A stretch of DNA of 64,000 bases from an uncultured Methanoregulaceae archaeon (GCA_963705255.1 OY970061.1:704001-768000); one strand, 5' to 3'; counted from the stretch's first letter, positions 1-64,000 are shown. Numbers and translations: made by a program. The notes: generated by a model not told the origin, from the letters alone.

Positions 1-612
1 ATCGGAGAGCTCTCCAGCGAGCGGCTCCGGAATGATGAAGACTCGTTCCGGCAGTTGAAAGAGGAGTTCAACGGGCTTGCAGGCTCCCGGAACAATCCAG
101 TCAGGCGGGCGGCACTTTTCATCTATCTGAACAAGCACGGGTACAACGGCCTCTGGCGGGTCAACCGGAAGGGGAAGTTCAATGTCCCGTTCGGTCGGCA
201 TACCAGGAAAAGTCTCCCTTCGGAGTCCTCAATCCTGAAATTCCATGCCATGCTGCGGAATGTTGCCGTCCTGAATGCCGATTTTGAGAAAGCGGTCAGG
301 AGTGCGAAAAAAGGGGATTTCATCTATTTCGATCCCCCGTATCATCCGCTCTCGAAGACCGCTGGTTTCACCGGTTACAACCCGGACGGGTTCAGGTTCC
401 GGGACCAGGAACGGCTGGCACGGGTATTCGGGAAACTTACCGACAACGGTGTCCAGCTGATGCTGAGCAATTCAAAAGTTCCCGAGATCGAAGAATTATA
501 CCAGGACTTTCACGTACGGACGGTTGCTGCAAAACGGTTCATCAACTGCAATGGTGAGCGGCGGAACGGTGCATACGAGATCATCGTGACGAATTACGAT
601 ACGGCCGATTGA
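1..612 (+). CDS. DNA adenine methylase (Dam/D12 class), 5'-truncated by window edge
   Basis: FIYLNKHGYNGLWRVN..G.FNVPFG and catalytic YFDPPY motifs; frame open to window start. Confidence 0.9.
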   Translation: MGELSSERLRNDEDSFRQLKEEFNGLAGSRNNPVRRAALFIYLNKHGYNGLWRVNRKGKFNVPFGRHTRKSLPSESSILKFHAMLRNVAVLNADFEKAVRSAKKGDFIYFDPPYHPLSKTAGFTGYNPDGFRFRDQERLARVFGKLTDNGVQLMLSNSKVPEIEELYQDFHVRTVAAKRFINCNGERRNGAYEIIVTNYDTAD

Positions 613-753
613 AAATATACGCTCTTTTCAGGAAATGTTTTAATTAATTCTCTGCTTTCAGGAAAATTAATCCGAACCGCGAATCCGAATGTTCCGGCAC
701 TAAAAGAGATCTGTTAAAAATTTTCAATATTATATGCAAGCGGCATATTTCCA

Positions 754-1036
754 TTATGATATTTTTCCCACCCTGCTTTGCAGGGAGTCGGCGCGAGGCA
801 TCGGAGTTTTGAGAAACTCCTCGTGTCTCATCTCTTCGAGATTCGACAAGTCAAAGATTGACATCTTCTCCAATCGGCCCTCGTTGATGCGACGGCCGAT
901 TCTCACCGGGTCGCACCTGGGCAAGGTTCCTGATCAAGGTAAATGAGTGGCGCAAAACCCGACAGGTATCAGTCGTCGCATCTGCGAGGATTGATTCGAG
1001 AAGGTTAACCTTCGAGTCATTTTGCGCGTCGGGCAT
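754..1036 (-). CDS. possible small hypothetical protein, frameshifted
   Basis: ORF 851-1036 overlaps a second open frame (..DPVRIGRRINEGRLEKMSIFDLSNLEEMRHEEFLK..) ending at TAA 754; no recognised family. Confidence 0.25.
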
Positions 1037-1161
1037 CGTACCGTAAGCAGATAATGGAAAAAACTCGGTTGAATTTTTCCATCAATGTCTGTTCAAAAGA
1101 ATTTCATCGGGAACAGTAAAAGATCTCTAATACCATTTCTGGAGTTGCTGTCGGACCCCGT

Positions 1162-2677
1162 TTATCCCTTCTTTCCCGGCTCGTACCGTTCGATCTTCCC
1201 GCAGGCAACCAGTTTCCCGTTTTCCAGGACCGACACGGCGCCATGACCGCCACAGATGAGGCAGCGCCTGCCGGATTTCGCAAGTTCCTGATCAGTTTCC
1301 AGGGCGAGCCCGAGCAGGGTCTTCCGTTCCTGTTTTGCCCGTTCGCTGTCGACGTTCACTGAGGTGACAAGGAACGCCGCAAGAGAGCTGTAGTCTGCCC
1401 GCTCCTTCGTGAGACTCCCGAAATTGATGACGCTGTCGGCAGCAAACAGCAGGCCATACAGCCGTGAATACAGGAAGACCTGCCCGCAGGTGTGGCCGCC
1501 GAGCCCGTCCAGCACCTCGAGGTCGAGGTCCCCGATTTGGACGGTGCCTATGACCGGAAAAATTCCCCGGGTCGTACCGGACGGACGGGAAAAGCAGGTG
1601 ATGGCAGGAGGAGTCCGGAACCGGGAGAACTGGTTGATCATCCGGGTATAAAATGCTTCGAGCACCGAATCTTCGCTCCGGGATCCATACGCACGGTTGT
1701 TTCGCCGGATAATCTCAAGGGTGTCCTCATGCATCAGCACCGGGACAGAAAAATATCCGGATGCCCCGCAATGGTCTGCATCGGCATGAGTCACAACGAT
1801 CCGCGAGAGCTTTTTCATCTCTCCCGCGTCATAGCGCGATAGCATTGCGAGGACGTCATTATGATAAATCCCATACCCGGTGTCGATCATCACCATCTCA
1901 TCCGGCGTCCGGATGAGGAATATGCTGCCCCCGCACGGGACCTGGAAACAGAACAGCGTGGTCCTGTCCGTGATGCAGAACTGCTGGACGTCGGCATAAA
2001 ACCCGTTACCGGTCGTTGCGTTCATCGTCCTGCCGGTGGCGAGCACGCTCTCGAATACCTGGTGGGGATCGCAGACCGCGGGCCATCAGGTCCTGCGCGA
2101 TATGGTTGGTATCGGCAAGGAATGAGAGGATGAATGCCTCCTCGGATTCGCCGATAAGGTCGCGGACCTCCTGGGCATACCGGACGTAAAAGACCGTATC
2201 GTCAAGGTGTTTTCCGGTCTTGTCATACTCGATGATCTCAAGCCGGTACCGGGACTTCAGCTGGTCGAGAAGCTGGTGTACGACAGCACTCTGTTCAAGG
2301 TTGAGGCTGACGGTGAGACGGTCAGGGTACCGGCCCCGGTCATCAAAATCAATACAGGCAATGTTTGCCCCGGCCGATGTCGTATAACTGAGAAATTCAT
2401 ACAGCGCCCCCGGCTGGTGCGGGAGGTACACACAGAACTTCAGGAAGTCCAGCGGCTTCAGCGAGGTCTGCAGGTAGCCGATATCGGCAAGGTCGCGGGT
2501 TATCCGGCTATAGGACTCCGCATCAGCGGTCACTTCATAAAATACCGTCCCGGGATCGATACGCCGGTCGAACTGGATGCGGTTGATATTCCCGTCGTAT
2601 TTTTTGATTATCTCTGCAGCCCGGTGAAGCGAACCCGGTTCATCCGGCATATGCGCAATGAAAGAAAATTTCTCCAT
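1162..2677 (-). CDS. tandem ACT domains + MBL-fold metallo-hydrolase (frameshift ~2070)
   Basis: ACT-like MPDEPGSLHRAA and LPHQPGALYEFL; MBL motifs MIDTG, THADADHCG, GGHTCG, AADS, GGHG; two overlapping ORFs join. Confidence 0.8.
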
Positions 2678-2758
2678 AAGCTCCCGGTTGTGGGATCAGC
2701 ATTGTCCCTTGACGTCGATATACCTATGGTCTTTTTTAAATCCAAAAAAAAGAAAAAA

Positions 2759-3835
2759 TCAGCGCTTGGACCGGCGCACCGATACTGCAATTGCCAGTGC
2801 AGCAGCGATCAGGACACCGAGCACAGGAACCAGCACCGGGAGAGGAACGGGAGACGCGCTCTTGACCAGGGCCGGGGAGACCGTAACGGTCTCCCCTGCT
2901 TTGACCGTGACCTGTATCGAGTACGGCAGGTATCCTGAGGCATTGAGACCGACCGTGTGATCACCCGCAGGGATATTCTCAAGGTTTATTGGTGTCTGCC
3001 CCTTCATGATAGAGTCCACGGAGACCGAGGCCCCGGCAGGAGTTGAAGTAACGGCGATCGTGCCGGTCACCGGACCGGTTACCGGGGGCGTTGCAGGTAC
3101 CAGCGGCGTGGGGGCAGCGGTCACGTTCGATGCCGGGGCCTGCGGAGATACGACCTGCAGGGTAGTCCGGTACGTGGCGGCTGTGGTCGGACTGTCGAGG
3201 GTGACCGTGTAAGAGCCCGGCTGCATATCGATATGGAAGCCCTGGTTGAAGTATCCGGTAGCACTCACCGGAGTGTAGAATGTATGCAAGACCTGTCCAC
3301 TGCCGTCGGTTATCTGCAGCCTGACACTCTCGACATTATTTCTTGCGGTCCCCACGAACTGGACATAGTCCCCGGTTTCAGGCGTTGCCGGGGTCACCGA
3401 GAAGTAGAAATCGGGTTTATCCATCATGACTGATATTGTTGAGGAGTCTGCAGGATTTGAAAGGTCCACCGCAGTTATATAATACCGTGCTGTCTGCAAC
3501 AGTTCCATTCCATTCACCATGGACGTATCCCAGTCATATTGCCACGACCCGTCCGGGTTGGATATGGCCGGGTTTCCCGTGCCCGGAGTACCTTTCAGGT
3601 CCATGAGCGGGACTCCCTCGGCCGGCAACCCGGGACCGGTAATTTTCAAAAACGTGACATTCCCGACGGTGTTTTGCCCATCGAAAATGACCATGTTTCC
3701 GATATATATCCCGCCAGCGCCACGATAGGTAATTGAGACAGAACCCCCATCAGCAGATACCGCTTGGACGATGCATACTGCTGCGACGAGCAGTACCAGA
3801 ACCGGGATCTTCCTGTTCGTATGGATTACACCCAT
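2759..3835 (-). CDS. PEGA-domain cell-surface protein with C-terminal membrane anchor
   Basis: Signal peptide, Pro/Thr linker, PEGA motif VTSTPAGASVSVD..G.TP, C-terminal hydrophobic helix plus RRSKR. Confidence 0.8.
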   Translation of the reverse strand: MGVIHTNRKIPVLVLLVAAVCIVQAVSADGGSVSITYRGAGGIYIGNMVIFDGQNTVGNVTFLKITGPGLPAEGVPLMDLKGTPGTGNPAISNPDGSWQYDWDTSMVNGMELLQTARYYITAVDLSNPADSSTISVMMDKPDFYFSVTPATPETGDYVQFVGTARNNVESVRLQITDGSGQVLHTFYTPVSATGYFNQGFHIDMQPGSYTVTLDSPTTAATYRTTLQVVSPQAPASNVTAAPTPLVPATPPVTGPVTGTIAVTSTPAGASVSVDSIMKGQTPINLENIPAGDHTVGLNASGYLPYSIQVTVKAGETVTVSPALVKSASPVPLPVLVPVLGVLIAAALAIAVSVRRSKR

Positions 3836-3998
3836 TTTTAACCTCTCGATGTACAGGATATCATTTAAAAAGAATATATAATTTTGTTATTGAAGGGCAT
3901 TTTTTAAAAACAAGCCAGTATCCTGACCCTTCTCCGGTATCCCGTGACGAAACTATATCTAGGTTACCGGGCAACCCATGATCAGAGGGAACCTGAAA

Positions 3999-6029
3999 AT
4001 GCCCGACGTGGAATTGGCCAAAAAACAGGGTGAAGACCTGTTGAAAACACGAGTTTTTACAGTACGGCAGTCATTCTCCTACGAAGAGACGGCATACCAC
4101 CTTCCGATCTCGTATGCGCTGACGGGGGTTCCGGTTCATGACCGGAAAGCCGCGCTCGACGTTTATTCCCGGACCGGCAGCAACCCCCTCGTTGCATCGG
4201 AGAGCATCCTGGCTGATATGACCGCGGTCGCGGGAAAGGAACCCGCCCCCTATACCGGTTTTATCAGCGACACCGTCATCCGCAAGCTTGGGTATTCCCT
4301 CGTTGACGGGAGCATCCTCGGTCTTGCCCTTGTCGTCGGGACCCCGCGGAATGCCGGTATGGCAGCAGCGGTCTGCCGCGAACTGCAGGAAAAATACATG
4401 CTCACCTTCCTTGCCGGCAAGGTCATCCCGGCCCTGTCCGGTGCCGGTGTCAGGCTCGGCCTCGAATACCGCCTCATTCCCCTCGGGTCAACACCGTTTT
4501 ACGGTGTGCATTTCGTGGATATCATCGCCCGGGTGGCGATGATGTTCGGGGGCGTCCCGCCGGGTGATACCCACCGGCTCCTGACCTATGCTGCCGAACG
4601 TGCCCGGGCGATCGTCATCGTCTTCCCCGGCCTGACCGATGAAGAGATCGCCCTTGTCGACGGCATGCGGGTGCTCGGGTTCCCCATCCTGACTCCCGGG
4701 GGTTACCAGGGGGGTTCCTGGATACAGGCAGGCCCGGAGGATATTGTCCGGAAGGGGATGGAAGAGAGAGGGATCCGGGTCAATGTCACCGCAATCCCGA
4801 TCCCCATGGGCTGTTCCCCGGCTTTTGAGGGGAAGAGCATCCGCAAGGAAGAGATGTACGTGGAATTCGGCGGGGGCAGGTCTCCTGCTTTTGAGCTGCT
4901 CAGGATGCGCATGCCAGAGGAGATCAGGGACGGGCAGGTGACGGTCATCGGCCCTGAGATCGGGACCATGAAGGAAGGATCTGCAAACCCCCTTGGCATC
5001 ATCATCGAGGTTGCCGGCAGGACCATGAAAAAAGATTACGAGCCGGTGCTGGAGAGGAGGATCCACAACTTCGTCAACTATGGGGAGGGGTCGTGGCACG
5101 TGGCCCAGCGGGACATCATCTGGGTGAGGATCTCGAAGGAGGCCGTTGCAAAAGGCGTCAGGATCGAGCATATCGGAAAGCTGCTGGCCAGCAAATTCCG
5201 GATGGATTTTCCCCAGCTGCTCGACGCGGTCTCGGTCACGCTGATCACGGATGAGAAAAAAGTCCTTGCCGCAAAGAAAGAGGCCGAGGAGGTATATGAC
5301 GAACGCGATGCCCGCATCAAGGGGATGCGGGACCAGGACGTTGATACCTACTACTCCTGCACCCTGTGCCAGACCTTTGCCCCCAACCATGTCTGCGTCA
5401 TCACGCCGGAACGCCCGGCTCTCTGCGGCGCGATCAGCTGGCTCGACGGGAAAATAGCCTTCGAGATGTCGCCGGCCGGGGCGAACCAGCCGGTCGAAAA
5501 AGGAGCGGCCCTGAACGTCCAGAACGGCGAATTCGAAGGGGTGAACCGCTTTATCAAGAAAGCCAGCCACGGGGAGATCGAACGGTGTTCGCTCTACAGT
5601 GTCATGGAATACCCGATGACCTGCTGCGGCTGTTTCGAGGCCATTGCCCTGATGCTGCCGGAAGTGAACGGGATCATGGTAGTGAACCGGGAGTTCAAGG
5701 GAATGACACCCTCGGGCATGACCTTCTCCACGCTTGCCGGGACGATCGGCGGCGGTGCCCAGACACCGGGGTTTGCCGGTATCTCGAAAAATTACATCCT
5801 CTCGGACCGGTTCCTCCAGGGAGAGGGGGGGATCGAGCGGCTGGTATGGATGCCCTCCCAGCTCAAAGAGGAACTCAAGGACCGGCTCATGAATAAAATC
5901 GCAGAGAAAGGGCTTGTCGGCCTCTTCGAGAAGATCGCGGACGAGACGATGGCCGCGACAATCGAGGATCTCGCGGCATTTCTCGAGAAGGTGCAGCACC
6001 CGGCTCTCGGTATGAAACCGCTGGTGTGA
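3999..6029 (+). CDS. acsB: acetyl-CoA synthase beta subunit (AcsB/CdhC), long bacterial-type form
   Basis: A-cluster motifs YSCTLCQTFAPNHVCVITPERPALCGAISWLD and PMTCCGCFE; N-terminal AcsB-like domain; alternative start 3978. Confidence 0.95.
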   Translation: MPDVELAKKQGEDLLKTRVFTVRQSFSYEETAYHLPISYALTGVPVHDRKAALDVYSRTGSNPLVASESILADMTAVAGKEPAPYTGFISDTVIRKLGYSLVDGSILGLALVVGTPRNAGMAAAVCRELQEKYMLTFLAGKVIPALSGAGVRLGLEYRLIPLGSTPFYGVHFVDIIARVAMMFGGVPPGDTHRLLTYAAERARAIVIVFPGLTDEEIALVDGMRVLGFPILTPGGYQGGSWIQAGPEDIVRKGMEERGIRVNVTAIPIPMGCSPAFEGKSIRKEEMYVEFGGGRSPAFELLRMRMPEEIRDGQVTVIGPEIGTMKEGSANPLGIIIEVAGRTMKKDYEPVLERRIHNFVNYGEGSWHVAQRDIIWVRISKEAVAKGVRIEHIGKLLASKFRMDFPQLLDAVSVTLITDEKKVLAAKKEAEEVYDERDARIKGMRDQDVDTYYSCTLCQTFAPNHVCVITPERPALCGAISWLDGKIAFEMSPAGANQPVEKGAALNVQNGEFEGVNRFIKKASHGEIERCSLYSVMEYPMTCCGCFEAIALMLPEVNGIMVVNREFKGMTPSGMTFSTLAGTIGGGAQTPGFAGISKNYILSDRFLQGEGGIERLVWMPSQLKEELKDRLMNKIAEKGLVGLFEKIADETMAATIEDLAAFLEKVQHPALGMKPLV

Positions 6030-6033
6030 GACC

Positions 6034-6990
6034 ATGAGCTTCGACCTGAATTTCGGCTGGACCTCGACCATCGGGGAAGTCGTACTCGGCGCAACGAAGG
6101 CTGATGGCGGGACACGGAGACTCTCGTACCGGATCGGCGGCGGAAAAACACTCCCCTTCCTGGAGAGCCGGGCAGACTCCCCCTCTCCCCTCATCGCCCT
6201 CGAGATCTGCGACTACCTCCCGTTCTGGTCGCCGATCGTGAAGAATTACTGCGGGGACCTGGTCAACAGTGTCGGCGAGTGGGCAAAAGCGGCCGACGCT
6301 TCCTATGGTGCCGACCTCATCCGGCTGTACCTGACCAGCACCCGGCAGCGAAACTTCTCGGATATCGCAACGCTTGGAAAAACGGTCGAAGACGTCCTGT
6401 CGGCATCCAGCCTCCCGCTCGTGATCGAAGGGAGCAACGAGCCGAAGATCGACAGCGAGGTCTTCCAGACGTGCGGCGAGGTGGCGCAGGGGGAGCGCCT
6501 CCTTCTCGGCACCGCGGAAGCAGGGAAGTACCGGAGCGTAGCTGCAGCCGCCCTTGCCTACAACCACTCCATCATCGCCCAGTCGCCAATAGACATCAAC
6601 CTGGCAAAGCAGCTCAATATCCTCCTGAAGGAGATCGGAGTCCAGCGGGACTACATCGTGATCGACCCGTACACCGGCGCCCTCGGCTACGGGTTCGAGT
6701 ATTCCTATTCGGCAATGGAGCGGATCCGGTTCTCCGCCCTCAAGGGGGATGCCGATCTCGCTATGCCGATGATCTGCTCCGCGATCGATTCGCTCACCAT
6801 CAAGGAGGTGCGGGAAGCCGAACCCGGACTCCAGGACGAGATGGCGACCCGGTGGGAGTTTTACACCGGTATCGCGGCAGCGGCGGCCGGCGCTGAGATC
6901 GTCTGCGTACGCCACCCTGGCACCATCCCCCTTCTCCGGAAGGCATTCACCGACATGAAAAAATCTGCAGGCCCCGCGGAGATGCAATAA
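6034..6990 (+). CDS. cdhD: corrinoid Fe-S protein small (delta) subunit
   Basis: IAQSPIDINLAKQLN and DPYTGALGYGFEYSYSAMERIR motifs. Confidence 0.95.
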   Translation: MSFDLNFGWTSTIGEVVLGATKADGGTRRLSYRIGGGKTLPFLESRADSPSPLIALEICDYLPFWSPIVKNYCGDLVNSVGEWAKAADASYGADLIRLYLTSTRQRNFSDIATLGKTVEDVLSASSLPLVIEGSNEPKIDSEVFQTCGEVAQGERLLLGTAEAGKYRSVAAAALAYNHSIIAQSPIDINLAKQLNILLKEIGVQRDYIVIDPYTGALGYGFEYSYSAMERIRFSALKGDADLAMPMICSAIDSLTIKEVREAEPGLQDEMATRWEFYTGIAAAAAGAEIVCVRHPGTIPLLRKAFTDMKKSAGPAEMQ

Positions 6991-8342
6991 TGGCACTCAA
7001 GGCACTGGACATCTATAAGCTCCTCCCGAAGAAGAACTGCAAGGAGTGCGGCGACCCGACCTGCCTCACCTTTGCCATGAAACTTGCCGGCGGGAAGGCA
7101 GACGTTGACCTCTGCCCGTACCTGAGCGAGGAGGCAAAATCCGTTCTCGGGGCGAGCACCCGGCCGCCCATACGGCTCGTGAGGGTCGGGGTCGGCGAGC
7201 GGTTCTTCAAGGTGGGGGAAGAGACGGTTCTGTACCGGCACGAGAAGACCTTCTACCACCCTCCCGGTATCGTCTTCCGGGTCCGCGATACGCAGGCGGC
7301 TCCGGAGATCGCTGCAGTCACCCGCCGGGTGCGGGACGAGACCTTCACCCGCGTGGGTGCCGATCTCCGCTTCAGCGGCATCGCCATCGAGAATACCAGC
7401 GGGTCGGCAGAAACGTTCGCAAAGGCGGTTGCGGCTGTCGAGGCGGAACAGGCCCACCTCCCTCCCGTGCTCATTGCGAAGGATCCTGCAGCGCTCAAGG
7501 CAGGCCTCGTCCACTGCGGCTCCTACCGTCCGCTCCTCCACGCGGCGAATAAGGAAAATTTCCGGGAGATGTGTGCACTTGCGAAGCAGTACGGGTGCCC
7601 GCTGGTCATCCGGGCTGCAACGCCCGAAGGACTCGTCCAGCTGGTGAAAGACTGCACAGCAGAAGGAGTGCAGGACCTCATGCTCGATCCCGCACCGGAG
7701 ACGCTCGGGGCGTTCATCACCCGCTCCACGCTGATACGTCAGCTCGCGATCACGCGTTCGGTCCCCGAGCTCGGGTATCCTGTTTTTCTCGATTCCACCC
7801 TGACCGGGCAGCAGGACGCAGCAATCGCACTGGGCATCGTCAAATATGCCTCGGTCATCGTGACCGACCCCCTCGCACCAGGCCCGGCGAAGGCCGCCCT
7901 CACCCTCCGGCAGAACATCTACACCGATCCCCAGAAGCCGATCCAGATGAACCCGGGGCTGTACCGGGTCGGGACCCCGGACAAGGACGCGCCGGTCCTG
8001 ATGACGGTGAACTTCTCGCTCACCTTCTTCACGCTTCAGGGGTACCTCGAGTCTACCCGGATCCCCTGCTTCATGCTGATCGTCGATACCGAGGGAATGT
8101 CGGTCCTGACCGCGGTCGCGGCAGGAAAACTGAACGAGTTCCTGGTCCGGGACGCGATCAGGAAGTTCGGGGTGGAGAGCGAGGTTTCCCACCGGAAGCT
8201 GATCATTCCCGGGTATGCCTCGCCGCTTTCAGGGCAGATCGAGGAGGCGACCGGCTGGAAGGTGCTCGTCGGCCCCCGCGACGCCGCCGAGATCGGGGAG
8301 TTCCTCCACGAGGAGTGGAAGAAGCAGGCCGGGACGCAATGA
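6990..8342 (+). CDS. cdhE: corrinoid Fe-S protein large (gamma) subunit
   Basis: LLPKKNCKECGDPTCLTFAMKL Fe-S motif, GEETVLYRHEKTF, RQNIYTDPQKP, TVNFSLT. Confidence 0.95.
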   Translation: MALKALDIYKLLPKKNCKECGDPTCLTFAMKLAGGKADVDLCPYLSEEAKSVLGASTRPPIRLVRVGVGERFFKVGEETVLYRHEKTFYHPPGIVFRVRDTQAAPEIAAVTRRVRDETFTRVGADLRFSGIAIENTSGSAETFAKAVAAVEAEQAHLPPVLIAKDPAALKAGLVHCGSYRPLLHAANKENFREMCALAKQYGCPLVIRAATPEGLVQLVKDCTAEGVQDLMLDPAPETLGAFITRSTLIRQLAITRSVPELGYPVFLDSTLTGQQDAAIALGIVKYASVIVTDPLAPGPAKAALTLRQNIYTDPQKPIQMNPGLYRVGTPDKDAPVLMTVNFSLTFFTLQGYLESTRIPCFMLIVDTEGMSVLTAVAAGKLNEFLVRDAIRKFGVESEVSHRKLIIPGYASPLSGQIEEATGWKVLVGPRDAAEIGEFLHEEWKKQAGTQ

Positions 8343-8526
8343 TTTTCTGGATCCCAGCCCGAAAAGACCACCTCTCCCTCATCCATTCCGCGGTGTCCGG
8401 GATCGTCCGGAGGGTGCGGAAGGAGGGGAAAGGGCAGGGAATAATTGCTCAACAAAGAATCCTGATGGATTCGTCTCGTCTTTGTGGTCCTGATGGATCA
8501 CGAAAGACACCGCAGGCTATTTGACC

Positions 8527-8535
8527 CTTATATCC
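8527..8535 (+). promoter_or_regulatory. putative TATA box for acsV (leaderless-type spacing)
   Basis: CTTATAT ~26-30 bp upstream of ATG 8561. Confidence 0.4.
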
Positions 8536-8560
8536 CAATCTCTGTTAAGGAACTACCAGC

Positions 8561-10462
8561 ATGCGTACCGTTACCTTCCTTCCCAGTTATCGCAAGATCG
8601 AAGTGGAACCGGGGACAACCATCCTCGATGCAGCCCAGCGGGCAGGGCTGAACATAAACGTAGTCTGTGGCGGGCAGGGCAAATGCGGCAAATGCGTTGT
8701 GTTCATCCAGTCGGGAAAAGTTGAATTCGACCGCCAGAAATACGGGCGGTTCTTTTCCGAGGCCGAACTCCAGAAAGGAGCCTGTCTCGCATGCGAGGGG
8801 TCCGTCCAGGGAGACATCCATATTGTCATTCCCGAGACAACGCTGATCCAGGAGCAGAAGATCCTTGTTGAAGGCGTCGAGAACCGGATCGATTTCCACC
8901 CGTCCGTGAAAAAATATTATGTCGAGCTCCAGCCCCCGAGCCTTGCCGACCCGTCACCGGACCTGTCACGGCTCCTCTGGGGCATCCAGAAGAGTGGCGG
9001 GCCGGTGGCAGAGAAGATGTACGCACCGCTCGAGGTGCTCCGCGAGATCCCCGGGATCCTGCGCCACAGTGAATGGAAAGTGACCGGCACCATCGGCCTC
9101 GTGCCCGGCGGCTACCGCCTCCTCGACCTCCAGGAGAACGATACCTCCTCGCGGGTCTTCGGGGCAGCCGTAGACCTCGGCTCCACGACCGTCGTCGTGT
9201 ATCTCTGGGACCTCGTCACGGGAAAGGTTGTCAGTGTTGCATCGAACTATAACAAGCAGATCAGCTGCGGCGAGGACATCCTTGCCCGGGTGAACTTCGC
9301 ACGAAAGAACGGCCTTGCGAAACTCCAGTCACTTGCGGCGGAGAGCATCAACCAGGCGCTCACCACTGCATCCAACACCGCCGGGATCGACCGCGAGGAC
9401 ATCTACGAAGTGGTTGTTGCAGGAAACACGGTCATGACGCATATGCTGCTCGGCATCGACCCGGCCTACATGATAGCCGAACCCTATGTCCCGGTCGTCA
9501 GGCGGGCCCTCTCGGTGGCTGCGGGCAGGATCGGCATCACCTGCAACCCGAACGGCGGGCTCTTTGTCTTCCCGGCCGTCAGTGACTTCATCGGGGGCGA
9601 CATCATATCCGATATCCTGGCCTGCGGCATGAACGAACGGGAGGAGATCTCGCTCCTGATCGATATCGGCACCAACTTCGAGGTCGTGCTCGGCAACAGG
9701 GAATGGATGTTCTCCTGCGCCGGTGCCGCCGGGCCTGCTCTCGAAGGCGGCGAAGTCCTCTTCGGCATGAGGGCAAATCCGGGTGCGATCGAGAAGCTCA
9801 CGATCGACCCTGCGACCCTCGACCCCACGTACTCCACCATCAACGGTATCAGACCGCGGGGGATCTGCGGATCGGGCCTGATCGACCTGCTCGCCGAACT
9901 GCTGGCAGCCTGCGTGATTGACAGGACAGGGCGCATCAATACCGAGATCAGCAACCCGCGTATCCGGAAGACCGCCCATTTCCCGGAGTTTGTGATCGCA
10001 TGGGCGGATGAGACCGAGATCAACAAGGAGATCGTCATTACGGAGAACGATATCAAGAACCTGATCATGAGCAAAGCCTCGGTCCACGCGGCCTGCGTGA
10101 CCCTGATGAAGGAAGCCGGCGTCTCCCGTCGCGAGATATCCACCATCTATTTTGCCGGGGCTTTTGGGAATTACCTTGACAAGAAGAATGCCACCACCAT
10201 CGGCCTGATCCCCGAGATTGATCCCGACCAGATCAGGAACATCGGGAACGGTGCCGTGGCCGGTGCCAATATCGCGCTCATCAACCGGCGGACGAGAAAG
10301 ATTCTGGACGAAATCGCTTACAAGATCGCGTATATCGAGCTGAACGCGGAGAGCTCGTTCATGGACGAGTACACCTCGAGCTCGTTCCTCCCGCACACCG
10401 ATCTCTCGCTCTTCCCGATGGTGCAGAAGATGCTGGACGAGTGCCGTATCCGGAAGGCCTGA
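8561..10462 (+). CDS. acsV: reductive activator of corrinoid protein (RACo/AcsV; 2Fe-2S + ASKHA ATPase)
   Basis: CGGQGKCGKC..LAC ferredoxin; DLGSTT, DIGTNFE, AAGPALEG, GICGSGLID, AGAFG motifs. Confidence 0.92.
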   Translation: MRTVTFLPSYRKIEVEPGTTILDAAQRAGLNINVVCGGQGKCGKCVVFIQSGKVEFDRQKYGRFFSEAELQKGACLACEGSVQGDIHIVIPETTLIQEQKILVEGVENRIDFHPSVKKYYVELQPPSLADPSPDLSRLLWGIQKSGGPVAEKMYAPLEVLREIPGILRHSEWKVTGTIGLVPGGYRLLDLQENDTSSRVFGAAVDLGSTTVVVYLWDLVTGKVVSVASNYNKQISCGEDILARVNFARKNGLAKLQSLAAESINQALTTASNTAGIDREDIYEVVVAGNTVMTHMLLGIDPAYMIAEPYVPVVRRALSVAAGRIGITCNPNGGLFVFPAVSDFIGGDIISDILACGMNEREEISLLIDIGTNFEVVLGNREWMFSCAGAAGPALEGGEVLFGMRANPGAIEKLTIDPATLDPTYSTINGIRPRGICGSGLIDLLAELLAACVIDRTGRINTEISNPRIRKTAHFPEFVIAWADETEINKEIVITENDIKNLIMSKASVHAACVTLMKEAGVSRREISTIYFAGAFGNYLDKKNATTIGLIPEIDPDQIRNIGNGAVAGANIALINRRTRKILDEIAYKIAYIELNAESSFMDEYTSSSFLPHTDLSLFPMVQKMLDECRIRKA

Positions 10463-10467
10463 ACAGC

Positions 10468-11511
10468 ATGGCAAAGATGATTGCATCCCCCCATTCACTT
10501 GCCACCGGCGTAGGCGCGCTCCCCCATACCGATCCGGTCGAAGCGTGTGACGATGTGCTTGCCGTCTTCCCGGAGTTCCCGTACATACCCACCCTCCCGG
10601 ACCGGGGCCAGCTGGAGAGCATCGTCTTCAACGACTCCGAGCAGCTACCGGGACGGGTTATCCGGGAAGACCGGCTCCTCTTCGACAGCACCCGGGATCA
10701 GACTGCAGCAATGGAATCCGTGTACATGGACTATGTCGAAGGCAATTATGCCGCGTACGGCCTTCACCGGGAATATGCCTCTGCTTTCATCGAGATGATG
10801 TCCCGCCGGTTGCCGGCCGTTCAGGCGCTCAAGTGCCAGGTGACCGGACCGGTCACGTTCGGGATGCAGGTCGTTGACGCGAACAAGCGGCCCATCTACT
10901 ACGATACCCAGCTCGCCGACGTCCTGTCCAAGATGATCGCCCTCAAGGCCCGCTGGTGCGAGGAGGAGATGAAGAAGAAGACCGGCGTGTCCGGGACCCT
11001 TGTCGTCCTGAACGAACCGTACCTTGCATCGCTCGGCTCTTCGGTCGTGCCGGTAGACCGCGAGAGCGTCAGGACCGGCTGGGAGGACATCGCGGCACTT
11101 GTCGAAGGCGGGCTCGGCGTCCACTGCTGCTCGAACACGGACTGGGAGTTTGTACTTGGCCTCAACCCATCCGTTGTCTCGCTCGATGCCTATGCCACGG
11201 CCAGGGAGTTCCTCCTGTACACGGAAGCCGTCATCTCCTACATGGAACGCGGGGGAGTTGTTGCCTGGGGGATCGTACCCGCGGATTACCGGATCTTTAC
11301 TACGGAGACCGTGGACTCGCTGTATGAGCGCTACCTCGCAATACGATCGCAGCTCACGGCCCGGATGCCGGAAGATCTCTTCGATGCCCAGTCGCTCATA
11401 ACCCCGAGCTGCGGTATCCGGTTTGCCGATCGCAGCGGGTCCCGTGCAATCATGGGAGCAGCAGCCGGGATATCCCGGCGTATCAGGGCAGAAAACCGTG
11501 ACCTGCCATAA
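10468..11511 (+). CDS. core-MetE-type (folate-independent, MesB-like) methionine synthase
   Basis: TGVGALPHTDP N-terminus, KCQVTGPVTFG, NEPYL, Zn ligands GVHCC and ITPSCG; single barrel of ~347 aa. Confidence 0.75.
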   Translation: MAKMIASPHSLATGVGALPHTDPVEACDDVLAVFPEFPYIPTLPDRGQLESIVFNDSEQLPGRVIREDRLLFDSTRDQTAAMESVYMDYVEGNYAAYGLHREYASAFIEMMSRRLPAVQALKCQVTGPVTFGMQVVDANKRPIYYDTQLADVLSKMIALKARWCEEEMKKKTGVSGTLVVLNEPYLASLGSSVVPVDRESVRTGWEDIAALVEGGLGVHCCSNTDWEFVLGLNPSVVSLDAYATAREFLLYTEAVISYMERGGVVAWGIVPADYRIFTTETVDSLYERYLAIRSQLTARMPEDLFDAQSLITPSCGIRFADRSGSRAIMGAAAGISRRIRAENRDLP

Positions 11512-11521
11512 TGGGATCACC

Positions 11522-12289
11522 ATGCCTCAAAAGCCATTCACCATTGCCATCTCCGGGAAAGGCGGCACCGGAAAGACGACCATCAGTTCGCTCCTCGTCC
11601 GCTCCTTCATCGAACTGGGGGAGGCACCGGTCCTTGCCGTGGACGCGGACCCGAATGCCAACCTCCACGAGGCCCTCGGCGTCACCGTCCGCGAGACGCT
11701 CGGGAGCATGCGGGAGGAGGCGTTCACCCGCACCATTCCCCCGGGCATGAACCGGCACGACTATGTGAAATACCGTTTCCGGCAGGCCCTTGTCGAAGCC
11801 GAAGGGTTCGACCTGGCTGCCATGGGAAGGCCTGAAGGGAGCGGGTGCTACTGTTTTGCCAATGATCTGCTCTCGGAATGCATGCTGAATCTTGAACGGG
11901 ACTATCACTTCATTGTCATTGATACCGAAGCAGGCATGGAGCACATCAGCCGGGGGACTATCGGGAAACCGGATATGCTCCTTATCGTGAGCGACCCCGG
12001 GGCCCGCGGGCTCCGCACGATCTCACGTATCCGGGAGATCGCGACCCAGCTGGGCCTTGAGAATGGGAAGATCCATATCGTATTCAACCGGTACAAATCC
12101 GGCACAGCCCCGGTCGACATCGGGGACGAGTCGCCAATAGCGATTGTCCCGGACGATCCTGCGGTCGAGAGCGCCGACCTTGCAGCTTCCCCGGTGTCGC
12201 TGATCCCGGCCGGAAGTCCTGCCCGGATCGCGGTGCGGGCACTTGCCGAGAAGATACGGGCGATGGCACGGGAAAAGGGCGGCAGGTAA
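11522..12289 (+). CDS. cooC: CooC/AcsF nickel-insertion ATPase
   Basis: SGKGGTGKTT, VDADPN, GSGCYC, DTEAGMEH. Confidence 0.92.
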   Translation: MPQKPFTIAISGKGGTGKTTISSLLVRSFIELGEAPVLAVDADPNANLHEALGVTVRETLGSMREEAFTRTIPPGMNRHDYVKYRFRQALVEAEGFDLAAMGRPEGSGCYCFANDLLSECMLNLERDYHFIVIDTEAGMEHISRGTIGKPDMLLIVSDPGARGLRTISRIREIATQLGLENGKIHIVFNRYKSGTAPVDIGDESPIAIVPDDPAVESADLAASPVSLIPAGSPARIAVRALAEKIRAMAREKGGR

Positions 12290-12364
12290 TGATGGGTTTG
12301 AATTGGGAAATTTCTCATAAAAATTATTTCATAGGTTCTTGAGATAGTGCGATAATCTATACTG

Positions 12365-12511
12365 ATGGGGCTTATTCCTTTATACCCCTAATTAGGATGA
12401 ACGCCGCCGCCCCCGGCGGGGCGCCCCCGCGGCGGATCGATTACCTGAAAAATTCTAAAACACGTCCCTGCCCCGCCGTGCCTCGGAGAGGCCCTGAGGC
12501 GGGGAACCCTC
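12365..12511 (+). repeat. structured intergenic repeat, copy 1
   Basis: Shares GCCGCCGCCCC..CGCGGCGG..ATTAC..TGCYCCGCCGT..GGCCCTGAGGCGGGGAACCCTC with 25798-25911 and 45502-45692. Confidence 0.9.
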
Positions 12512-12625
12512 ACAATTTTTCCTATCTTTACTATTTTTATAGTTCTGGCGTGAACTGAATTTGTTCAGATCCATTTCTTGCTTCGGTATTTATCAATCAA
12601 AAAAATATCCAAAAAGATAAACTCC

Positions 12626-13168
12626 CTACAAAAATACGGCCGCTGCAATGGTGGTCGTCCAGAGGCCGTTCTTGTCCCCCTCGGCCGACTGGCAGATATG
12701 CTTGGTCTTGATGATCTTGCCGCTCGCCTTGTAGATCTGTTCCCGCTCCTGCCATGCGAGGCTGACATCGAACTCGATCCCGAGGGTCGTTGCCAGCATG
12801 GTGGCGGCCAGGTCCTCGGCATATTCCCCGGTCTTCTGCTGGGTCTCGCCGAATGCATGGTGTTCCGACAGATAACCATATTCTTCCGAGTCGCTGGGAA
12901 GGGCAAGCCCGATGGCAGACGAGACGAGACGGTTCGGCTCATTGGTCTCGTTCCTTGCCATGACACAGAACGTCATGGCCCCCGGGGCCAGTTTTTTCAG
13001 TCCCATCGACCGGGTGATCTGTCTGCATTTCGGCGGGAAGATACTCGAGACATAGACGAGGTTGCACTTCTCTATGCCCGCTTTCCGCAGTGCCAGTTCG
13101 AATGACGCCAGACGATCTTTATGGACACCTACACCCTTGGTGAAAAAGATCTTTGTCGGAACATACAT
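12626..13168 (-). CDS. pdaD: pyruvoyl-dependent arginine decarboxylase
   Basis: [36 protein letters not shown] cleavage-site motif; YGYLSEHH. Confidence 0.93.
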
Positions 13169-13304
13169 ATTTTGTAGTTTATCTGTCCCGCTTTTTAAGT
13201 TTTTTATTAAACGGATTATTTTTTAAAAATATCCGATTAGCTTTGGCAGAAAATACCGGATCGCGCTGAAATTCAGGTTTCGGATCAGGAAGAACACATC
13301 CGGA

Positions 13305-14018
13305 TTACAGGACAGGTTCCGAGAGGCTCCTGACGATGGAACGGAGTTCTTCCATGCCGTCGATGATAAAGTCGGCCCCGGCATACTCCCGGGTGGCAGA
13401 GAACCGGTCACCGTACCGGGCATAGACGGTCCTGATCCCAAGGTGCCGGCAGGGTTCGAGGTCCCTCCTCGGGCTGTCCCCGACAAACAACGAATCCGCG
13501 GTACCGGCCCTCAGCATCTCGAGCGCAGAGAGGAACGGTTGTTGTGCAGGTTTCCTGACCTGTACCATATCATACGTGACCATCCCCGCAAAGAACCGGA
13601 TGAGACCCGTTTTTTCCAGGCGAAGCACAGCGTCCCGGGAGTGTGCATCGGTAACGATGCCCATGGCGAGTCCCTGTTCCCGGATCTGCTGCAGGGCGTC
13701 TGCAACCCCGGGATACGGGATGATATTCCTGAGTTTTTCCCGCTCATAGCAATGACAGGCTTTCGTGAAGCTGCCATCGGTCGCCAGCCCGCGTTCTGCC
13801 ATGAACTGCCGGATATTTTCATGGGACTCGAAGCCGTGGGCGGGGGAGAGGAAATACGAGAAGAGTTCGTCCCCGTCATCGTATCCCAGCTGCTCCACAA
13901 CTGCCTGACACGCAGAGATCTGCGCACCAACGAGGTCAAAGAGCGTGTTGTCCATGTCGAACAAAACCGTAGTGACAGGTTTTTGAAGAATTTCCCGGTC
14001 CCGCAAATCACGAATCAC
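13305..14018 (-). CDS. HAD-superfamily hydrolase
   Basis: LFDMDNTL, GIVTD, KP, VGDSPRRD. Confidence 0.88.
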   Translation of the reverse strand: MIRDLRDREILQKPVTTVLFDMDNTLFDLVGAQISACQAVVEQLGYDDGDELFSYFLSPAHGFESHENIRQFMAERGLATDGSFTKACHCYEREKLRNIIPYPGVADALQQIREQGLAMGIVTDAHSRDAVLRLEKTGLIRFFAGMVTYDMVQVRKPAQQPFLSALEMLRAGTADSLFVGDSPRRDLEPCRHLGIRTVYARYGDRFSATREYAGADFIIDGMEELRSIVRSLSEPVL

Positions 14019-14505
14019 GCAGTACTATTATCCCTGATTCACTAAAATTAAATCGCTTGCGGTAAATTATGGAAGTAAAACCGGTCTTCTTTTCAATCTG
14101 CCCGTTACATTGATCGAAATACCCGCAGAAACGCATGGCGGGGCTCACTGATGATGCCGGTCAGGGACTCTCTCTCGTATTTTCCTTCCCGGCAGAGTTG
14201 ATGGCATCGGTCATTATCCCATCGCTCACAGGCCGGTACTTTGCAGGGCGCTCAGGCAGGATTGAAACTATTCGTGTTCCTCGTCAATTCGTCCATCGAA
14301 CTGCGAAAAGCGCACCACAGGAATACCATCGTAATCATTCTTTTCCCCGTTTCTGTCAGTAATATGGGTCATGGCAAAGGTTTTTGCCGGAAGTTCTTTT
14401 TCCGGCTGGATTGCATATGAATATAAATGGCAACAGGTAACCGGTACGTACTACCGGAGTATTTTCATCCGGCACATCGGGGGAATTGGTATTACCGAAG
14501 CGGTC

Positions 14506-14676
14506 ATGGAGCCTGTCATCGCAATTCTGACCGGGGCAGTTCTGATAGCTGCCGGTATCGTCTCCTCCTCAGCGGTGCCACAATGGGCAGGGATCATTCT
14601 GAGTGTCGCCGGTGTTGCAACCGTACTTATCGGGATGATCATGCTGTTCGCCCTTGCACAGCAGGGAAAAAAATAA
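14506..14676 (+). CDS. small two-TM membrane protein
   Basis: 56-aa hydrophobic ORF MEPVIAILTGAVLIAAG..LFALAQQGKK. Confidence 0.55.
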   Translation: MEPVIAILTGAVLIAAGIVSSSAVPQWAGIILSVAGVATVLIGMIMLFALAQQGKK

Positions 14677-14900
14677 CCGGACATGCATCCACGTCCGGTG
14701 CAGCCGGAACAGGTGAACTCCGCCCGGACGACCTTTCCTGGCAGCGACGGGAAGAACGTTCGATACCCGGCAACAGACCCGGGGCCATGACCGTGTCCCG
14801 CTGATGTACGAAAACAGCCGGCCGGGATTGTCATCTCCGGTACAAAATCAAACATTTTACCTCCCGGCTGGACATACAGAATACCTGAGGGCTGTCTTCC

Positions 14901-16217
14901 ATGGACGATATCTTTCTCGTAGAGATCCGCCTCGCCCGGACGAAATGGCGGGTTTCTGAGATGAGCTTCGGGATTGCAGATTCGTTCCATGTGAAGCAGC
15001 ATATGGAGCGGCACCCGCACATCACCCTTTTCGGCCCCCTTGTACTGAAAAACGGATACGGCTCCCGGACGCTGCTCGCAGCGGTCGGACGCGTAGCGCG
15101 GCAATCTCCCCCAGTCCCGTACCTGATCGACGGCTTTGAACAACGGGAGGGCATGCACGGGAGTGTCATCGCATTCCCGGTACTGCCCTCGGATTCCCTC
15201 AGGTACCTCACCTCCCGGATCGCGGAAGAGTTGTCCGTTATCTCGGTCAGCCAGAACGCGTGGGACGAGCACCCGGAGAAAAAATGGTTCCATGTCACGA
15301 TAGCCAACCGGCTCACGCAGAAAAAAGCCTCGGAAATTTTTACCGCCCTAACGTCACCGGTTCCCGCCGCGGGGCCCCGGCATATCCCTCCCCGGGGAAT
15401 CGGCCCGGGGATCCTGTCTGCCCTGAGCCGCATCGTACCTTTCAGGAAACAACCGGTGGCTTTCCTTCCACCGCTCATCGACGATGCCGGCCTCAGGATC
15501 ACCGTTATGAAGGGTCAGCAGATCCTGGCCGAATACGACCTCGTCCGGAGACGCTGGATCATGAACGCGGAGCTCAAAGACATACGGTCGTGGCAGGAGA
15601 CGATATCATGGTACCGGCGTCAGGCCGGTTTTGAAGTGGTACGCCCGGCGGGGCCTTCCGGGGAAGAGATCTTTGTGATCGCGGACCTCCACTTTGGCCA
15701 TGCCAACATCATCCGGTACTGTTCCCGCCCGTTCCTTTTTTCCGATGTAAGAGTCATGGACGAAGTCCTCACCCGGAACTGGAACTGCACGGTGGGTCCC
15801 GGAAACCAGGTATATGTCCTCGGAGACCTCCGGTACGGCAGCCAGGCCCCGCCCGCCCGCCAGTACCTGAAGAACCTCCAGGGCTCCGTCACGTTCATCC
15901 GGGGGAACCATGACAGCCGGGAACTCGGGGCCGTTCCGAGTGCGGTTCTTGAGTACGACGGGTTCAGGTTCCTGCTCGTCCACGACCCGGCAGATGCAAC
16001 CGACGGTTTTGACGGCTGGGTTATCCACGGCCACCACCACAACAACGATCTCCGCTCGTTCCCATTCGTGAACATTGCCGGGCGGCGGATCAATGTAAGT
16101 GCAGAAGTGACCGGGTACGTCCCGGTGGCCCTGGGGGAACTCTGCGCCATCATCCGGAGCAGGCTGGCGACCGGAAGTAACGAACCGATCCTCCTCCGCT
16201 ATCCCTGCGTCCGGTAG
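14901..16217 (+). CDS. 2H phosphoesterase (2'-5' RNA ligase-like) fused to calcineurin-like metallophosphoesterase
   Basis: HITL and HVTI (HxT) motifs in N-half; DLHFGH, LGD, GNHD, HGHHH in C-half. Confidence 0.85.
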   Translation: MDDIFLVEIRLARTKWRVSEMSFGIADSFHVKQHMERHPHITLFGPLVLKNGYGSRTLLAAVGRVARQSPPVPYLIDGFEQREGMHGSVIAFPVLPSDSLRYLTSRIAEELSVISVSQNAWDEHPEKKWFHVTIANRLTQKKASEIFTALTSPVPAAGPRHIPPRGIGPGILSALSRIVPFRKQPVAFLPPLIDDAGLRITVMKGQQILAEYDLVRRRWIMNAELKDIRSWQETISWYRRQAGFEVVRPAGPSGEEIFVIADLHFGHANIIRYCSRPFLFSDVRVMDEVLTRNWNCTVGPGNQVYVLGDLRYGSQAPPARQYLKNLQGSVTFIRGNHDSRELGAVPSAVLEYDGFRFLLVHDPADATDGFDGWVIHGHHHNNDLRSFPFVNIAGRRINVSAEVTGYVPVALGELCAIIRSRLATGSNEPILLRYPCVR

Positions 16218-16304
16218 CTGTCGGGAGGTTGTACGGGCAAAACAGGAAATATCATAACCTTTTTACCTGTCGGACGTGAACTTCCACGAAGGGAGAAAGA
16301 CGAG

Positions 16305-17671
16305 ATGCTGTTCGAACGGGTTGTTTCTGAAGGGCTCGCCCACAATTCCTATCTTGTCGCATCTGCCGGAAGAGCTGCAGTGATCGACCCGCGACGCGAC
16401 GTGGACATCTATGCTGAAACTGCCGCCCGCCATGAACTGGCCATCACCCACATCTTCGAGACGCACCGGAACGAGGATTACGTGAGCGGTTCGCTCGAAC
16501 TCCAGGACCGGTGCGGGGCAGAGATCTATCACGGTCACCGGACGGCTTTCGCATTTGGAAACTCCGTGCATGAGAATGACACATTTACGCTCGGTTCGCT
16601 CGAGCTTGGAGTCCTGGAGACCCCCGGGCATACCGAGGAGAGTATCTCGCTGGTCCTGCGGGACCGTGAAGTCTCCGACCGCCCCTTTATGGTCTTCTGC
16701 GGGGACACCCTCTTTGCCGGCGAGATCGGGCGGACGGACTTCTACGGGCCGGAGAGAAAGCCGAGATGGCTGCAAAGATCCATGACAGCATCCGGAACAA
16801 GATCCTCCCGCTCGGCGATGGCGTGATCGTCTGCCCGGCCCATGGTGCCGGGTCCGTCTGCGGCGGCGAGATAGCGGACCACCCGTTCACAACGGCAGGC
16901 TACGAGCGAGTCACCAATCCCCGGCTGGCTCTTGACCGCGAGACCTTCATCAGGAACCGGGAAGCCGAATCCCCTTACCTCCCACCCTATTTCCGGCAGA
17001 TGGAGATGCAAAACCTCAACGGAGCACCGCTCCTCCACCGGGTCCCGGACCTGCGCCCGCTCTCCATCACAGAAGTGAACCAGTTCCGGAAATCCGGCTG
17101 CCAGATCCTCGATATCCGTTCGCCCACCAGTTTCGGGGCAGGCCACATCCCGGGCAGCATCTCGGTCTGGCGGGACGGGATCCCCGCGTTCATGGGCTGG
17201 TTCTTCGATTATAACCGCCCGGTCGTCATCGTCGACGATTTCAACCTCGCGCTGGAGAGGGTCATCCCCCATCTTGTCCGGCTCGGGTACGACACTATCG
17301 CCGGGTATCTGGCCGGCGGTTTCCCGGCATGGTCCAAAGCGGGGCAGGAGATCGCGACCGTCCCGACCTGCTCGGTCGGACAGATCAGGGACCGTCTTGA
17401 GACAACGACCCCGTTCCTCCTCGACGTGCGGGACATCAGGAACCGGAATGCCGTCGGCCATATCCGCGGGAGCCGCCATATCTATATCGGTGAACTTCCC
17501 GGGCGCCTCGATGAAGTTCCCCGGGACGAACCCGTCTTCGTTTACTGCGATGCCGGTTTCAAAGGGAGCCTGGCTGCCAGTATCCTCTCCCTCCACCATT
17601 ACCATAACGTCACCAACGTGCTCGGGGGCATGAGCGGGTGGAAGCAGGCCGGTTTCAGGATCGAACACTGA
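16305..17671 (+). CDS. MBL-fold hydrolase with two rhodanese domains (frameshift ~16760)
   Basis: ETHRNEDY, TPGHTEES, GDTLF, PAHGAGS; rhodanese LDIR..F.AGHIPG and YCDAGFK. Confidence 0.85.
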
Positions 17672-17741
17672 CGTTTTTGGGCACCAGCGCCAATTGAAAA
17701 GATTTATCGTCTCCTGTTGGGAATCCGGTTGGTGATTGTCT

Positions 17742-18218
17742 ATGGATATCATCAAGATCCCACGGATGGACAAAGCTGAATACGACCGGCTGATCGAGAA
17801 GGGCTACATCTGCCGGATCGCGTTCCAGGGCGAAAAATATCCCTATATTGCCCCGTTCCTCTATGTGTTCGATGGATCATTCCTCTACTTCCTTTCGACG
17901 AAATACGGCAAGAAGATCGAATATTTCCGGAAAAGTCCCTACGTCTCGGTCGAGATCGAGAAGTATACGCGTGACCTCTCGTCGTACACGTTCGTCACAT
18001 TCCAGGGCTATCTCGAAGAAGTTCATGATTCCATCGAGAAGAAGATCATCAGGGAAAAATTCGTAGACCTGGTCGTTGACCGGAACCTCTCCTGCAATAT
18101 CCTTGCCGCGCTCGGCCATTCTCCGGACGACCCGCCCGTGGCGATCGCCGAAGAGGAGCGTTCCCTTGTCTGGAAACTTGTCGGGGTAAAAGACCTCGTG
18201 GCCCTGAAAAATCTCTGA
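17742..18218 (+). CDS. pyridoxamine 5'-phosphate oxidase-like flavin-binding protein
   Basis: ICRIAF....PYIAPFLY, GKKIEY...PYVSVEI. Confidence 0.8.
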   Translation: MDIIKIPRMDKAEYDRLIEKGYICRIAFQGEKYPYIAPFLYVFDGSFLYFLSTKYGKKIEYFRKSPYVSVEIEKYTRDLSSYTFVTFQGYLEEVHDSIEKKIIREKFVDLVVDRNLSCNILAALGHSPDDPPVAIAEEERSLVWKLVGVKDLVALKNL

Positions 18219-18223
18219 AAAGA

Positions 18224-20369
18224 TCATTCCTTCCGTTCTTTTCTCCCCACCAGGAGTTTCCGGAGCATCTCCTCAGGGTCGGTGACCGGTATCGAACACT
18301 GTTGTCCTGAACAGATGTACGCAGTTGCCTTACCATCAGCCATGACAAGATCGCGGGTAAACGGTGCAGCATCTGAAACTGCCGTACCGCTCTCCCCGGA
18401 CGGGAGGCAGAGGACAGTCACCGACGGCAGGTAATTCGCATGCAGTACGGTAATCATGTTCTGCATATCGCCGGAACCGGGCCTCCCGACAAGAACGATC
18501 TCCTGCGACGGCCCTGTTGCGAGATCAAGTCCGCAGAGGAAGAATGCATGTGCAGATGGCGACCGGGCCACGCCATTGATGAAACTGCCGGAGAGGTCAG
18601 AAGCCATTTTCTCGTAACCAGCGTCTCCGGTAAGCCGTGAGAGTCTCAGAAGGTTTGAGAACGCGATGGAGTTGCAGGACGGGTATGCCCCGTCGTGGAT
18701 CTCCTTCCCGCGTACAATCAGCGGCTCCGGGCTCTCCGAAGCCGTAAAGAATCCACCCTTCTCTTTGTCCCAGAAACGGGTGACCAGCGTCCGGTTCAGC
18801 TCAATGGCGGAGGAAAGGAACCGGATGTCAAACGTGGTTTCGTACAGTTCAATGAGCGCAAAGATGACCGATGCATAATCGCCGGCAAATCCCGGTATCC
18901 CTGCATCACCGGAGAAATAGCGGTGGAAGAGACCGCCCTGTGAGTCATGCATGCGCGACAGGACGAACTCCATCGCATCACGTGCCGTATCCAGGTACCG
19001 GGGTTCGTCAAAAGCCCTTGATGCCTGTGCAAGGGCTGCGATGACGAGCCCGTTCCAGTCGGCAAGGATCTTCCCGTCCCGGGACGGGCGGGGGCGGTTC
19101 AGCCGGACAGAGAAGAGCTGTTGCTGGATCGACTTCAGCCTGGCCTCCAGCTCCGGTTCCCTGAGCCCGAGGGAGGCTGCCACCGTACCCAGCGGCACCA
19201 CCCGGGAGAGGATATTCATCCCTTTCCCGTGTTCCGGGCTCTGGAAATTCCCTTCTTTCGTAGCACCATAGATGAGGGAAGCAATCAGGGCATCCTCCGG
19301 TCCCAGCGCCTGGTCCATCTCCGCGACCGTCCAGAGATAAAACCTTCCCTCGCCGCCGGGACTGTCCGCGTCCTCCCCGAAATAAAACGCACCTTCCGGC
19401 GATGACAGGTCGCGCAGGACATAGGCGATGGTCGCTTCCGCTGTCTGGCGGTATGACTGCCGGCGGGTGGCCTGGTATGCCTCCGTGTATGCCATGATAA
19501 GGAGCGCCTGGTCGTAGAGCATCTTCTCAAAATGGGGCACGTTCCACTTTGCATCTGTCGAGTACCCGGTGGAACCCGCCGCCGAGCTGGTCGCAGATCC
19601 CCCCGCCCTGCATCGCGTCGAGGGTCTTCTCAGCCATGGAACGCGCATCCGGGTTACCGGTCCGGGCCCGGTCCCTGAGCAGGAAGAGGAGCGTGTGCGG
19701 GGAGGGAAATTTCGGGGCTCTTCCAAAGCCACCGTTCTCTAGGTCGAACTGGATCTCGAGTTCCCCGAACCCCTCTTCGGGAAGTGAGGCGATCGGGACG
19801 CTGCCGCCCGTCCCCGGGTCCTGAGGCTGGAGCGCCGACGTGATCGTCTCCGCCGACCGCAGAAGATCTTCCCGCTGGTTCTGCCACACGGACGTGATAC
19901 GAGGCAGGAGGTCGACGAGGCCGCCCATGGAGAAACGGCGTTCCTTCGGGATGTAGGTCGCGGCAAAGAACGGTTTTTTGTCCGGAGTCATGACAATGGT
20001 GAGCGGCCACCCGCCCTGCCCGGTCAGCATCTGGCAGACGGCCATGTACACGCTGTCGATATCCGGGCGTTCCTCCCGGTCCACCTTGATGCAGATGAAC
20101 GATTCGTTGAGGAGGGAGGCAACGAACGGGTCCTCGAACGACTCGTGCGCCATGACGTGGCACCAGTGGCAGGTCGAGTACCCGATGGAAAGGAAGACCG
20201 GCTTCTGTTCTGCAGCTGCCCGGGCAAATGCCTCGTCCCCCCAGGGATACCAGTCGACCGGGTTCTCTGCATGCTGGAGGAGGTACGGGCTCTTCGCGTC
20301 TGCCAGGTGGTTGTGCTGTCCGGAGCGTGAACCCTTACCGGTATCTTCCCGTGCAGGATCCCGTTGCAT
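18224..20369 (-). CDS. thioredoxin-domain protein YyaL/SSP411 family (frameshift ~19565)
   Basis: [49 protein letters not shown]. Confidence 0.9.
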
Positions 20370-20499
20370 ACCTGCTCATGGGCAGCGCGGGATAATGAGC
20401 TTATCAGAAGGAGCATTATGATGAGTTTTTCCCGGAGACATCCTCCAGCGACACCTCCCCTTATGTGCCGGAGAAGTCAACCGGAGGTATATCCAACCC

Positions 20500-21219
20500 A
20501 TGATCCCAATCGACTTTCTGACGGTTGTACTGACTGGCATCCTCGTCATCTTCGTATCGAAAGCGCTCGATCTCCTCTGGGCCCGCATGATCACGGTACG
20601 GGGGATGTACCTGCTCGTAAGGGCGCCGGGGATCGTTATCCACGAATGTTCCCATATCCTCGGCTGCCTTCTCACCGGGGCAAAAGTGAAGAATATTGTA
20701 CTGCTTTCAAAAGAGGGCGGTTCAGTCACCTACTCGCCATCTCCCGTCCCGTATCTCGGGGACGTGGTCATCAACACCGCCCCGCTCTTCTGCATTCCTC
20801 TCGTCCTGTACGGCTGCACCTGGATCTTCTCTTCGTATCTCGGGTGCAGTATCCCGGCACTCCCGCCCGTGATCGGTTCTGCGGGTGCGGTGAGCCTCAT
20901 GGCGTCACAGATAGCCGGCATGTTCGCAGCAAACCTGCTGGATCATTTCAATCCATGGTTCCTCGTCTACCTCTACCTGACCGTGAGCCTCGTTCTCTCG
21001 CTTGCCCCGAGCAGGCAGGACATGAAGAACGCAGCTTTCGGGATTGCAATCATCGTCGCAGCAGGCGCGCTCGTCTTCTGGAGCAACTCTATGCCGGCAG
21101 TCAACATCCTCGATACGATCACGGGCGTTATCGGGATAAGCTTCGGGCTTGCGCTCGGGTTCGGCGTTATCGCCCTGGTGATTTCATTACCTCTCCTGAT
21201 TATCTGCGCCTTCCGGTAA
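20500..21219 (+). CDS. M50-like membrane metallopeptidase
   Basis: PGIVIHECSH (HExxH), multiple TM helices, APS.QD. Confidence 0.7.
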   Translation: MIPIDFLTVVLTGILVIFVSKALDLLWARMITVRGMYLLVRAPGIVIHECSHILGCLLTGAKVKNIVLLSKEGGSVTYSPSPVPYLGDVVINTAPLFCIPLVLYGCTWIFSSYLGCSIPALPPVIGSAGAVSLMASQIAGMFAANLLDHFNPWFLVYLYLTVSLVLSLAPSRQDMKNAAFGIAIIVAAGALVFWSNSMPAVNILDTITGVIGISFGLALGFGVIALVISLPLLIICAFR

Positions 21220-21293
21220 TGATAAGGGGATCGCACACCTGACCCCATCTCCATCACTCTTAATTTCTCCGGCGCTCCACCTTTCTCGTACCC

Positions 21294-23953
21294 ATGGTAC
21301 CTGAACCACAGGAGCAGGACGAAAAACTCACGCCGGTCATGCGGCAGTACCGGGAGCTCAAGGCACAATACCCGGACACCGTGCTCCTCTTCCGGATAGG
21401 GGACTTCTACGAGACCTTCGAGGCTGACGCGGAGCTCATCTCGCGGGAGCTGGAGATCGTGCTCACCTCGCGGTCGAAGAGCGGGGACAACCGCGTTCCC
21501 CTCGCAGGTGTCCCGTACCACGCGGTGGACGGTTACATCGCGAAACTTATCGGCAAAGGCTACAAGGTGGCGGTCTGCGACCAGGTCGAAGACCCGAAGA
21601 CCGCGAAGGGGATCGTGAAACGCGGGATCACCCGGGTCATCACCCCTGGCACCGTGATCGACTCTTCGATGGTCCCCTCGTCAGCGGCATCCTACCTCAT
21701 GGCCCTCTGCCCGGACAAGAAGCGCAGCGAGTGGGGCATCGCTCTGCTCGACATCTCTACCGGGGAATTTTTTGTCACGGTTACCGGGCATGACAGCAGT
21801 TTCCAGAACGTGATCTCCGAGATCGCCCGGTACCGCCCGGCGGAATGCATCGTCCCGGCGGGGGTGAGCGGTGAACTGAGGCAGCGCATAGCGGACCAGG
21901 GCGTGGTCGTCACCCCGTTCCGGGACGAAGTCTTCGGGAACGATACCGCATTCCGCACCCTCACCGCCCACTTCCGCGTCGCATCGCTCGGCGGGTACGG
22001 GTGCGGGGAGAACGAAGCGGCGACCGGTGCAGCCGGTGCGGCCCTCGCGTATGCAAAAGAGACGCAATATTCGGAGCTCGGCCATATCAGCAGCCTTAGC
22101 CTGCGCACCTCCTCGCAGAGCATGATGCTCGACGCGATCACCCTGCGCAACCTCGAAGTCAGGGAGAGCATCCGCGGCGGTGCCCGGGGGGCAACCCTCC
22201 TCTCCTCCCTCGACCTGACCAAAACCCCGATGGGGAGCCGGCTCCTGAACCGGCACCTCACTCGCCCGCTGACGGATACCGGGGAGATCAACAGGCGGCT
22301 GGATGCCGTGGAATTCCTCGCCGCCCACACGGTGCTCCGCCTCGAGCTCCGCTCACAGCTCGCACGCTGCGCGGATATCGAGCGGATCGCGGCCCGGATA
22401 GCCTACGGGAACGCCGGGCCGCGCGATCTCCTTGCACTTGCCGGTTCGCTCTCGGCACTGCCGGAGCTGAAGAGGACGGCGGGTGACGCCGGGGGCGACA
22501 CCATCCCGGACGTGATCCGGACGGCAATTGCGGACATCCGGGATCTCCCGGAGACCATCGATCTCATACGGAAGGCCATCGGAGACGACCCCCCGGCAGT
22601 CGCCCGGAACGGCGGGGTGATCCGTACCGGGTACTCCACTGAACTCGACGGGATACGCGGGGTGCTGCACTCGGGGAAGGGATGGATCGCCGCGCTCCAG
22701 GAGAAAGAGCGGGAGCGGACCGGCATCAGGTCCCTCAAGATCGGGTACAACCGGATCTTCGGGTACTACATCGATGTGACGAAACCGAACCTGCACCTCG
22801 TCCCGCCCCACTACGAGCGGAGGCAGACGACCGCAACCGGTGAGCGGTATACCCTTCCCGAACTGAAGGAGAAGGAGTCGGTCATCACGAGCGCGGACGA
22901 ACGGGTGCTTGCGCTCGAACGCGATCTCTATACCGGGCTTATCGCTCTCCTCCGGAACATAATCCCCGATCTCCAGGCAACGGCACGGGGGATCGCGGTG
23001 CTGGACGTTTCCGCAAGCCTCGCGGAAGCGGCAAAGACCCGGGATTTCGTACGCCCGCAGCTGAACGACGGGGATGCCATCGTTATCCGCGACGGGAGGC
23101 ACCCGGTGGTGGAGCAGGGAGTCAGAGGGGGGTTCGTGCCCAACGACACCGAGCTCTCCGGGAGCAGGACCCAGATCATGATCATCACCGGCGCAAACAT
23201 GGCGGGGAAATCCACGTACATGCGTGCGACCGCACTCATCTGCATCATGGCACAGGCAGGCAGTTTTGTCCCCGCACGGCACGCGGCCATCGGGGTCATT
23301 GACCGGATCTTCACCCGGGTCGGGGCATTCGACGACCTCGCAAGCGGGCAGAGCACATTCTTCGTCGAGATGCTCGAACTGGCAAACATCCTCAACAATG
23401 TGACACCCAGGAGCCTTGTCATCCTGGATGAGATCGGGAGGGGGACGAGCACCGCGGACGGGTCTTCGATTGCAAGGGCCGTACTTGAGTTCCTTCACGG
23501 GAAAACCCGGCCGGGCCAAAGACGCTCTTTGCCACGCACTTCCACGAGCTGGTCGCCATGGAAGATACCCTCAGGCGGGTGAAAAACTACCACTTCGCGG
23601 TGCAGGAGACGAACAACGAGGTGATCTTCCTCCGCAGACTCATCCCGGGAGCGACCGACAAGAGCTATGGTATCCACGTGGCCCGGCTCGCCGGTATCCC
23701 GAAGAAGGTGACCGAACGGGCAGAAGCCCTCCTCAGCGAGAGCATGAACCGGGCCGTTCCTGCCGGCACCCGGCCTCAGCGGTATACCCAGATCCTGCTC
23801 GCCGATGACAGTGGGACGGATAAGATCCCTGCCCCCAACCCGGTTCTCGAAGAGCTCGCCAGGATAAAACCGGACGAGATGACGCCCCTGCAGGCCCTTG
23901 CAAAGATCGCAGAACTGCAGCGGTCGCTTGACAACAGCGGAGGCACACCATGA
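21294..23953 (+). CDS. mutS: DNA mismatch repair protein MutS (frameshift ~23510)
   Basis: TPVMRQY, GDFYETF, TGANMAGKSTYMR, STFFVEM, DEIGRGTST, SYGIHVARLAG. Confidence 0.95.
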
Positions 23954-25725
23954 GCAGCCCCCCGATCCGTATCCTGGATCCTGCCACCGTCAACCAGATC
24001 GCGGCCGGTGAAGTGGTGGAACGTCCTGCGTCCGTAGTGAAGGAGCTGGTGGAGAACGCGATCGATTCGGGCGCCCGGTCGATCAGGATCGAGCTCGCAT
24101 CCAACGGCGCATTGAACAGCATCAGGGTAACCGATGACGGGAGCGGGATGTCGGATGAGGATGCCCTGCTCGCATTCACCCCGCACGCGACGAGCAAGAT
24201 CGCGACGATCGATGACCTTCACCATATCCGCACGCTCGGCTTCCGGGGCGAGGCACTGGCAAGTATCGCTGCCGTCTCGCGCGTGACCCTCGTGACCAGA
24301 ACGGATGACGGGGCTGCCGGGACAAAGATCGTTATCGAGGGCGGAGAGATACAAGAGCATGCTGTCACCGGTGCACCGGCAGGCACCAGCGTGCTCGTCG
24401 GGGATCTCTTCTTCAACACCCCGGCACGGAAAAAGTTCCAGAAGAGCAGAAATACCGAGCTCGCCCATATCCACGCGATCATGGAAGGGATCTGCCTCGC
24501 TCACCCGGACATATCGTTCCGGCTCTTCCATAACCGCAACGAACAGCTGGTGACCGACAGCACGCCGGATATCCTTGACACGATTGCGCGCATCTACGGG
24601 GGCGATGCTGCCCGCGGACTGGTTCCCGTCAGTTTCTCACTGCCATTTATGACCGTCTCCGGTTATATCTCGCCCCCGTCACGCTCGCGCAAGGACAGTG
24701 CCCGGATGCTTGTCGCCATCAACCAGCGCTACATCTCTTCACCCCTCATCAACAACGCGATCCGGGAAGGCTACGGGACCCTGCTGCCGAAGGACCGGCT
24801 CCCGGTCACCTTCCTCAGGCTTGAGATCGATACCGGACTGGTAGACGTGAACGTACACCCGACGAAGAAGCTGGTGCGGCTCACCCGGGAGAAGGAGATC
24901 GGCGACGCGATCAAAGAAGCGGTGAGAACGGCCCTGCTGACCCATGATCTCATTCCTGCAGCAGAGGCCCCGCCGTTCGTGGGTCAATCACTCACGGCTG
25001 GACCAGCGGATCTCCCCGCCCCGGTTTATCACTATGCCGGTTCAGCCCCATCTGGTGTGAGCGAGACAAGTCACCCGGGTACTTCGGCAACCGACCGGCA
25101 ACTCCGGCAGACCGAGCTTGTCGCTGGCATCTCCCCCGTCATCCCGCTCCTTCCGGCAATGGAGGTTATCGGTGAATTTGGCGGCATCTACATCCTCGTG
25201 CGGATAGCTGGTGATGAACTCATCGTGATCGACCAGCATGCAGCCCACGAACGGATCCTGTACGAGCAGGTGACTGCCAGGCTCGTGGGCGAGCGCCGTT
25301 CGCAGGAGCTCATCGAACCGGTCGTCCTCTACCCGACGCACAGGGATGCTGCGATCATCCGCGACCTGCTCGCAGAACTCGCGCAGGAAGGGTTTGTTCT
25401 CGAGGACTTCGGCAGGGACTCCTTTCTTGTCCGTGCCGTCCCGGTCGTGCTCGGGCGGCTTGAGGAGACCGGGGTTATCGACGATATCATCAGCGATCTG
25501 GTGACCGGCGACCCGGCCCGGTCTGTCAGCAACCGCGAACGGATCACCCGCATCATCGCCTGCCGCGGCGCGATCAAGGCGGGCACGGTCTGCACGCAGG
25601 AGCAGTGCCAGCGCATAGTGAACCAGCTCCGGCTCACGAAAAACCCGTTCACCTGCCCGCATGGCCGCCCGACCATGATACGGTTTACCCGGGAAGATCT
25701 CGACGCGATGTTTAAACGAACCTGA
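23950..25725 (+). CDS. mutL: DNA mismatch repair endonuclease MutL
   Basis: NQIAAGEVVERPASVVKELVEN, GFRGEAL, DQHAAHERILYE, ACR, CPHGRP. Confidence 0.96.
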   Translation: MSSPPIRILDPATVNQIAAGEVVERPASVVKELVENAIDSGARSIRIELASNGALNSIRVTDDGSGMSDEDALLAFTPHATSKIATIDDLHHIRTLGFRGEALASIAAVSRVTLVTRTDDGAAGTKIVIEGGEIQEHAVTGAPAGTSVLVGDLFFNTPARKKFQKSRNTELAHIHAIMEGICLAHPDISFRLFHNRNEQLVTDSTPDILDTIARIYGGDAARGLVPVSFSLPFMTVSGYISPPSRSRKDSARMLVAINQRYISSPLINNAIREGYGTLLPKDRLPVTFLRLEIDTGLVDVNVHPTKKLVRLTREKEIGDAIKEAVRTALLTHDLIPAAEAPPFVGQSLTAGPADLPAPVYHYAGSAPSGVSETSHPGTSATDRQLRQTELVAGISPVIPLLPAMEVIGEFGGIYILVRIAGDELIVIDQHAAHERILYEQVTARLVGERRSQELIEPVVLYPTHRDAAIIRDLLAELAQEGFVLEDFGRDSFLVRAVPVVLGRLEETGVIDDIISDLVTGDPARSVSNRERITRIIACRGAIKAGTVCTQEQCQRIVNQLRLTKNPFTCPHGRPTMIRFTREDLDAMFKRT

Positions 25726-25772
25726 TGGTTCGTTATAAACTCCTCCGGATGTTCAAACGAACCTGATGGTTC
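25707..25772. repeat. 25-bp direct repeat pair overlapping the mutL stop
   Basis: GATGTTTAAACGAACCTGATGGTTC (25707-25731) and GATGTTCAAACGAACCTGATGGTTC (25748-25772), one mismatch. Confidence 0.85.
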
Positions 25773-25797
25773 ATCAGCTGTTTTTCATTTTGGTTAT

Positions 25798-25911
25798 GAT
25801 GAACGCCGCCGCCCCCGGCGGGGCGCTCCCGCGGCGGGCCAATTACCTAAAATTCCAAAAAAAGTTCTTGCTCCGCCGTGCCCCAGAGGGGCCCTGAGGC
25901 GGGGAACCCTC
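25798..25911 (+). repeat. structured intergenic repeat, copy 2
   Basis: Closely similar to the core of copy 1 over ~114 bp. Confidence 0.9.
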
Positions 25912-26049
25912 CCGAATATCGGTCCTTTCATCAATTTCGTTTAACTTCAAACGCAGTTTGTCCGATTCACGAATAGAAGTGGAATAAAAAACTCATTTTG
26001 TTACTACCTGAACTGTTATGACACCGACAGTGAAAACATAAGCACGAAC

Positions 26050-26955
26050 ATGCACCGTGCCTCCACAAATACTCCGGTTACCGGTTGTCGGACAAGACCA
26101 GATTCGGTTGAATCCCCGCATGCCGGGAATGAGAGTACTATCCCCAGTATCCCGGAGTTCCAGCGCATCGTCCTCTCGCACTATGAGCAGTACGGCCGTA
26201 CGATGCCATGGCGGAGCACCCCCGATCCGTACGCTGTTTTTGTTTCAGAGATCATGCTCCAGCAGACGCAGGTCGAACGGGTCATGGAGAAGTTCCCGGC
26301 ACTCATCTCCGCCTGTCCTGACTTCGCCTCCCTTGCCGCTGCATCGATCCCGGACGTGCTTGCCGCCTGGCAGGGACTGGGGTATAACCGGCGGGCCCTG
26401 GCACTTCGGGCCTGTGCGGAAATTGTCACGAGCCGGTATGGGGGTGTCCTTCCGGCCGATCCCGGCATTCTATCCGGCTTCCCCGGTATCGGCCACGCAA
26501 CCGCCTCGTCCATCTGCGCGTTCGCATTCAACATGCCGGTCGTCTTCATCGAGACCAATATCCGGCGGGTCTTCATCCATTATTTCTTTCCGGGAGACGG
26601 CGTGGTCAGCGACAGCGAGATCCTTCCCCTCGTCGAACAGGCCCTTTACCGGGAGAACCCCCGTGTCTGGTACTGGGCGCTGATGGACCTCGGCACATCC
26701 CTTAAAAAGAGCGTGCCCAACCCGAACCGCCGCAGCAGGCACTATGCCCGGCAGTCCGCATTCGAGGGGTCGGACCGGCAGGTCCGGGGGATGGTGCTCA
26801 GGCTGCTGCTCGCCAGGGGGGAGATGGCCCGGGACGAGATTGCCGGGAACTGTTCCGCTGATAAAGAGCGGGTCCTGAAGGTCCTCGCCGGGCTCGAACG
26901 GGAAGGGTTCATCCGGAGAACTGGAGAGATACTGGCCCTTTCCAGCGGAACCTGA
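26050..26955 (+). CDS. HhH-GPD A/G-specific adenine glycosylase (MutY-like); start uncertain
   Basis: MPWR..DPY..VSEIMLQQTQV, WQGLGYNRRA, PGIGHATA, ETNIRRV. Confidence 0.88.
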   Translation: MHRASTNTPVTGCRTRPDSVESPHAGNESTIPSIPEFQRIVLSHYEQYGRTMPWRSTPDPYAVFVSEIMLQQTQVERVMEKFPALISACPDFASLAAASIPDVLAAWQGLGYNRRALALRACAEIVTSRYGGVLPADPGILSGFPGIGHATASSICAFAFNMPVVFIETNIRRVFIHYFFPGDGVVSDSEILPLVEQALYRENPRVWYWALMDLGTSLKKSVPNPNRRSRHYARQSAFEGSDRQVRGMVLRLLLARGEMARDEIAGNCSADKERVLKVLAGLEREGFIRRTGEILALSSGT

Positions 26956-27102
26956 CCTTATCCATCGGAACGGGTTGAAGCGGCTATGCCCGCTTGAACG
27001 CTTCCTTTTTCCAGGCAGGCGGCCCGGCTCCAGCGGGTACCAACCAAGATTTGATATGAGGGTATCCACCATACATCGATCAGCAGAACGGGTGACGAGG
27101 AC

Positions 27103-27627
27103 ATGACGGACACCGGTCAGATCCCCGACGAGGTAAAATGGCGCATCGCAGCGGACTTTGCCGCACGGCTCCCGGCACTCTACGAGCAGGCGTTCCGGAG
27201 CGTGGTCGGTGAACGCTACGACGAGATCGAGCAGGAAGTCTGGATGGAACTTTCGCGCACCGCGTTTACCATCGCCCACAACCTCGCTCTGCCGGTTGGT
27301 AACGCCCGGGAACTCGCGGATTCCCTGCGGGTCGTCATGAACATCCTGTTCGGGCCGGAGTTCAGGGGCGAGACGCTGGAAGTCTCGAAGGACGGGGCAG
27401 TCATCCTCGTGAAGCGGTGCCCCTTCCTCTCCCAGGAATACGATTCCGGCAGCAGCGGCGAACAGGTATTCCACCGCTGCATGGCATTCGTCCTGATGAG
27501 CACCCCCGGCCTGAACAAAAAATATTCAGCCCGGTACGTGCGCACGATGTGCACGGGTGACCGCCAGTGCGAGATCAAGATAGCGGAGGGAGAACCGGAC
27601 GCAGCAGGTGCGAAGAAAAAGGGATAA
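27103..27627 (+). CDS. hypothetical protein, possible V4R/ATC-hydrolase-like ligand-binding fold
   Basis: KRCPF..C..MCTGDRQCEIKI Cys pattern. Confidence 0.6.
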   Translation: MTDTGQIPDEVKWRIAADFAARLPALYEQAFRSVVGERYDEIEQEVWMELSRTAFTIAHNLALPVGNARELADSLRVVMNILFGPEFRGETLEVSKDGAVILVKRCPFLSQEYDSGSSGEQVFHRCMAFVLMSTPGLNKKYSARYVRTMCTGDRQCEIKIAEGEPDAAGAKKKG

Positions 27628-27646
27628 GGGAGCAGAGGGGGGCCGG

Positions 27647-27823
27647 TTATTTCAGGTAATACCCGACGACCACCAGAACCAATCCAAGGTAGAACATGAG
27701 ACTGAAATACTGGGAAATCCCCGGAAAAACGGTATCAAAGTTTTTCAAATACGGTATAAACAGCATGATCAGACCAACGATAAATACCACGATACTCATT
27801 TGCGTTTTTGTTGCCTTGTCCAT
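27647..27823 (-). CDS. small two-TM membrane protein (below ORF-track cutoff)
   Basis: Manual translation MDKATKTQMSIVVFIVGLIMLFIPYLKNFDTVFPGISQYFSLMFYLGLVLVVVGYYLK*. Confidence 0.6.
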   Translation of the reverse strand: MDKATKTQMSIVVFIVGLIMLFIPYLKNFDTVFPGISQYFSLMFYLGLVLVVVGYYLK

Positions 27824-27907
27824 GGAAACAAACCTTCTTTCATGAATTATCAGGTTCCGGACTAAAAAAGGTGCGCTGCCGCCCTGCAGTCCGGTACGGC
27901 ACCGGGG

Positions 27908-28489
27908 TCAGAAATTCCCGATGAAGAGCGAGTAAAGGGCAGCGGACGGTTCGGGCGGGGACTCAATAGTCTTTACAAGGATCTTCTCCTCGGGATACCC
28001 GAGGTTCTCGCAGAGGGCGACCTGGATGGGGGGGGAAAGTGCTGCAAGCCGGGAATAGAGCTCCCTGACATTGAACTTCGGGTCGGCAAGGAGAAAGACT
28101 ATCTTTCCCCGCTTCACCTCGTCCACGGTCTCGGCCATGCCTTTCTCGTGACCCCTTCCATGGGCGACGACGACAGAGACGCGCGAGAGGGGGATATGGA
28201 GCCGGGCGGACGCGACCTGGAGGGACGAGATGCCCGGGATTACCTCCCCGGAGAGGTACCCGAGCCCGGCGAGCATGGGGTCCCCGGTCGAAAGGAGGAC
28301 AGCGTCGGTATGGAGTTTGCCGAGGTTCTTGTAATCATCGATCGACCTGATCATGCACCCCTCGGGCAGGTATGCCCGGGCGAGCCCGATTGCCCGCTCG
28401 GAGCCGAATACCGTCCGCGCCCTCCTGAGTTCCTTGATCGCCTGCTCGGTGAGCATCCCCGGGCCGCAACCGACACCGATAATCTTCAT
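27908..28489 (-). CDS. cbiE: cobalt-precorrin-7 C5-methyltransferase
   Basis: GVGCGPG, STGDPMLAGLG, IPGISSLQ, ENLGYPEE; operon context. Confidence 0.88.
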   Translation of the reverse strand: MKIIGVGCGPGMLTEQAIKELRRARTVFGSERAIGLARAYLPEGCMIRSIDDYKNLGKLHTDAVLLSTGDPMLAGLGYLSGEVIPGISSLQVASARLHIPLSRVSVVVAHGRGHEKGMAETVDEVKRGKIVFLLADPKFNVRELYSRLAALSPPIQVALCENLGYPEEKILVKTIESPPEPSAALYSLFIGNF

Positions 28490-29490
28490 GGACTCTCCCC
28501 GATAACCGTACCGTTCCGGTCCACCAGTATGACCCTGACATCGGGACGGAGCCGCCGGAAGTCCGTAAGGGTCTTTTCAACGATCGCTGCAAAGCCCGGG
28601 GTTGCCGAGAGTTCCTCCACGGTCGCTGCACCGGTCCCGTCAAGGATCCCGGGACTGATATACCGGAGGATGAGGGCCGGGAGGCCGCAGAGGACGACCT
28701 TTCCGCGTGACGCCGCAAGCGCCTCGCCGATCTTCCCGCCAATGAGGATCACGTCCCGGTCCGGGAAGAGGAGGCGTGCATAGCGCAGCCCGACCCGCCC
28801 GGTGGTCAGCACGGGACGGTCTGCTGCTGCAACCCGTTCGGCCATTGACTCGGTCAAATGGTCGTCCCAGGGTTCGACGAGCCCGGTGGTCCCGAGAACC
28901 GAGATCCCGCCTTCCACGCCGACACGCGGGTTCAGTGTCTGCTGCCCGACCTCCCGCCCTTCCGGAATATGAAGGGTCACCCGGACTCCGGGAAGCCCGG
29001 TGATATCGAGTGCTTCCCGGATCGAAGAGTGCAGGCATTCGAGCGCCGGCGGGCTCACGGCGGGGGCCCCCTTTTTGTACCGGGGGGTATCCCGCGAGAA
29101 CCTGCCGACCCCCTCGCCGAATACGAGATGGACCCCGTGGGAATACGGGACTGCTTCGGCAACGAATTCTATCCCTGCAGTAACATCCGAAGGGTAATCC
29201 CCGCCGAATTTCCTGCCGGATGCCCGCCCGCCGTTTGCGTCTACCGGAACTTCGAGAACAAGACCGCACGGGATCCGGACCGGGACTGATTTCACGTCCC
29301 CCGACAGGGAAAGAACCGCGGCCTTGGACACGGCAGCAGCGGTCGTGCCGGTCGTAAAACCCCGTACCAGCACGGTGCCGGACGAGGTCAGGACGGCGAG
29401 GCCCTGTTTCACCAGCGTCAGCTTGTCGGGTGACCGGCACTTCCCCACCCATGCCTCCGGGTATTCAAAGCCGCTGACCGGGTCCAGCAT
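28486..29490 (-). CDS. cbiD: cobalt-precorrin-5B C1-methyltransferase
   Basis: RGFTTGTTAAA, DVT, GEGVG, TLNPRVGVEGGISVLGTTG. Confidence 0.92.
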   Translation of the reverse strand: MLDPVSGFEYPEAWVGKCRSPDKLTLVKQGLAVLTSSGTVLVRGFTTGTTAAAVSKAAVLSLSGDVKSVPVRIPCGLVLEVPVDANGGRASGRKFGGDYPSDVTAGIEFVAEAVPYSHGVHLVFGEGVGRFSRDTPRYKKGAPAVSPPALECLHSSIREALDITGLPGVRVTLHIPEGREVGQQTLNPRVGVEGGISVLGTTGLVEPWDDHLTESMAERVAAADRPVLTTGRVGLRYARLLFPDRDVILIGGKIGEALAASRGKVVLCGLPALILRYISPGILDGTGAATVEELSATPGFAAIVEKTLTDFRRLRPDVRVILVDRNGTVIGESP

Positions 29491-30151
29491 CTCCGTTACC
29501 CTCGATGAAGATGGTGATGCACTCGTTGATCGCTGCGACGGCAACCGGCGTGCCCCCCCGCGTCCCCTCGGTAGAGATGGACGGGATATCGATAGTGCGG
29601 AGGAGTTCCTTGGACTCGGCCGCGTTGACAAAACCTACCGGAGTACCTATGACCACCGCCGGCCTGACGCCTTCCCGGATCATCGCGCAGAGCGTGATGA
29701 GGGCCGAAGGCGCATTGCCGATGACGACAATCGAACCTTCCAGCTGTTCACGGAGAGCGATAACCCCGGCCGAGCTCCGGGTGATTCCCCGTTCCGACGC
29801 GATCTCTGCCCCGGAGTCCAGGGCGCAGAGTACGGGGCAGGCGTGCCCCTTCTTCTGGATGCCCGCCTGGACCATCCGGATATCGGTGATGATCGGTGCA
29901 CTGCGCCGGAGTGCCCCGAGCGCTGCAGGGACCGGGTCGTACCGGAACCGCATCAGCTCCGCCATGCCGAAATCGCCCACTGCCACGGAACACCGCTGCT
30001 TCACGCGGTCCTCGTCAGTCGTATTGCCGATAACTCCCCGTGCAAGAGTACGTGACTTTTTTGAGATCTCGTACGCTTCCTTCGTCTCTGCGCCGGGATC
30101 AATATACGTATTTGCGGTGGTATCCCCGTGGCGTGATAATTCCTTTGACAT
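29465..30151 (-). CDS. cbiC: precorrin-8X methylmutase
   Basis: ITDIRMVQAGI, TRS, IGNAPSAL, PVGFVNAAESK, RGGTPVA. Confidence 0.92.
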   Translation of the reverse strand: MSKELSRHGDTTANTYIDPGAETKEAYEISKKSRTLARGVIGNTTDEDRVKQRCSVAVGDFGMAELMRFRYDPVPAALGALRRSAPIITDIRMVQAGIQKKGHACPVLCALDSGAEIASERGITRSSAGVIALREQLEGSIVVIGNAPSALITLCAMIREGVRPAVVIGTPVGFVNAAESKELLRTIDIPSISTEGTRGGTPVAVAAINECITIFIEGNGDAGPGQRL

Positions 30152-30883
30152 TCTCTCCCATCCTCCAGATCCTGCTCTCGCTCCCCCCGATGATGACGGT
30201 GCTGTGCATATCAACGGTCTCCTCACACTCCTCTATCTCCCCGAGGGTGGTGACGATGGTCTTCTCGCCGTCCCGGAGCGCATTTTTGACGATCGCTACG
30301 GGCGTCGCGGGAGCGAGGTATTTCCGGGCATGACTGACCGCGAGTGCGAAGTTGTGCGGCCGCCCCGGCTCTTCGGGTTATAGAGCACTACCGGGATGCC
30401 GACGGAAAAGACCGCGTCGAGCCTCTGCTCGATCACCTCCAGCGGCGTGAGGAGGTCCGACAGGCTGATAACGGCAAAATCCCCCGAGAGCGGAGACCCG
30501 ACCCGGGACGCTGCGGCATTCGCCGCCGTCACCCCGGGAATGACCTCGACATCGACTGCCGCACCGCTGTTCTCAAGCACCTCGAGCACGATGCTCGCCA
30601 TGCCATAGACCCCGGCATCGCCCCCGGAGACGATGGCAACAGCATGGGAGCGGGCGAGATCAATGGCCTGCTGTGCCCGTTCCACCTCCCTGCCCATCGA
30701 GCTCCGGATCACGTTCTTGCCTGCCAGCAGCGGCCCGAGCGGCTCCAGGTACAAGGCATTGCCGATCACGTACTCGGCGGCGGCAATCGCCTTGAGGGCC
30801 CTCATGGTCATATATTCCCGCCGTCCCGGGCCAAGCCCGACGATGGTGAGGCCGCCCCGGGGTTCTTCAGCGTGCGATGGCAA
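30099..30883 (-). CDS. cbiH: precorrin-3B C17-methyltransferase (frameshift ~30360)
   Basis: VGLGPG, MGREVERA, SGGDAGVYGMA, ISLSDLLTP, YNPKS; second frame ends ITPRGY. Confidence 0.9.
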
Positions 30884-31739
30884 CCGTAACTCTCCCGTAT
30901 ACGTTCTTTCCCATGACGAGTTCCTTCTTCCGTGCAACGGCCAGTGCGCAGGGTTCGGCCACACCCTGCAGCCCGATCCGCGTGGCCCGGGATTTCGAGA
31001 CCCCCCGCTGTGCGTTTATTGTTTCATCGTCAAGGAATATTAAATTGCCAGAGAGGGCCGAGATCCCTTCCGCAAGACCCGTCTCGCCCAGCTTCTTTTC
31101 CGTGGTGGCAAAGACAAGCACCTCGGTTTTGGATATCCCCGAATCCGAAAGGGCTGCCCGGACCGCGTCCACCACTTCCCCGGACGTTATGCCTTTCCGG
31201 CACCCGATGCCCACCGTGTATTCGCCTTTCCTCAGAAGGACAGACACACCGGGAGCGGCGATGACAATCCCGGGCCCGCCGACGGCATGGACCGGGACGT
31301 CGACATCCAGCAGGGCCGCGTTCACCGCCCGGGTCGAGTCCCGGTTGAGGACGGAGAACCCGCCCCGCTCCGCGATCCCTTCGACAGAATCGCGCCCGGT
31401 CGCCTCGGTAGCCGTTGTGATCACCGGGCAGAGCCCGAGCCCGGACAATTCCCTTGCAAGGCTGTTCGCGCCGTGGTGGCCCCCCAGCAAAGGTACCGCA
31501 TACCGCATATCCGGGCTGACGATGACAATGGCCGGGTCGTTCCACTTGTCCGTGAGGAGCGGGGCGATCCTGCGCACGACGATTCCCATGGACATGACCG
31601 CAACGATCCGCCTGGCCTCCGGGAACAGTTCAGGAAAAATCTCCGGGGTATAGTCCCGCACTTCCGCGCCGAGGAATACACCGATCCGTTCTGCTTCCTT
31701 CCGGAATCGGGGGAGTGCGATGACCACGGTGTCAGTCAT
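30867..31739 (-). CDS. cbiG: cobalt-precorrin-5A hydrolase
   Basis: GIVVRRIAP..DKWNDPA, LGGHHGAN, ITTAT, VGIGCRKG, GVAEPCAL. Confidence 0.93.
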   Translation of the reverse strand: MTDTVVIALPRFRKEAERIGVFLGAEVRDYTPEIFPELFPEARRIVAVMSMGIVVRRIAPLLTDKWNDPAIVIVSPDMRYAVPLLGGHHGANSLARELSGLGLCPVITTATEATGRDSVEGIAERGGFSVLNRDSTRAVNAALLDVDVPVHAVGGPGIVIAAPGVSVLLRKGEYTVGIGCRKGITSGEVVDAVRAALSDSGISKTEVLVFATTEKKLGETGLAEGISALSGNLIFLDDETINAQRGVSKSRATRIGLQGVAEPCALAVARKKELVMGKNVYGRVTVAIAR

Positions 31740-32470
31740 GAGTAGAGGTGAGAGCGGGTATACCCAGATTCTGTTCCCCGGACCGCCCGCCCCACGATGA
31801 GGAGTGCGGAACGGGTGATGCCGGCGTCCCGTGCTTTCTGTGCAATATCGGCAACCGTTCCGCTGATGATCGTCTGGTCGGGCCAGGATGCATGGTAGAC
31901 GACGACTGCCGGCGTGTCGCGGGGGCAGCTCAGTTTTTTCGTGATCTCCGAGAAATGTCCGCTGCCGAGGAAGAACGCCATCGTGGCCGGGGACTGCGAG
32001 AGGGCGGCGATGGAGTCCGTTTCGAGAGTCTTTCCTGCAGGGCGCGTGATGATCAGCGTATCCGAGACGCCTTTTGGCGTGAACTCAGTACCGAGCGCCG
32101 CAGCAGCGGCAAAGACCGAGGAGACCCCCGGGACGATCCTGACCGCCAGGCCCCTGCGTTCCAGTTCCGCGATCTGCTCGACGATCGAACCGTACAGGGC
32201 AGGGTCGCCGGAGTGGAGCCGCACAACGGTCTTTCCCTGCATCGCCCGCTCCGCCATGAGGGAGACGATGGCATCGAGCTGCATGCCCCAGCTGTCCACC
32301 TTTTCCGCTGCCGGGCTTGCAGCGACAAGGGCCGGGTTAACGAGGGAACCCGCGTAGACAAGAAGATCGGCCCTGTCAAGCAGTGTCCTGCCCCGGACCG
32401 TGATGAGTTCGGGGTCGCCCGGGCCTGCCCCTACGAACCAGATGACCGGTTTATCGTCATTTCCGGGCAT
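31736..32470 (-). CDS. cbiF: precorrin-4 C11-methyltransferase
   Basis: VGAGPGDPELITVRG, YAGSLV, RLHSGDP, ASWPDQ, SHLY. Confidence 0.92.
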   Translation of the reverse strand: MPGNDDKPVIWFVGAGPGDPELITVRGRTLLDRADLLVYAGSLVNPALVAASPAAEKVDSWGMQLDAIVSLMAERAMQGKTVVRLHSGDPALYGSIVEQIAELERRGLAVRIVPGVSSVFAAAAALGTEFTPKGVSDTLIITRPAGKTLETDSIAALSQSPATMAFFLGSGHFSEITKKLSCPRDTPAVVVYHASWPDQTIISGTVADIAQKARDAGITRSALLIVGRAVRGTESGYTRSHLYS

Positions 32471-33062
32471 ACATCACGCTCATGTAATCGCTTTCCGCCG
32501 GGAGTTCCTCGTTCCGGTAGACCTTCATGTCCGGGAAATACATCCGTTCCACGAGCACGAAATCGCGGTAGCCCTCGGCCCGGAGCCCGGCCGCCATCTC
32601 CTGCGGCCTGCGCACTTTCAGTACAACCCTCGACCCGCCTTCGGTACCGTCAGAGACGGAGAACCCGGCGTTGACCGGGACCCCGGCAGCAGCGGCAAAC
32701 GCCGTGATCGAGCTGATGCCCGGTTCGGTCCTGAAGCCTATACCTGGGTGCTTTTCCGCGATCACGGCGCAGAGGCGCGAGAAGGTGGAGAAGAAGTTCG
32801 GGTCCCCGAGGATGCCGAATACGGCGAGGCCCGACGAGGCCACCGGCGCGATCTTCTCCGCATTCTCCTCGAGGCACGTCCGTATCCGCCCTTCATCCTC
32901 CGTCATCGGGAACTTGAGGAGGACGACCTCCCGGTACGGGGCTACGAGCTCGGCGGCGATCCTGCCGGGTACGAAGACGGCGTCCGCCTCCTTCAGGAGA
33001 CGCACGGCCCGCAACGTCAGGAGCTCGGGGTTTCCCGGCCCGAGACCGAGGCCTACGAGCAT
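32457..33062 (-). CDS. cbiL: cobalt-factor II C20-methyltransferase
   Basis: GLGPGNPELLTLRA, FPMT, LGDPNFFSTF, PGISS, YMS. Confidence 0.88.
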   Translation of the reverse strand: MLVGLGLGPGNPELLTLRAVRLLKEADAVFVPGRIAAELVAPYREVVLLKFPMTEDEGRIRTCLEENAEKIAPVASSGLAVFGILGDPNFFSTFSRLCAVIAEKHPGIGFRTEPGISSITAFAAAAGVPVNAGFSVSDGTEGGSRVVLKVRRPQEMAAGLRAEGYRDFVLVERMYFPDMKVYRNEELPAESDYMSVMYARK

Positions 33063-33596
33063 GCAGCACCCCGGGCGATGATCACGTACACGGGATCGAT
33101 GGGCCGGAACATGATGCTGCCTCCAATTCCGTGCGAGCGGGCGACCTGCAGCTGGACAACTTCGGTAAATATTCCCAGTTCCTGCAGTTTCGACACCGCT
33201 TCCGCGAGCGTGCTCACGAGGACGGCGTTGATGACAATCGTCCCCCTCACCTTTTTTGCGAGCAGCGGAAGGACCCCGGCGAGCTGTTTCGTGCCACCGA
33301 CAAATGCACAGTCATACACCGTGTCCCGTGCAAGAAACTCCGTGGCACCGGTGCAGAAAAATTCGATATTTTTTACCCCGGCTCGTTCCGCTGTATCCCG
33401 TGCCGTGGCCACCGCTTCCGGCCGCAGGTCAAGGGAATAAACTTTCCCAGCACGTTGTGCGAGCGCAACCGAGACCTTGCCGGTCCCGCACCCGATCTCG
33501 AGGACTATCTCCCTGCCGCTCAGGCCCAGCTTGAAGAGAGCGACGGCCATGACCTCGTCCTGGGTCGGGCCAGCCGGCAAGCTTCGGTTCGGACAT
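33053..33596 (-). CDS. cbiT: precorrin-6B C15-methyltransferase (decarboxylating); probable frameshift near 5' end (~33572)
   Basis: GPTQDEV, EIGCGTGKVSV, FVGG; ATG 33596 is in a different frame from the body. Confidence 0.88.
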
Positions 33597-34161
33597 CTTC
33601 TCAAATTTTGTTGCGTTAAGGTATTAATGCTTGTTTTACAGGAGCATTCTCTTTATCTCTTTTAATTCGTGATTTGCCGCAATACCAAAAAAATAATTGA
33701 TATCAGGAGTGTTACATCCCTGAATTTTTTAGTCTAGACTGGATAACCTAAAGATCCGAGAAGGTTTGATGCTAAAATACTCATTTCAAACAGTGAAATG
33801 ATAACAAAAATTATCGCAAGATAAAAAGTATCATTGCAAGATTATTAAAAACATCTGTGGCAAAATAACTGAAAAATTGAGCACCAATCCCCATAAAAGG
33901 GCCATGTATTGAAAAAAGAGGATATATCAATCGATTTAAATGTTTTAAAAAGATCGTTATACTTTCTTAAAATAGATTGAAGGATAATTCCTGCAAATCA
34001 TTACGTCGTGAAAATTCGTATTTCCTCAAATTTTTTCCACAAAGTCCCGTCAATCTAATAGAACCCTGGAATGATACTCTACCCATAAAAAAGTCTGGAT
34101 TCACCTCGCTTCCAAATATCTGTTAACTTAGCTAAGGGGTCTGGATGGCAGTCCTTTTACA

Positions 34162-34458
34162 TTAAATTTTGTAAGGTGAGTCCGTTTTACGTCCTTCTGA
34201 AGTGATATGGAACTCATTATAGTCATCTTTGAGGTTTTTCGGTGTAAAAATGATATCATTATTAGTACACACGATAAGTTTATCCCCTTCATAGGTAATC
34301 AGACATCCGAGAATCGTTTCCGGAGGACAGGTACCCGATAACCTCTGGAGGTCTTGTCTTGTCATTTTATTTGCGGGATTGCCACCTACTTGCCTATATA
34401 TTAAATGAAATACTTTGTTCAGATTTTCAACTGATAGCCCTGATGCTCCTGGAGTCAT
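34162..34458 (-). CDS. hypothetical protein in AT-rich islet
   Basis: 98-aa ORF in AT-rich DNA, no recognised motif. Confidence 0.5.
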   Translation of the reverse strand: MTPGASGLSVENLNKVFHLIYRQVGGNPANKMTRQDLQRLSGTCPPETILGCLITYEGDKLIVCTNNDIIFTPKNLKDDYNEFHITSEGRKTDSPYKI

Positions 34459-34600
34459 GCATAGTTCTACTCCGTTTTTATTATAAAAATGTTTTTAATA
34501 ATTGTTCTGTTAACCTGTCAGGAGGCTAGAAAATTTTTGACATATTGAAAGAATCAATTACCCAATCTCAGACGCGATAGCATCGCCATTTCCTTTCTTT

Positions 34601-35806
34601 CTATTTATCAGCGAAATCACTCATTTTTATATCATTCATCTGCATCCATTGTGATATTGAGGATTCATCGGGGATTATTTTTCGTATATCTACGTCTGCA
34701 GCAGCAGATTGGAGGTCTTTTAAAATTTTTTCTTTCACACTAGATGGTGATTTTTGTTGTTTTTTGAACCCTTCATCATCATTATTAATCGCGCAAACAG
34801 CACGATTGAATTCATATATCAGACCACCTCTTTCCTTCCATGGACCCCGAATTTCGATTGCTTGGGTAAGCTGAGTTTCGGCTTCTTTCCATTGCGGTAC
34901 TCGTGAATCTTTTAATGCAAAACCTAATTGTCCACGAGTGGTATGATAAGCGTTTTTCGTATCGGCTGCAATAAGTGCACGGAAAATGGGGATTGTCCGC
35001 TCCATGGCAGGTTTATCATCATCATCCCGCCAGTTATCCCTTCGTGTCTTTTGAGCCTTGTAGTAAATCGTCTCCCTTATTGAATTAGACGCTTCAGAGA
35101 TAGCCTCTATAAGCTCATTAAGTTCAACATCCTTAAGTCCAGGTGGTGGATTGAGAACGCGATCTACTAAATGCAATGCATCAGTATCTTTCTTACTTTG
35201 ATCTTCTTTTTTGCTCAAATCTTCCACCTGCTTCTCAATCTTTTGTCGTGAAGCTTCCGATTGTTCCAGCTCACCCGCAAAATAGACCCGCGTCCACAGG
35301 TAACCGATGAGAAAACCATCGACAGAAAAGAAAATAAAAATTGCAATTATAAACGCACTACTACCTGAAAATCCACCCAACGCCGGTGCGATCCCTGTTG
35401 CATATTTTTCAAGTGTTGAGGGAATATTTGTTAGTTGAGTCAGGCCAACACCTACAAGGATTTTGGTCAACCAATCGGAGATTTGTTCCAGATTTGTGTT
35501 ATCTTGGAACCGAACAATACCCTGTGAATCTTTAGTATTATCTGAGCCAGACGCCGAACGCGATTCTTGGAGTGCCCGGGGGATCCCAAACAGGAACCCG
35601 AGCAATCCCCCACACATGAAAATACCGCCGGCTAAGAGCCATCCTGCGCCAATAACCGATAAGCCTTGGTTGATCGATGAAGACTGAAATGCGAAAAGTA
35701 TGATAATCAATAGACCGATGAAGAAAAAAGATACGAGACCACGGATGGCCCAATGAGTTCTACTCATTTCTTTTGGGGGGTTTACCCCCTCTTTCTGAGG
35801 AGTCAT
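34601..35806 (-). CDS. membrane protein (about 4 TM) with C-terminal helical/TPR-like domain
   Basis: GGLLGFLFGIPR, NTNLEQISDWLTKILVGVGL, GFLIGYLWTRVY; helical C-terminus; AT-rich. Confidence 0.8.
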   Translation of the reverse strand: MTPQKEGVNPPKEMSRTHWAIRGLVSFFFIGLLIIILFAFQSSSINQGLSVIGAGWLLAGGIFMCGGLLGFLFGIPRALQESRSASGSDNTKDSQGIVRFQDNTNLEQISDWLTKILVGVGLTQLTNIPSTLEKYATGIAPALGGFSGSSAFIIAIFIFFSVDGFLIGYLWTRVYFAGELEQSEASRQKIEKQVEDLSKKEDQSKKDTDALHLVDRVLNPPPGLKDVELNELIEAISEASNSIRETIYYKAQKTRRDNWRDDDDKPAMERTIPIFRALIAADTKNAYHTTRGQLGFALKDSRVPQWKEAETQLTQAIEIRGPWKERGGLIYEFNRAVCAINNDDEGFKKQQKSPSSVKEKILKDLQSAAADVDIRKIIPDESSISQWMQMNDIKMSDFADK

Positions 35807-36288
35807 ATTATATCAAATACCGAATAAGATCATTCAATATATATTATTTTTGATAAGTATGTAAAAATTTTTTTCACCAACTCAAATATTCTTCACTATC
35901 GCTCTCCAGTTTGTTTTCAACGTAATATTTTTCCTGACCTTGTTTTTAACAAAAATATTTCACGCTCACTTAGAACTATAGTTTATCTCCACAATCAGGA
36001 GCATCGTGATACGTGGAAAATGCTTGGCAGCGGGCAGCGTACCGGCCCATATATCATACGGTTCGAATTCGTCTGACTTCTCTAACGATTGACCATAACC
36101 TGATTATGCTTCCCTGTGGTGCATTGAGAAAAATCCGGAATCTGATAGGGTGAAGGATCCGGAGATTCTCGATACATTGCCTGTACCCTGCCGCAGTCCG
36201 GGAAGTGTACCTCCCGTGGCAGATGATGCCGAAAAAACGGAGTGGACTGGAGAGATGATGAAAAACAGAGACGATATAAAAAAATTTC

Positions 36289-37914
36289 CTATCCTGCGCT
36301 GGTCCGGACAAATGTCGCGTTCCGGTTGTACCCCTGCTCGAGGAAGAGCGTGGTGGTCAGCTGGCGGACGGTGCCATCCGGACCAGTCCCGAACACGACC
36401 CTGCCATCGTAATCCGGTCCCCACTGGGGGCAGCTCGCGGCGAAGGTGTTCCCGTCCCAGGGCGACAGGAAGAGGGTCTGCGGGTTCTTCCCGAATGTCA
36501 GGGTCAGGTTCCCGTCCTTTTCTGCAACTGTCGCCTTGCCGTAAAGGTCATCCGTGTACGACCCGGTATATCGTGTAAGGGGGAGCGGCGGGGCCGCGTC
36601 CGCCGGGCGGACGGGCTTCGGGGCAAGGAGTGCAGCATTGGTCTCCTGGAACTGTTTCAGGGACAGGGCAGTGATATCCGTAGTATCGATGCCGAAATAC
36701 TGCTGGTAAAACGAGAGCGCAAGGGCATCGGGAAGGCTCGGCCCGGCCTCGTTTGCCAGAACCACGATGCCCATGTTCTCGCTCGGGACGAACAGGATCA
36801 TCGCATGGTTGCCGAGGGTCTCGCCGTTGTGCCAGTAAAAGGGCGGCGACCCGTTCATCTCCTCGTAGAACCAGCCCTGGCAGTAATACATCTTCGGAAA
36901 GGTCATCACGTTCGCGGCGGGGGTCCTCGGGGTGTGCATGTAGGCCATGTTCTCCGGGCTGATGATCTCTCTCCCTTCAAAGGTCCCGTTGCCCAGCTGG
37001 AAGATCGTCCAGGTCGCCATATCCTTCACATCGGCATTGATGCCGCCGGCCGGTCCGAATTCATAGGCAAAATTGTTCAGCTCCCAGCCGGGATCCGTGA
37101 CGATCGGCCCGGTCGTGTTGCCAGGCAGGACGCCGACCGTGTGGAGAGATACGTGGTCGGGCGAGGACCGGAATGCCGCGTAACTCGTGGAAGCGCTGGT
37201 CATATCCAGCGGCGTAAAGATGCGGGACTGCAGGTCCTCCTCCCAGCTCTTCCCGCTGGTGTTCTCGATCGCCGCTCCCGTCACCACAAAGGGTACGTTC
37301 TGGTACATGAACTGGCTCCGGAAGCTGGATACCGGCACAGCATAGCGGAGGGCATGGATCATCTCGCTCCGGTTGTACCCGACCGTGGCGAGGTCCATCC
37401 CCCAGTGGTCGGCAAGGCCGCTCCTCTGTGCGAGGGAATCGGTGATGGTGAACTCTTGTGTCACCCACGGGTCGTCCATCCGGAAATCCGGGACGTACCG
37501 GACCACCGGATCGTTCCAGTTCATCCTCCCGCTGTCCACTTCCATCGCGGCGAGGGCGGCCGTGAATGCTTTCGACGTGGAACCGATCTGGAAGACCGTG
37601 TCCGGTGTGACGGGGTCGGTTCCCCCGGCGGTCTTCACGCCGTACCCTTTTGCAAAGATAATTTTGCCGCCTTTCACGATCGCGACAGCCATACCCGGGA
37701 CGTTCCATTCCTGCCTCGCGTTCTCCGCGTACGTGTCGAAGTGTGCGATCGTAGTATTGAGTTCCGCAGCGGTCGGCGAACGGGGTGCCTGTTGTGCCGG
37801 AGGAGGAGACGCTGATATACCTGTCCCGGGAGCCGGGGCTGTCGTGCATCCGGCAAAGCATATTCCGACAGCAAGGATTATGCCGAGGATAACGATGAGA
37901 AGAGATCTCTTCAT
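36289..37914 (-). CDS. serine hydrolase (beta-lactamase class C-like) lipoprotein
   Basis: Lipobox FAGC; SxxK (STSK), YQN, HNG; C-terminal DUF3471-like YTGSYTDDLYG. Confidence 0.88.
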   Translation of the reverse strand: MKRSLLIVILGIILAVGICFAGCTTAPAPGTGISASPPPAQQAPRSPTAAELNTTIAHFDTYAENARQEWNVPGMAVAIVKGGKIIFAKGYGVKTAGGTDPVTPDTVFQIGSTSKAFTAALAAMEVDSGRMNWNDPVVRYVPDFRMDDPWVTQEFTITDSLAQRSGLADHWGMDLATVGYNRSEMIHALRYAVPVSSFRSQFMYQNVPFVVTGAAIENTSGKSWEEDLQSRIFTPLDMTSASTSYAAFRSSPDHVSLHTVGVLPGNTTGPIVTDPGWELNNFAYEFGPAGGINADVKDMATWTIFQLGNGTFEGREIISPENMAYMHTPRTPAANVMTFPKMYYCQGWFYEEMNGSPPFYWHNGETLGNHAMILFVPSENMGIVVLANEAGPSLPDALALSFYQQYFGIDTTDITALSLKQFQETNAALLAPKPVRPADAAPPLPLTRYTGSYTDDLYGKATVAEKDGNLTLTFGKNPQTLFLSPWDGNTFAASCPQWGPDYDGRVVFGTGPDGTVRQLTTTLFLEQGYNRNATFVRTSAG

Positions 37915-38248
37915 ACCCTTTTAAACGGTGTTTTTTATCCTAAACGTTTCGAATCGTAACGGGAATCCCCACCATCTCTTTGGATACAATAGGCGATGTC
38001 CGGACCGGACCGGCTGTCGGCCCTGCGGACTGCGGATATCACGATCCATTGCATAAAATCCATCGGTGTGTTCAGATGCGAACGGAACTGCAGAAAACCA
38101 GGGCACCCGGATGGAATTTGCGCAGGAAGGCAACAGTATGCTGAACTCCATCGAAAGCAGCTGCCCTGATGGGGGTTTTCCCATGGAAATATTCTACCCG
38201 ACAGGGCAAATTAATTATAAATAGCATCGTGCAGTAATGCATGAAGCA

Positions 38249-38461
38249 ATGAAGACTATCACCCTCCGCGATGAAACGTATCACTCGCTGCTCGTCCTCA
38301 AGGAAGGCGATGACAGTTTTTCCGATGTCATCGACCGCCTCATCAGCAGGAAGAACCGCGACATCCGGGAGTATGCCGGGGCGCTCCGTGACTCAAACGT
38401 ACTGGATGAACTGCATGCGTTCACAAAAAAGATGCGCAGTTCCGGCAGGGCGAGAATGTGA
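38249..38461 (+). CDS. vapB: VapB-type antitoxin
   Basis: MKTITLRDETY..L...K...SFSDVIDRL; overlaps PIN gene start. Confidence 0.85.
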   Translation: MKTITLRDETYHSLLVLKEGDDSFSDVIDRLISRKNRDIREYAGALRDSNVLDELHAFTKKMRSSGRARM

Positions 38462-38865
38462 TCATCCTCGACACCTCGTTTCTGATCGATTACTTCCGGG
38501 ACGAGAATCTTTCCCGTTTTATCCCTCAGGGTGAGAAGGCTTCGGTGACGGTGATATCCTACTACGAGATCATGGCAGGTATCCAGCGGATGAAATCCCC
38601 CAGAGAGGAGAAGTTTTTCCGGCACTTTTTTTCCGAGGTGGAGATTCTGGATTTTGATCTTACGGCTGCAGAGATTGCCAGTGGCATCGGTGCCCGGATG
38701 GCAAGAGCGGGGAACAGGGTGAACGCATTCGATATCCTGATCACCGGCATAGCGCTCGCACATCATGCGGGAGCCATCGTCACCGCAGATACGGACTTTC
38801 ATGAGATTGCGAAGTATGCGGGGATCGAAATACGGAATTATAACCGGGCAACCATGAACAAATAA
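38458..38865 (+). CDS. vapC: VapC PIN-domain toxin
   Basis: ILDTSFLID, E, FDILI, TADTDF acidic tetrad. Confidence 0.92.
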   Translation: MIILDTSFLIDYFRDENLSRFIPQGEKASVTVISYYEIMAGIQRMKSPREEKFFRHFFSEVEILDFDLTAAEIASGIGARMARAGNRVNAFDILITGIALAHHAGAIVTADTDFHEIAKYAGIEIRNYNRATMNK

Positions 38866-39173
38866 TTCCCCATCATCTACTCAACAACACTGCAGTCAGC
38901 AGTACGACCCCTCCACCCGATCCCCCGCGTCGCTGCGAACTCCCTGCGTGAGCGTACCCGATTGCCGGCAGCGAAAAATATCATATAACCGTGCGGGTAT
39001 ATTCTCAATCAGAATAAATCAGAGCAATATTTAACTGATCATATCTTATCTTTTCTCAACACAATGTTGCCATATCTCTTCACCAATTTCATGAGCCGCA
39101 CGCAGCCGGTTGAGCGCGAGCGGCAGACGGGTGTGAGACTGACCTGGATACCGGAAGATGGCGGGGCGGGATC

Positions 39174-39587
39174 ATGAGCCGGGGACCGCCGCCCGAAAAA
39201 GCGATCCGTCTCGCATTGCCGATCGCCAAAGCCCGGGGATTCATCACCTTCTGCCGGAGGGAACGCGGCAGCATCTGCGACTTCATCATCCTCTGCCCCG
39301 GTCTGACCGCGGTCGTGCGCCTGGGGCGGACGAAGAGGCTTCACGGCTCGCTTGCCGACATGGAGTTCCAGTTTGCCGGGGCTGCTGCCGGCCTCCGGAC
39401 GGTTCCACCCGACCCCGCCCGCTCCTGCGAGATCTGGGCCTGCGATTATTATGACAATATCCGGTTCTTCCGCGTCGAACGTACCGGCCTCACCGAGATG
39501 GGTATCAACGGGAAGCCTCTCGACGGTACAGGGGCCACGGAAGTAGCCCCTCCGAAAGTTCCCGTCGGAGGTGTGGGATCTGCCTGA
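39174..39587 (+). CDS. hypothetical protein, possible degenerate PD-(D/E)XK fold
   Basis: MSRGPPP start, CDFII..VVRL, EIW..IRFFRV pattern. Confidence 0.65.
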   Translation: MSRGPPPEKAIRLALPIAKARGFITFCRRERGSICDFIILCPGLTAVVRLGRTKRLHGSLADMEFQFAGAAAGLRTVPPDPARSCEIWACDYYDNIRFFRVERTGLTEMGINGKPLDGTGATEVAPPKVPVGGVGSA

Positions 39588-39998
39588 CCTCTCCGTCGGA
39601 GAAAACCCCATTTTTGGGATGGTCGGAAATAAGCCCGCAAAATGCCCCGTTTCCCTGTTTCATATGTTAAAATAAGACAGTTATGCGAAAATGCAGGAGT
39701 GTTTCAATGATTTTGAGGTAACAGGGACCCAGATTTACGTCGTTAAATGGCCCTTTCCAAGATGGGAGAATATGGGAGAGTTGGGGCGGTGGAAAAACGG
39801 AGAAACGGGTTTCAGGTCGTCCCGCCCCCGGAGGGGGTTCCCGTAGATCACCCCATAAAACGATGCGAAGTGCCGGCAACTAATATTTTTTTAATTCATT
39901 TGATTAAAAAAAATTTGAAATTACAGATTCAATTTCTTGCAAAGGAAGTGCCCGAAAGCAAATCTATTAAAAAAATTGTCGCTCGTATTTGCGGGCTA

Positions 39999-40487
39999 TT
40001 ATCCTTCTTCACCCTCCGCCACTTCCTCCGCCACCAGCTCCCCCAGCTCGTCTTCCGTGCACCAGACCTCGACCGAGGCATCGACCCCGGCGTACTCCTG
40101 CTGGTACTCCCCGACCGTGGAGCCGGGCGACATGATGAGGTTGGTGATCAGCTTTCCCTCCCGGAAGCCGTAGAGCCTGCGGTGCGGCCACGACGGGCCG
40201 AGCACTGCTGTCCGCTCGTAATAGACGTCCTGCGCCAGCTGGTGGGTGAACCAGATCCCGTTCTCCCACTCAAAGAGCGCCTCCCGCATGTAGCGGCGGA
40301 TGTACCAGCGCAGCTCGGAGACGAGCGAGAGGGCGCTCCCGAGCGTTGCGCAGGAGATGGAGACCCCGCAGGGCTTCTTCCTCGGCCGGTAAAACCGGAG
40401 GATCATCCGGCTCGTCTCGGATGCAAAAAGGGTATGGTGGAGGTCGATGCCGTCCCGCTGGATCAAGAGGATGTTCATCCATGTCAC
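39999..40487 (-). CDS. conserved archaeal hypothetical protein (DUF5804-like)
   Basis: DLHHTLFASETSR..LRFY, SLVSELRWYIRRYM; co-oriented downstream of pan. Confidence 0.7.
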   Translation of the reverse strand: MTWMNILLIQRDGIDLHHTLFASETSRMILRFYRPRKKPCGVSISCATLGSALSLVSELRWYIRRYMREALFEWENGIWFTHQLAQDVYYERTAVLGPSWPHRRLYGFREGKLITNLIMSPGSTVGEYQQEYAGVDASVEVWCTEDELGELVAEEVAEGEEG

Positions 40488-40521
40488 CCTGAAACGGGAT
40501 ACCTGGCCTGCGCCGGGGCGA

Positions 40522-41682
40522 TCAGGTATACATGCGGTTGTCGGTCACGGCCTCGTTCTTCACCTTGTGGACCGCCTCGGTGAAATCCTTCATCCCGACC
40601 AGTTCGGCTTCCCTGCGCACGGCCATCATGCCGGCCTCGCGGCAGACCGCTTCCAGCTCGGCACCGGTGGCGTTCTCGGTCATGAACGCGATCTCTTCCA
40701 TGTCGACGACGTCGAGGTGCATCTTCCGGGAATGGATCTTCAGGATCTGGAGCCGGGCGTCACGGTCCGGCAACGGGATCTCGATCAGGCGGTCGAACCG
40801 CCCGGGCCGCAGGAGTGCCGGGTCGAGCATGTCGGCGCGGTTCGTGGCCGCCATGATCCGCACGTCCCCCCGGGTGTCGAACCCGTCCATCTCGGCGAGG
40901 AGCTGCATCAGCGTCCGCTGGACCTCGGCGCTGCCGGAAGTCCCGTCATTGGTCCGCATGCTGCCCACCGCATCGATCTCGTCGATGAAGACGATGGCAG
41001 GGGCGCGTTCCCGCGCGAGCTGGAAGAGTTCGCGGACAAGGCCGGCACCCTCGCCGATGAACTTGTGGACGAGCTCGCTGCCCGACATCCGGATGAAGGT
41101 GGCCTTTGCCTCGTGCGCCACGGCTTTTGCGATCAGGGTCTTGCCGGTCCCCGGGGCCCCGTAGAGCAGGATGCCCTTCGGGGGTTCGACCCCCACGCGC
41201 CGGAATATCTCCGGTTTCGTCAGCGGGTATTCCACCGCCTCCCGCACTTCCTTGATCTCGTTGGCGAGCCCGCCGATCTGGGCGTAGCTGATCCCGGGCG
41301 ACTCCTCGAGTTCCATCACCCGGACCCGCGAGTCGTAGATATTGCCGATCACTTTCACGATCGAGAGCGCATTATTGACCGCGACCTTGGCGCCGGGCTT
41401 TAAGAGCGGGCGGATCTCTTCGGGGGCATTGGTCAGGTATTCCTGGTTGTTCCCCTGCTGGCGGAGGTAGATCTCGCCGTTCTCCAGGATGTCCACGACA
41501 ACGGCGACGAAGAGCGGCATGCGCTTGAGCTGGTTGTTCTCGCGCTTGAGCTGGCCGTTCTCTTTCTGGAGCTCGTCGGCCTTCACCTTCAGGTCGAGGA
41601 GTGCTGCCTCGAGCTCGTTGACCTGGATCTGGTACTTGAGCTCGTGTGAGGGGGCGGTAGTATTGACGGCAGTCTCTTCCAT
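40522..41682 (-). CDS. pan: proteasome-activating nucleotidase
   Basis: Coiled coil, GAPGTGKT, FIDEIDA, EVQRTLMQLLAEMDGF, HbYX-like C-terminus MYT. Confidence 0.95.
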   Translation of the reverse strand: MEETAVNTTAPSHELKYQIQVNELEAALLDLKVKADELQKENGQLKRENNQLKRMPLFVAVVVDILENGEIYLRQQGNNQEYLTNAPEEIRPLLKPGAKVAVNNALSIVKVIGNIYDSRVRVMELEESPGISYAQIGGLANEIKEVREAVEYPLTKPEIFRRVGVEPPKGILLYGAPGTGKTLIAKAVAHEAKATFIRMSGSELVHKFIGEGAGLVRELFQLARERAPAIVFIDEIDAVGSMRTNDGTSGSAEVQRTLMQLLAEMDGFDTRGDVRIMAATNRADMLDPALLRPGRFDRLIEIPLPDRDARLQILKIHSRKMHLDVVDMEEIAFMTENATGAELEAVCREAGMMAVRREAELVGMKDFTEAVHKVKNEAVTDNRMYT

Positions 41683-41726
41683 ACTACTCTTATATGTTCA
41701 TCTTCAACCATTTATGTGGTGTTATT

Positions 41727-42140
41727 TTGCACATCAGCGGAAGAGGGATATCACGGGGGAGAGGCAGCGGGCCGCTCCTCGTCAGTCCGGCGCCGATCTC
41801 GTTCCTGTCGGGAGTAGACCCGGAGACGGGAGTCATTGTCGAGAAAGGGCACCCGCTCCGGGGTACCGGCATCGCCGGCCGCGTCCTCGCGTTCCCGTAC
41901 GGCAAGGGTTCGACGGTCGGCTCCTATGTCCTCTATGCCCTGAGCCGGAACGGGCATGCCCCGGCTGCCATCGTCAACACGGAGGCAGAAGCGATCATCG
42001 CCACCGGCGCCATCATCGGCAGGATCCCCATGATCGACCGGATCGGGGTCCCGCTCACCCGGCTGAAAACCGGGACACCGGTCACGGTCGACGGCGACCG
42101 TGGCGGGCTGGACTACGACGGCCCGCTGAATGACGAATGA
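41727..42140 (+). CDS. aconitase X swivel-domain (DUF126) protein, phosphomevalonate dehydratase small subunit-like
   Basis: GRGISRG, ISFLSGVDPETG, FPYGKGSTVGSY; TTG start inferred. Confidence 0.85.
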   Translation: MHISGRGISRGRGSGPLLVSPAPISFLSGVDPETGVIVEKGHPLRGTGIAGRVLAFPYGKGSTVGSYVLYALSRNGHAPAAIVNTEAEAIIATGAIIGRIPMIDRIGVPLTRLKTGTPVTVDGDRGGLDYDGPLNDE

Positions 42141-42395
42141 TACATGCCCCCTTGCGGGTTCCGGTAACCGGGTGAGGTATCATGAAACGTGGTACCTGCA
42201 GGGGGGTAAGAAAGATCCGAAGAATCTCTCCGGTAATTTGCGGCAATCAGGGCACTCCAGCCTATGGCGTCCCTGTTCCTCTTCAGTATTTTTACTCTCA
42301 GGAGATGGGGATACCGGTACCGGGATCATTGTCGTTTCAGGAATGCAATCCTCACCTGTACCTTTGAGAAACGTATCATAATCCTGATAAAAATG

Positions 42396-42920
42396 TCAGA
42401 TAGTCTGATCAAAAATCACTTTTGTTGTCCCATCGCTAAAATGCCCGACTGCAACGAGATGGTTATCTGAACCCGTTACCGGGAACGTTTCATGGGTTCC
42501 GACGGGCAAGGAGGTCTGTCCGCTTCCCCGGGGGATGCTCATCTCGCCTGCATTCGCACCGTTGATGGACAGGGTGACCGCTACAAGGTAGGCAGCGTCC
42601 TGCCCGCCCTGGTATGTCGCAGTGATTGCCGTGCCGTTATCGGTTGCGGTCATCGCTACCACGTACGTTCTCCGGGATCCTCCCGTTCGCGGGGGGTTAT
42701 TATTTTGCCGGGCATTCGAGTTCGTGGCCGAGAGTGCAATGGATAATGGCGACCCTCCGCTGCCGGATTGCTCCGGGGTCTGGGCAGGTGTTACAGCAGT
42801 TCCGGTCGGTTGGGCCTGACTACTGCCCGGATATTGTGTGCATCCGGCGAGAGCTATCCCCAACAGAAGAACCAACGAAATGACGATTACAGCGAGACAA
42901 GACTTTTTCATAGAGTTCAT
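42396..42920 (-). CDS. lipoprotein with archaeal pilin-like C-terminal domain
   Basis: Lipobox LAGC; ITATYQGGQDA..LPVG..VAVGHFSDGTTKVIFDQTI. Confidence 0.65.
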   Translation of the reverse strand: MNSMKKSCLAVIVISLVLLLGIALAGCTQYPGSSQAQPTGTAVTPAQTPEQSGSGGSPLSIALSATNSNARQNNNPPRTGGSRRTYVVAMTATDNGTAITATYQGGQDAAYLVAVTLSINGANAGEMSIPRGSGQTSLPVGTHETFPVTGSDNHLVAVGHFSDGTTKVIFDQTI

Positions 42921-43082
42921 CTTTCTATCCGGGAATAATAAAAAATGGGTTACCGGTATTATTTCAAAAGTCCCGCTCCGCACCACGCCACGATCCAGGC
43001 CACAAAGTCACCGAGATGCACCGGAACCCCAAGCGCAAGCATCATATAACACCGGCTCGCACGTTCTGGTATGCAGGATACC

Positions 43083-43526
43083 ATGGCGCTGCCCTTGATA
43101 TTACTTCTCTGTGCAGCAATTCTTTTTGCCGGATGTACTGGTTCACCGGGCCCGGCAGGCACGTCATCGCCCGTGACAGGCACCGCTTCCGGAACGGCCC
43201 AGGCCGGGTGGAGCCTTACGACATCCCCGACCGACGCAATGCCGTCGAACATCGCAGAGACCGTGACCGTGCAGGAGAAAGTGTACGACGGCACGATCCC
43301 GGTTATATTCAATGGAGGGATGGCGCAGAACCTGGTAAAGTCCATCGATGTGACACTCTATCGGGCAGACGGGCAGACCGTTACGGCAGCGATCGGAACG
43401 AACAAAGGCGCCGAGGCGGATTTGCAGGGCACCAAACAGACCGACCGCGTTGTCGTGTACGTAACCATGATGAACGGCGTGACCTACAAAGTTGCCGATG
43501 TCCTCAGCCCGTATACGGTTCATTGA
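43083..43526 (+). CDS. hypothetical lipoprotein
   Basis: Lipobox FAGC, Thr/Ser-rich linker, beta-rich domain with FNGGMAQ. Confidence 0.7.
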   Translation: MALPLILLLCAAILFAGCTGSPGPAGTSSPVTGTASGTAQAGWSLTTSPTDAMPSNIAETVTVQEKVYDGTIPVIFNGGMAQNLVKSIDVTLYRADGQTVTAAIGTNKGAEADLQGTKQTDRVVVYVTMMNGVTYKVADVLSPYTVH

Positions 43527-43589
43527 GTGATGTCGGACCCGTGAACACACTTTTTTTATCAATCCCGCAAGTACACTCCTTCGTTCATC

Positions 43590-44709
43590 ATGCAGGTCAA
43601 CTGGCGGGTCATCCACGCAGCCCGGAATTCCCAAGCGGTCCTGAGCGCTGCCTGTGAACGTGACGGGATCCGGCTGGAGCCCGTCGATACGCCTGCCGGG
43701 GATATTACCTGCTACAGCCTCAACTCGATCAATGCACCCTGGTACCGGGACGAGATCGCTGGTGCCGGCTGCATCACCATCGCGGGAGGGCCGCATGCCA
43801 CGGCCTGCCCCCGGGAAGTGGCGGAGTACGCCGGGTATGTGGTCACCGGAGAAGGGGAATATACGCTCCCCCGCCTTCTCAGGGACCTCGAAAACGGGGG
43901 CGACGGCCATATTCCGGGGGTCGTCACCGGGAATCATGCGGAGCCGGCCGATACCTGCGTGAACCTCAACGCGTATCCGGCATTTTCCGGGATGAAAGGG
44001 TATGTCGAGATCTCCCGGGGCTGCCCGTTCTCCTGCGGCTACTGCCAGACCCCGCAGATCTTCGGCCACTGCATGCGGCACCGCTCCATAGATGAAATTG
44101 CCCGGTACGCGAACCGGTACGGGCAGGCCCGGTTCGTCTCTCCCAACGCGTTTGCGTACGGCTCCGACGGGGTCCATCCCCGCTGGGACAAGATTGAGCA
44201 TCTCCTCAAATCCCTCCGGCACGAGATCTATTTCGGCACGTTCCCAAGCGAGGTTCGCCCGGAATTTGTCTGCGATGAGTCGCTCTCCCTCGTAAGCCGG
44301 GTACTGCACCAATACGAAGCTCCACTTCGGGGCCCAGTCCGGCAGCGACCGGGTCCTGGATCTCCTCGGGCGGGGTCATTCGGTCCGGGATGTCGTCCAT
44401 GCAGTCGAGCGGTGCCGGGATTACGGTATCCAGCCGGTCGTGGACTTCATTGTCGGGCTCCCTTTTGAGACTGACGAAGACCAGCGAGCGACTGCCGATC
44501 TGATAGCCTGGACGGCCCGGTCCGGGAAGATCCATGTCCACCGCTTCCTCCCCCTGCCCGGGACATATCTTGCCGGGACAACCGCGCGTCCACTCCTGAA
44601 GGATGTGGAAAAACTCTGCGGAAAACTGGCATTATCGGGCAGGCTCACCGGTTCGTGGAACGATCCTGAGATAAGGTTTTTTAGACACCCTTCAAATGAT
44701 ATACCATGA
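43590..44709 (+). CDS. B12-binding-domain radical SAM protein (TIGR04013-like), frameshift ~44300
   Basis: AGGPHA, GEGE, EISRGCPFSCGYCQ, FPSEVRPE, DFIVGLP. Confidence 0.85.
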
Positions 44710-45347
44710 AAGATGTGCTTCTGATAGCAGATCTCCATGGTCAATTCGGTAAAATTGATTCATTTCTGGAGTTGAGTCCAGAAGCGGTATTTATTGCAGG
44801 CGATATCACCAATATGGGTCCCGTTGACGCGGTCGATGACGTGCTCTCACGTATCGACGTGCCGTGTTTTGCAGTGCCCGGCAACTGCGACCCGCGTGAG
44901 ATCCTCGATACGCTCGAACACTCGGACACCGTGTGCATGCATGGGGCCCAGATCAACCTCGGGAAGATGACTATCGTCGGGGTCGGGGGATCCAACCCGA
45001 CGCCGTTCAATACGCCGTTCGAGCTCACCGACAAGCAGATAGACGACACGCTGCACAGCGCGATGAGGAAGATGGAGAAGACGGTCCACAACATCCTCCT
45101 CACCCACGCACCGCCGTTCGAGACCCTCGACCGGATCAACGGCGACCACGTCGGCAGCCACAGTATCCGGAAGCATATCAAATCCTTCGACCTGGTCTGC
45201 TGCGCCCACATCCACGAGCAGCGGGGTGTGATGGACATCGACGGGGTAAAGATCATCAACCCCGGCCCGGCAATGGACGGCTACTGTGCCATGCTCCACT
45301 TCGGCACCGAGGCCCGGGACATCAGGGTCGAACTGCTGACCGTATAG
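44706..45347 (+). CDS. Icc-like metallophosphoesterase
   Basis: DLHG, AGD, PGNCD, THAPP, AHIHE. Confidence 0.88.
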   Translation: MKDVLLIADLHGQFGKIDSFLELSPEAVFIAGDITNMGPVDAVDDVLSRIDVPCFAVPGNCDPREILDTLEHSDTVCMHGAQINLGKMTIVGVGGSNPTPFNTPFELTDKQIDDTLHSAMRKMEKTVHNILLTHAPPFETLDRINGDHVGSHSIRKHIKSFDLVCCAHIHEQRGVMDIDGVKIINPGPAMDGYCAMLHFGTEARDIRVELLTV

Positions 45348-45501
45348 AGAGCCGTCCGGGGCAGGAGGCGGACAGCGATTCGCACTCTGTTAAAGTCTCT
45401 TTTTAAATTTTTAAGAGTTGAGCAAAGCGGGATTCGGGAGGGAGAATTCATCGGAGTTCCTTGCTATTATCCTGTGAGAATTATGTTCCCGGAACATGAC
45501 A

Positions 45502-45692
45502 ATGGGGGCTGAAGCCCCCATACCCCAATAAGGATAGTTGCCGCCGCCCCGGAGGACGCCCCGCGGCGGCCTCAATTACTTGTTTAATTCGGTAATCTGC
45601 CCCGCCGTACTCGAAGTTCCTACGGACTTCTCGACTTCGTGGTCCAAATGAACCTCTCAGTCCTCGGAGAGGCCCTGAGGCGGGGAACCCTC
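45502..45692 (+). repeat. structured intergenic repeat, copy 3 (with ~50-bp internal insertion)
   Basis: Same 5' and 3' blocks as copies 1 and 2; identical 22-mer at 45671-45692. Confidence 0.88.
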
Positions 45693-45786
45693 ATATATAT
45701 GCGATTTTCGTTATTCAAGTTTGAACTCTTGTTCATGTCCATTTCATTGAAGAAGAATGTGTACACCGGGATTCAGAAAAAAGAGA

Positions 45787-46329
45787 TCAGTCCCGGACTG
45801 CTGACCGCTTAGCGAGCAGGAGTTCTAGGTATGAGGCGAGAATCGGCTCGCCCTCAACCCCAATATCTTTTGCAATCTCCTCGATCGTTGCCGTTGGGTT
45901 ATCGTTCTCGTTCCCGGCGATCACTTCAATCTCGGCAAAGGTCCCGAGCTCCTCGACCGTATCGAGCGAGATCGACGCAGTACCAAGGGTATAGTTCTCG
46001 CGCCACTTGTTCACTTCGGTTGTCCTCGTAAACCCGAGCCGGGCGAGCATCGTCTCGAAAGCTTCCCCGGACTCCACGGCGAAGTTCAGTTCCTCCCGGG
46101 CTTTAAGCCCGTATTTCCTGATCTTCGGGCCCTTGTACGTGACAACCGCACGGTCGTCCGTGTACCGCACCCGGACGGCTTCATCGGTCAGGGCGAAATC
46201 CCGGTGGGGGGCATTATAATAGATATCGTGTTCATGAACCCTGCCACGGAATTGTGCATTTTTTCTGGTGAGCTCTTCACGAACCGGATCGAGCGACGGT
46301 ATCCTTACCTTGAGTTCCACTTCGAGCAT
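45787..46329 (-). CDS. cyaB: class IV adenylate cyclase / CYTH protein
   Basis: EVELK, DIYY, VRVR, YKGPK, LGTFAEIE. Confidence 0.9.
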   Translation of the reverse strand: MLEVELKVRIPSLDPVREELTRKNAQFRGRVHEHDIYYNAPHRDFALTDEAVRVRYTDDRAVVTYKGPKIRKYGLKAREELNFAVESGEAFETMLARLGFTRTTEVNKWRENYTLGTASISLDTVEELGTFAEIEVIAGNENDNPTATIEEIAKDIGVEGEPILASYLELLLAKRSAVRD

Positions 46330-46397
46330 GGATGTGCCACACGTTTATCTGTCTTCATTGCGATTTAATATAGTCACGTACTATAGTCAGGTGAACC

Positions 46398-47078
46398 ATG
46401 GCAATACGAGAAGGAGATTTTATCAGGCTGAGTTATACGGGCACCGTCAATGGCAATGTTTTTGATACCACTGACGAGGAAGAGGCAAAAAAAGCAGGCA
46501 TCCACAGCGAGAATGCGGTGTACGGCCCGGTCACGATCTGTGTCGGCCAGAAGCACGTCATCGCCGGTCTCGACGAAGAACTCGTTGGCAAGGAAGCCGG
46601 TACCGAAGGCGAAGTCACCGTCCAGCCCGAGAAGGCATTCGGGGAGCGCGACCCGAAGAAGATCCAGTCGTTCCCCAAGAGCAAGTTTACCGAGAAACCG
46701 GTCCGCGGGATGCCGGTGAAGATCGATGAGCAGGGCGAGGGCACGGTCGTCGATGTCATCGGTTCGCGGGTCATCGTGGACTTCAACCCGGCCCTTGCCG
46801 GGCAGGCCCTCACCTACCAGTACAAGATCGAGGAAGATGTGCCCGAACCTCTCGACCAGTTGAAAGGCCTCATCCGCCTCTATGCGGGCAGGGAGATGGA
46901 GGTAACGATCGACGGCGACAAGGCAACGGTCACCCTCCCGCCCGGGATCAACTATGACCGCCGCTGGCTTCTCTGGCGCGGGCGGATACTCCACGAAGGT
47001 TTCGAACTGATCGCGGGGATCTCGGAGATCACCCTTGTCGAGACCTACAAGAGACCGGAGAAGAAAGAAGCAGCATAA
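46398..47078 (+). CDS. FKBP-type peptidyl-prolyl isomerase (long archaeal type)
   Basis: YTG..VFDTT, PEKAFGERD, VDFNPALAG. Confidence 0.92.
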   Translation: MAIREGDFIRLSYTGTVNGNVFDTTDEEEAKKAGIHSENAVYGPVTICVGQKHVIAGLDEELVGKEAGTEGEVTVQPEKAFGERDPKKIQSFPKSKFTEKPVRGMPVKIDEQGEGTVVDVIGSRVIVDFNPALAGQALTYQYKIEEDVPEPLDQLKGLIRLYAGREMEVTIDGDKATVTLPPGINYDRRWLLWRGRILHEGFELIAGISEITLVETYKRPEKKEAA

Positions 47079-47241
47079 CTGTCCTGAATTCTTTTTCCCA
47101 TTTTTTCGGATCTGGTCAGGTATCCGGCATTCATTCCGGTGAATCACTGCGCACATTCGTGGGACCAAAAACCTGCCGACCGGTATACGGGCATATCATG
47201 GAAATACCGGTTTTTTATAGTGCCTGCTCGAAATACTCATT

Positions 47242-48325
47242 ATGAACAACAATCATCTCATCGCAACCCTGGCGGTTCTCTTCCTCGTACTGGCCGTCTT
47301 CCTGTCGGGATGCTCCGGTTCCCAGTCTTCCTCCGGCACGGCATCGCAGGCGGGAGTGTCCGGCGCTGCGACGACAGCAGCGTCATCGTCGCCCCTGTAC
47401 CAGGCCGGGGATATTCTCAAAAACCCGAAATCGAGTTCCACGAGCGGAGTCCTCATCGTCAGCTACGATGCAGGGACTGACACCTATGCCCGGGCGTTTG
47501 TCTCTCTCATCGGCAGCAGTTGGTTCCGCATGGATTCCAGTTCGGAACCCATGGACCGGTCGAGCACTCGAGAAAATATACACGGAGAAAATAACGAACA
47601 TCCCCGTCTCGCAGGTGCCGATAGGCACCCCCGTTCCGACAGCAACGCCGGTGCCGGTGACCACGGTCCCGGTATATTCCCCCCTCCCGACAACCGCAAC
47701 TACGGCGACGACTACCACATCCGGCGCAGCCCCCACGATACAGAGCATCTCCCCGTATTACGGATATGCGGGTACCTCGGTCTCGATAACTTCACTGGCA
47801 GGCTACAACTTCATTTCCGGGGCAACGGTGCAGCTGGCAAACTCCGCTGGCCAGAATATCTCGGCGACCGGTGTATCCGTTGTGTCCGGCAGCACCATCA
47901 CCTGTACCTTTGCCATCCCGTCGAACGCGACCGTTGGGGCCTGGGACGTGTACGTCACCAACCCGAACGGGTATGTCGGAAAATACAGCAACGGGTTCGT
48001 AGTCCATCAGAACACCGCGGCCACAGCGACCACCACGACGTCATCGTCCGGACCGACTATCACAGGTATCAGTCCTACTTTTATGATTTCGCCAAGTCAC
48101 ACCTCATACACGATAACCGGGACGAATTTCATAGGTCTTCCTGCCGTCAGCCTGACAAACGGTGGCCAGACCATCCCTCAGTATACCGTTGCGTCGACTT
48201 CTTCCACCCAGATCGTCGTATACTTCGATATCCCGCAAAATATTGGCGGTACCTGGAACGTGGTCGTCACCAATCCTGACGGCACAACAGCCACCCTTAC
48301 CGGTGGGATTACGATCCACAGCTGA
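47242..48325 (+). CDS. IPT/TIG-domain surface lipoprotein (frameshift ~47565)
   Basis: Lipobox LSGC; two IPT repeats PTI.SISP..G.NF..W.V.VTNP.G. Confidence 0.78.
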
Positions 48326-48408
48326 TAAAAATAACGCGAATTTTTTTTCACAGGCCGGACGGCAATAATCATTTTTAAAAATTACTCGCGCAGGCCCGGT
48401 TGCAGGAA

Positions 48409-49437
48409 TCAGGCACCCGGGCGGTAGCGGAGAAGAGCGGCAATTCCCCCGAGCGCAGCAAGCCGCTCGCCGGGTTCGAACGAGGACGAGAGCACAACGA
48501 TGGTCGCCTTCATCGCCTCGGCTTTTTCTATCAGCTGCGTGATCCCGGGATCCCGCAGGAGGGTGTCTGCTACCAGGACCTGCTCTGCCGCGCCGTACCC
48601 GATCGCCTCTTCCACTTCCCGGCGGCCGTAGGCGACTGCACCTTCCCGCGAGATCCTCAGGAGCACTTCGTCCATCATCTTCACTTCGCGGGAGAGCTGG
48701 AGGTCGCCCATCAGCCGGTCGAGGGCCCCGTTCCCGATGACATCCTGGACCGCGCCGCGCCCGATGCGCCGCGTTTCGACGACGATTGCCCGTCCGGCTG
48801 CCGGGGAATTTTTGCTCCGTGCGAACTGAACGAAATCATCCTTGACAAACCCGGGCCCGGCAATGATGAGCGGGCCGGAGATGTCTGCAATGAGGGGGAG
48901 GAGCTGGTCGAACAGGCCGGTCCGAGACCCGCCCTCCGCACCTTTGCTGCTGCCGGCCATCAGGGTGATGACACTCTCCGGCCCGTACTGCCGGAGCCGG
49001 AAGAGTTCAGCCTCACCCTCCTCGAGGGTCAGGATATGGATGACGCCATAGACCGACGCCTTTACCGCCCGTTCGATCCGCTCGAGATCGATCGGGCGCC
49101 ACGGTTTTATGACCGAGATCTCGTACCCGGTCTCGACGTTGATCGTGTGGTACGCCCCGACATCGACACCGTGTTCGATGAGGCCCGAGAGCCGGAGCCT
49201 GACCCCATGCTCCGAGAACTCCTCCCGCTCCACCCGCAGGCCGAGACGGACCGGGCGTTTCTCCACCTTCTCGGGGCGGAGCTTGTCGCTTGCCGCGTCC
49301 ACGCTCCGGAAGCTCGTGGCGAAGACAAGGTCCCCGGGACCGATGAGGTGGCGGAGGTGCCAGAGGTCGTCGATGCTCTCCGGCAGGAGCCGGATCTCGC
49401 CGTAATTGTTCCGGATCTCCCCGTATTCAGCCTTCAT
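48409..49437 (-). CDS. pelA: mRNA surveillance protein pelota
   Basis: PESIDDLWHL, YHTINV, AGPGFVK, LGGIAALLRY. Confidence 0.94.
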   Translation of the reverse strand: MKAEYGEIRNNYGEIRLLPESIDDLWHLRHLIGPGDLVFATSFRSVDAASDKLRPEKVEKRPVRLGLRVEREEFSEHGVRLRLSGLIEHGVDVGAYHTINVETGYEISVIKPWRPIDLERIERAVKASVYGVIHILTLEEGEAELFRLRQYGPESVITLMAGSSKGAEGGSRTGLFDQLLPLIADISGPLIIAGPGFVKDDFVQFARSKNSPAAGRAIVVETRRIGRGAVQDVIGNGALDRLMGDLQLSREVKMMDEVLLRISREGAVAYGRREVEEAIGYGAAEQVLVADTLLRDPGITQLIEKAEAMKATIVVLSSSFEPGERLAALGGIAALLRYRPGA

Positions 49438-51320
49438 GGTGCCCCACGATGTCGGAACCGCCCGGGGGCACGAATGCTGCCACCTGTTCGGTGTTCAGGA
49501 TACCCCTCAGGGCTTTTCCGTCTTCCTCGGTCAGTTTTCCTTTGAGGTCCCTCAGGACTTTTTTTGCCACATCATTGGGTTCGAACTGCCCGGGCCTGAG
49601 TTCCGCGTACGCCGCTACTCTCTCCCGTATCGCGGAAGGCGGGCCGCCGATGACCGCGGCCTGGGGTTCAAGCATGAGTCCGATACCGACCGCCAGGGGA
49701 ACATTCCGGTAGGTACGTGCGTTCTCCCCGGACTATGAACGACCCGCGGGAGACGTACTCCCCGGACTCTGGTGTCTTGCTGACCTGCGCGGGAAGCGCG
49801 CTGTAGACATCGGCGGAGAAATGGCCGCTCCGCCATGCCCCGGAATAGGAGGCTGCAAACTGCGCAACCTCGTCCATCCGCTCCGTCCTCCCCTTGACGA
49901 TGACGACGCTCGCCCCGTGGACGTCGGCATGCACGAAGAGGTCGCCTCCGGCCAGGTATTTTTTGACCAGTTCCTCGTTCTGGGAGGCGTCGCGCCCGCC
50001 AAGGACCACGATGCCGTCGCTGGTCACGAACCAGCGGAAGCGGTGGTACCACTGTTTTTTCAGGGGGATAAAATCCCGTTTCTGCACCTTCTTCTTCGGG
50101 CGGACGGTCGCCATGGCGGCGAGCGCCCCCGCTTTCTTCCTCTTGAATTTTTTTATGAGATCGTGATACCGCCCGGCGTTCTGCTCCACGCTCTCGTGGA
50201 CATGGATCTTCACCCGTCTCCCGATATCGACTTCCACGGCCGCTTCGCCCGGGTAAAATGCCGTGATCTTTTTCGCATCGTCCGAGACGGTGTCCCTGAG
50301 GTGCTTCTCGATCTCCTGCCACGACAGCTGCCTGCTCGCGATATCGAGAGCGGTGATGAGCTGCCGGATGAAGGCATAGTTCTCGTAGATCGCGTTGACA
50401 ATCTCCCCGTTCTTTTGAATAGTGGCGTCAAATTTCTTTACCGCTGCTTCCTGGTGCAGGCGGATACGGTCTTCCTTTGCTATCTTCGGGCGGGCTGCTG
50501 ACTTTTTCTCGGTTTTCGTAAGAGGGAAGAATGCTTCGAGCGCTTCGGAGAACGTGGGAAAGGACTGCCCGTCGTTCCCTTCCCCAAGATCGACGGGCTC
50601 GCAGTGCTTTGCCGAGATCACCGGTGAGCGGTCGTGCAGCACCCGGGAGAAGAGGTCCTGTATCGCGGCAAAAATAACGTCCGGGTCTGCGGAAGCCGCG
50701 GCAGCGGACTTGTCGATGCCGGTCATCCTGCAGATATATTCCGCGTACATCCCGCCGAGCATGCAGCCGGTCGCGAGGGCCCGGACAAGGTCGCGGCTGT
50801 CCTTTTTGAGGGCCGCAGCAAGATTTTCACGGGATCCGGTGGGATCGGTGCTGCCGAGGACGTACGGGACGTTCGGGACGACCTCCCGGTCCCTGAACCG
50901 GTGGTGCCAGAGCGGTTTTATGATAGTGTACGTATCGTCGGCAAGGATGACATTCCCCTCATCGAACAGTTCGATGATGAGGTGGTACGTGAGGTTGCCT
51001 TTCCCGATATCGAAGATGAGGATCCGTTCGAGGCCGTGCTGGCGGATGGCCAGCACTTTTCCCCCGGAGATGTACTTGCGCAGGAGCATGGCAAACTGCG
51101 GGGGGTTCTTCGGGGGTTCCGGCAGATCCTTCACCAGGTGGGCCCGCCTGCCGGCCTCGATGATCAGCTGGTACTTTGCCTTGTTCCCGCCATTGAGCCG
51201 GACCGCGAGCGTACGGGTGTCGAACTGGTAGACCTTGTCTACCCAGAGCGGGAGCTTCCCGGACAACTCGGACGCCATTGCCATCACGTCGATCCCGCTC
51301 ATGCCCTGTTCGGATGCCAT
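49427..51320 (-). CDS. rqcH: ribosome quality control factor RqcH/Rqc2 (NFACT), frameshift ~49710
   Basis: FAMLLRKY, ERIL, ELFDEGNVIL, WYHRFRWF, GRDASQNE, HAD.HG, VSKTPESGEY. Confidence 0.92.
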
Positions 51321-51383
51321 GGTGGTTTATACCAAATTACATATGGCTTGCGCACTAAAAAATAAGACTACTGGTGTTGCGGG

Positions 51384-51746
51384 ATGAGCGAAAATACCAT
51401 CGAAGAAAAGCCTGTCCAGGCAAAAAAAGCTAAAACCAAGGCTGACAAGCAGGCCGAACATATCGCCCGCATCAAGCGGACGCTTGTCGCCTCCGTCCTG
51501 GGCATCCTGACCGGGATCATCTCCTATTATGCGGGTGGCATCCCGGGAACAACCGGCCTCCAGAATGACGGGGTTCTCGGGTTCATGCTCATGCTGGCCG
51601 GGGTCGTCCTCCAGAAACACATCTTCATCCTCTCCGGCATGGATACTTCCAGGCTCGGCGCAAAAGACTGGTTCTACCAGGGATTCATGACATTCGCGTT
51701 CTGGTTTATGACCTGGACGATCATGCTGACCGCCATCCCCCGGTAA
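51384..51746 (+). CDS. EMC6-like three-TM membrane protein
   Basis: Three hydrophobic helices; C-terminal KDWFYQGFMTFAFWFMTWTIML. Confidence 0.7.
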   Translation: MSENTIEEKPVQAKKAKTKADKQAEHIARIKRTLVASVLGILTGIISYYAGGIPGTTGLQNDGVLGFMLMLAGVVLQKHIFILSGMDTSRLGAKDWFYQGFMTFAFWFMTWTIMLTAIPR

Positions 51747-51765
51747 TTCCTCTTCTGGGGTTTCC

Positions 51766-53538
51766 ATGAGAATTGCCATCGTCCATAAAGACCGCTGTCA
51801 CGCCCGGAAATGCGGTACCGAATGCATCCTCTACTGCCCCCGTGTCCGGACCGGGGACGAGACCGTTGCGATCGGACCTGACGGGAAAGCCCTCATCTCC
51901 GAGGAACTCTGCGTGGGGTGCGGCATCTGCATCAAGAAATGCCCGTTCGATGCCATCGATATTGTGAGCCTTCCCGAAGAACTCGAGCACCCCACCCACC
52001 GCTACGGCAGAAACGGGTTTGCGCTCTACGGGCTTCCGATCCCGGTGGAAGGGAAAGTCACCGGTATCCTCGGTGCCAATGGCATCGGCAAGAGCACGGC
52101 CATCAAGATCCTGTCCGGCCAGCTCCGCCCCAACCTGGGAAATTTCGATACCGAAGTGGCATGGGATGAGATCCTCAGGCAGTATACCGGCACCGAGCTC
52201 TACGATTATCTCCAGACCGTATCGAAAAAGACCCTGAAGATCGCAAGCAAGCCCCAGTATATCGATTATATCCCGAAAGTCTTCTCCGGGACGGTCAGGA
52301 CACTCCTGAAGACCACGGACGAACGGGGCGCACTCGCCGGCATCCTGCCGGCCCTCAAGCTCGACGCACTCCTCGACCACGAGATCGGCTCCCTGAGCGG
52401 CGGGGAACTCCAGCGGGTCGCCATCGCCGCCTGCCTTGCCCGGGAAGCCGACCTCTACTTCCTCGATGAGATCACCCCCTTCCTGGACATTTACCAGCGG
52501 ATCTCTGCCGCGAAGCTCATCCGCGAGCTTGCGGCGTCCCGCCCGGTCGTCATCGTCGAGCACGACCTCGCCATCCTCGACATGCTCGCGGACACCGTCC
52601 ACGTCGGTTACGGCAAACCGGCCGTATTCGGCATCATCACCCGCCCCAAGGGGGTCAGGGTGGGCATCAACCAGTACCTCGAGGGCTACCTTGCCGAAGA
52701 GAACGTCCGGTTCCGGGACACCCAGGTGGTCTTCGAGAAGCGGGCGCACGAGAAAGGTTCCGACCGCGAAGACCTCTTCATCATACCCCCGATGTCCAGA
52801 CAGTACGATACGTTCCGCCTCGAGGTCACCGGGGGTACGGTCAGGACGGGTGAAGTGCTGGGCGTCGTCGGGGCAAATGGCATGGGCAAGAGCACGTTTG
52901 CCAAACTCCTGGCCGGTGTCGAGACCCCGACGACCGGGACGATCGAGACCTCGCTGCGGATTTCCTACAAGCCCCAGTACATCAAGGCAGATACCTCCGA
53001 CAGCGTAGAGATGCACCTCCGCCGCTGCACGACAAAATTCGATTCCTCGCTCTACCAGCACGAGATCATCGATGCGCTCTCCCTTACCCCCATCCTCCGG
53101 TCGCCCGTCGACTCCCTGAGCGGCGGGGAACTCCAGCGGGTGGCGATCGCCGGCTGCCTCTCGCGGGACGCCGACCTGTACATTCTCGATGAACCCAGCG
53201 CACACCTCGATGTGGAGCAGCGGGTAAGGGTGACGAGGATGATCAAGCACCATGCCGAGGGCAGGGAAGCCGGCATCATGGTGATCGACCACGACATCTA
53301 CCTTATCGATATGATCAGTGAACGTATCCTGGTGTTTGAAGGAGTACCGGGAATTGCCGGCACTGCCGCGGGGCCGTTCCGGATGCGCGAGGGCATGAAC
53401 CGTTTCCTCGAAGCGCTGGACGTGACGTTCCGGCGGGACCAGAGCGGCCGCCCGCGGATCAACAAGCCCGGCTCGTTTCTTGACCGGGAACAGAAGGGTC
53501 TGGGTGAATTCTATTATTATGTTCAGGACGAAAACTAA
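51766..53538 (+). CDS. ABCE1/RLI ribosome-splitting ATPase
   Basis: N-terminal Fe-S Cys motifs, two ABC domains with LSGGELQRVAIA, TFRRD..GRPRINK. Confidence 0.96.
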   Translation: MRIAIVHKDRCHARKCGTECILYCPRVRTGDETVAIGPDGKALISEELCVGCGICIKKCPFDAIDIVSLPEELEHPTHRYGRNGFALYGLPIPVEGKVTGILGANGIGKSTAIKILSGQLRPNLGNFDTEVAWDEILRQYTGTELYDYLQTVSKKTLKIASKPQYIDYIPKVFSGTVRTLLKTTDERGALAGILPALKLDALLDHEIGSLSGGELQRVAIAACLAREADLYFLDEITPFLDIYQRISAAKLIRELAASRPVVIVEHDLAILDMLADTVHVGYGKPAVFGIITRPKGVRVGINQYLEGYLAEENVRFRDTQVVFEKRAHEKGSDREDLFIIPPMSRQYDTFRLEVTGGTVRTGEVLGVVGANGMGKSTFAKLLAGVETPTTGTIETSLRISYKPQYIKADTSDSVEMHLRRCTTKFDSSLYQHEIIDALSLTPILRSPVDSLSGGELQRVAIAGCLSRDADLYILDEPSAHLDVEQRVRVTRMIKHHAEGREAGIMVIDHDIYLIDMISERILVFEGVPGIAGTAAGPFRMREGMNRFLEALDVTFRRDQSGRPRINKPGSFLDREQKGLGEFYYYVQDEN

Positions 53539-53585
53539 AACCGCTTATTATACCTTTTAATATTTTAACATGCCATTCTCACTAT

Positions 53586-54779
53586 ATGCGGGAGGAGAAG
53601 CTTTCGGATGCCATTGTCTACGATAAGCTGCACCTGTTGAAGAAGGACTTTTACGGCTATATTGAACGCAACTCCCCCAAAGTAGACACCAACCTCCCGG
53701 TCTTTTTCGGATATGTCATATCCGCGCTCGAGAACTCCTTCCCCCATATATCGGATGCCGCCCACGATGATTTCATCGACAGCATCACCTTCAAAGTCCT
53801 CGATTCCAGTGCAAACATCAGCGATTTTGAGTATGTCAGGAAGGTGATGGTCAACGCGGTGCGGTTCAAGAAGAAGAAAGATGCAGAGACCGGCGTCAAG
53901 ATCGTCATCGGCCTCAAGCTGCTGAAGAGCGGTGACTACGGGCACGCCCTCGACTTCCTCAAGGAGTACGCGACCCTCGACTCGAAACTCGGTACCGCAG
54001 TAGCCTACTGCTATCATCTCCTCTCGCTGCGCGAGTTCAAGGACAGTGACGATGCTGCCAGAAAACACCGCCCTGGCGAGATGGAACTCCTTGCACGGGA
54101 ACTGATGATGAGACTGGCCAGGGAACAGCCGCCGGTAAACCAGCTTCGCCAGCTGGAGATCGACGACCCGTCGTTCCTTGAGAAGATCTTCTGGCAGATG
54201 ATCTTTACCGGGCTGGAATGGTTCCCGAACGAGCGATGGTTCGTTGAGGTCGGGCTGAAGAATGCGGCGATCACCAATGATCCGGCCATGCGCAAGCGCC
54301 TGCTGGATATCGGGTCCGAACGTTTTTATACCGACAGCCACTTCCTGCGCGAGATGTACTATTACAAGCTCGAGAACCGCGATGCACCCGGGGCTGCAGG
54401 GGTTGTCAACCAGCTCCTGAAACAGTACCCGGACGATCTCGAACCTATCTACCTCGGTCTCAAACTGAGCCTCCTCACCACCAAGAAGATCACCTACCAC
54501 AGTTTCCGGAAACTGGCGATCACCAAAGGCATGCCGGTCCAGATCCTCGCACTGTTCGATTTTGCCTTTGACCTGCTCAGCAGGGACCAGAACGATGCTG
54601 CCAAATGTATTGCAGACTTTGAGAAGGAGTTCCCGAACATGCAGTACTATGCAACCGTCCTCCGGTATATCGCAAGCGATATCATGTCCGCCGATGAGAC
54701 GAGGAGTAAAAAGGCAAAAAAAGCGCTCCTGGATTCGGTCGAGCAATACTGCCTGGAAGCACTGAAGAACAGGAAATAA
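53586..54779 (+). CDS. hypothetical all-alpha (TPR-like) protein
   Basis: 397-aa ORF with host-like codon usage and helical repeat character. Confidence 0.75.
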   Translation: MREEKLSDAIVYDKLHLLKKDFYGYIERNSPKVDTNLPVFFGYVISALENSFPHISDAAHDDFIDSITFKVLDSSANISDFEYVRKVMVNAVRFKKKKDAETGVKIVIGLKLLKSGDYGHALDFLKEYATLDSKLGTAVAYCYHLLSLREFKDSDDAARKHRPGEMELLARELMMRLAREQPPVNQLRQLEIDDPSFLEKIFWQMIFTGLEWFPNERWFVEVGLKNAAITNDPAMRKRLLDIGSERFYTDSHFLREMYYYKLENRDAPGAAGVVNQLLKQYPDDLEPIYLGLKLSLLTTKKITYHSFRKLAITKGMPVQILALFDFAFDLLSRDQNDAAKCIADFEKEFPNMQYYATVLRYIASDIMSADETRSKKAKKALLDSVEQYCLEALKNRK

Positions 54780-54789
54780 GGCTCTGGTT

Positions 54790-54960
54790 AAACCCTCAGA
54801 GAAACATGCGGTCGCTCTTGGGGATGTCGACATGACAAAGTCATGGAGACAGGAGAAGAACGCATCAGCGTTCTTCGAATCGCAAAAGACTGCTGTTCCC
54901 GAAGGGAAGAGCAGGATGGAGAAGAACTCGTCAGAGTTCTGCGACCTGAGAGAGGGGGTC
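54790..54960 (-). ncRNA. candidate novel structured small RNA
   Basis: Four hairpins inside closing helices, cUUCGg loop on - strand, TATA-like CTTATATT at 54981-54988. Confidence 0.55.
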
Positions 54961-55286
54961 ACTCTACTAAACCGCAGCAGAATATAAGCAAATGATCAGA
55001 AAAATAGGGTTTTAACATAGCCGGAAATGAGGGTTGTACCCGGCTCCCCGCCTCAATCCTGCCGTGTGTTTACCCGGTTGAGTTGCCGGGAGATCCCGGC
55101 CGGACGCTCATATTTTTCAACCGGGAACGGACAGGACGGTTCTGATCGCCTGGATCAGGGGATCGGCGACCGGGCTTAAAATCCCTGTCGCAGGAAGCGG
55201 GACAAAGAATGCCGGATATACCGGTATCATTGGCGAGCGGAGCAGAAACCGGGCTTGCCAGGAACATGACGATGCAGAGAAGAAGT

Positions 55287-55779
55287 TCAGATATCCCGGA
55301 TCGTACCGTCCGCTCTCCTGACCGATACTTTCCCCTCATGGGCCGGCAGGAATGTGACCGATCTTCCGACTTTGCCCCCGGTATCCTCCGCGACCAGCTT
55401 GATATGCTCCGTGAGGAGGAATTCCCGTACCTTTTCAGCATTCCGTTCACCGATATTGAGGTTGGCACCGAAATATTCAAACATGCTCGCCCCCCCGGCC
55501 ATCTTCGCAACGATGTTCCGGTTCTTGCAACCGAGAGCACCGAGCTCCTGCAGCAACAGCGGGATCGCGGTATCGGCATATTTCCCGGGGCGGTCCTTCC
55601 TCCCGGCGCTGTCTGGTAACATGATATGGACCATCGCACCAACCCTCAGCCGGTCATCGTAGAGCGTCAGGCTCGATGCATGAACCCAGACCGATCGTCA
55701 CCATCTGGAATGAACCGACACGATATTCTCCGATGCCTATCATCGCCATCTGTGCGTTCACGGCGGCCGGGTCAGACAT
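55287..55779 (-). CDS. cheD: chemoreceptor glutamine deamidase (frameshift ~55672)
   Basis: TIGLGSCI, HIMLP, KYAD, AKMAGGA.MF, IGERN, EDTGG..GR. Confidence 0.9.
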
Positions 55780-55795
55780 GGTATTCACGGGCAGA

Positions 55796-56407
55796 TCATG
55801 TCGATTTCATCATGTTTTCAAGGAGCACGACGATCTTCTGCAGGGTTTTGTGTTCCGGCATCAGGATGATGTCGCTGTCGATCTTATGCTCTGAGCAGAC
55901 GAGTTCGGTGGAGAAGAGCATGACTTCGTCCACATCATCGGTCGACTGGGCGATAAGCGACTGCATCGCTGCATGGGCCATGTCGATACTGAGGGCAGGT
56001 GGCGAGGGGAGCATGACAAACCCGAGGAGTTCTGCAGTTGCATCGAGAAACGCAGAGACCATGATATTCCCCACTTCGAGGAGGGCACTCTGGTCCATCT
56101 CGTTCATCGGGCGGTCCATCTCCGTCAGTCCCAGCATGGTGTTGGTCAGGCGGATCGCAGATTCGCGGGTGATGTAAAAGATGATGAATCCCCCGTGGGG
56201 GATATCGCCCTGGAGTTCGAAGGCTACCATGGCTGCTGACTCTTCTCCCATGTACTCCCCAAGACGGGCGATATCCACGATTGATATTCCTGGCACGCTC
56301 ATCTCGACACTGCTTCCCAGCATCTGGGAAAGGGTGGTTGCGGCATGGGCAGCCCCGATATTCCCCAATTCCTGAATTGCATCCTTCTGAACCGTCGATA
56401 AATTCAT
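55796..56407 (-). CDS. cheC: CheY-P phosphatase CheC
   Basis: ELGNIGAAHAATTLS and SALLEVGNI motifs. Confidence 0.92.
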   Translation of the reverse strand: MNLSTVQKDAIQELGNIGAAHAATTLSQMLGSSVEMSVPGISIVDIARLGEYMGEESAAMVAFELQGDIPHGGFIIFYITRESAIRLTNTMLGLTEMDRPMNEMDQSALLEVGNIMVSAFLDATAELLGFVMLPSPPALSIDMAHAAMQSLIAQSTDDVDEVMLFSTELVCSEHKIDSDIILMPEHKTLQKIVVLLENMMKST

Positions 56408-56416
56408 GAACAACTC

Positions 56417-58377
56417 CTACACCATCGTATTAACATCAAGGACGGGGACTACATCCCCGTCGCCAAGTATGGTAACCCCGCTGATACCCCGCGTGTTGCC
56501 GATCAGGGAACTGAGCGGCTTGACGACAACCTCCTGTTTTCCTTCAACAATATCGACCGGGATGCAGGCCTTCCTCTTCTGGTACTGGACGACAATCAGG
56601 ATGTCACATGCATCCGACATGCCGACCATGTCGTCCAGCCGGAAGATCTGGATCACTTCTTCCCGCAGGAGGATGGTCTCGCTCTTCCCGATACGGTGGG
56701 TTGCATCCCTCCGGAACGATGCAACTTCAACGATCGAGCTGATGGGAATGGCCAGTCTCCTGCCGTTGATCCTGACGATCATGACATCGACAATTGCCAT
56801 CGTTGGCGGGAGCAGCAGCTCGAACCGCGATCCCTTACCGGGGGTCGTCTCCACCCGTATGGTCCCCTTAAGCGATTCGATGGACCTTCGTACAACGTCG
56901 AGGCCGACTCCCCTTCCGCTGATATCCGTAATTTTGTCGGCAGTGGAAAAACCGGGCTGGAAGAGCAGATCGATTGCCTGATCGGTGGTCAGGCTTTCCG
57001 CAGCTTCTTGGGTGATGAGCCCTTTTTCCACGGCTTTTTTCCTGACCTTCTCGACATTGATCCCGGCACCATCGTCGATCAGTTCGATGATGACGTTGTC
57101 ACGGTCCCGGTGGGCGCTGAGCCTGACAGCCCCTTTGCGGGGTTTTCCGGCTTTTTCCCTCTCGTCAGGGTTCTCAATACCGTGGTTGACCGCATTCCGG
57201 ATCAGGTGGAGGAGGGGGTCGTTCAGCCCGTCCATCACGCTGCGGTCCAGTTCCGTCTCTCCCCCATCCATGACGAAATCGACTTCTTTTCCGTCATACT
57301 GGGCCACGTCCCTGACAACCCGGGGGAGGCGGTTGAATATGTGGTTTAAGGGGATCATCCGGATATTCATCATCAGGTTCTGGAGATCCGATACCGAACG
57401 ATCGACCATGCCGAGGGCTTCGTCCATCTCCTTGAGTTTCTGCCGCTCGGCAATCTGCTTGAGCCTGCCCCGGTTGATCACCAGGTCCTCGACGAGGTTC
57501 ATGATGTGATCGAGCTGGGTGATGTCCACTCTCAGGTGCTTGACTTCCCTGCTCTTGTCAGAGGCTGCCGGCTGCCCTCTCTCGGCAGCCTCGGCTCCCG
57601 GTGCGGGAGAGGGTGCCGGGATGATCTCAGCAACCGCGCCGGCCTTGATCTCTACGGACTGGATCTCCGAAGCCGTCGCTGCGGTCCGGAGAGCGTCCTC
57701 CCCGGCATCGCTCGCGATCTTCACCACGAGCATGCCATCGAACTGGCCCTCATCCACGAGCTCTTTGAGGGGATGGACAGGATGATCGTCCCGATGGCTT
57801 CGAGGTTGTTGAGAACGATGAGCGCCCGGACATCTTTCATCATGGATTCCGGGGCAACGGTGATGGTGAGGTCATAGATCGGGCGCGTATCGCCGGGAGC
57901 AAGGGACACGGCCGGTCCTGCGACCGGGGGCGCAGCTGCCCGGTTTAACGGGCCCGCTGCTGCTGCGGATGGCCTGGCTTCCTTCCCGCCACCCTCGGTT
58001 GCGAGCCATGATTTCAACGAGCTGACCAGTTCATCCGGGTTCTTGGATGATGTATCGCCACCGGCATCGACATCGTCGAGCATCTCCTCTATCATGTCAG
58101 AGCAGCGCAGGAGGAGGTTGGTAAGGGCGGGGGTCATGACCGCAACACCGCTCCGGATAAGCTGGAACACGTCCTCCATGGTGTGGCAGAGGTGCTCCAG
58201 CTGCATGAACCCCATCGAGGCGGAAGCCCCTTTGAGCGTATGGATGGACCGGAAGATCTCTCCTATCGCTTCCGCATCGGAACCTTTCTCGATGATCAGG
58301 AGATTTTTCACCAGATTCTCGTGGTTATCCCGCGATTCCGCAACAAAAAGGGTGCGGTACGCATCCATTTCAGACAC
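56417..58377 (-). CDS. cheA: chemotaxis histidine kinase (frameshift ~57770)
   Basis: Hpt FRSIHTLKG, HLIRNAVNHG, DDGAGI, SGRGVGLDVV, C-terminal CheW-like domain. Confidence 0.94.
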
Positions 58378-59424
58378 AGGTATCCTCCATTTTCAGCACG
58401 GCACGTGAAATTTCCATGGCCATCCGGTTCAGCGGGAGCACCTTGTCTACTGCATTGTGCGTGATAGCCGACCGGGCCATCCCATAGACAAGACAGTCCT
58501 TCTCATCGCAGACGAAACTTCTGCCACCGGCATTTTTTACTGCAAGGGCCCCTTCTCCGGCATCGTTCCCCATCCCGCTCAGGACGGCGACAATGCTGTT
58601 TTTGCCGTAGACCTGTGCCGCCGAGACCAGCGTCTTGTCCACTGCAGGCCGGACCCCGTGGACGGGAGGGGCTGAAGAGTGGACGATCTTACCGGCTGTG
58701 CATCCCTTGTCCGTGACAAACCTGGTTATGATCGTATGGACCCCGGCTTTGGAGATGATGATCCTTCCTTTTTCTATAATATCCCCGTTCTCGGATTCCT
58801 TCACCGGCATGGACGATATCCGGTTGAACCTGGCCGCGAGCGCCGCAGTAAACCCGACCGGCATGTGCTGGGTCACGACAACCCCCGCGGGAAGTTCTGC
58901 AGGAAGTTGTGCAAGCAGTTCGTCGAGCATCTGGGGACCCCGGCCGACGACCCGATCAGGATGACGCGTTCCGCAGGTTCAGCATGGGCAGCGGGGGCAG
59001 GTTTCTTCTGCCGGACTTCTGAGGATACTGTTGGCAGAGTGAGAATATGCTTGATCTTCCGTACCAGTTCGTCGCCAATGTCCCGGACGCGGGGAAGATC
59101 CGCCGGCTTGAGCATGAAATCATCCGCCCCAAGCTCGATTGCCCGTCGGGTCATCTCCGCATCTTTTTCCGTAAGTGAACTGAGCATGAGAATCCGGGGT
59201 CTGGATGGCTGTTTTCCGATCTTTTCGAGGAGTTCGATTCCTGACATCCGGGGCATCTCGATATCCAGTGTCATGACATCGGGGGAAAGAGATTCTATCT
59301 TCTTGAGTGCGTCCAGGCCATCTGTCGCTGTCCCGACAACTTCCAGTGACGGATCCTTTGCTATCATGTCCCTGATTACCGTACGCATGAATACGGAATC
59401 ATCAACAACCAGAACCTTCGTCAT
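58370..59424 (-). CDS. cheB: chemotaxis methylesterase (frameshift ~58940)
   Basis: Receiver VVDDS..LDIEMP; esterase GSSAGG, QHMP, RPAVD, SGMGND. Confidence 0.92.
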
Positions 59425-59428
59425 AACA

Positions 59429-59791
59429 TCAGGTTGTCAGAACGTTCTTTACTTCTTCGAGCACTTTGGGAGCCTGGAATGGTTTGACGATATACCCCTT
59501 TGCACCACTCTTGATTGCCAGCTTCACCATCTGTTCCTGGCCGACTGCCGTGCACATGATGACCTTCGCAGCGGGATCGATCTGTTTGATGGCCTTGAGA
59601 GCCTCAATACCGTTCTGTTTTGGCATAACGATATCCATGGTCACGAGATCGGGCTTGAGTTCCTTGTATCGAGCGACTGCCTCCTCACCATCACCTGCTT
59701 CGCCGGCGATAGTGTGCCCGCCGGTGAAGAGGATGTTTTTAAGAAGAGTTCTCATGAAGAGCGTATCATCCACGATTAGAATCTTTCCCAT
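59429..59791 (-). CDS. cheY: chemotaxis response regulator
   Basis: IVDD, MDIVMP, YIVKPF. Confidence 0.92.
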   Translation of the reverse strand: MGKILIVDDTLFMRTLLKNILFTGGHTIAGEAGDGEEAVARYKELKPDLVTMDIVMPKQNGIEALKAIKQIDPAAKVIMCTAVGQEQMVKLAIKSGAKGYIVKPFQAPKVLEEVKNVLTT

Positions 59792-59858
59792 TGACGATCA
59801 AAGTAAAGATAGGGGGATGAAGATATAAAACAGTATTGGGATACGATTTAAAGGCTAT

Positions 59859-60668
59859 TCAGTTCGTTTGTGATTTTGTGGCGTCAGAAATATACCGTAC
59901 GCCTTTTGTCGTCAGCTGCACCTCTCTGCGTATCGTGACGACTTCGGCAAGGCCCAGTTTCATGATCTTGTCGTAAATGGCATCGAGCTGCTTGTGCGGG
60001 AGGTTGAGCATGTTCTCGATGGCATGCGAGTCCATGCCGGAGTAGATGAGCATGGCTACCTGCTGGTCCACGCCGTCCAGCTCGGTCCCTTTCATGTCCA
60101 TGCTCTTGGTGGTCTCTTTCAGGAAATTGTAGAGCACCTGAAGCGTGGAGAGGGGGCAGAGGACAAGGCTTGAGACAACTTCACCGGATTCAAGGTGGTC
60201 GATCCTCACCACGTCCGTGGGTTTACCCTGAACATCCCGTTTGGTGAGCTCGATAGCGGCAACGTCGTTGACCGGGACGCAGATCTGTTTTACCGGGCTG
60301 ACAAACCAGATGCCGGAATGGACCACGACAACACTGCCTTTCTCCCACTGGGCGTTCTGGACGAGCACCCCGCCCCGGATCGCGGGCGACATAAAGTACG
60401 CCATGAGGCGGTACGCATTGCAGGAGCCGAGTATGAGTTTTTTCAGTACCTCGATAACCTTATCTACGGACAGGATTTTGTAGACCGCTTCGGTATCGGT
60501 TTTTGCAGTAACGATCAAAATATTTTTTCTCTCGGCAACGTCCGAAACCGTCTTGAACAGGACTTCCCTGTTGACCGGTGCCGGGATGACGATCCTGTCC
60601 TCTCCGATACCCAGCTTGACAACGACCCACTGGTTATTATGCTCGACTTTTGCCGGGACTTCCTTCAT
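59859..60668 (-). CDS. cheF: archaeal chemotaxis adaptor CheF
   Basis: PAIRGGV, QVAMLIYSG, C-terminal LTTKG; located between archaellum and che genes. Confidence 0.82.
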   Translation of the reverse strand: MKEVPAKVEHNNQWVVVKLGIGEDRIVIPAPVNREVLFKTVSDVAERKNILIVTAKTDTEAVYKILSVDKVIEVLKKLILGSCNAYRLMAYFMSPAIRGGVLVQNAQWEKGSVVVVHSGIWFVSPVKQICVPVNDVAAIELTKRDVQGKPTDVVRIDHLESGEVVSSLVLCPLSTLQVLYNFLKETTKSMDMKGTELDGVDQQVAMLIYSGMDSHAIENMLNLPHKQLDAIYDKIMKLGLAEVVTIRREVQLTTKGVRYISDATKSQTN

Positions 60669-60742
60669 GCAGCCTCACACGGGATCACAATTCTGAGGTA
60701 AACAGACTTGTTATTGATAGCAATGGTATTCCGGAGGTTATT

Positions 60743-62046
60743 TTATTTTTTGGTGGGATGCGTGGTCTTTTCCTTGGGCGGGTTTGCCGGATTCAGTTTC
60801 GTGTACATGTCACTCAGTTCGCTCTCGATATCGCTGGCAGGCGCCCTGAAATCCTTGAGTTCCCGTAAAAGACTGAGATCATCTTTCTTTTCTACACGTT
60901 TTACATCGGATGAGATGGAACTGAGCAGGTCCTCGTCAGTACCGCTCGCTCCCCCGGCAAACGAGGCCATATCCGACTGGGTGGAGATCTGGTCTGCGGA
61001 AAGGTCTGCATTTTTCGGGGCGTCGGAAGGTATCCAGGCGGTCTTGACGGCCGTTTCTCCCGTCACCACCGGCTCCGCTGTCATTGACACCTTTCCTTCC
61101 TGGGTATCATCGGGCGTAACCGTCTTGACCGGACCTGTCCCGCCTGTTTCAACGTCAAGGTCCACGTCGTCAAGGCTCAGGTTATCGAGTTCCCCGAATT
61201 CAGAATCGAGCGATTCTGCCGAGTCCAGACCACTGAACTCTTCCAGGCCTCCCGGAGCAGGTGCCCCGGCCTCCCCCCGCTCCCGTCCGGCAGGTCAAGC
61301 GATGGCATCGACAGTTCAGCACCGGGTGAGGACGAGGCAGAAGCCTCACCGGGCGCAGGACCTTCAGGGGATGCAACCGGGGCATTGACGTCACCAAGGT
61401 CGTCAAGGAGGCCGGCATCGAATTCATCGCCGGAAAGGGAGAGGAACGGATTTGTTTCACCCGAGGGACCAGGGGCCGCCGCGCCGGCTCCTCCACCGGG
61501 GGCCGCTCCGGCACTGCGCGGGGCGGCAGGGGCCGGGACCGGGACTTTTTCCGTGACCGCCTTGTCAAGCATCCGGTTGATGTCGTCCACTTTTTTCTCA
61601 TGCCTTTTCCGCTGCCTGAGAACCGTGCCAAGAGACCCGATGGATGACAGGAACGAACTGAAGTGGGCCCCGATCCCACCCTCCTGCCCGGGTGTTTTTC
61701 CAGCCTCTTTTTTCTCTGTCTTCGGGGGCCGTTTCTGGTCCGCACCTTCGGGTTTTCCGAAGAATTTCATGTCGCTGAGGCGGTGGATGATCCCGGGCTT
61801 TTTCGGCCCCGTCTTTTTCATTTCCGGTTTTGCTGCCCCCCCCTTCTTCGGTTCCTTTGAACGCGATCTTCCCAGGGCAGTACGGACTTCGGTTATCGTG
61901 ACCAGCCCGAGCAGGAACGGGAGGACAACGGCTACAATGACCATCATGAGAAGGAGCTGCACCAGGGTCACATCGAAAAAGATCAGGATTAACCCGAGGG
62001 TAAGGATGGTGCAAAACATGACGATCCTGCGGACATTTTCTTTCAT
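60743..62046 (-). CDS. membrane-anchored low-complexity protein in the archaellum operon (frameshift ~61270)
   Basis: Two N-terminal TM helices, Lys-rich then acidic/Pro-rich linker, C-terminal SLLRELKD; ORFs 61177-62118 and 60743-61165 join. Confidence 0.65.
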
Positions 62047-62059
62047 GGGCGAACTCCTC

Positions 62060-63682
62060 CTATTGTCCCGGTGCTGCCATGTTCTGGAGTGCTTCCGGGC
62101 TGAAGAACATCCCGACAAAGATAGGGGCTATCAGAAGCACCAGACCGGTCAATGTACAGAATATTGCTATGTAGAAATAATACATATACCGATCGCCACC
62201 ACCCACAACCCGTGCCGCGATGACATTGGAGGCCGTGATTATCGTGAGGATAATGACGACAAACGTCCCCATCTGCCCTTCCGGAAAATTCGAGAACATG
62301 TTGAGCCCGCCGAGGGCCTGTCCTGCAGAGACCCCCCCGCCCAGGGACGATCCCGCTGATACTGCCGACTGGTTCTGGAACTGCTTCATCATGGTTGCTA
62401 CAGAACCCGTAAGCACGACCATGATACGGTAGAGGGCGACCAGGATCCCCGCCATCGCCAGGTGCATGGGAACCAGTAAGACAATAAAACTCCGGGCATG
62501 CATATCTTTCTTCTCCCGCAGGAGGGTCTGCTCGAGCATGGACGACCCGACAACGGTCCCGATAGGTTCCGGTGGCCCCCCGAGAGTGACCGTGTCCAGG
62601 TAAATATTGAGATATTTGTAGATGAGGTTGCTCCCCGATTCCCCGATGAATTTGTCCCATATCTGCTTGTCATCGAGGCCGAGGTTCATCTTGGAATAGA
62701 CCGAATTTACGAGCGGTTCAAGAGCGGTGAGGGACTTCCTGTCGATGGTCCCAAGAGCGTGCACGGCCGTTGTCCCCTGGCCGCCCATGACTGCCCCGAG
62801 ACTCCTGATGAAGACGGAGAAATCATTGTCGCGCAGGGTTATGTTGGAGTCGTCGATGAAACCGATAATCCCCAGCGGGGCCATCAGGATCCCGATCAGG
62901 AGAAATATCATCCCGGCACTGACGCCCAGGAGGGACAGGACGATAAATGCCGCAATGGTCAGCGGTACGATGACCCGTTCCATGGCATGGATCGTCTGCT
63001 GCTCCTTTGAGGACCGGGTCATGAGCCCGTGGGTTTTTGAATCATCCGGCACGGACTGGTACATGAGCACATTGCCAAATACGCAGATAACGAGTACGAT
63101 GCCATAGGCCATGTCCAGGGTTGATTCCATACCCGTGGGAGAATAAATCGCCACAGAGATCATGATCGTTACCGCGATCACGGTCCCGGAAAGGAGCATG
63201 GCTATGTACGCGTCCCCCCATTTTTTGAGGAGCTCGAGCCCCTGCTCGACCTGGCTCCGGTAGACCGTCCGCACGGTTGCAAGCTCATTTTTAAGGAAAT
63301 CATCGTCCGGCACACCCGATTCGATCGCATTTGCGTACCGGTTGAGCATGCTCTGGAGGATGGTGTTGTTGGTCCTTTCAGCAACGATGCTGAGTGCTTC
63401 GGAATAACTGTAACTCCATTTCTTGACAAACGTGTCGACTTTGCTGATGTACTTGGAAGAGACGTACTCCTTCCTGTTGGCAGCAAAAGAGAAAATTTCC
63501 GGGCGGGACGCATTGGCAAGGGCCAGGGATGCCATGTAGGTGTTCATGAAGAGCAGGTCGGCACCCATTCTCTTGTTCTCGGTGACCTGACCAAGTTTTT
63601 CCTTGAAGCTCTCCACCATTGATGCAAAGGGGAGGTGCCTGCCCTCTTTCTTCTGGTCCTGGTCGTGTCCCGGATCAGCCAT
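62060..63682 (-). CDS. flaJ: archaellum assembly membrane platform protein
   Basis: 540-aa multi-TM protein downstream of flaI; DLLFMNTYMASL, F..ESGS.LI, GG.P..IG. Confidence 0.9.
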   Translation of the reverse strand: MADPGHDQDQKKEGRHLPFASMVESFKEKLGQVTENKRMGADLLFMNTYMASLALANASRPEIFSFAANRKEYVSSKYISKVDTFVKKWSYSYSEALSIVAERTNNTILQSMLNRYANAIESGVPDDDFLKNELATVRTVYRSQVEQGLELLKKWGDAYIAMLLSGTVIAVTIMISVAIYSPTGMESTLDMAYGIVLVICVFGNVLMYQSVPDDSKTHGLMTRSSKEQQTIHAMERVIVPLTIAAFIVLSLLGVSAGMIFLLIGILMAPLGIIGFIDDSNITLRDNDFSVFIRSLGAVMGGQGTTAVHALGTIDRKSLTALEPLVNSVYSKMNLGLDDKQIWDKFIGESGSNLIYKYLNIYLDTVTLGGPPEPIGTVVGSSMLEQTLLREKKDMHARSFIVLLVPMHLAMAGILVALYRIMVVLTGSVATMMKQFQNQSAVSAGSSLGGGVSAGQALGGLNMFSNFPEGQMGTFVVIILTIITASNVIAARVVGGGDRYMYYFYIAIFCTLTGLVLLIAPIFVGMFFSPEALQNMAAPGQ

Positions 63683-63683
63683 A

Positions 63684-64000
63684 TCAGGAACCGATGGTCA
63701 GGAGACCCTGTTTCTTGATCTTGGTCATCATGTGGAACAGGTCCCAGAACTTGGTGTAGCCGGCCTTATGGAGCCGTTCAAGAATTTTTGCCCGTTTCTC
63801 GACTTCAAGGTAAATTTCAGACTTCTTGCTGTCCGGCATTCCCAGCATCGTCGCAATCTTGTTCTCCAGCAGATAGGAACTGCCTTTTCCTGACCACGTG
63901 AATGTATCGGTCACCGGCTCCCAACTGAACATCTCGACAAAAGTGAACCCCTGGGTTTCCGGGTTGAAACCCACCAGTTCGTTGCAGCTGATCATCCGGC
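63684..64000 (-). CDS. flaI: archaellum ATPase FlaI, C-terminal part (truncated by window edge)
   Basis: FSWEPVTDTF..GSSYLLENKIA..IY.E..KRAKIL. Confidence 0.85.
   Translation of the reverse strand, partial: RMISCNELVGFNPETQGFTFVEMFSWEPVTDTFTWSGKGSSYLLENKIATMLGMPDSKKSEIYLEVEKRAKILERLHKAGYTKFWDLFHMMTKIKKQGLLTIGS

Follow-up and report, generated by a model that had tools for sequence, protein, structure and literature searches.

The window analysed here is a 64,000-nucleotide stretch of DNA from an uncultured Methanoregulaceae archaeon (GCA_963705255.1, OY970061.1:704001-768000), a Methanoregula-type methanogen. Between positions 3978 and 12289 of its plus strand lie six co-oriented ORFs encoding AcsB, AcsD, AcsC, AcsV/RACo, a MesB-family protein and a CooC-like ATPase (Table 1), identities being assigned from Pfam and NCBIfam profile matches with scores weighed against the cut-offs of the models. 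This agrees with the preliminary description of the locus, which had listed co-oriented acsB-cdhD-cdhE-acsV-(core MetE)-cooC genes and had seen no cdhA, cdhB, cooS or acsE in the cluster: none of the six ORFs matches Prismane/CODH, CdhB or Pterin_bind (AcsE) in Pfam or NCBIfam.

Table 1. Features of the acs-mesB cassette, in window coordinates.
Feature	Position	Strand	Length	Evidence
Intergenic, AT-rich, 5' of acsB	3836..3977	.		sequence read directly
acsB, acetyl-CoA synthase, three-domain (A1-A3)	3978..6029	+	683 aa	NF040764, PF03598 (CdhC), PF19436 (ACS_CODH_B_C)
acsD, small CoFeSP subunit, short form	6034..6990	+	318 aa	NF003376, PF03599
acsC, large corrinoid/Fe-S subunit of CoFeSP	6990..8342	+	450 aa	NF003195, PF04060 FeS, PF03599
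Gap acsC/acsV	8343..8560	.	218 bp	sequence read directly
acsV/RACo, ATP-dependent reductive activator of corrinoid protein	8561..10462	+	633 aa	PF14574, PF17651, PF17650, PF00111
MesB-family (core-MetE-like) zinc methyltransferase	10468..11511	+	347 aa	AF2 fold, Foldseek, homologues, zinc ligands
CooC/AcsF-like P-loop ATPase, putative Ni-insertion accessory	11522..12289	+	255 aa	MinD/ParA-superfamily Pfam, motifs, context

AcsB scores 911.7 bits against NF040764 (cut-off 800) and has an extra N-terminal 275 residues ahead of its CdhC and ACS_CODH_B_C domains. The A-cluster pattern C461-x2-C464-x8-C473-x9-C483 with C554-G-C556 is shared with the CdhC of the same genome, to which residues 275-677 are 44% identical; residues 92-682 are 46% identical to a Dehalococcoidales AcsB. 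An alternative acsB start is the ATG at 3999. The best model for AcsD is the short-form delta subfamily NF003376 (354 bits, cut-off 280), the longer archaeal-type models giving scores under cut-off; in the fused CdhDE of the same genome, delta-subunit matches start near residue 21 and reach to about residue 385, compared with 318 residues in the whole of AcsD. AcsC (549.5 bits to NF003195, cut-off 306) carries the 4Fe-4S motif C17-x2-C20-x4-C25-x16-C42, and AcsV/RACo matches all four RACo Pfam domains, its NF040756 score of 561 bits lying under the exception cut-off of 800. The last ORF is listed with a TTG start at 11423, while the ATG at 11522 is a better fit to relatives. It matches PF13614, PF01656 and other MinD/ParA-superfamily families only, with no NCBIfam model at cut-off, and contains a P-loop (GKGGTGKT) and a C-x-C motif, which we take to be a mark of CooC/AcsF. 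On the strength of this motif and of its context, the gene standing directly 3' of mesB in relatives too, we regard it as a putative CooC/AcsF-like ATPase.

The cassette is flanked on both sides by unrelated genes of the opposite strand, encoding a PEGA S-layer-like protein and a pyruvoyl arginine decarboxylase; other genes of the window look frameshifted. From its TATA-like runs, the AT-rich region ahead of acsB is likely to be the promoter region of this gene, and the gap between acsC and acsV is a probable border of two transcription units. In four relatives (L013, L014, L016 and L051) the same junction holds insertions of 1.3-3.4 kb, the largest inserted ORFs of which encode thioredoxin/DsbA-like proteins (L013, L014) and a SpoIIE phosphatase (L051), with no Pfam match for that of L016.

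The MesB-like protein and its homocysteine-anchor positions

The 347-aa protein encoded between acsV and the ATPase gene has no match in Pfam, NCBIfam or PDB sequences. Its AF2 model (pLDDT 95.9, pTM 0.93) has the predicted fold of a (beta/alpha)8 barrel like the MetE C-terminal domain: the top Foldseek hits are MetE (1xpg) and MesD (3rpd), both at E about 3e-7, and 1u1h, at probability 1.00 and TM 0.59-0.63, with UroD and MtaA-like chains ranked below. The protein is a single domain, without the folate-binding N-terminal domain. Its nearest relatives outside the Methanomicrobiales are from Chloroflexota (34-41% identity); the alignment with a homologue from a Dehalococcoidaceae MAG, a protein other than DET0516, gives 35% identity over 332 residues (214 bits by BLASTP, E 2e-71), Price 2021 (PMC7857596) setting MesB membership at at least 173 bits to DET0516 by phmmer. 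In the tree the Methanomicrobiales sequences form one clade (SH-aLRT 100), and sequence comparison assigns the protein to the MesB family, within a divergent Methanomicrobiales subclade.

The zinc site is well preserved. In a 78-sequence alignment H219, C221 and D240 never vary, and C315 is conserved to at least 90%; all four are invariant in a 24-row Methanomicrobiales alignment and are present together in 34 of 35 full-length Methanomicrobiales rows. One relative (L034) has Asp in place of the usual Glu at residue 183, a non-ligand position. The ligands follow an H-x-C...D...C order with a spacing of +2/+19/+75, nearly that of the Dehalococcoides mccartyi enzyme (+2/+19/+76), where they are numbered 214/216/235/311 in Price 2021 (PMC7857596) and His215/Cys217/Asp236/Cys312 in Deobald 2020 (PMC7005905).

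The window protein has A17 and N182 at the positions where MesB, MesA and MetE hold homocysteine through a Ser and an Asp (Ser433 and Asp599 in E. coli MetE, mapped by the motifs G-S...P and D-E-P and by published positions). At least 90% of the family conserve Ser and Asp at these positions, and Price 2021 (PMC7857596) calls them 'mostly conserved' in MesB. Among 35 Methanomicrobiales sequences, position 17 is Ala in 22, Gly in 6 and Ser in 7, and position 182 is Asn in 28, Ser in 3 and Asp in 4; both Ser and Asp are kept in only 4, as opposed to Ser or Thr with Asp in 41 of 42 bacterial homologues. The replacement makes the thiol acceptor uncertain. The preliminary description had taken this gene for a MesB-type methionine synthase, of which the family assignment stands, with the zinc site intact and the anchors missing.

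MesA is the core methionine synthase of methanogens, with MtrA as its predicted methyl donor. The window genome encodes a canonical MesA at C1:2079347-2080366 (NF002119, 397 bits, cut-off 258), so the cassette is not needed for methionine synthesis, which weakens the earlier suggestion of a dedicated methionine module. Both proteins are single-domain zinc (beta/alpha)8 methyltransferases of the MetE superfamily; the profile built from the 78-sequence alignment finds this MesA at E 1.3e-6, the pairwise match being only 21.6 bits. Unlike the MesB-like protein, MesA is encoded on its own, with no corrinoid genes nearby, and keeps both anchors. Throughout the order MesA is nearly universal (193 of 201 genomes, versus 73 of 201 for MesB), which would leave MesB free to change function.

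It is conceivable, if unlikely, that in most Methanomicrobiales the MesB-like enzyme has given up homocysteine and methylates another thiol (coenzyme M, a mercapto-acid or sulfide) to give a product other than methionine. The prevalence of Ala/Asn fits such a change, as do 22 clade-specific substitutions, including Q42T, M52I and Y53V in the N-terminal motifs, and a fold common to MtaA-like coenzyme M methyltransferases; the Methanomassiliicoccales homologue (L088), from an order in which MesB is the only methionine synthase according to Price 2021 (PMC7857596), keeps Ser and Asp. However, the zinc site and the overall family signature are unchanged, a hydrogen bond to an amino group is still within reach of Asn, and Ser/Asp states recur in the tree within the Ala/Asn clade (L024, L025), suggesting that the two states may be near-equivalent. 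Neither do the neighbouring genes point to an alternative substrate, and Foldseek places MetE and MesD over MtaA. In its most provocative form, which we consider quite improbable, an enzyme re-tooled by Ser to Ala/Gly and Asp to Asn/Ser changes, with zinc kept and MesA also present, would serve coenzyme M, and the cassette would be a CODH-independent, Mtr-bypassing shunt passing the methyl group of acetyl-CoA through a private CoFeSP to a methanogenic or other sulfur carrier. If so, 'strictly hydrogenotrophic' methanogens would have a concealed way of moving the acetate methyl group to methyl-thiols.

Conservation of the cassette and the distribution of CODH

Relatives were sampled as 37 Methanomicrobiales loci fetched with a MesB profile and as a survey of 201 genomes of the order. 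Of the 37 loci, 30 contain the full set of six genes in an identical arrangement, which is therefore not due to chance; in six others contig ends truncate the cluster, and in one (L046) it is interrupted. Gene order and content hold across Methanoregula, Methanolinea, Methanoculleus, Methanofollis and Methanospirillaceae, and in the Methanomassiliicoccales locus L088 mesB-cooC lies beside acsC-acsD-acsB. Across 43 mesB loci from outside the Methanomicrobiales (41 Chloroflexota, one Sysuimicrobiota, one Methanomassiliicoccales), acs genes were not found in the fetched flanks of 41. In the survey of the order, 72 of the 73 genomes with MesB have ACS too.

One could see in the cassette what is left of a bacterial-like Wood-Ljungdahl cluster that arrived by transfer and is now decaying, with no current function: CODH and AcsE are missing, the genes are redundant with the ACDS and MesA of the window genome, and little more than a third of the surveyed genomes carry them. 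Yet all six ORFs are intact despite the apparent frameshifts elsewhere in the window, as are the metal-ligand motifs; order and content persist from Methanoregula to Methanospirillaceae; and MesB, in its single Methanomicrobiales clade, is still 68% identical per alignment column on average, 70 columns being invariant. Decay is accordingly a highly improbable explanation.

The genome-wide search for cdhA, cooS and further methionine synthases proposed in the preliminary description recovered, besides MesA, a complete archaeal cdhA-cdhB-cdhC-cdhDE-RACo operon (C1:609553-616545), about 90 kb upstream of the cassette, with cdhA at 1150 bits and cdhB adjoining it (C1:609553-612455). This operon encodes a second CoFeSP. 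CooS was not found in the window genome, where the best TIGR01702 match (E 6.9e-7) is the cdhA locus. 'CODH-less' is thus true of the cluster and false of the genome; of the complete, co-expressed CODH partner that the description had named as counting against its reading, the complete operon is there. The genome's sole Pterin_bind protein is encoded ~930 kb from the cassette, and MtrH is present once.

Elsewhere the cassette does occur in methanogen genomes in which no CODH of any type was found. In the profile survey, ten of the 73 MesB carriers have neither cdhA nor CooS, full or partial. Five of these were re-checked; they are 98-99% complete, one being closed, and Prismane-family proteins are absent from three and limited to a hybrid-cluster protein in the other two. 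The cassette is therefore not dependent on CODH. The other 63 carriers have a cdhA and/or CooS match (partial CooS only in three): cdhA is present in the window genome and 32 others, and full CooS in 38, lying at most 5 kb from the cassette in only three surveyed genomes (G065, G155 and G163).

With the full cdhABC(DE)-RACo operon in the genome, synthesis of acetyl-CoA with CO from CdhAB is possible, and the cassette could be a second, anabolic acetyl-CoA synthase, an explanation that we hold to be somewhat unlikely. CoFeSP would be methylated from CH3-H4MPT, whether unaided or through an enzyme encoded elsewhere, AcsB would condense the methyl group with CO from CdhAB, CooS or the environment, and the MesB-like enzyme would tap the methyl-CoFeSP pool for methionine. 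The frequency of cdhA and CooS among carriers and the three nearby CooS genes fit this, and the sections of a 2026 preprint (PMC13370988) drawn on here suggest that the A1 domain may aid external CO capture; they also note three-domain AcsB in archaea including Methanomicrobia, methanogens with both ACS types, and hybrid CdhC/AcsB-type systems, exemplified by Methanococcales clusters with archaeal CODH. The same sections do not tie AcsB to MesB or to the absence of CODH, and they state that bacterial CoFeSP needs a dedicated AcsE, self-methylation being archaeal only. Against synthesis, then, no methyl-pterin methyltransferase is encoded in the cluster, AcsD is of the short form and under the longer archaeal-type cut-offs, ten carriers lack a CODH that could supply CO, and a complete ACDS for the same task is already in the genome.

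A possible acetyl-CoA cleavage route and its relation to known systems

We favour, at a probability of about 0.5, a pathway complete within the cassette: the methyl group of acetyl-CoA would pass by way of CoFeSP to a thiol, probably homocysteine, with release of CO. AcsB, as a Ni-Fe-S acetyl-CoA synthase with an N-terminal A1 domain, would convert acetyl-CoA to CH3-CoFeSP, CO and CoA, acetate being the presumed source of the methyl group; AcsC and AcsD would form the corrinoid iron-sulfur protein, AcsV/RACo would re-reduce the oxidised corrinoid, and the CooC-like ATPase would mature the nickel site. The MesB-like zinc enzyme would then take the methyl group directly from CH3-Co(III)-CoFeSP to the thiol, giving methionine if this is homocysteine. 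The archaeal CdhAB encoded apart from the cassette might oxidise the CO in the window genome. Flow from cleavage to thiol appears most likely because AcsB and the MesB-like protein are the only methyl-handling catalysts of the cassette and some relatives are CODH-free. Counting against cleavage and methionine formation are the cdhA or CooS matches of most carriers and the CooS close by in three genomes, the near-universal MesA and the CH3-H4MPT methyl pool that methanogens already have; A17 and N182 count against homocysteine as the acceptor.

The analogy with Dehalococcoides drawn in the preliminary description is apt. D. mccartyi has an incomplete Wood-Ljungdahl pathway with a core-MetE/MesB (cbdbA481 = DET0516; Deobald 2020, PMC7005905; Price 2021, PMC7857596; Zhuang 2014 as cited there), and shares with the cassette AcsB, AcsCD and a MesB-family zinc methyltransferase, the lack of AcsE, and a proposed flow from acetyl-CoA to CH3-CoFeSP and CO and on to a thiol. 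In contrast to D. mccartyi, the organism that carries the window is a methanogen and has CH3-H4MPT, MesA and a full archaeal ACDS, so that MesB is not the sole methionine synthase and CODH is present in the window genome; moreover, mesB is joined into the acs operon and the homocysteine-anchoring Ser/Asp are Ala/Asn.

As an arrangement the cassette is not new. Price 2021 (PMC7857596, section 8 and S1 Table) reports that methanogens encode mesB together with acsC and acsD in one operon, which is the cassette operon itself, and independently infers from it that CoFeSP is the methyl donor of MesB; the linkage is already described in outline by that paper, Deobald 2020 and the 2026 preprint. The sections of Price 2021 drawn on here make no mention of the operon's genes for RACo, CooC and an AcsB of three domains, of carriers without any CODH, or of the Ser/Asp replacement in the methanogen clade. 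The fresh points are the relatives that keep the cassette without any CODH and the altered homocysteine-holding residues of the clade.

In the bacterial bifunctional CODH/ACS (AcsABCDE), AcsA/CooS is encoded with AcsB and bound to its A1 domain, unlike in the window genome, which has no CooS. The archaeal ACDS (CdhABCDE) of the same genome resembles the cassette in its A-cluster ACS, two-subunit CoFeSP and adjoining RACo; only ACDS contains CdhA and CdhB, a CdhC of two domains and a long CdhDE, fused in this genome, that self-methylates from pterin, whereas the A1 domain on AcsB, the short AcsD, the lack of CODH and the added thiol methyltransferase are peculiar to the cassette.

Composition and conservation of the acs-mesB cassette

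ORF and family scans bear out the six-gene cluster without CO dehydrogenase (CODH) or AcsE noted in the preliminary description (see table): no CODH, CdhB or pterin-binding methyltransferase was detected by family scans among the six cassette proteins. The six ORFs are tightly packed. The genes flanking the cassette on both sides lie on the opposite strand and belong to unrelated families, and acsB is preceded by an AT-rich spacer of 142 bp; an Rfam search of the window returned no match. AcsB possesses ~275 residues N-terminal to its CdhC domain, and we call it bacterial-type by domain architecture and NCBIfam model alone. The short AcsD scores best with the NF003376 short-form delta subfamily and reaches none of the cut-offs set for the longer archaeal-type models. 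Cys-x2-Cys-x8-Cys-x9-Cys and Cys-Gly-Cys patterns are intact in AcsB, as they are in CdhC of the same genome, a four-Cys pattern is present in AcsC, and the ATPase carries a P-loop and a C-x-C; we take all of these to be metal-ligand or functional motifs. The ATPase ORF as listed begins at TTG 11423, and the ATG at 11522 agrees with its relatives.

Genes of the cassette (window coordinates) and related genes elsewhere in the same genome (C1, the contig of that genome; L011, a locus fetched from it)
Feature	Position	Strand	Basis or remark
AcsB, acetyl-CoA synthase, 683 aa	3978-6029	+	NF040764 (three-domain alpha/beta form), 911.7 bits, cut-off 800
AcsD, small CoFeSP subunit, 318 aa	6034-6990	+	NF003376, 354 bits vs 280
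AcsC, large CoFeSP subunit, 450 aa	6990-8342	+	NF003195, 549 bits; Fe-S domain at N-terminus
RACo/AcsV corrinoid activator, 633 aa	8561-10462	+	4/4 RACo Pfam domains matched
MesB-like protein, 347 aa	10468-11511	+	Fold, motifs, homologues; without Pfam, NCBIfam or PDB sequence match
P-loop ATPase, MinD/ParA superfamily	11522-12289	+	Family scan
cdhA and cdhB	within C1:609553-618471		cdhA by TIGR00314, 1150 bits
cdhC, two-domain, 467 aa	within C1:609553-618471
Fused cdhD-cdhE, 895 aa	L011 9858-12545 = C1:613858-616545		Single ORF, no stop between
Second RACo	within C1:609553-618471
MesA-type methionine synthase	C1:2079347-2080366		NF002119, 397 bits vs 258

All six genes occur in the same order at 30 of 37 Methanomicrobiales loci, six others being cut by contig ends and one interrupted, and the carriers include Methanoregula, Methanolinea, Methanoculleus, Methanofollis and Methanospirillaceae. 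The cassette is real, conserved and well defined, and belongs to a known type rather than to a new system; that it is decaying is contradicted by this conservation and appears highly improbable. Insertions in relatives are confined to the acsC/acsV junction, which suggests that acsB-D-C and acsV-mesB-cooC may form two transcription units. The largest inserted ORFs encode thioredoxin/DsbA-like proteins (loci L013 and L014), a SpoIIE phosphatase (L051) and a product without Pfam match (L016). We considered whether inserted genes could supply the missing methyltransferase and rejected this, the Pfam-matched inserts being unrelated to methyl transfer and the L016 ORF having no match. One Methanospirillaceae contig (L046 1571-7217), with acsV and mesB ~2.7 kb apart and no acsC found within 1.5 kb ahead of acsV, is a rearranged variant. 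No acs genes were found in the fetched flanks of 41 of the 43 loci outside Methanomicrobiales; at a Methanomassiliicoccales locus, mesB-cooC adjoins acsC-acsD-acsB.

Identity and anchor residues of the MesB-like protein

The MesB-like protein has no meaningful match in Pfam (E <=10), in NCBIfam or, by phmmer, in the PDB, and the sole PDB match of a profile built from a 78-sequence MesB-family alignment (3rpd, E 0.38) is not significant; we therefore base the identification on fold, motifs and homologues. The AlphaFold model, computed with 78 homologues as input, is confident (pLDDT 95.9), and Foldseek matched it to the MetE catalytic barrel (1xpg) and the core synthase MesD (3rpd) at E ~3e-7 and TM 0.59-0.63, with UroD and MtaA-like methyltransferases ranking after them. 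An exhaustive HMMER search retrieved 1492 cluster representatives at E <=0.001; an alignment of 78 of these shows no variation at H219, C221 and D240 and conservation of 90% or more at C315. The resulting His-x-Cys...Asp...Cys spacing is +2/+19/+75, and the zinc ligands of the Dehalococcoides enzyme are spaced +2/+19/+76 in excerpts of two papers, numbered 214/216/235/311 in Price 2021 (PMC7857596), where the MesB family was named, and His215/Cys217/Asp236/Cys312 in Deobald 2020 (PMC7005905). In a scan of species-representative genomes, the closest relatives are from Methanomicrobiales (52-83% identity), followed by Chloroflexota (Anaerolineae, Dehalococcoidia and one Dehalococcoidaceae; 34-41%) and one Methanomassiliicoccales genome (35%). 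The protein scores 214 bits (35% identity) against the Dehalococcoidaceae homologue, which served as reference in place of DET0516, and only 21.6 bits against MesA of its own genome. Fold, zinc motif and homologue scores together identify it as a homologue of the MesB family (bacterial-type core-MetE) by descent, as the preliminary description had guessed.

MesB proteins mostly conserve the equivalents of MetE Ser433 and Asp599, at DET0516 positions 15 and 177 (PMC7857596, in excerpt), and in our family alignment at least 90% of the sequences carry Ser and Asp in the corresponding columns. At these homocysteine-anchor positions the window protein shows Ala17 and Asn182 instead. The 35 full-length Methanomicrobiales sequences compared have Ala (22), Gly (6) or Ser (7) at position 17 and Asn (28), Ser (3) or Asp (4) at position 182; both ancestral residues are found together in only four, of which three belong to the Methanospirillaceae branch (one of these three titled just Methanobacteriota). 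Ser or Thr plus Asp is present in 41 of 42 bacterial homologues and in the Methanomassiliicoccales protein, and MesA of the window's own genome keeps both anchor residues in a pairwise alignment. Twenty-two positions distinguish the Methanomicrobiales from the bacterial proteins, and the N-terminal motifs contribute Q42T, M52I and Y53V to these. A Chloroflexota MAG (locus L091) encodes a MesB homologue with Gly and Asn at the two anchor positions, and the change is thus not exclusive to methanogens.

These substitutions raise the possibility that the enzyme has changed its thiol acceptor, a minority view that we consider unlikely: Ser/Asp states recur within the Ala/Asn group, so the anchor change may be tolerated by the enzyme and need not be decisive. 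This recurrence was seen in a quick midpoint-rooted tree with SH-aLRT support only, in which the Methanomicrobiales proteins form a single clade (SH-aLRT 100) and from which we accordingly claim no donor lineage. Since the anchor columns were mapped to the MetE pocket through motifs and published numbering, not a solved complex, we treat the protein as a MesB-family member by descent, for which homocysteine is a candidate thiol substrate. Systematic replacement of the anchors was not found in the literature searched, part of it in excerpt. The altered residues are a warning against plain 'methionine synthase' annotation of these genes.

CO dehydrogenases and the probable methyl flow

The framing of the organism as a CODH-less methanogen does not hold for the window's own genome, in which a complete archaeal cdh operon, cdhA included, lies ~90 kb upstream of the cassette; it does hold for some relatives, 10 of 73 carriers having neither cdhA nor CooS. 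The preliminary description took a complete, co-expressed CODH partner as counting against its reading; one half of this, the complete partner, is present in the own genome. CooS is absent from this genome, and searching for other methionine synthases revealed the MesA-type enzyme; the genome further encodes a single Pterin_bind protein, at a distance of ~930 kb from the cassette, and a single copy each of MtrH and MesB. The single cdhD-cdhE ORF reflects either a genuine gene fusion or an error of the assembly.

We surveyed a sample of 201 Methanomicrobiales genomes, the present one included; they are mutually related, so that the counts are descriptive and not a test. The MesB profile matches 73 genomes, 72 of which also encode ACS; cdhA matches 45, CooS-type CODH above cut-off 97, and MesA 193. 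Among the MesB carriers, 22 (own genome included) have cdhA only, 9 cdhA with full CooS, 2 cdhA with partial CooS, 29 full CooS only and 1 partial CooS only. Seven of the ten with neither reach a completeness of 93% or more, and one is a closed genome; re-checking five of the ten for the whole Prismane family yielded no member in three and hybrid-cluster protein only in two. The cassette therefore persists with either CODH type, with both or with none. Carriers without any CODH among methanogens, and a cross-tabulation of MesB with cdhA, CooS and MesA, were not found in the literature searched, part of it in excerpt; studies of CODH/ACS evolution may bear on the former.

CooS as an ancestral cassette member is not supported, as just three surveyed genomes have it no more than 5 kb away from the cassette; in the other genomes listed with both genes on one contig, they are tens to hundreds of kb apart. 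In the three (G065, G155 and G163, from three Methanoregulaceae genera; L093 3923-8187, L094 and L095), cooS and then a second CooC-like ATPase come after the cassette in the same orientation, and the cassette could work there as a full CODH/ACS. In L093, a 361-aa ORF without significant Pfam match separates the cassette from cooS, and a DUF2114 gene then follows.

Excerpts of Deobald 2020 (PMC7005905) characterise the core-MetE of D. mccartyi and propose a route from AcsB through AcsCD to core-MetE with CO release. In a flow of this type, AcsB would interconvert acetyl-CoA with methyl-CoFeSP and CO, AcsC and AcsD would form the methyl carrier CoFeSP, RACo would be its ATP-dependent repair enzyme and the CooC-like ATPase a putative nickel maturation factor; acetyl-CoA would thus yield CH3-CoFeSP, CO and CoA, and the methyl group would pass to a thiolate on the MesB-like protein, a predicted zinc thiol methyltransferase. 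The operon has no gene for loading the carrier from pterin, and bacterial CoFeSP depends on a distinct methyltransferase for its methylation, a step that archaeal CdhDE performs on itself (excerpts of a 2026 preprint, PMC13370988, which also places Methanomicrobia among archaea with three-domain AcsB). The missing pterin-loading gene, the short AcsD and the CODH-free carriers together favour the Dehalococcoides-type flow, to which we assign a probability of roughly 50%; for it we infer acetyl-CoA as methyl origin, release of CO and homocysteine as acceptor. Its main rival, an anabolic second ACS receiving CO from CdhAB or CooS and the methyl group from CH3-H4MPT, is kept alive by the CODH of 63 of the 73 carriers and seems to us possible, if rather doubtful. 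The link from CoFeSP to MesB, taken alone, is likelier than the whole flow and quite probable; complex prediction for AcsC residues 316-450 with the MesB-like protein (score 0.01, mark 0.32) gave no answer either way.

Beyond Price 2021 (PMC7857596), which describes mesB in one operon with acsC and acsD in methanogens, our literature search found no paper on the function of the cassette in Methanomicrobiales. The cassette is a compact natural system in which both the physiological methyl donor of MesB-type methionine synthases and the role of acetyl-CoA synthase in cells without CODH become directly testable. To our knowledge, direct hand-off from CoFeSP to MesB has never been demonstrated biochemically. 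In peat and freshwater sediments, Methanoregula and its relatives rank among the major methane producers, and their handling of acetate and C1 compounds sets their carbon needs.

Assembly quality and neighbouring genes

The genome is a single contig of 89.5% completeness, and two genes of the window seem split. For mutS (21294-23953, +), a 762-aa ORF with MutS domains I-V overlaps an ORF (23558-23953) carrying the end of domain V, followed by mutL (23950-25725); a frameshift or an assembly indel is possible. For cheA (56417-58377, -), within an archaeal che cluster with CheC and CheF, Hpt and P2 lie at 57721-58377 and the dimerisation, ATPase and CheW domains at 56417-57757, in two overlapping ORFs. 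Both splits and the completeness suggest that the assembly may contain indel errors; all six genes of the cassette are intact. A low-GC island (34001-36000; GC 0.39 vs ~0.58 around), whose ORFs of 401 and 98 aa have no Pfam match, may be foreign DNA. A cobamide biosynthesis block with three TP_methylase genes, cbiD and cbiG (27908-32470, -) is located ~16 kb downstream of the corrinoid-dependent cassette.
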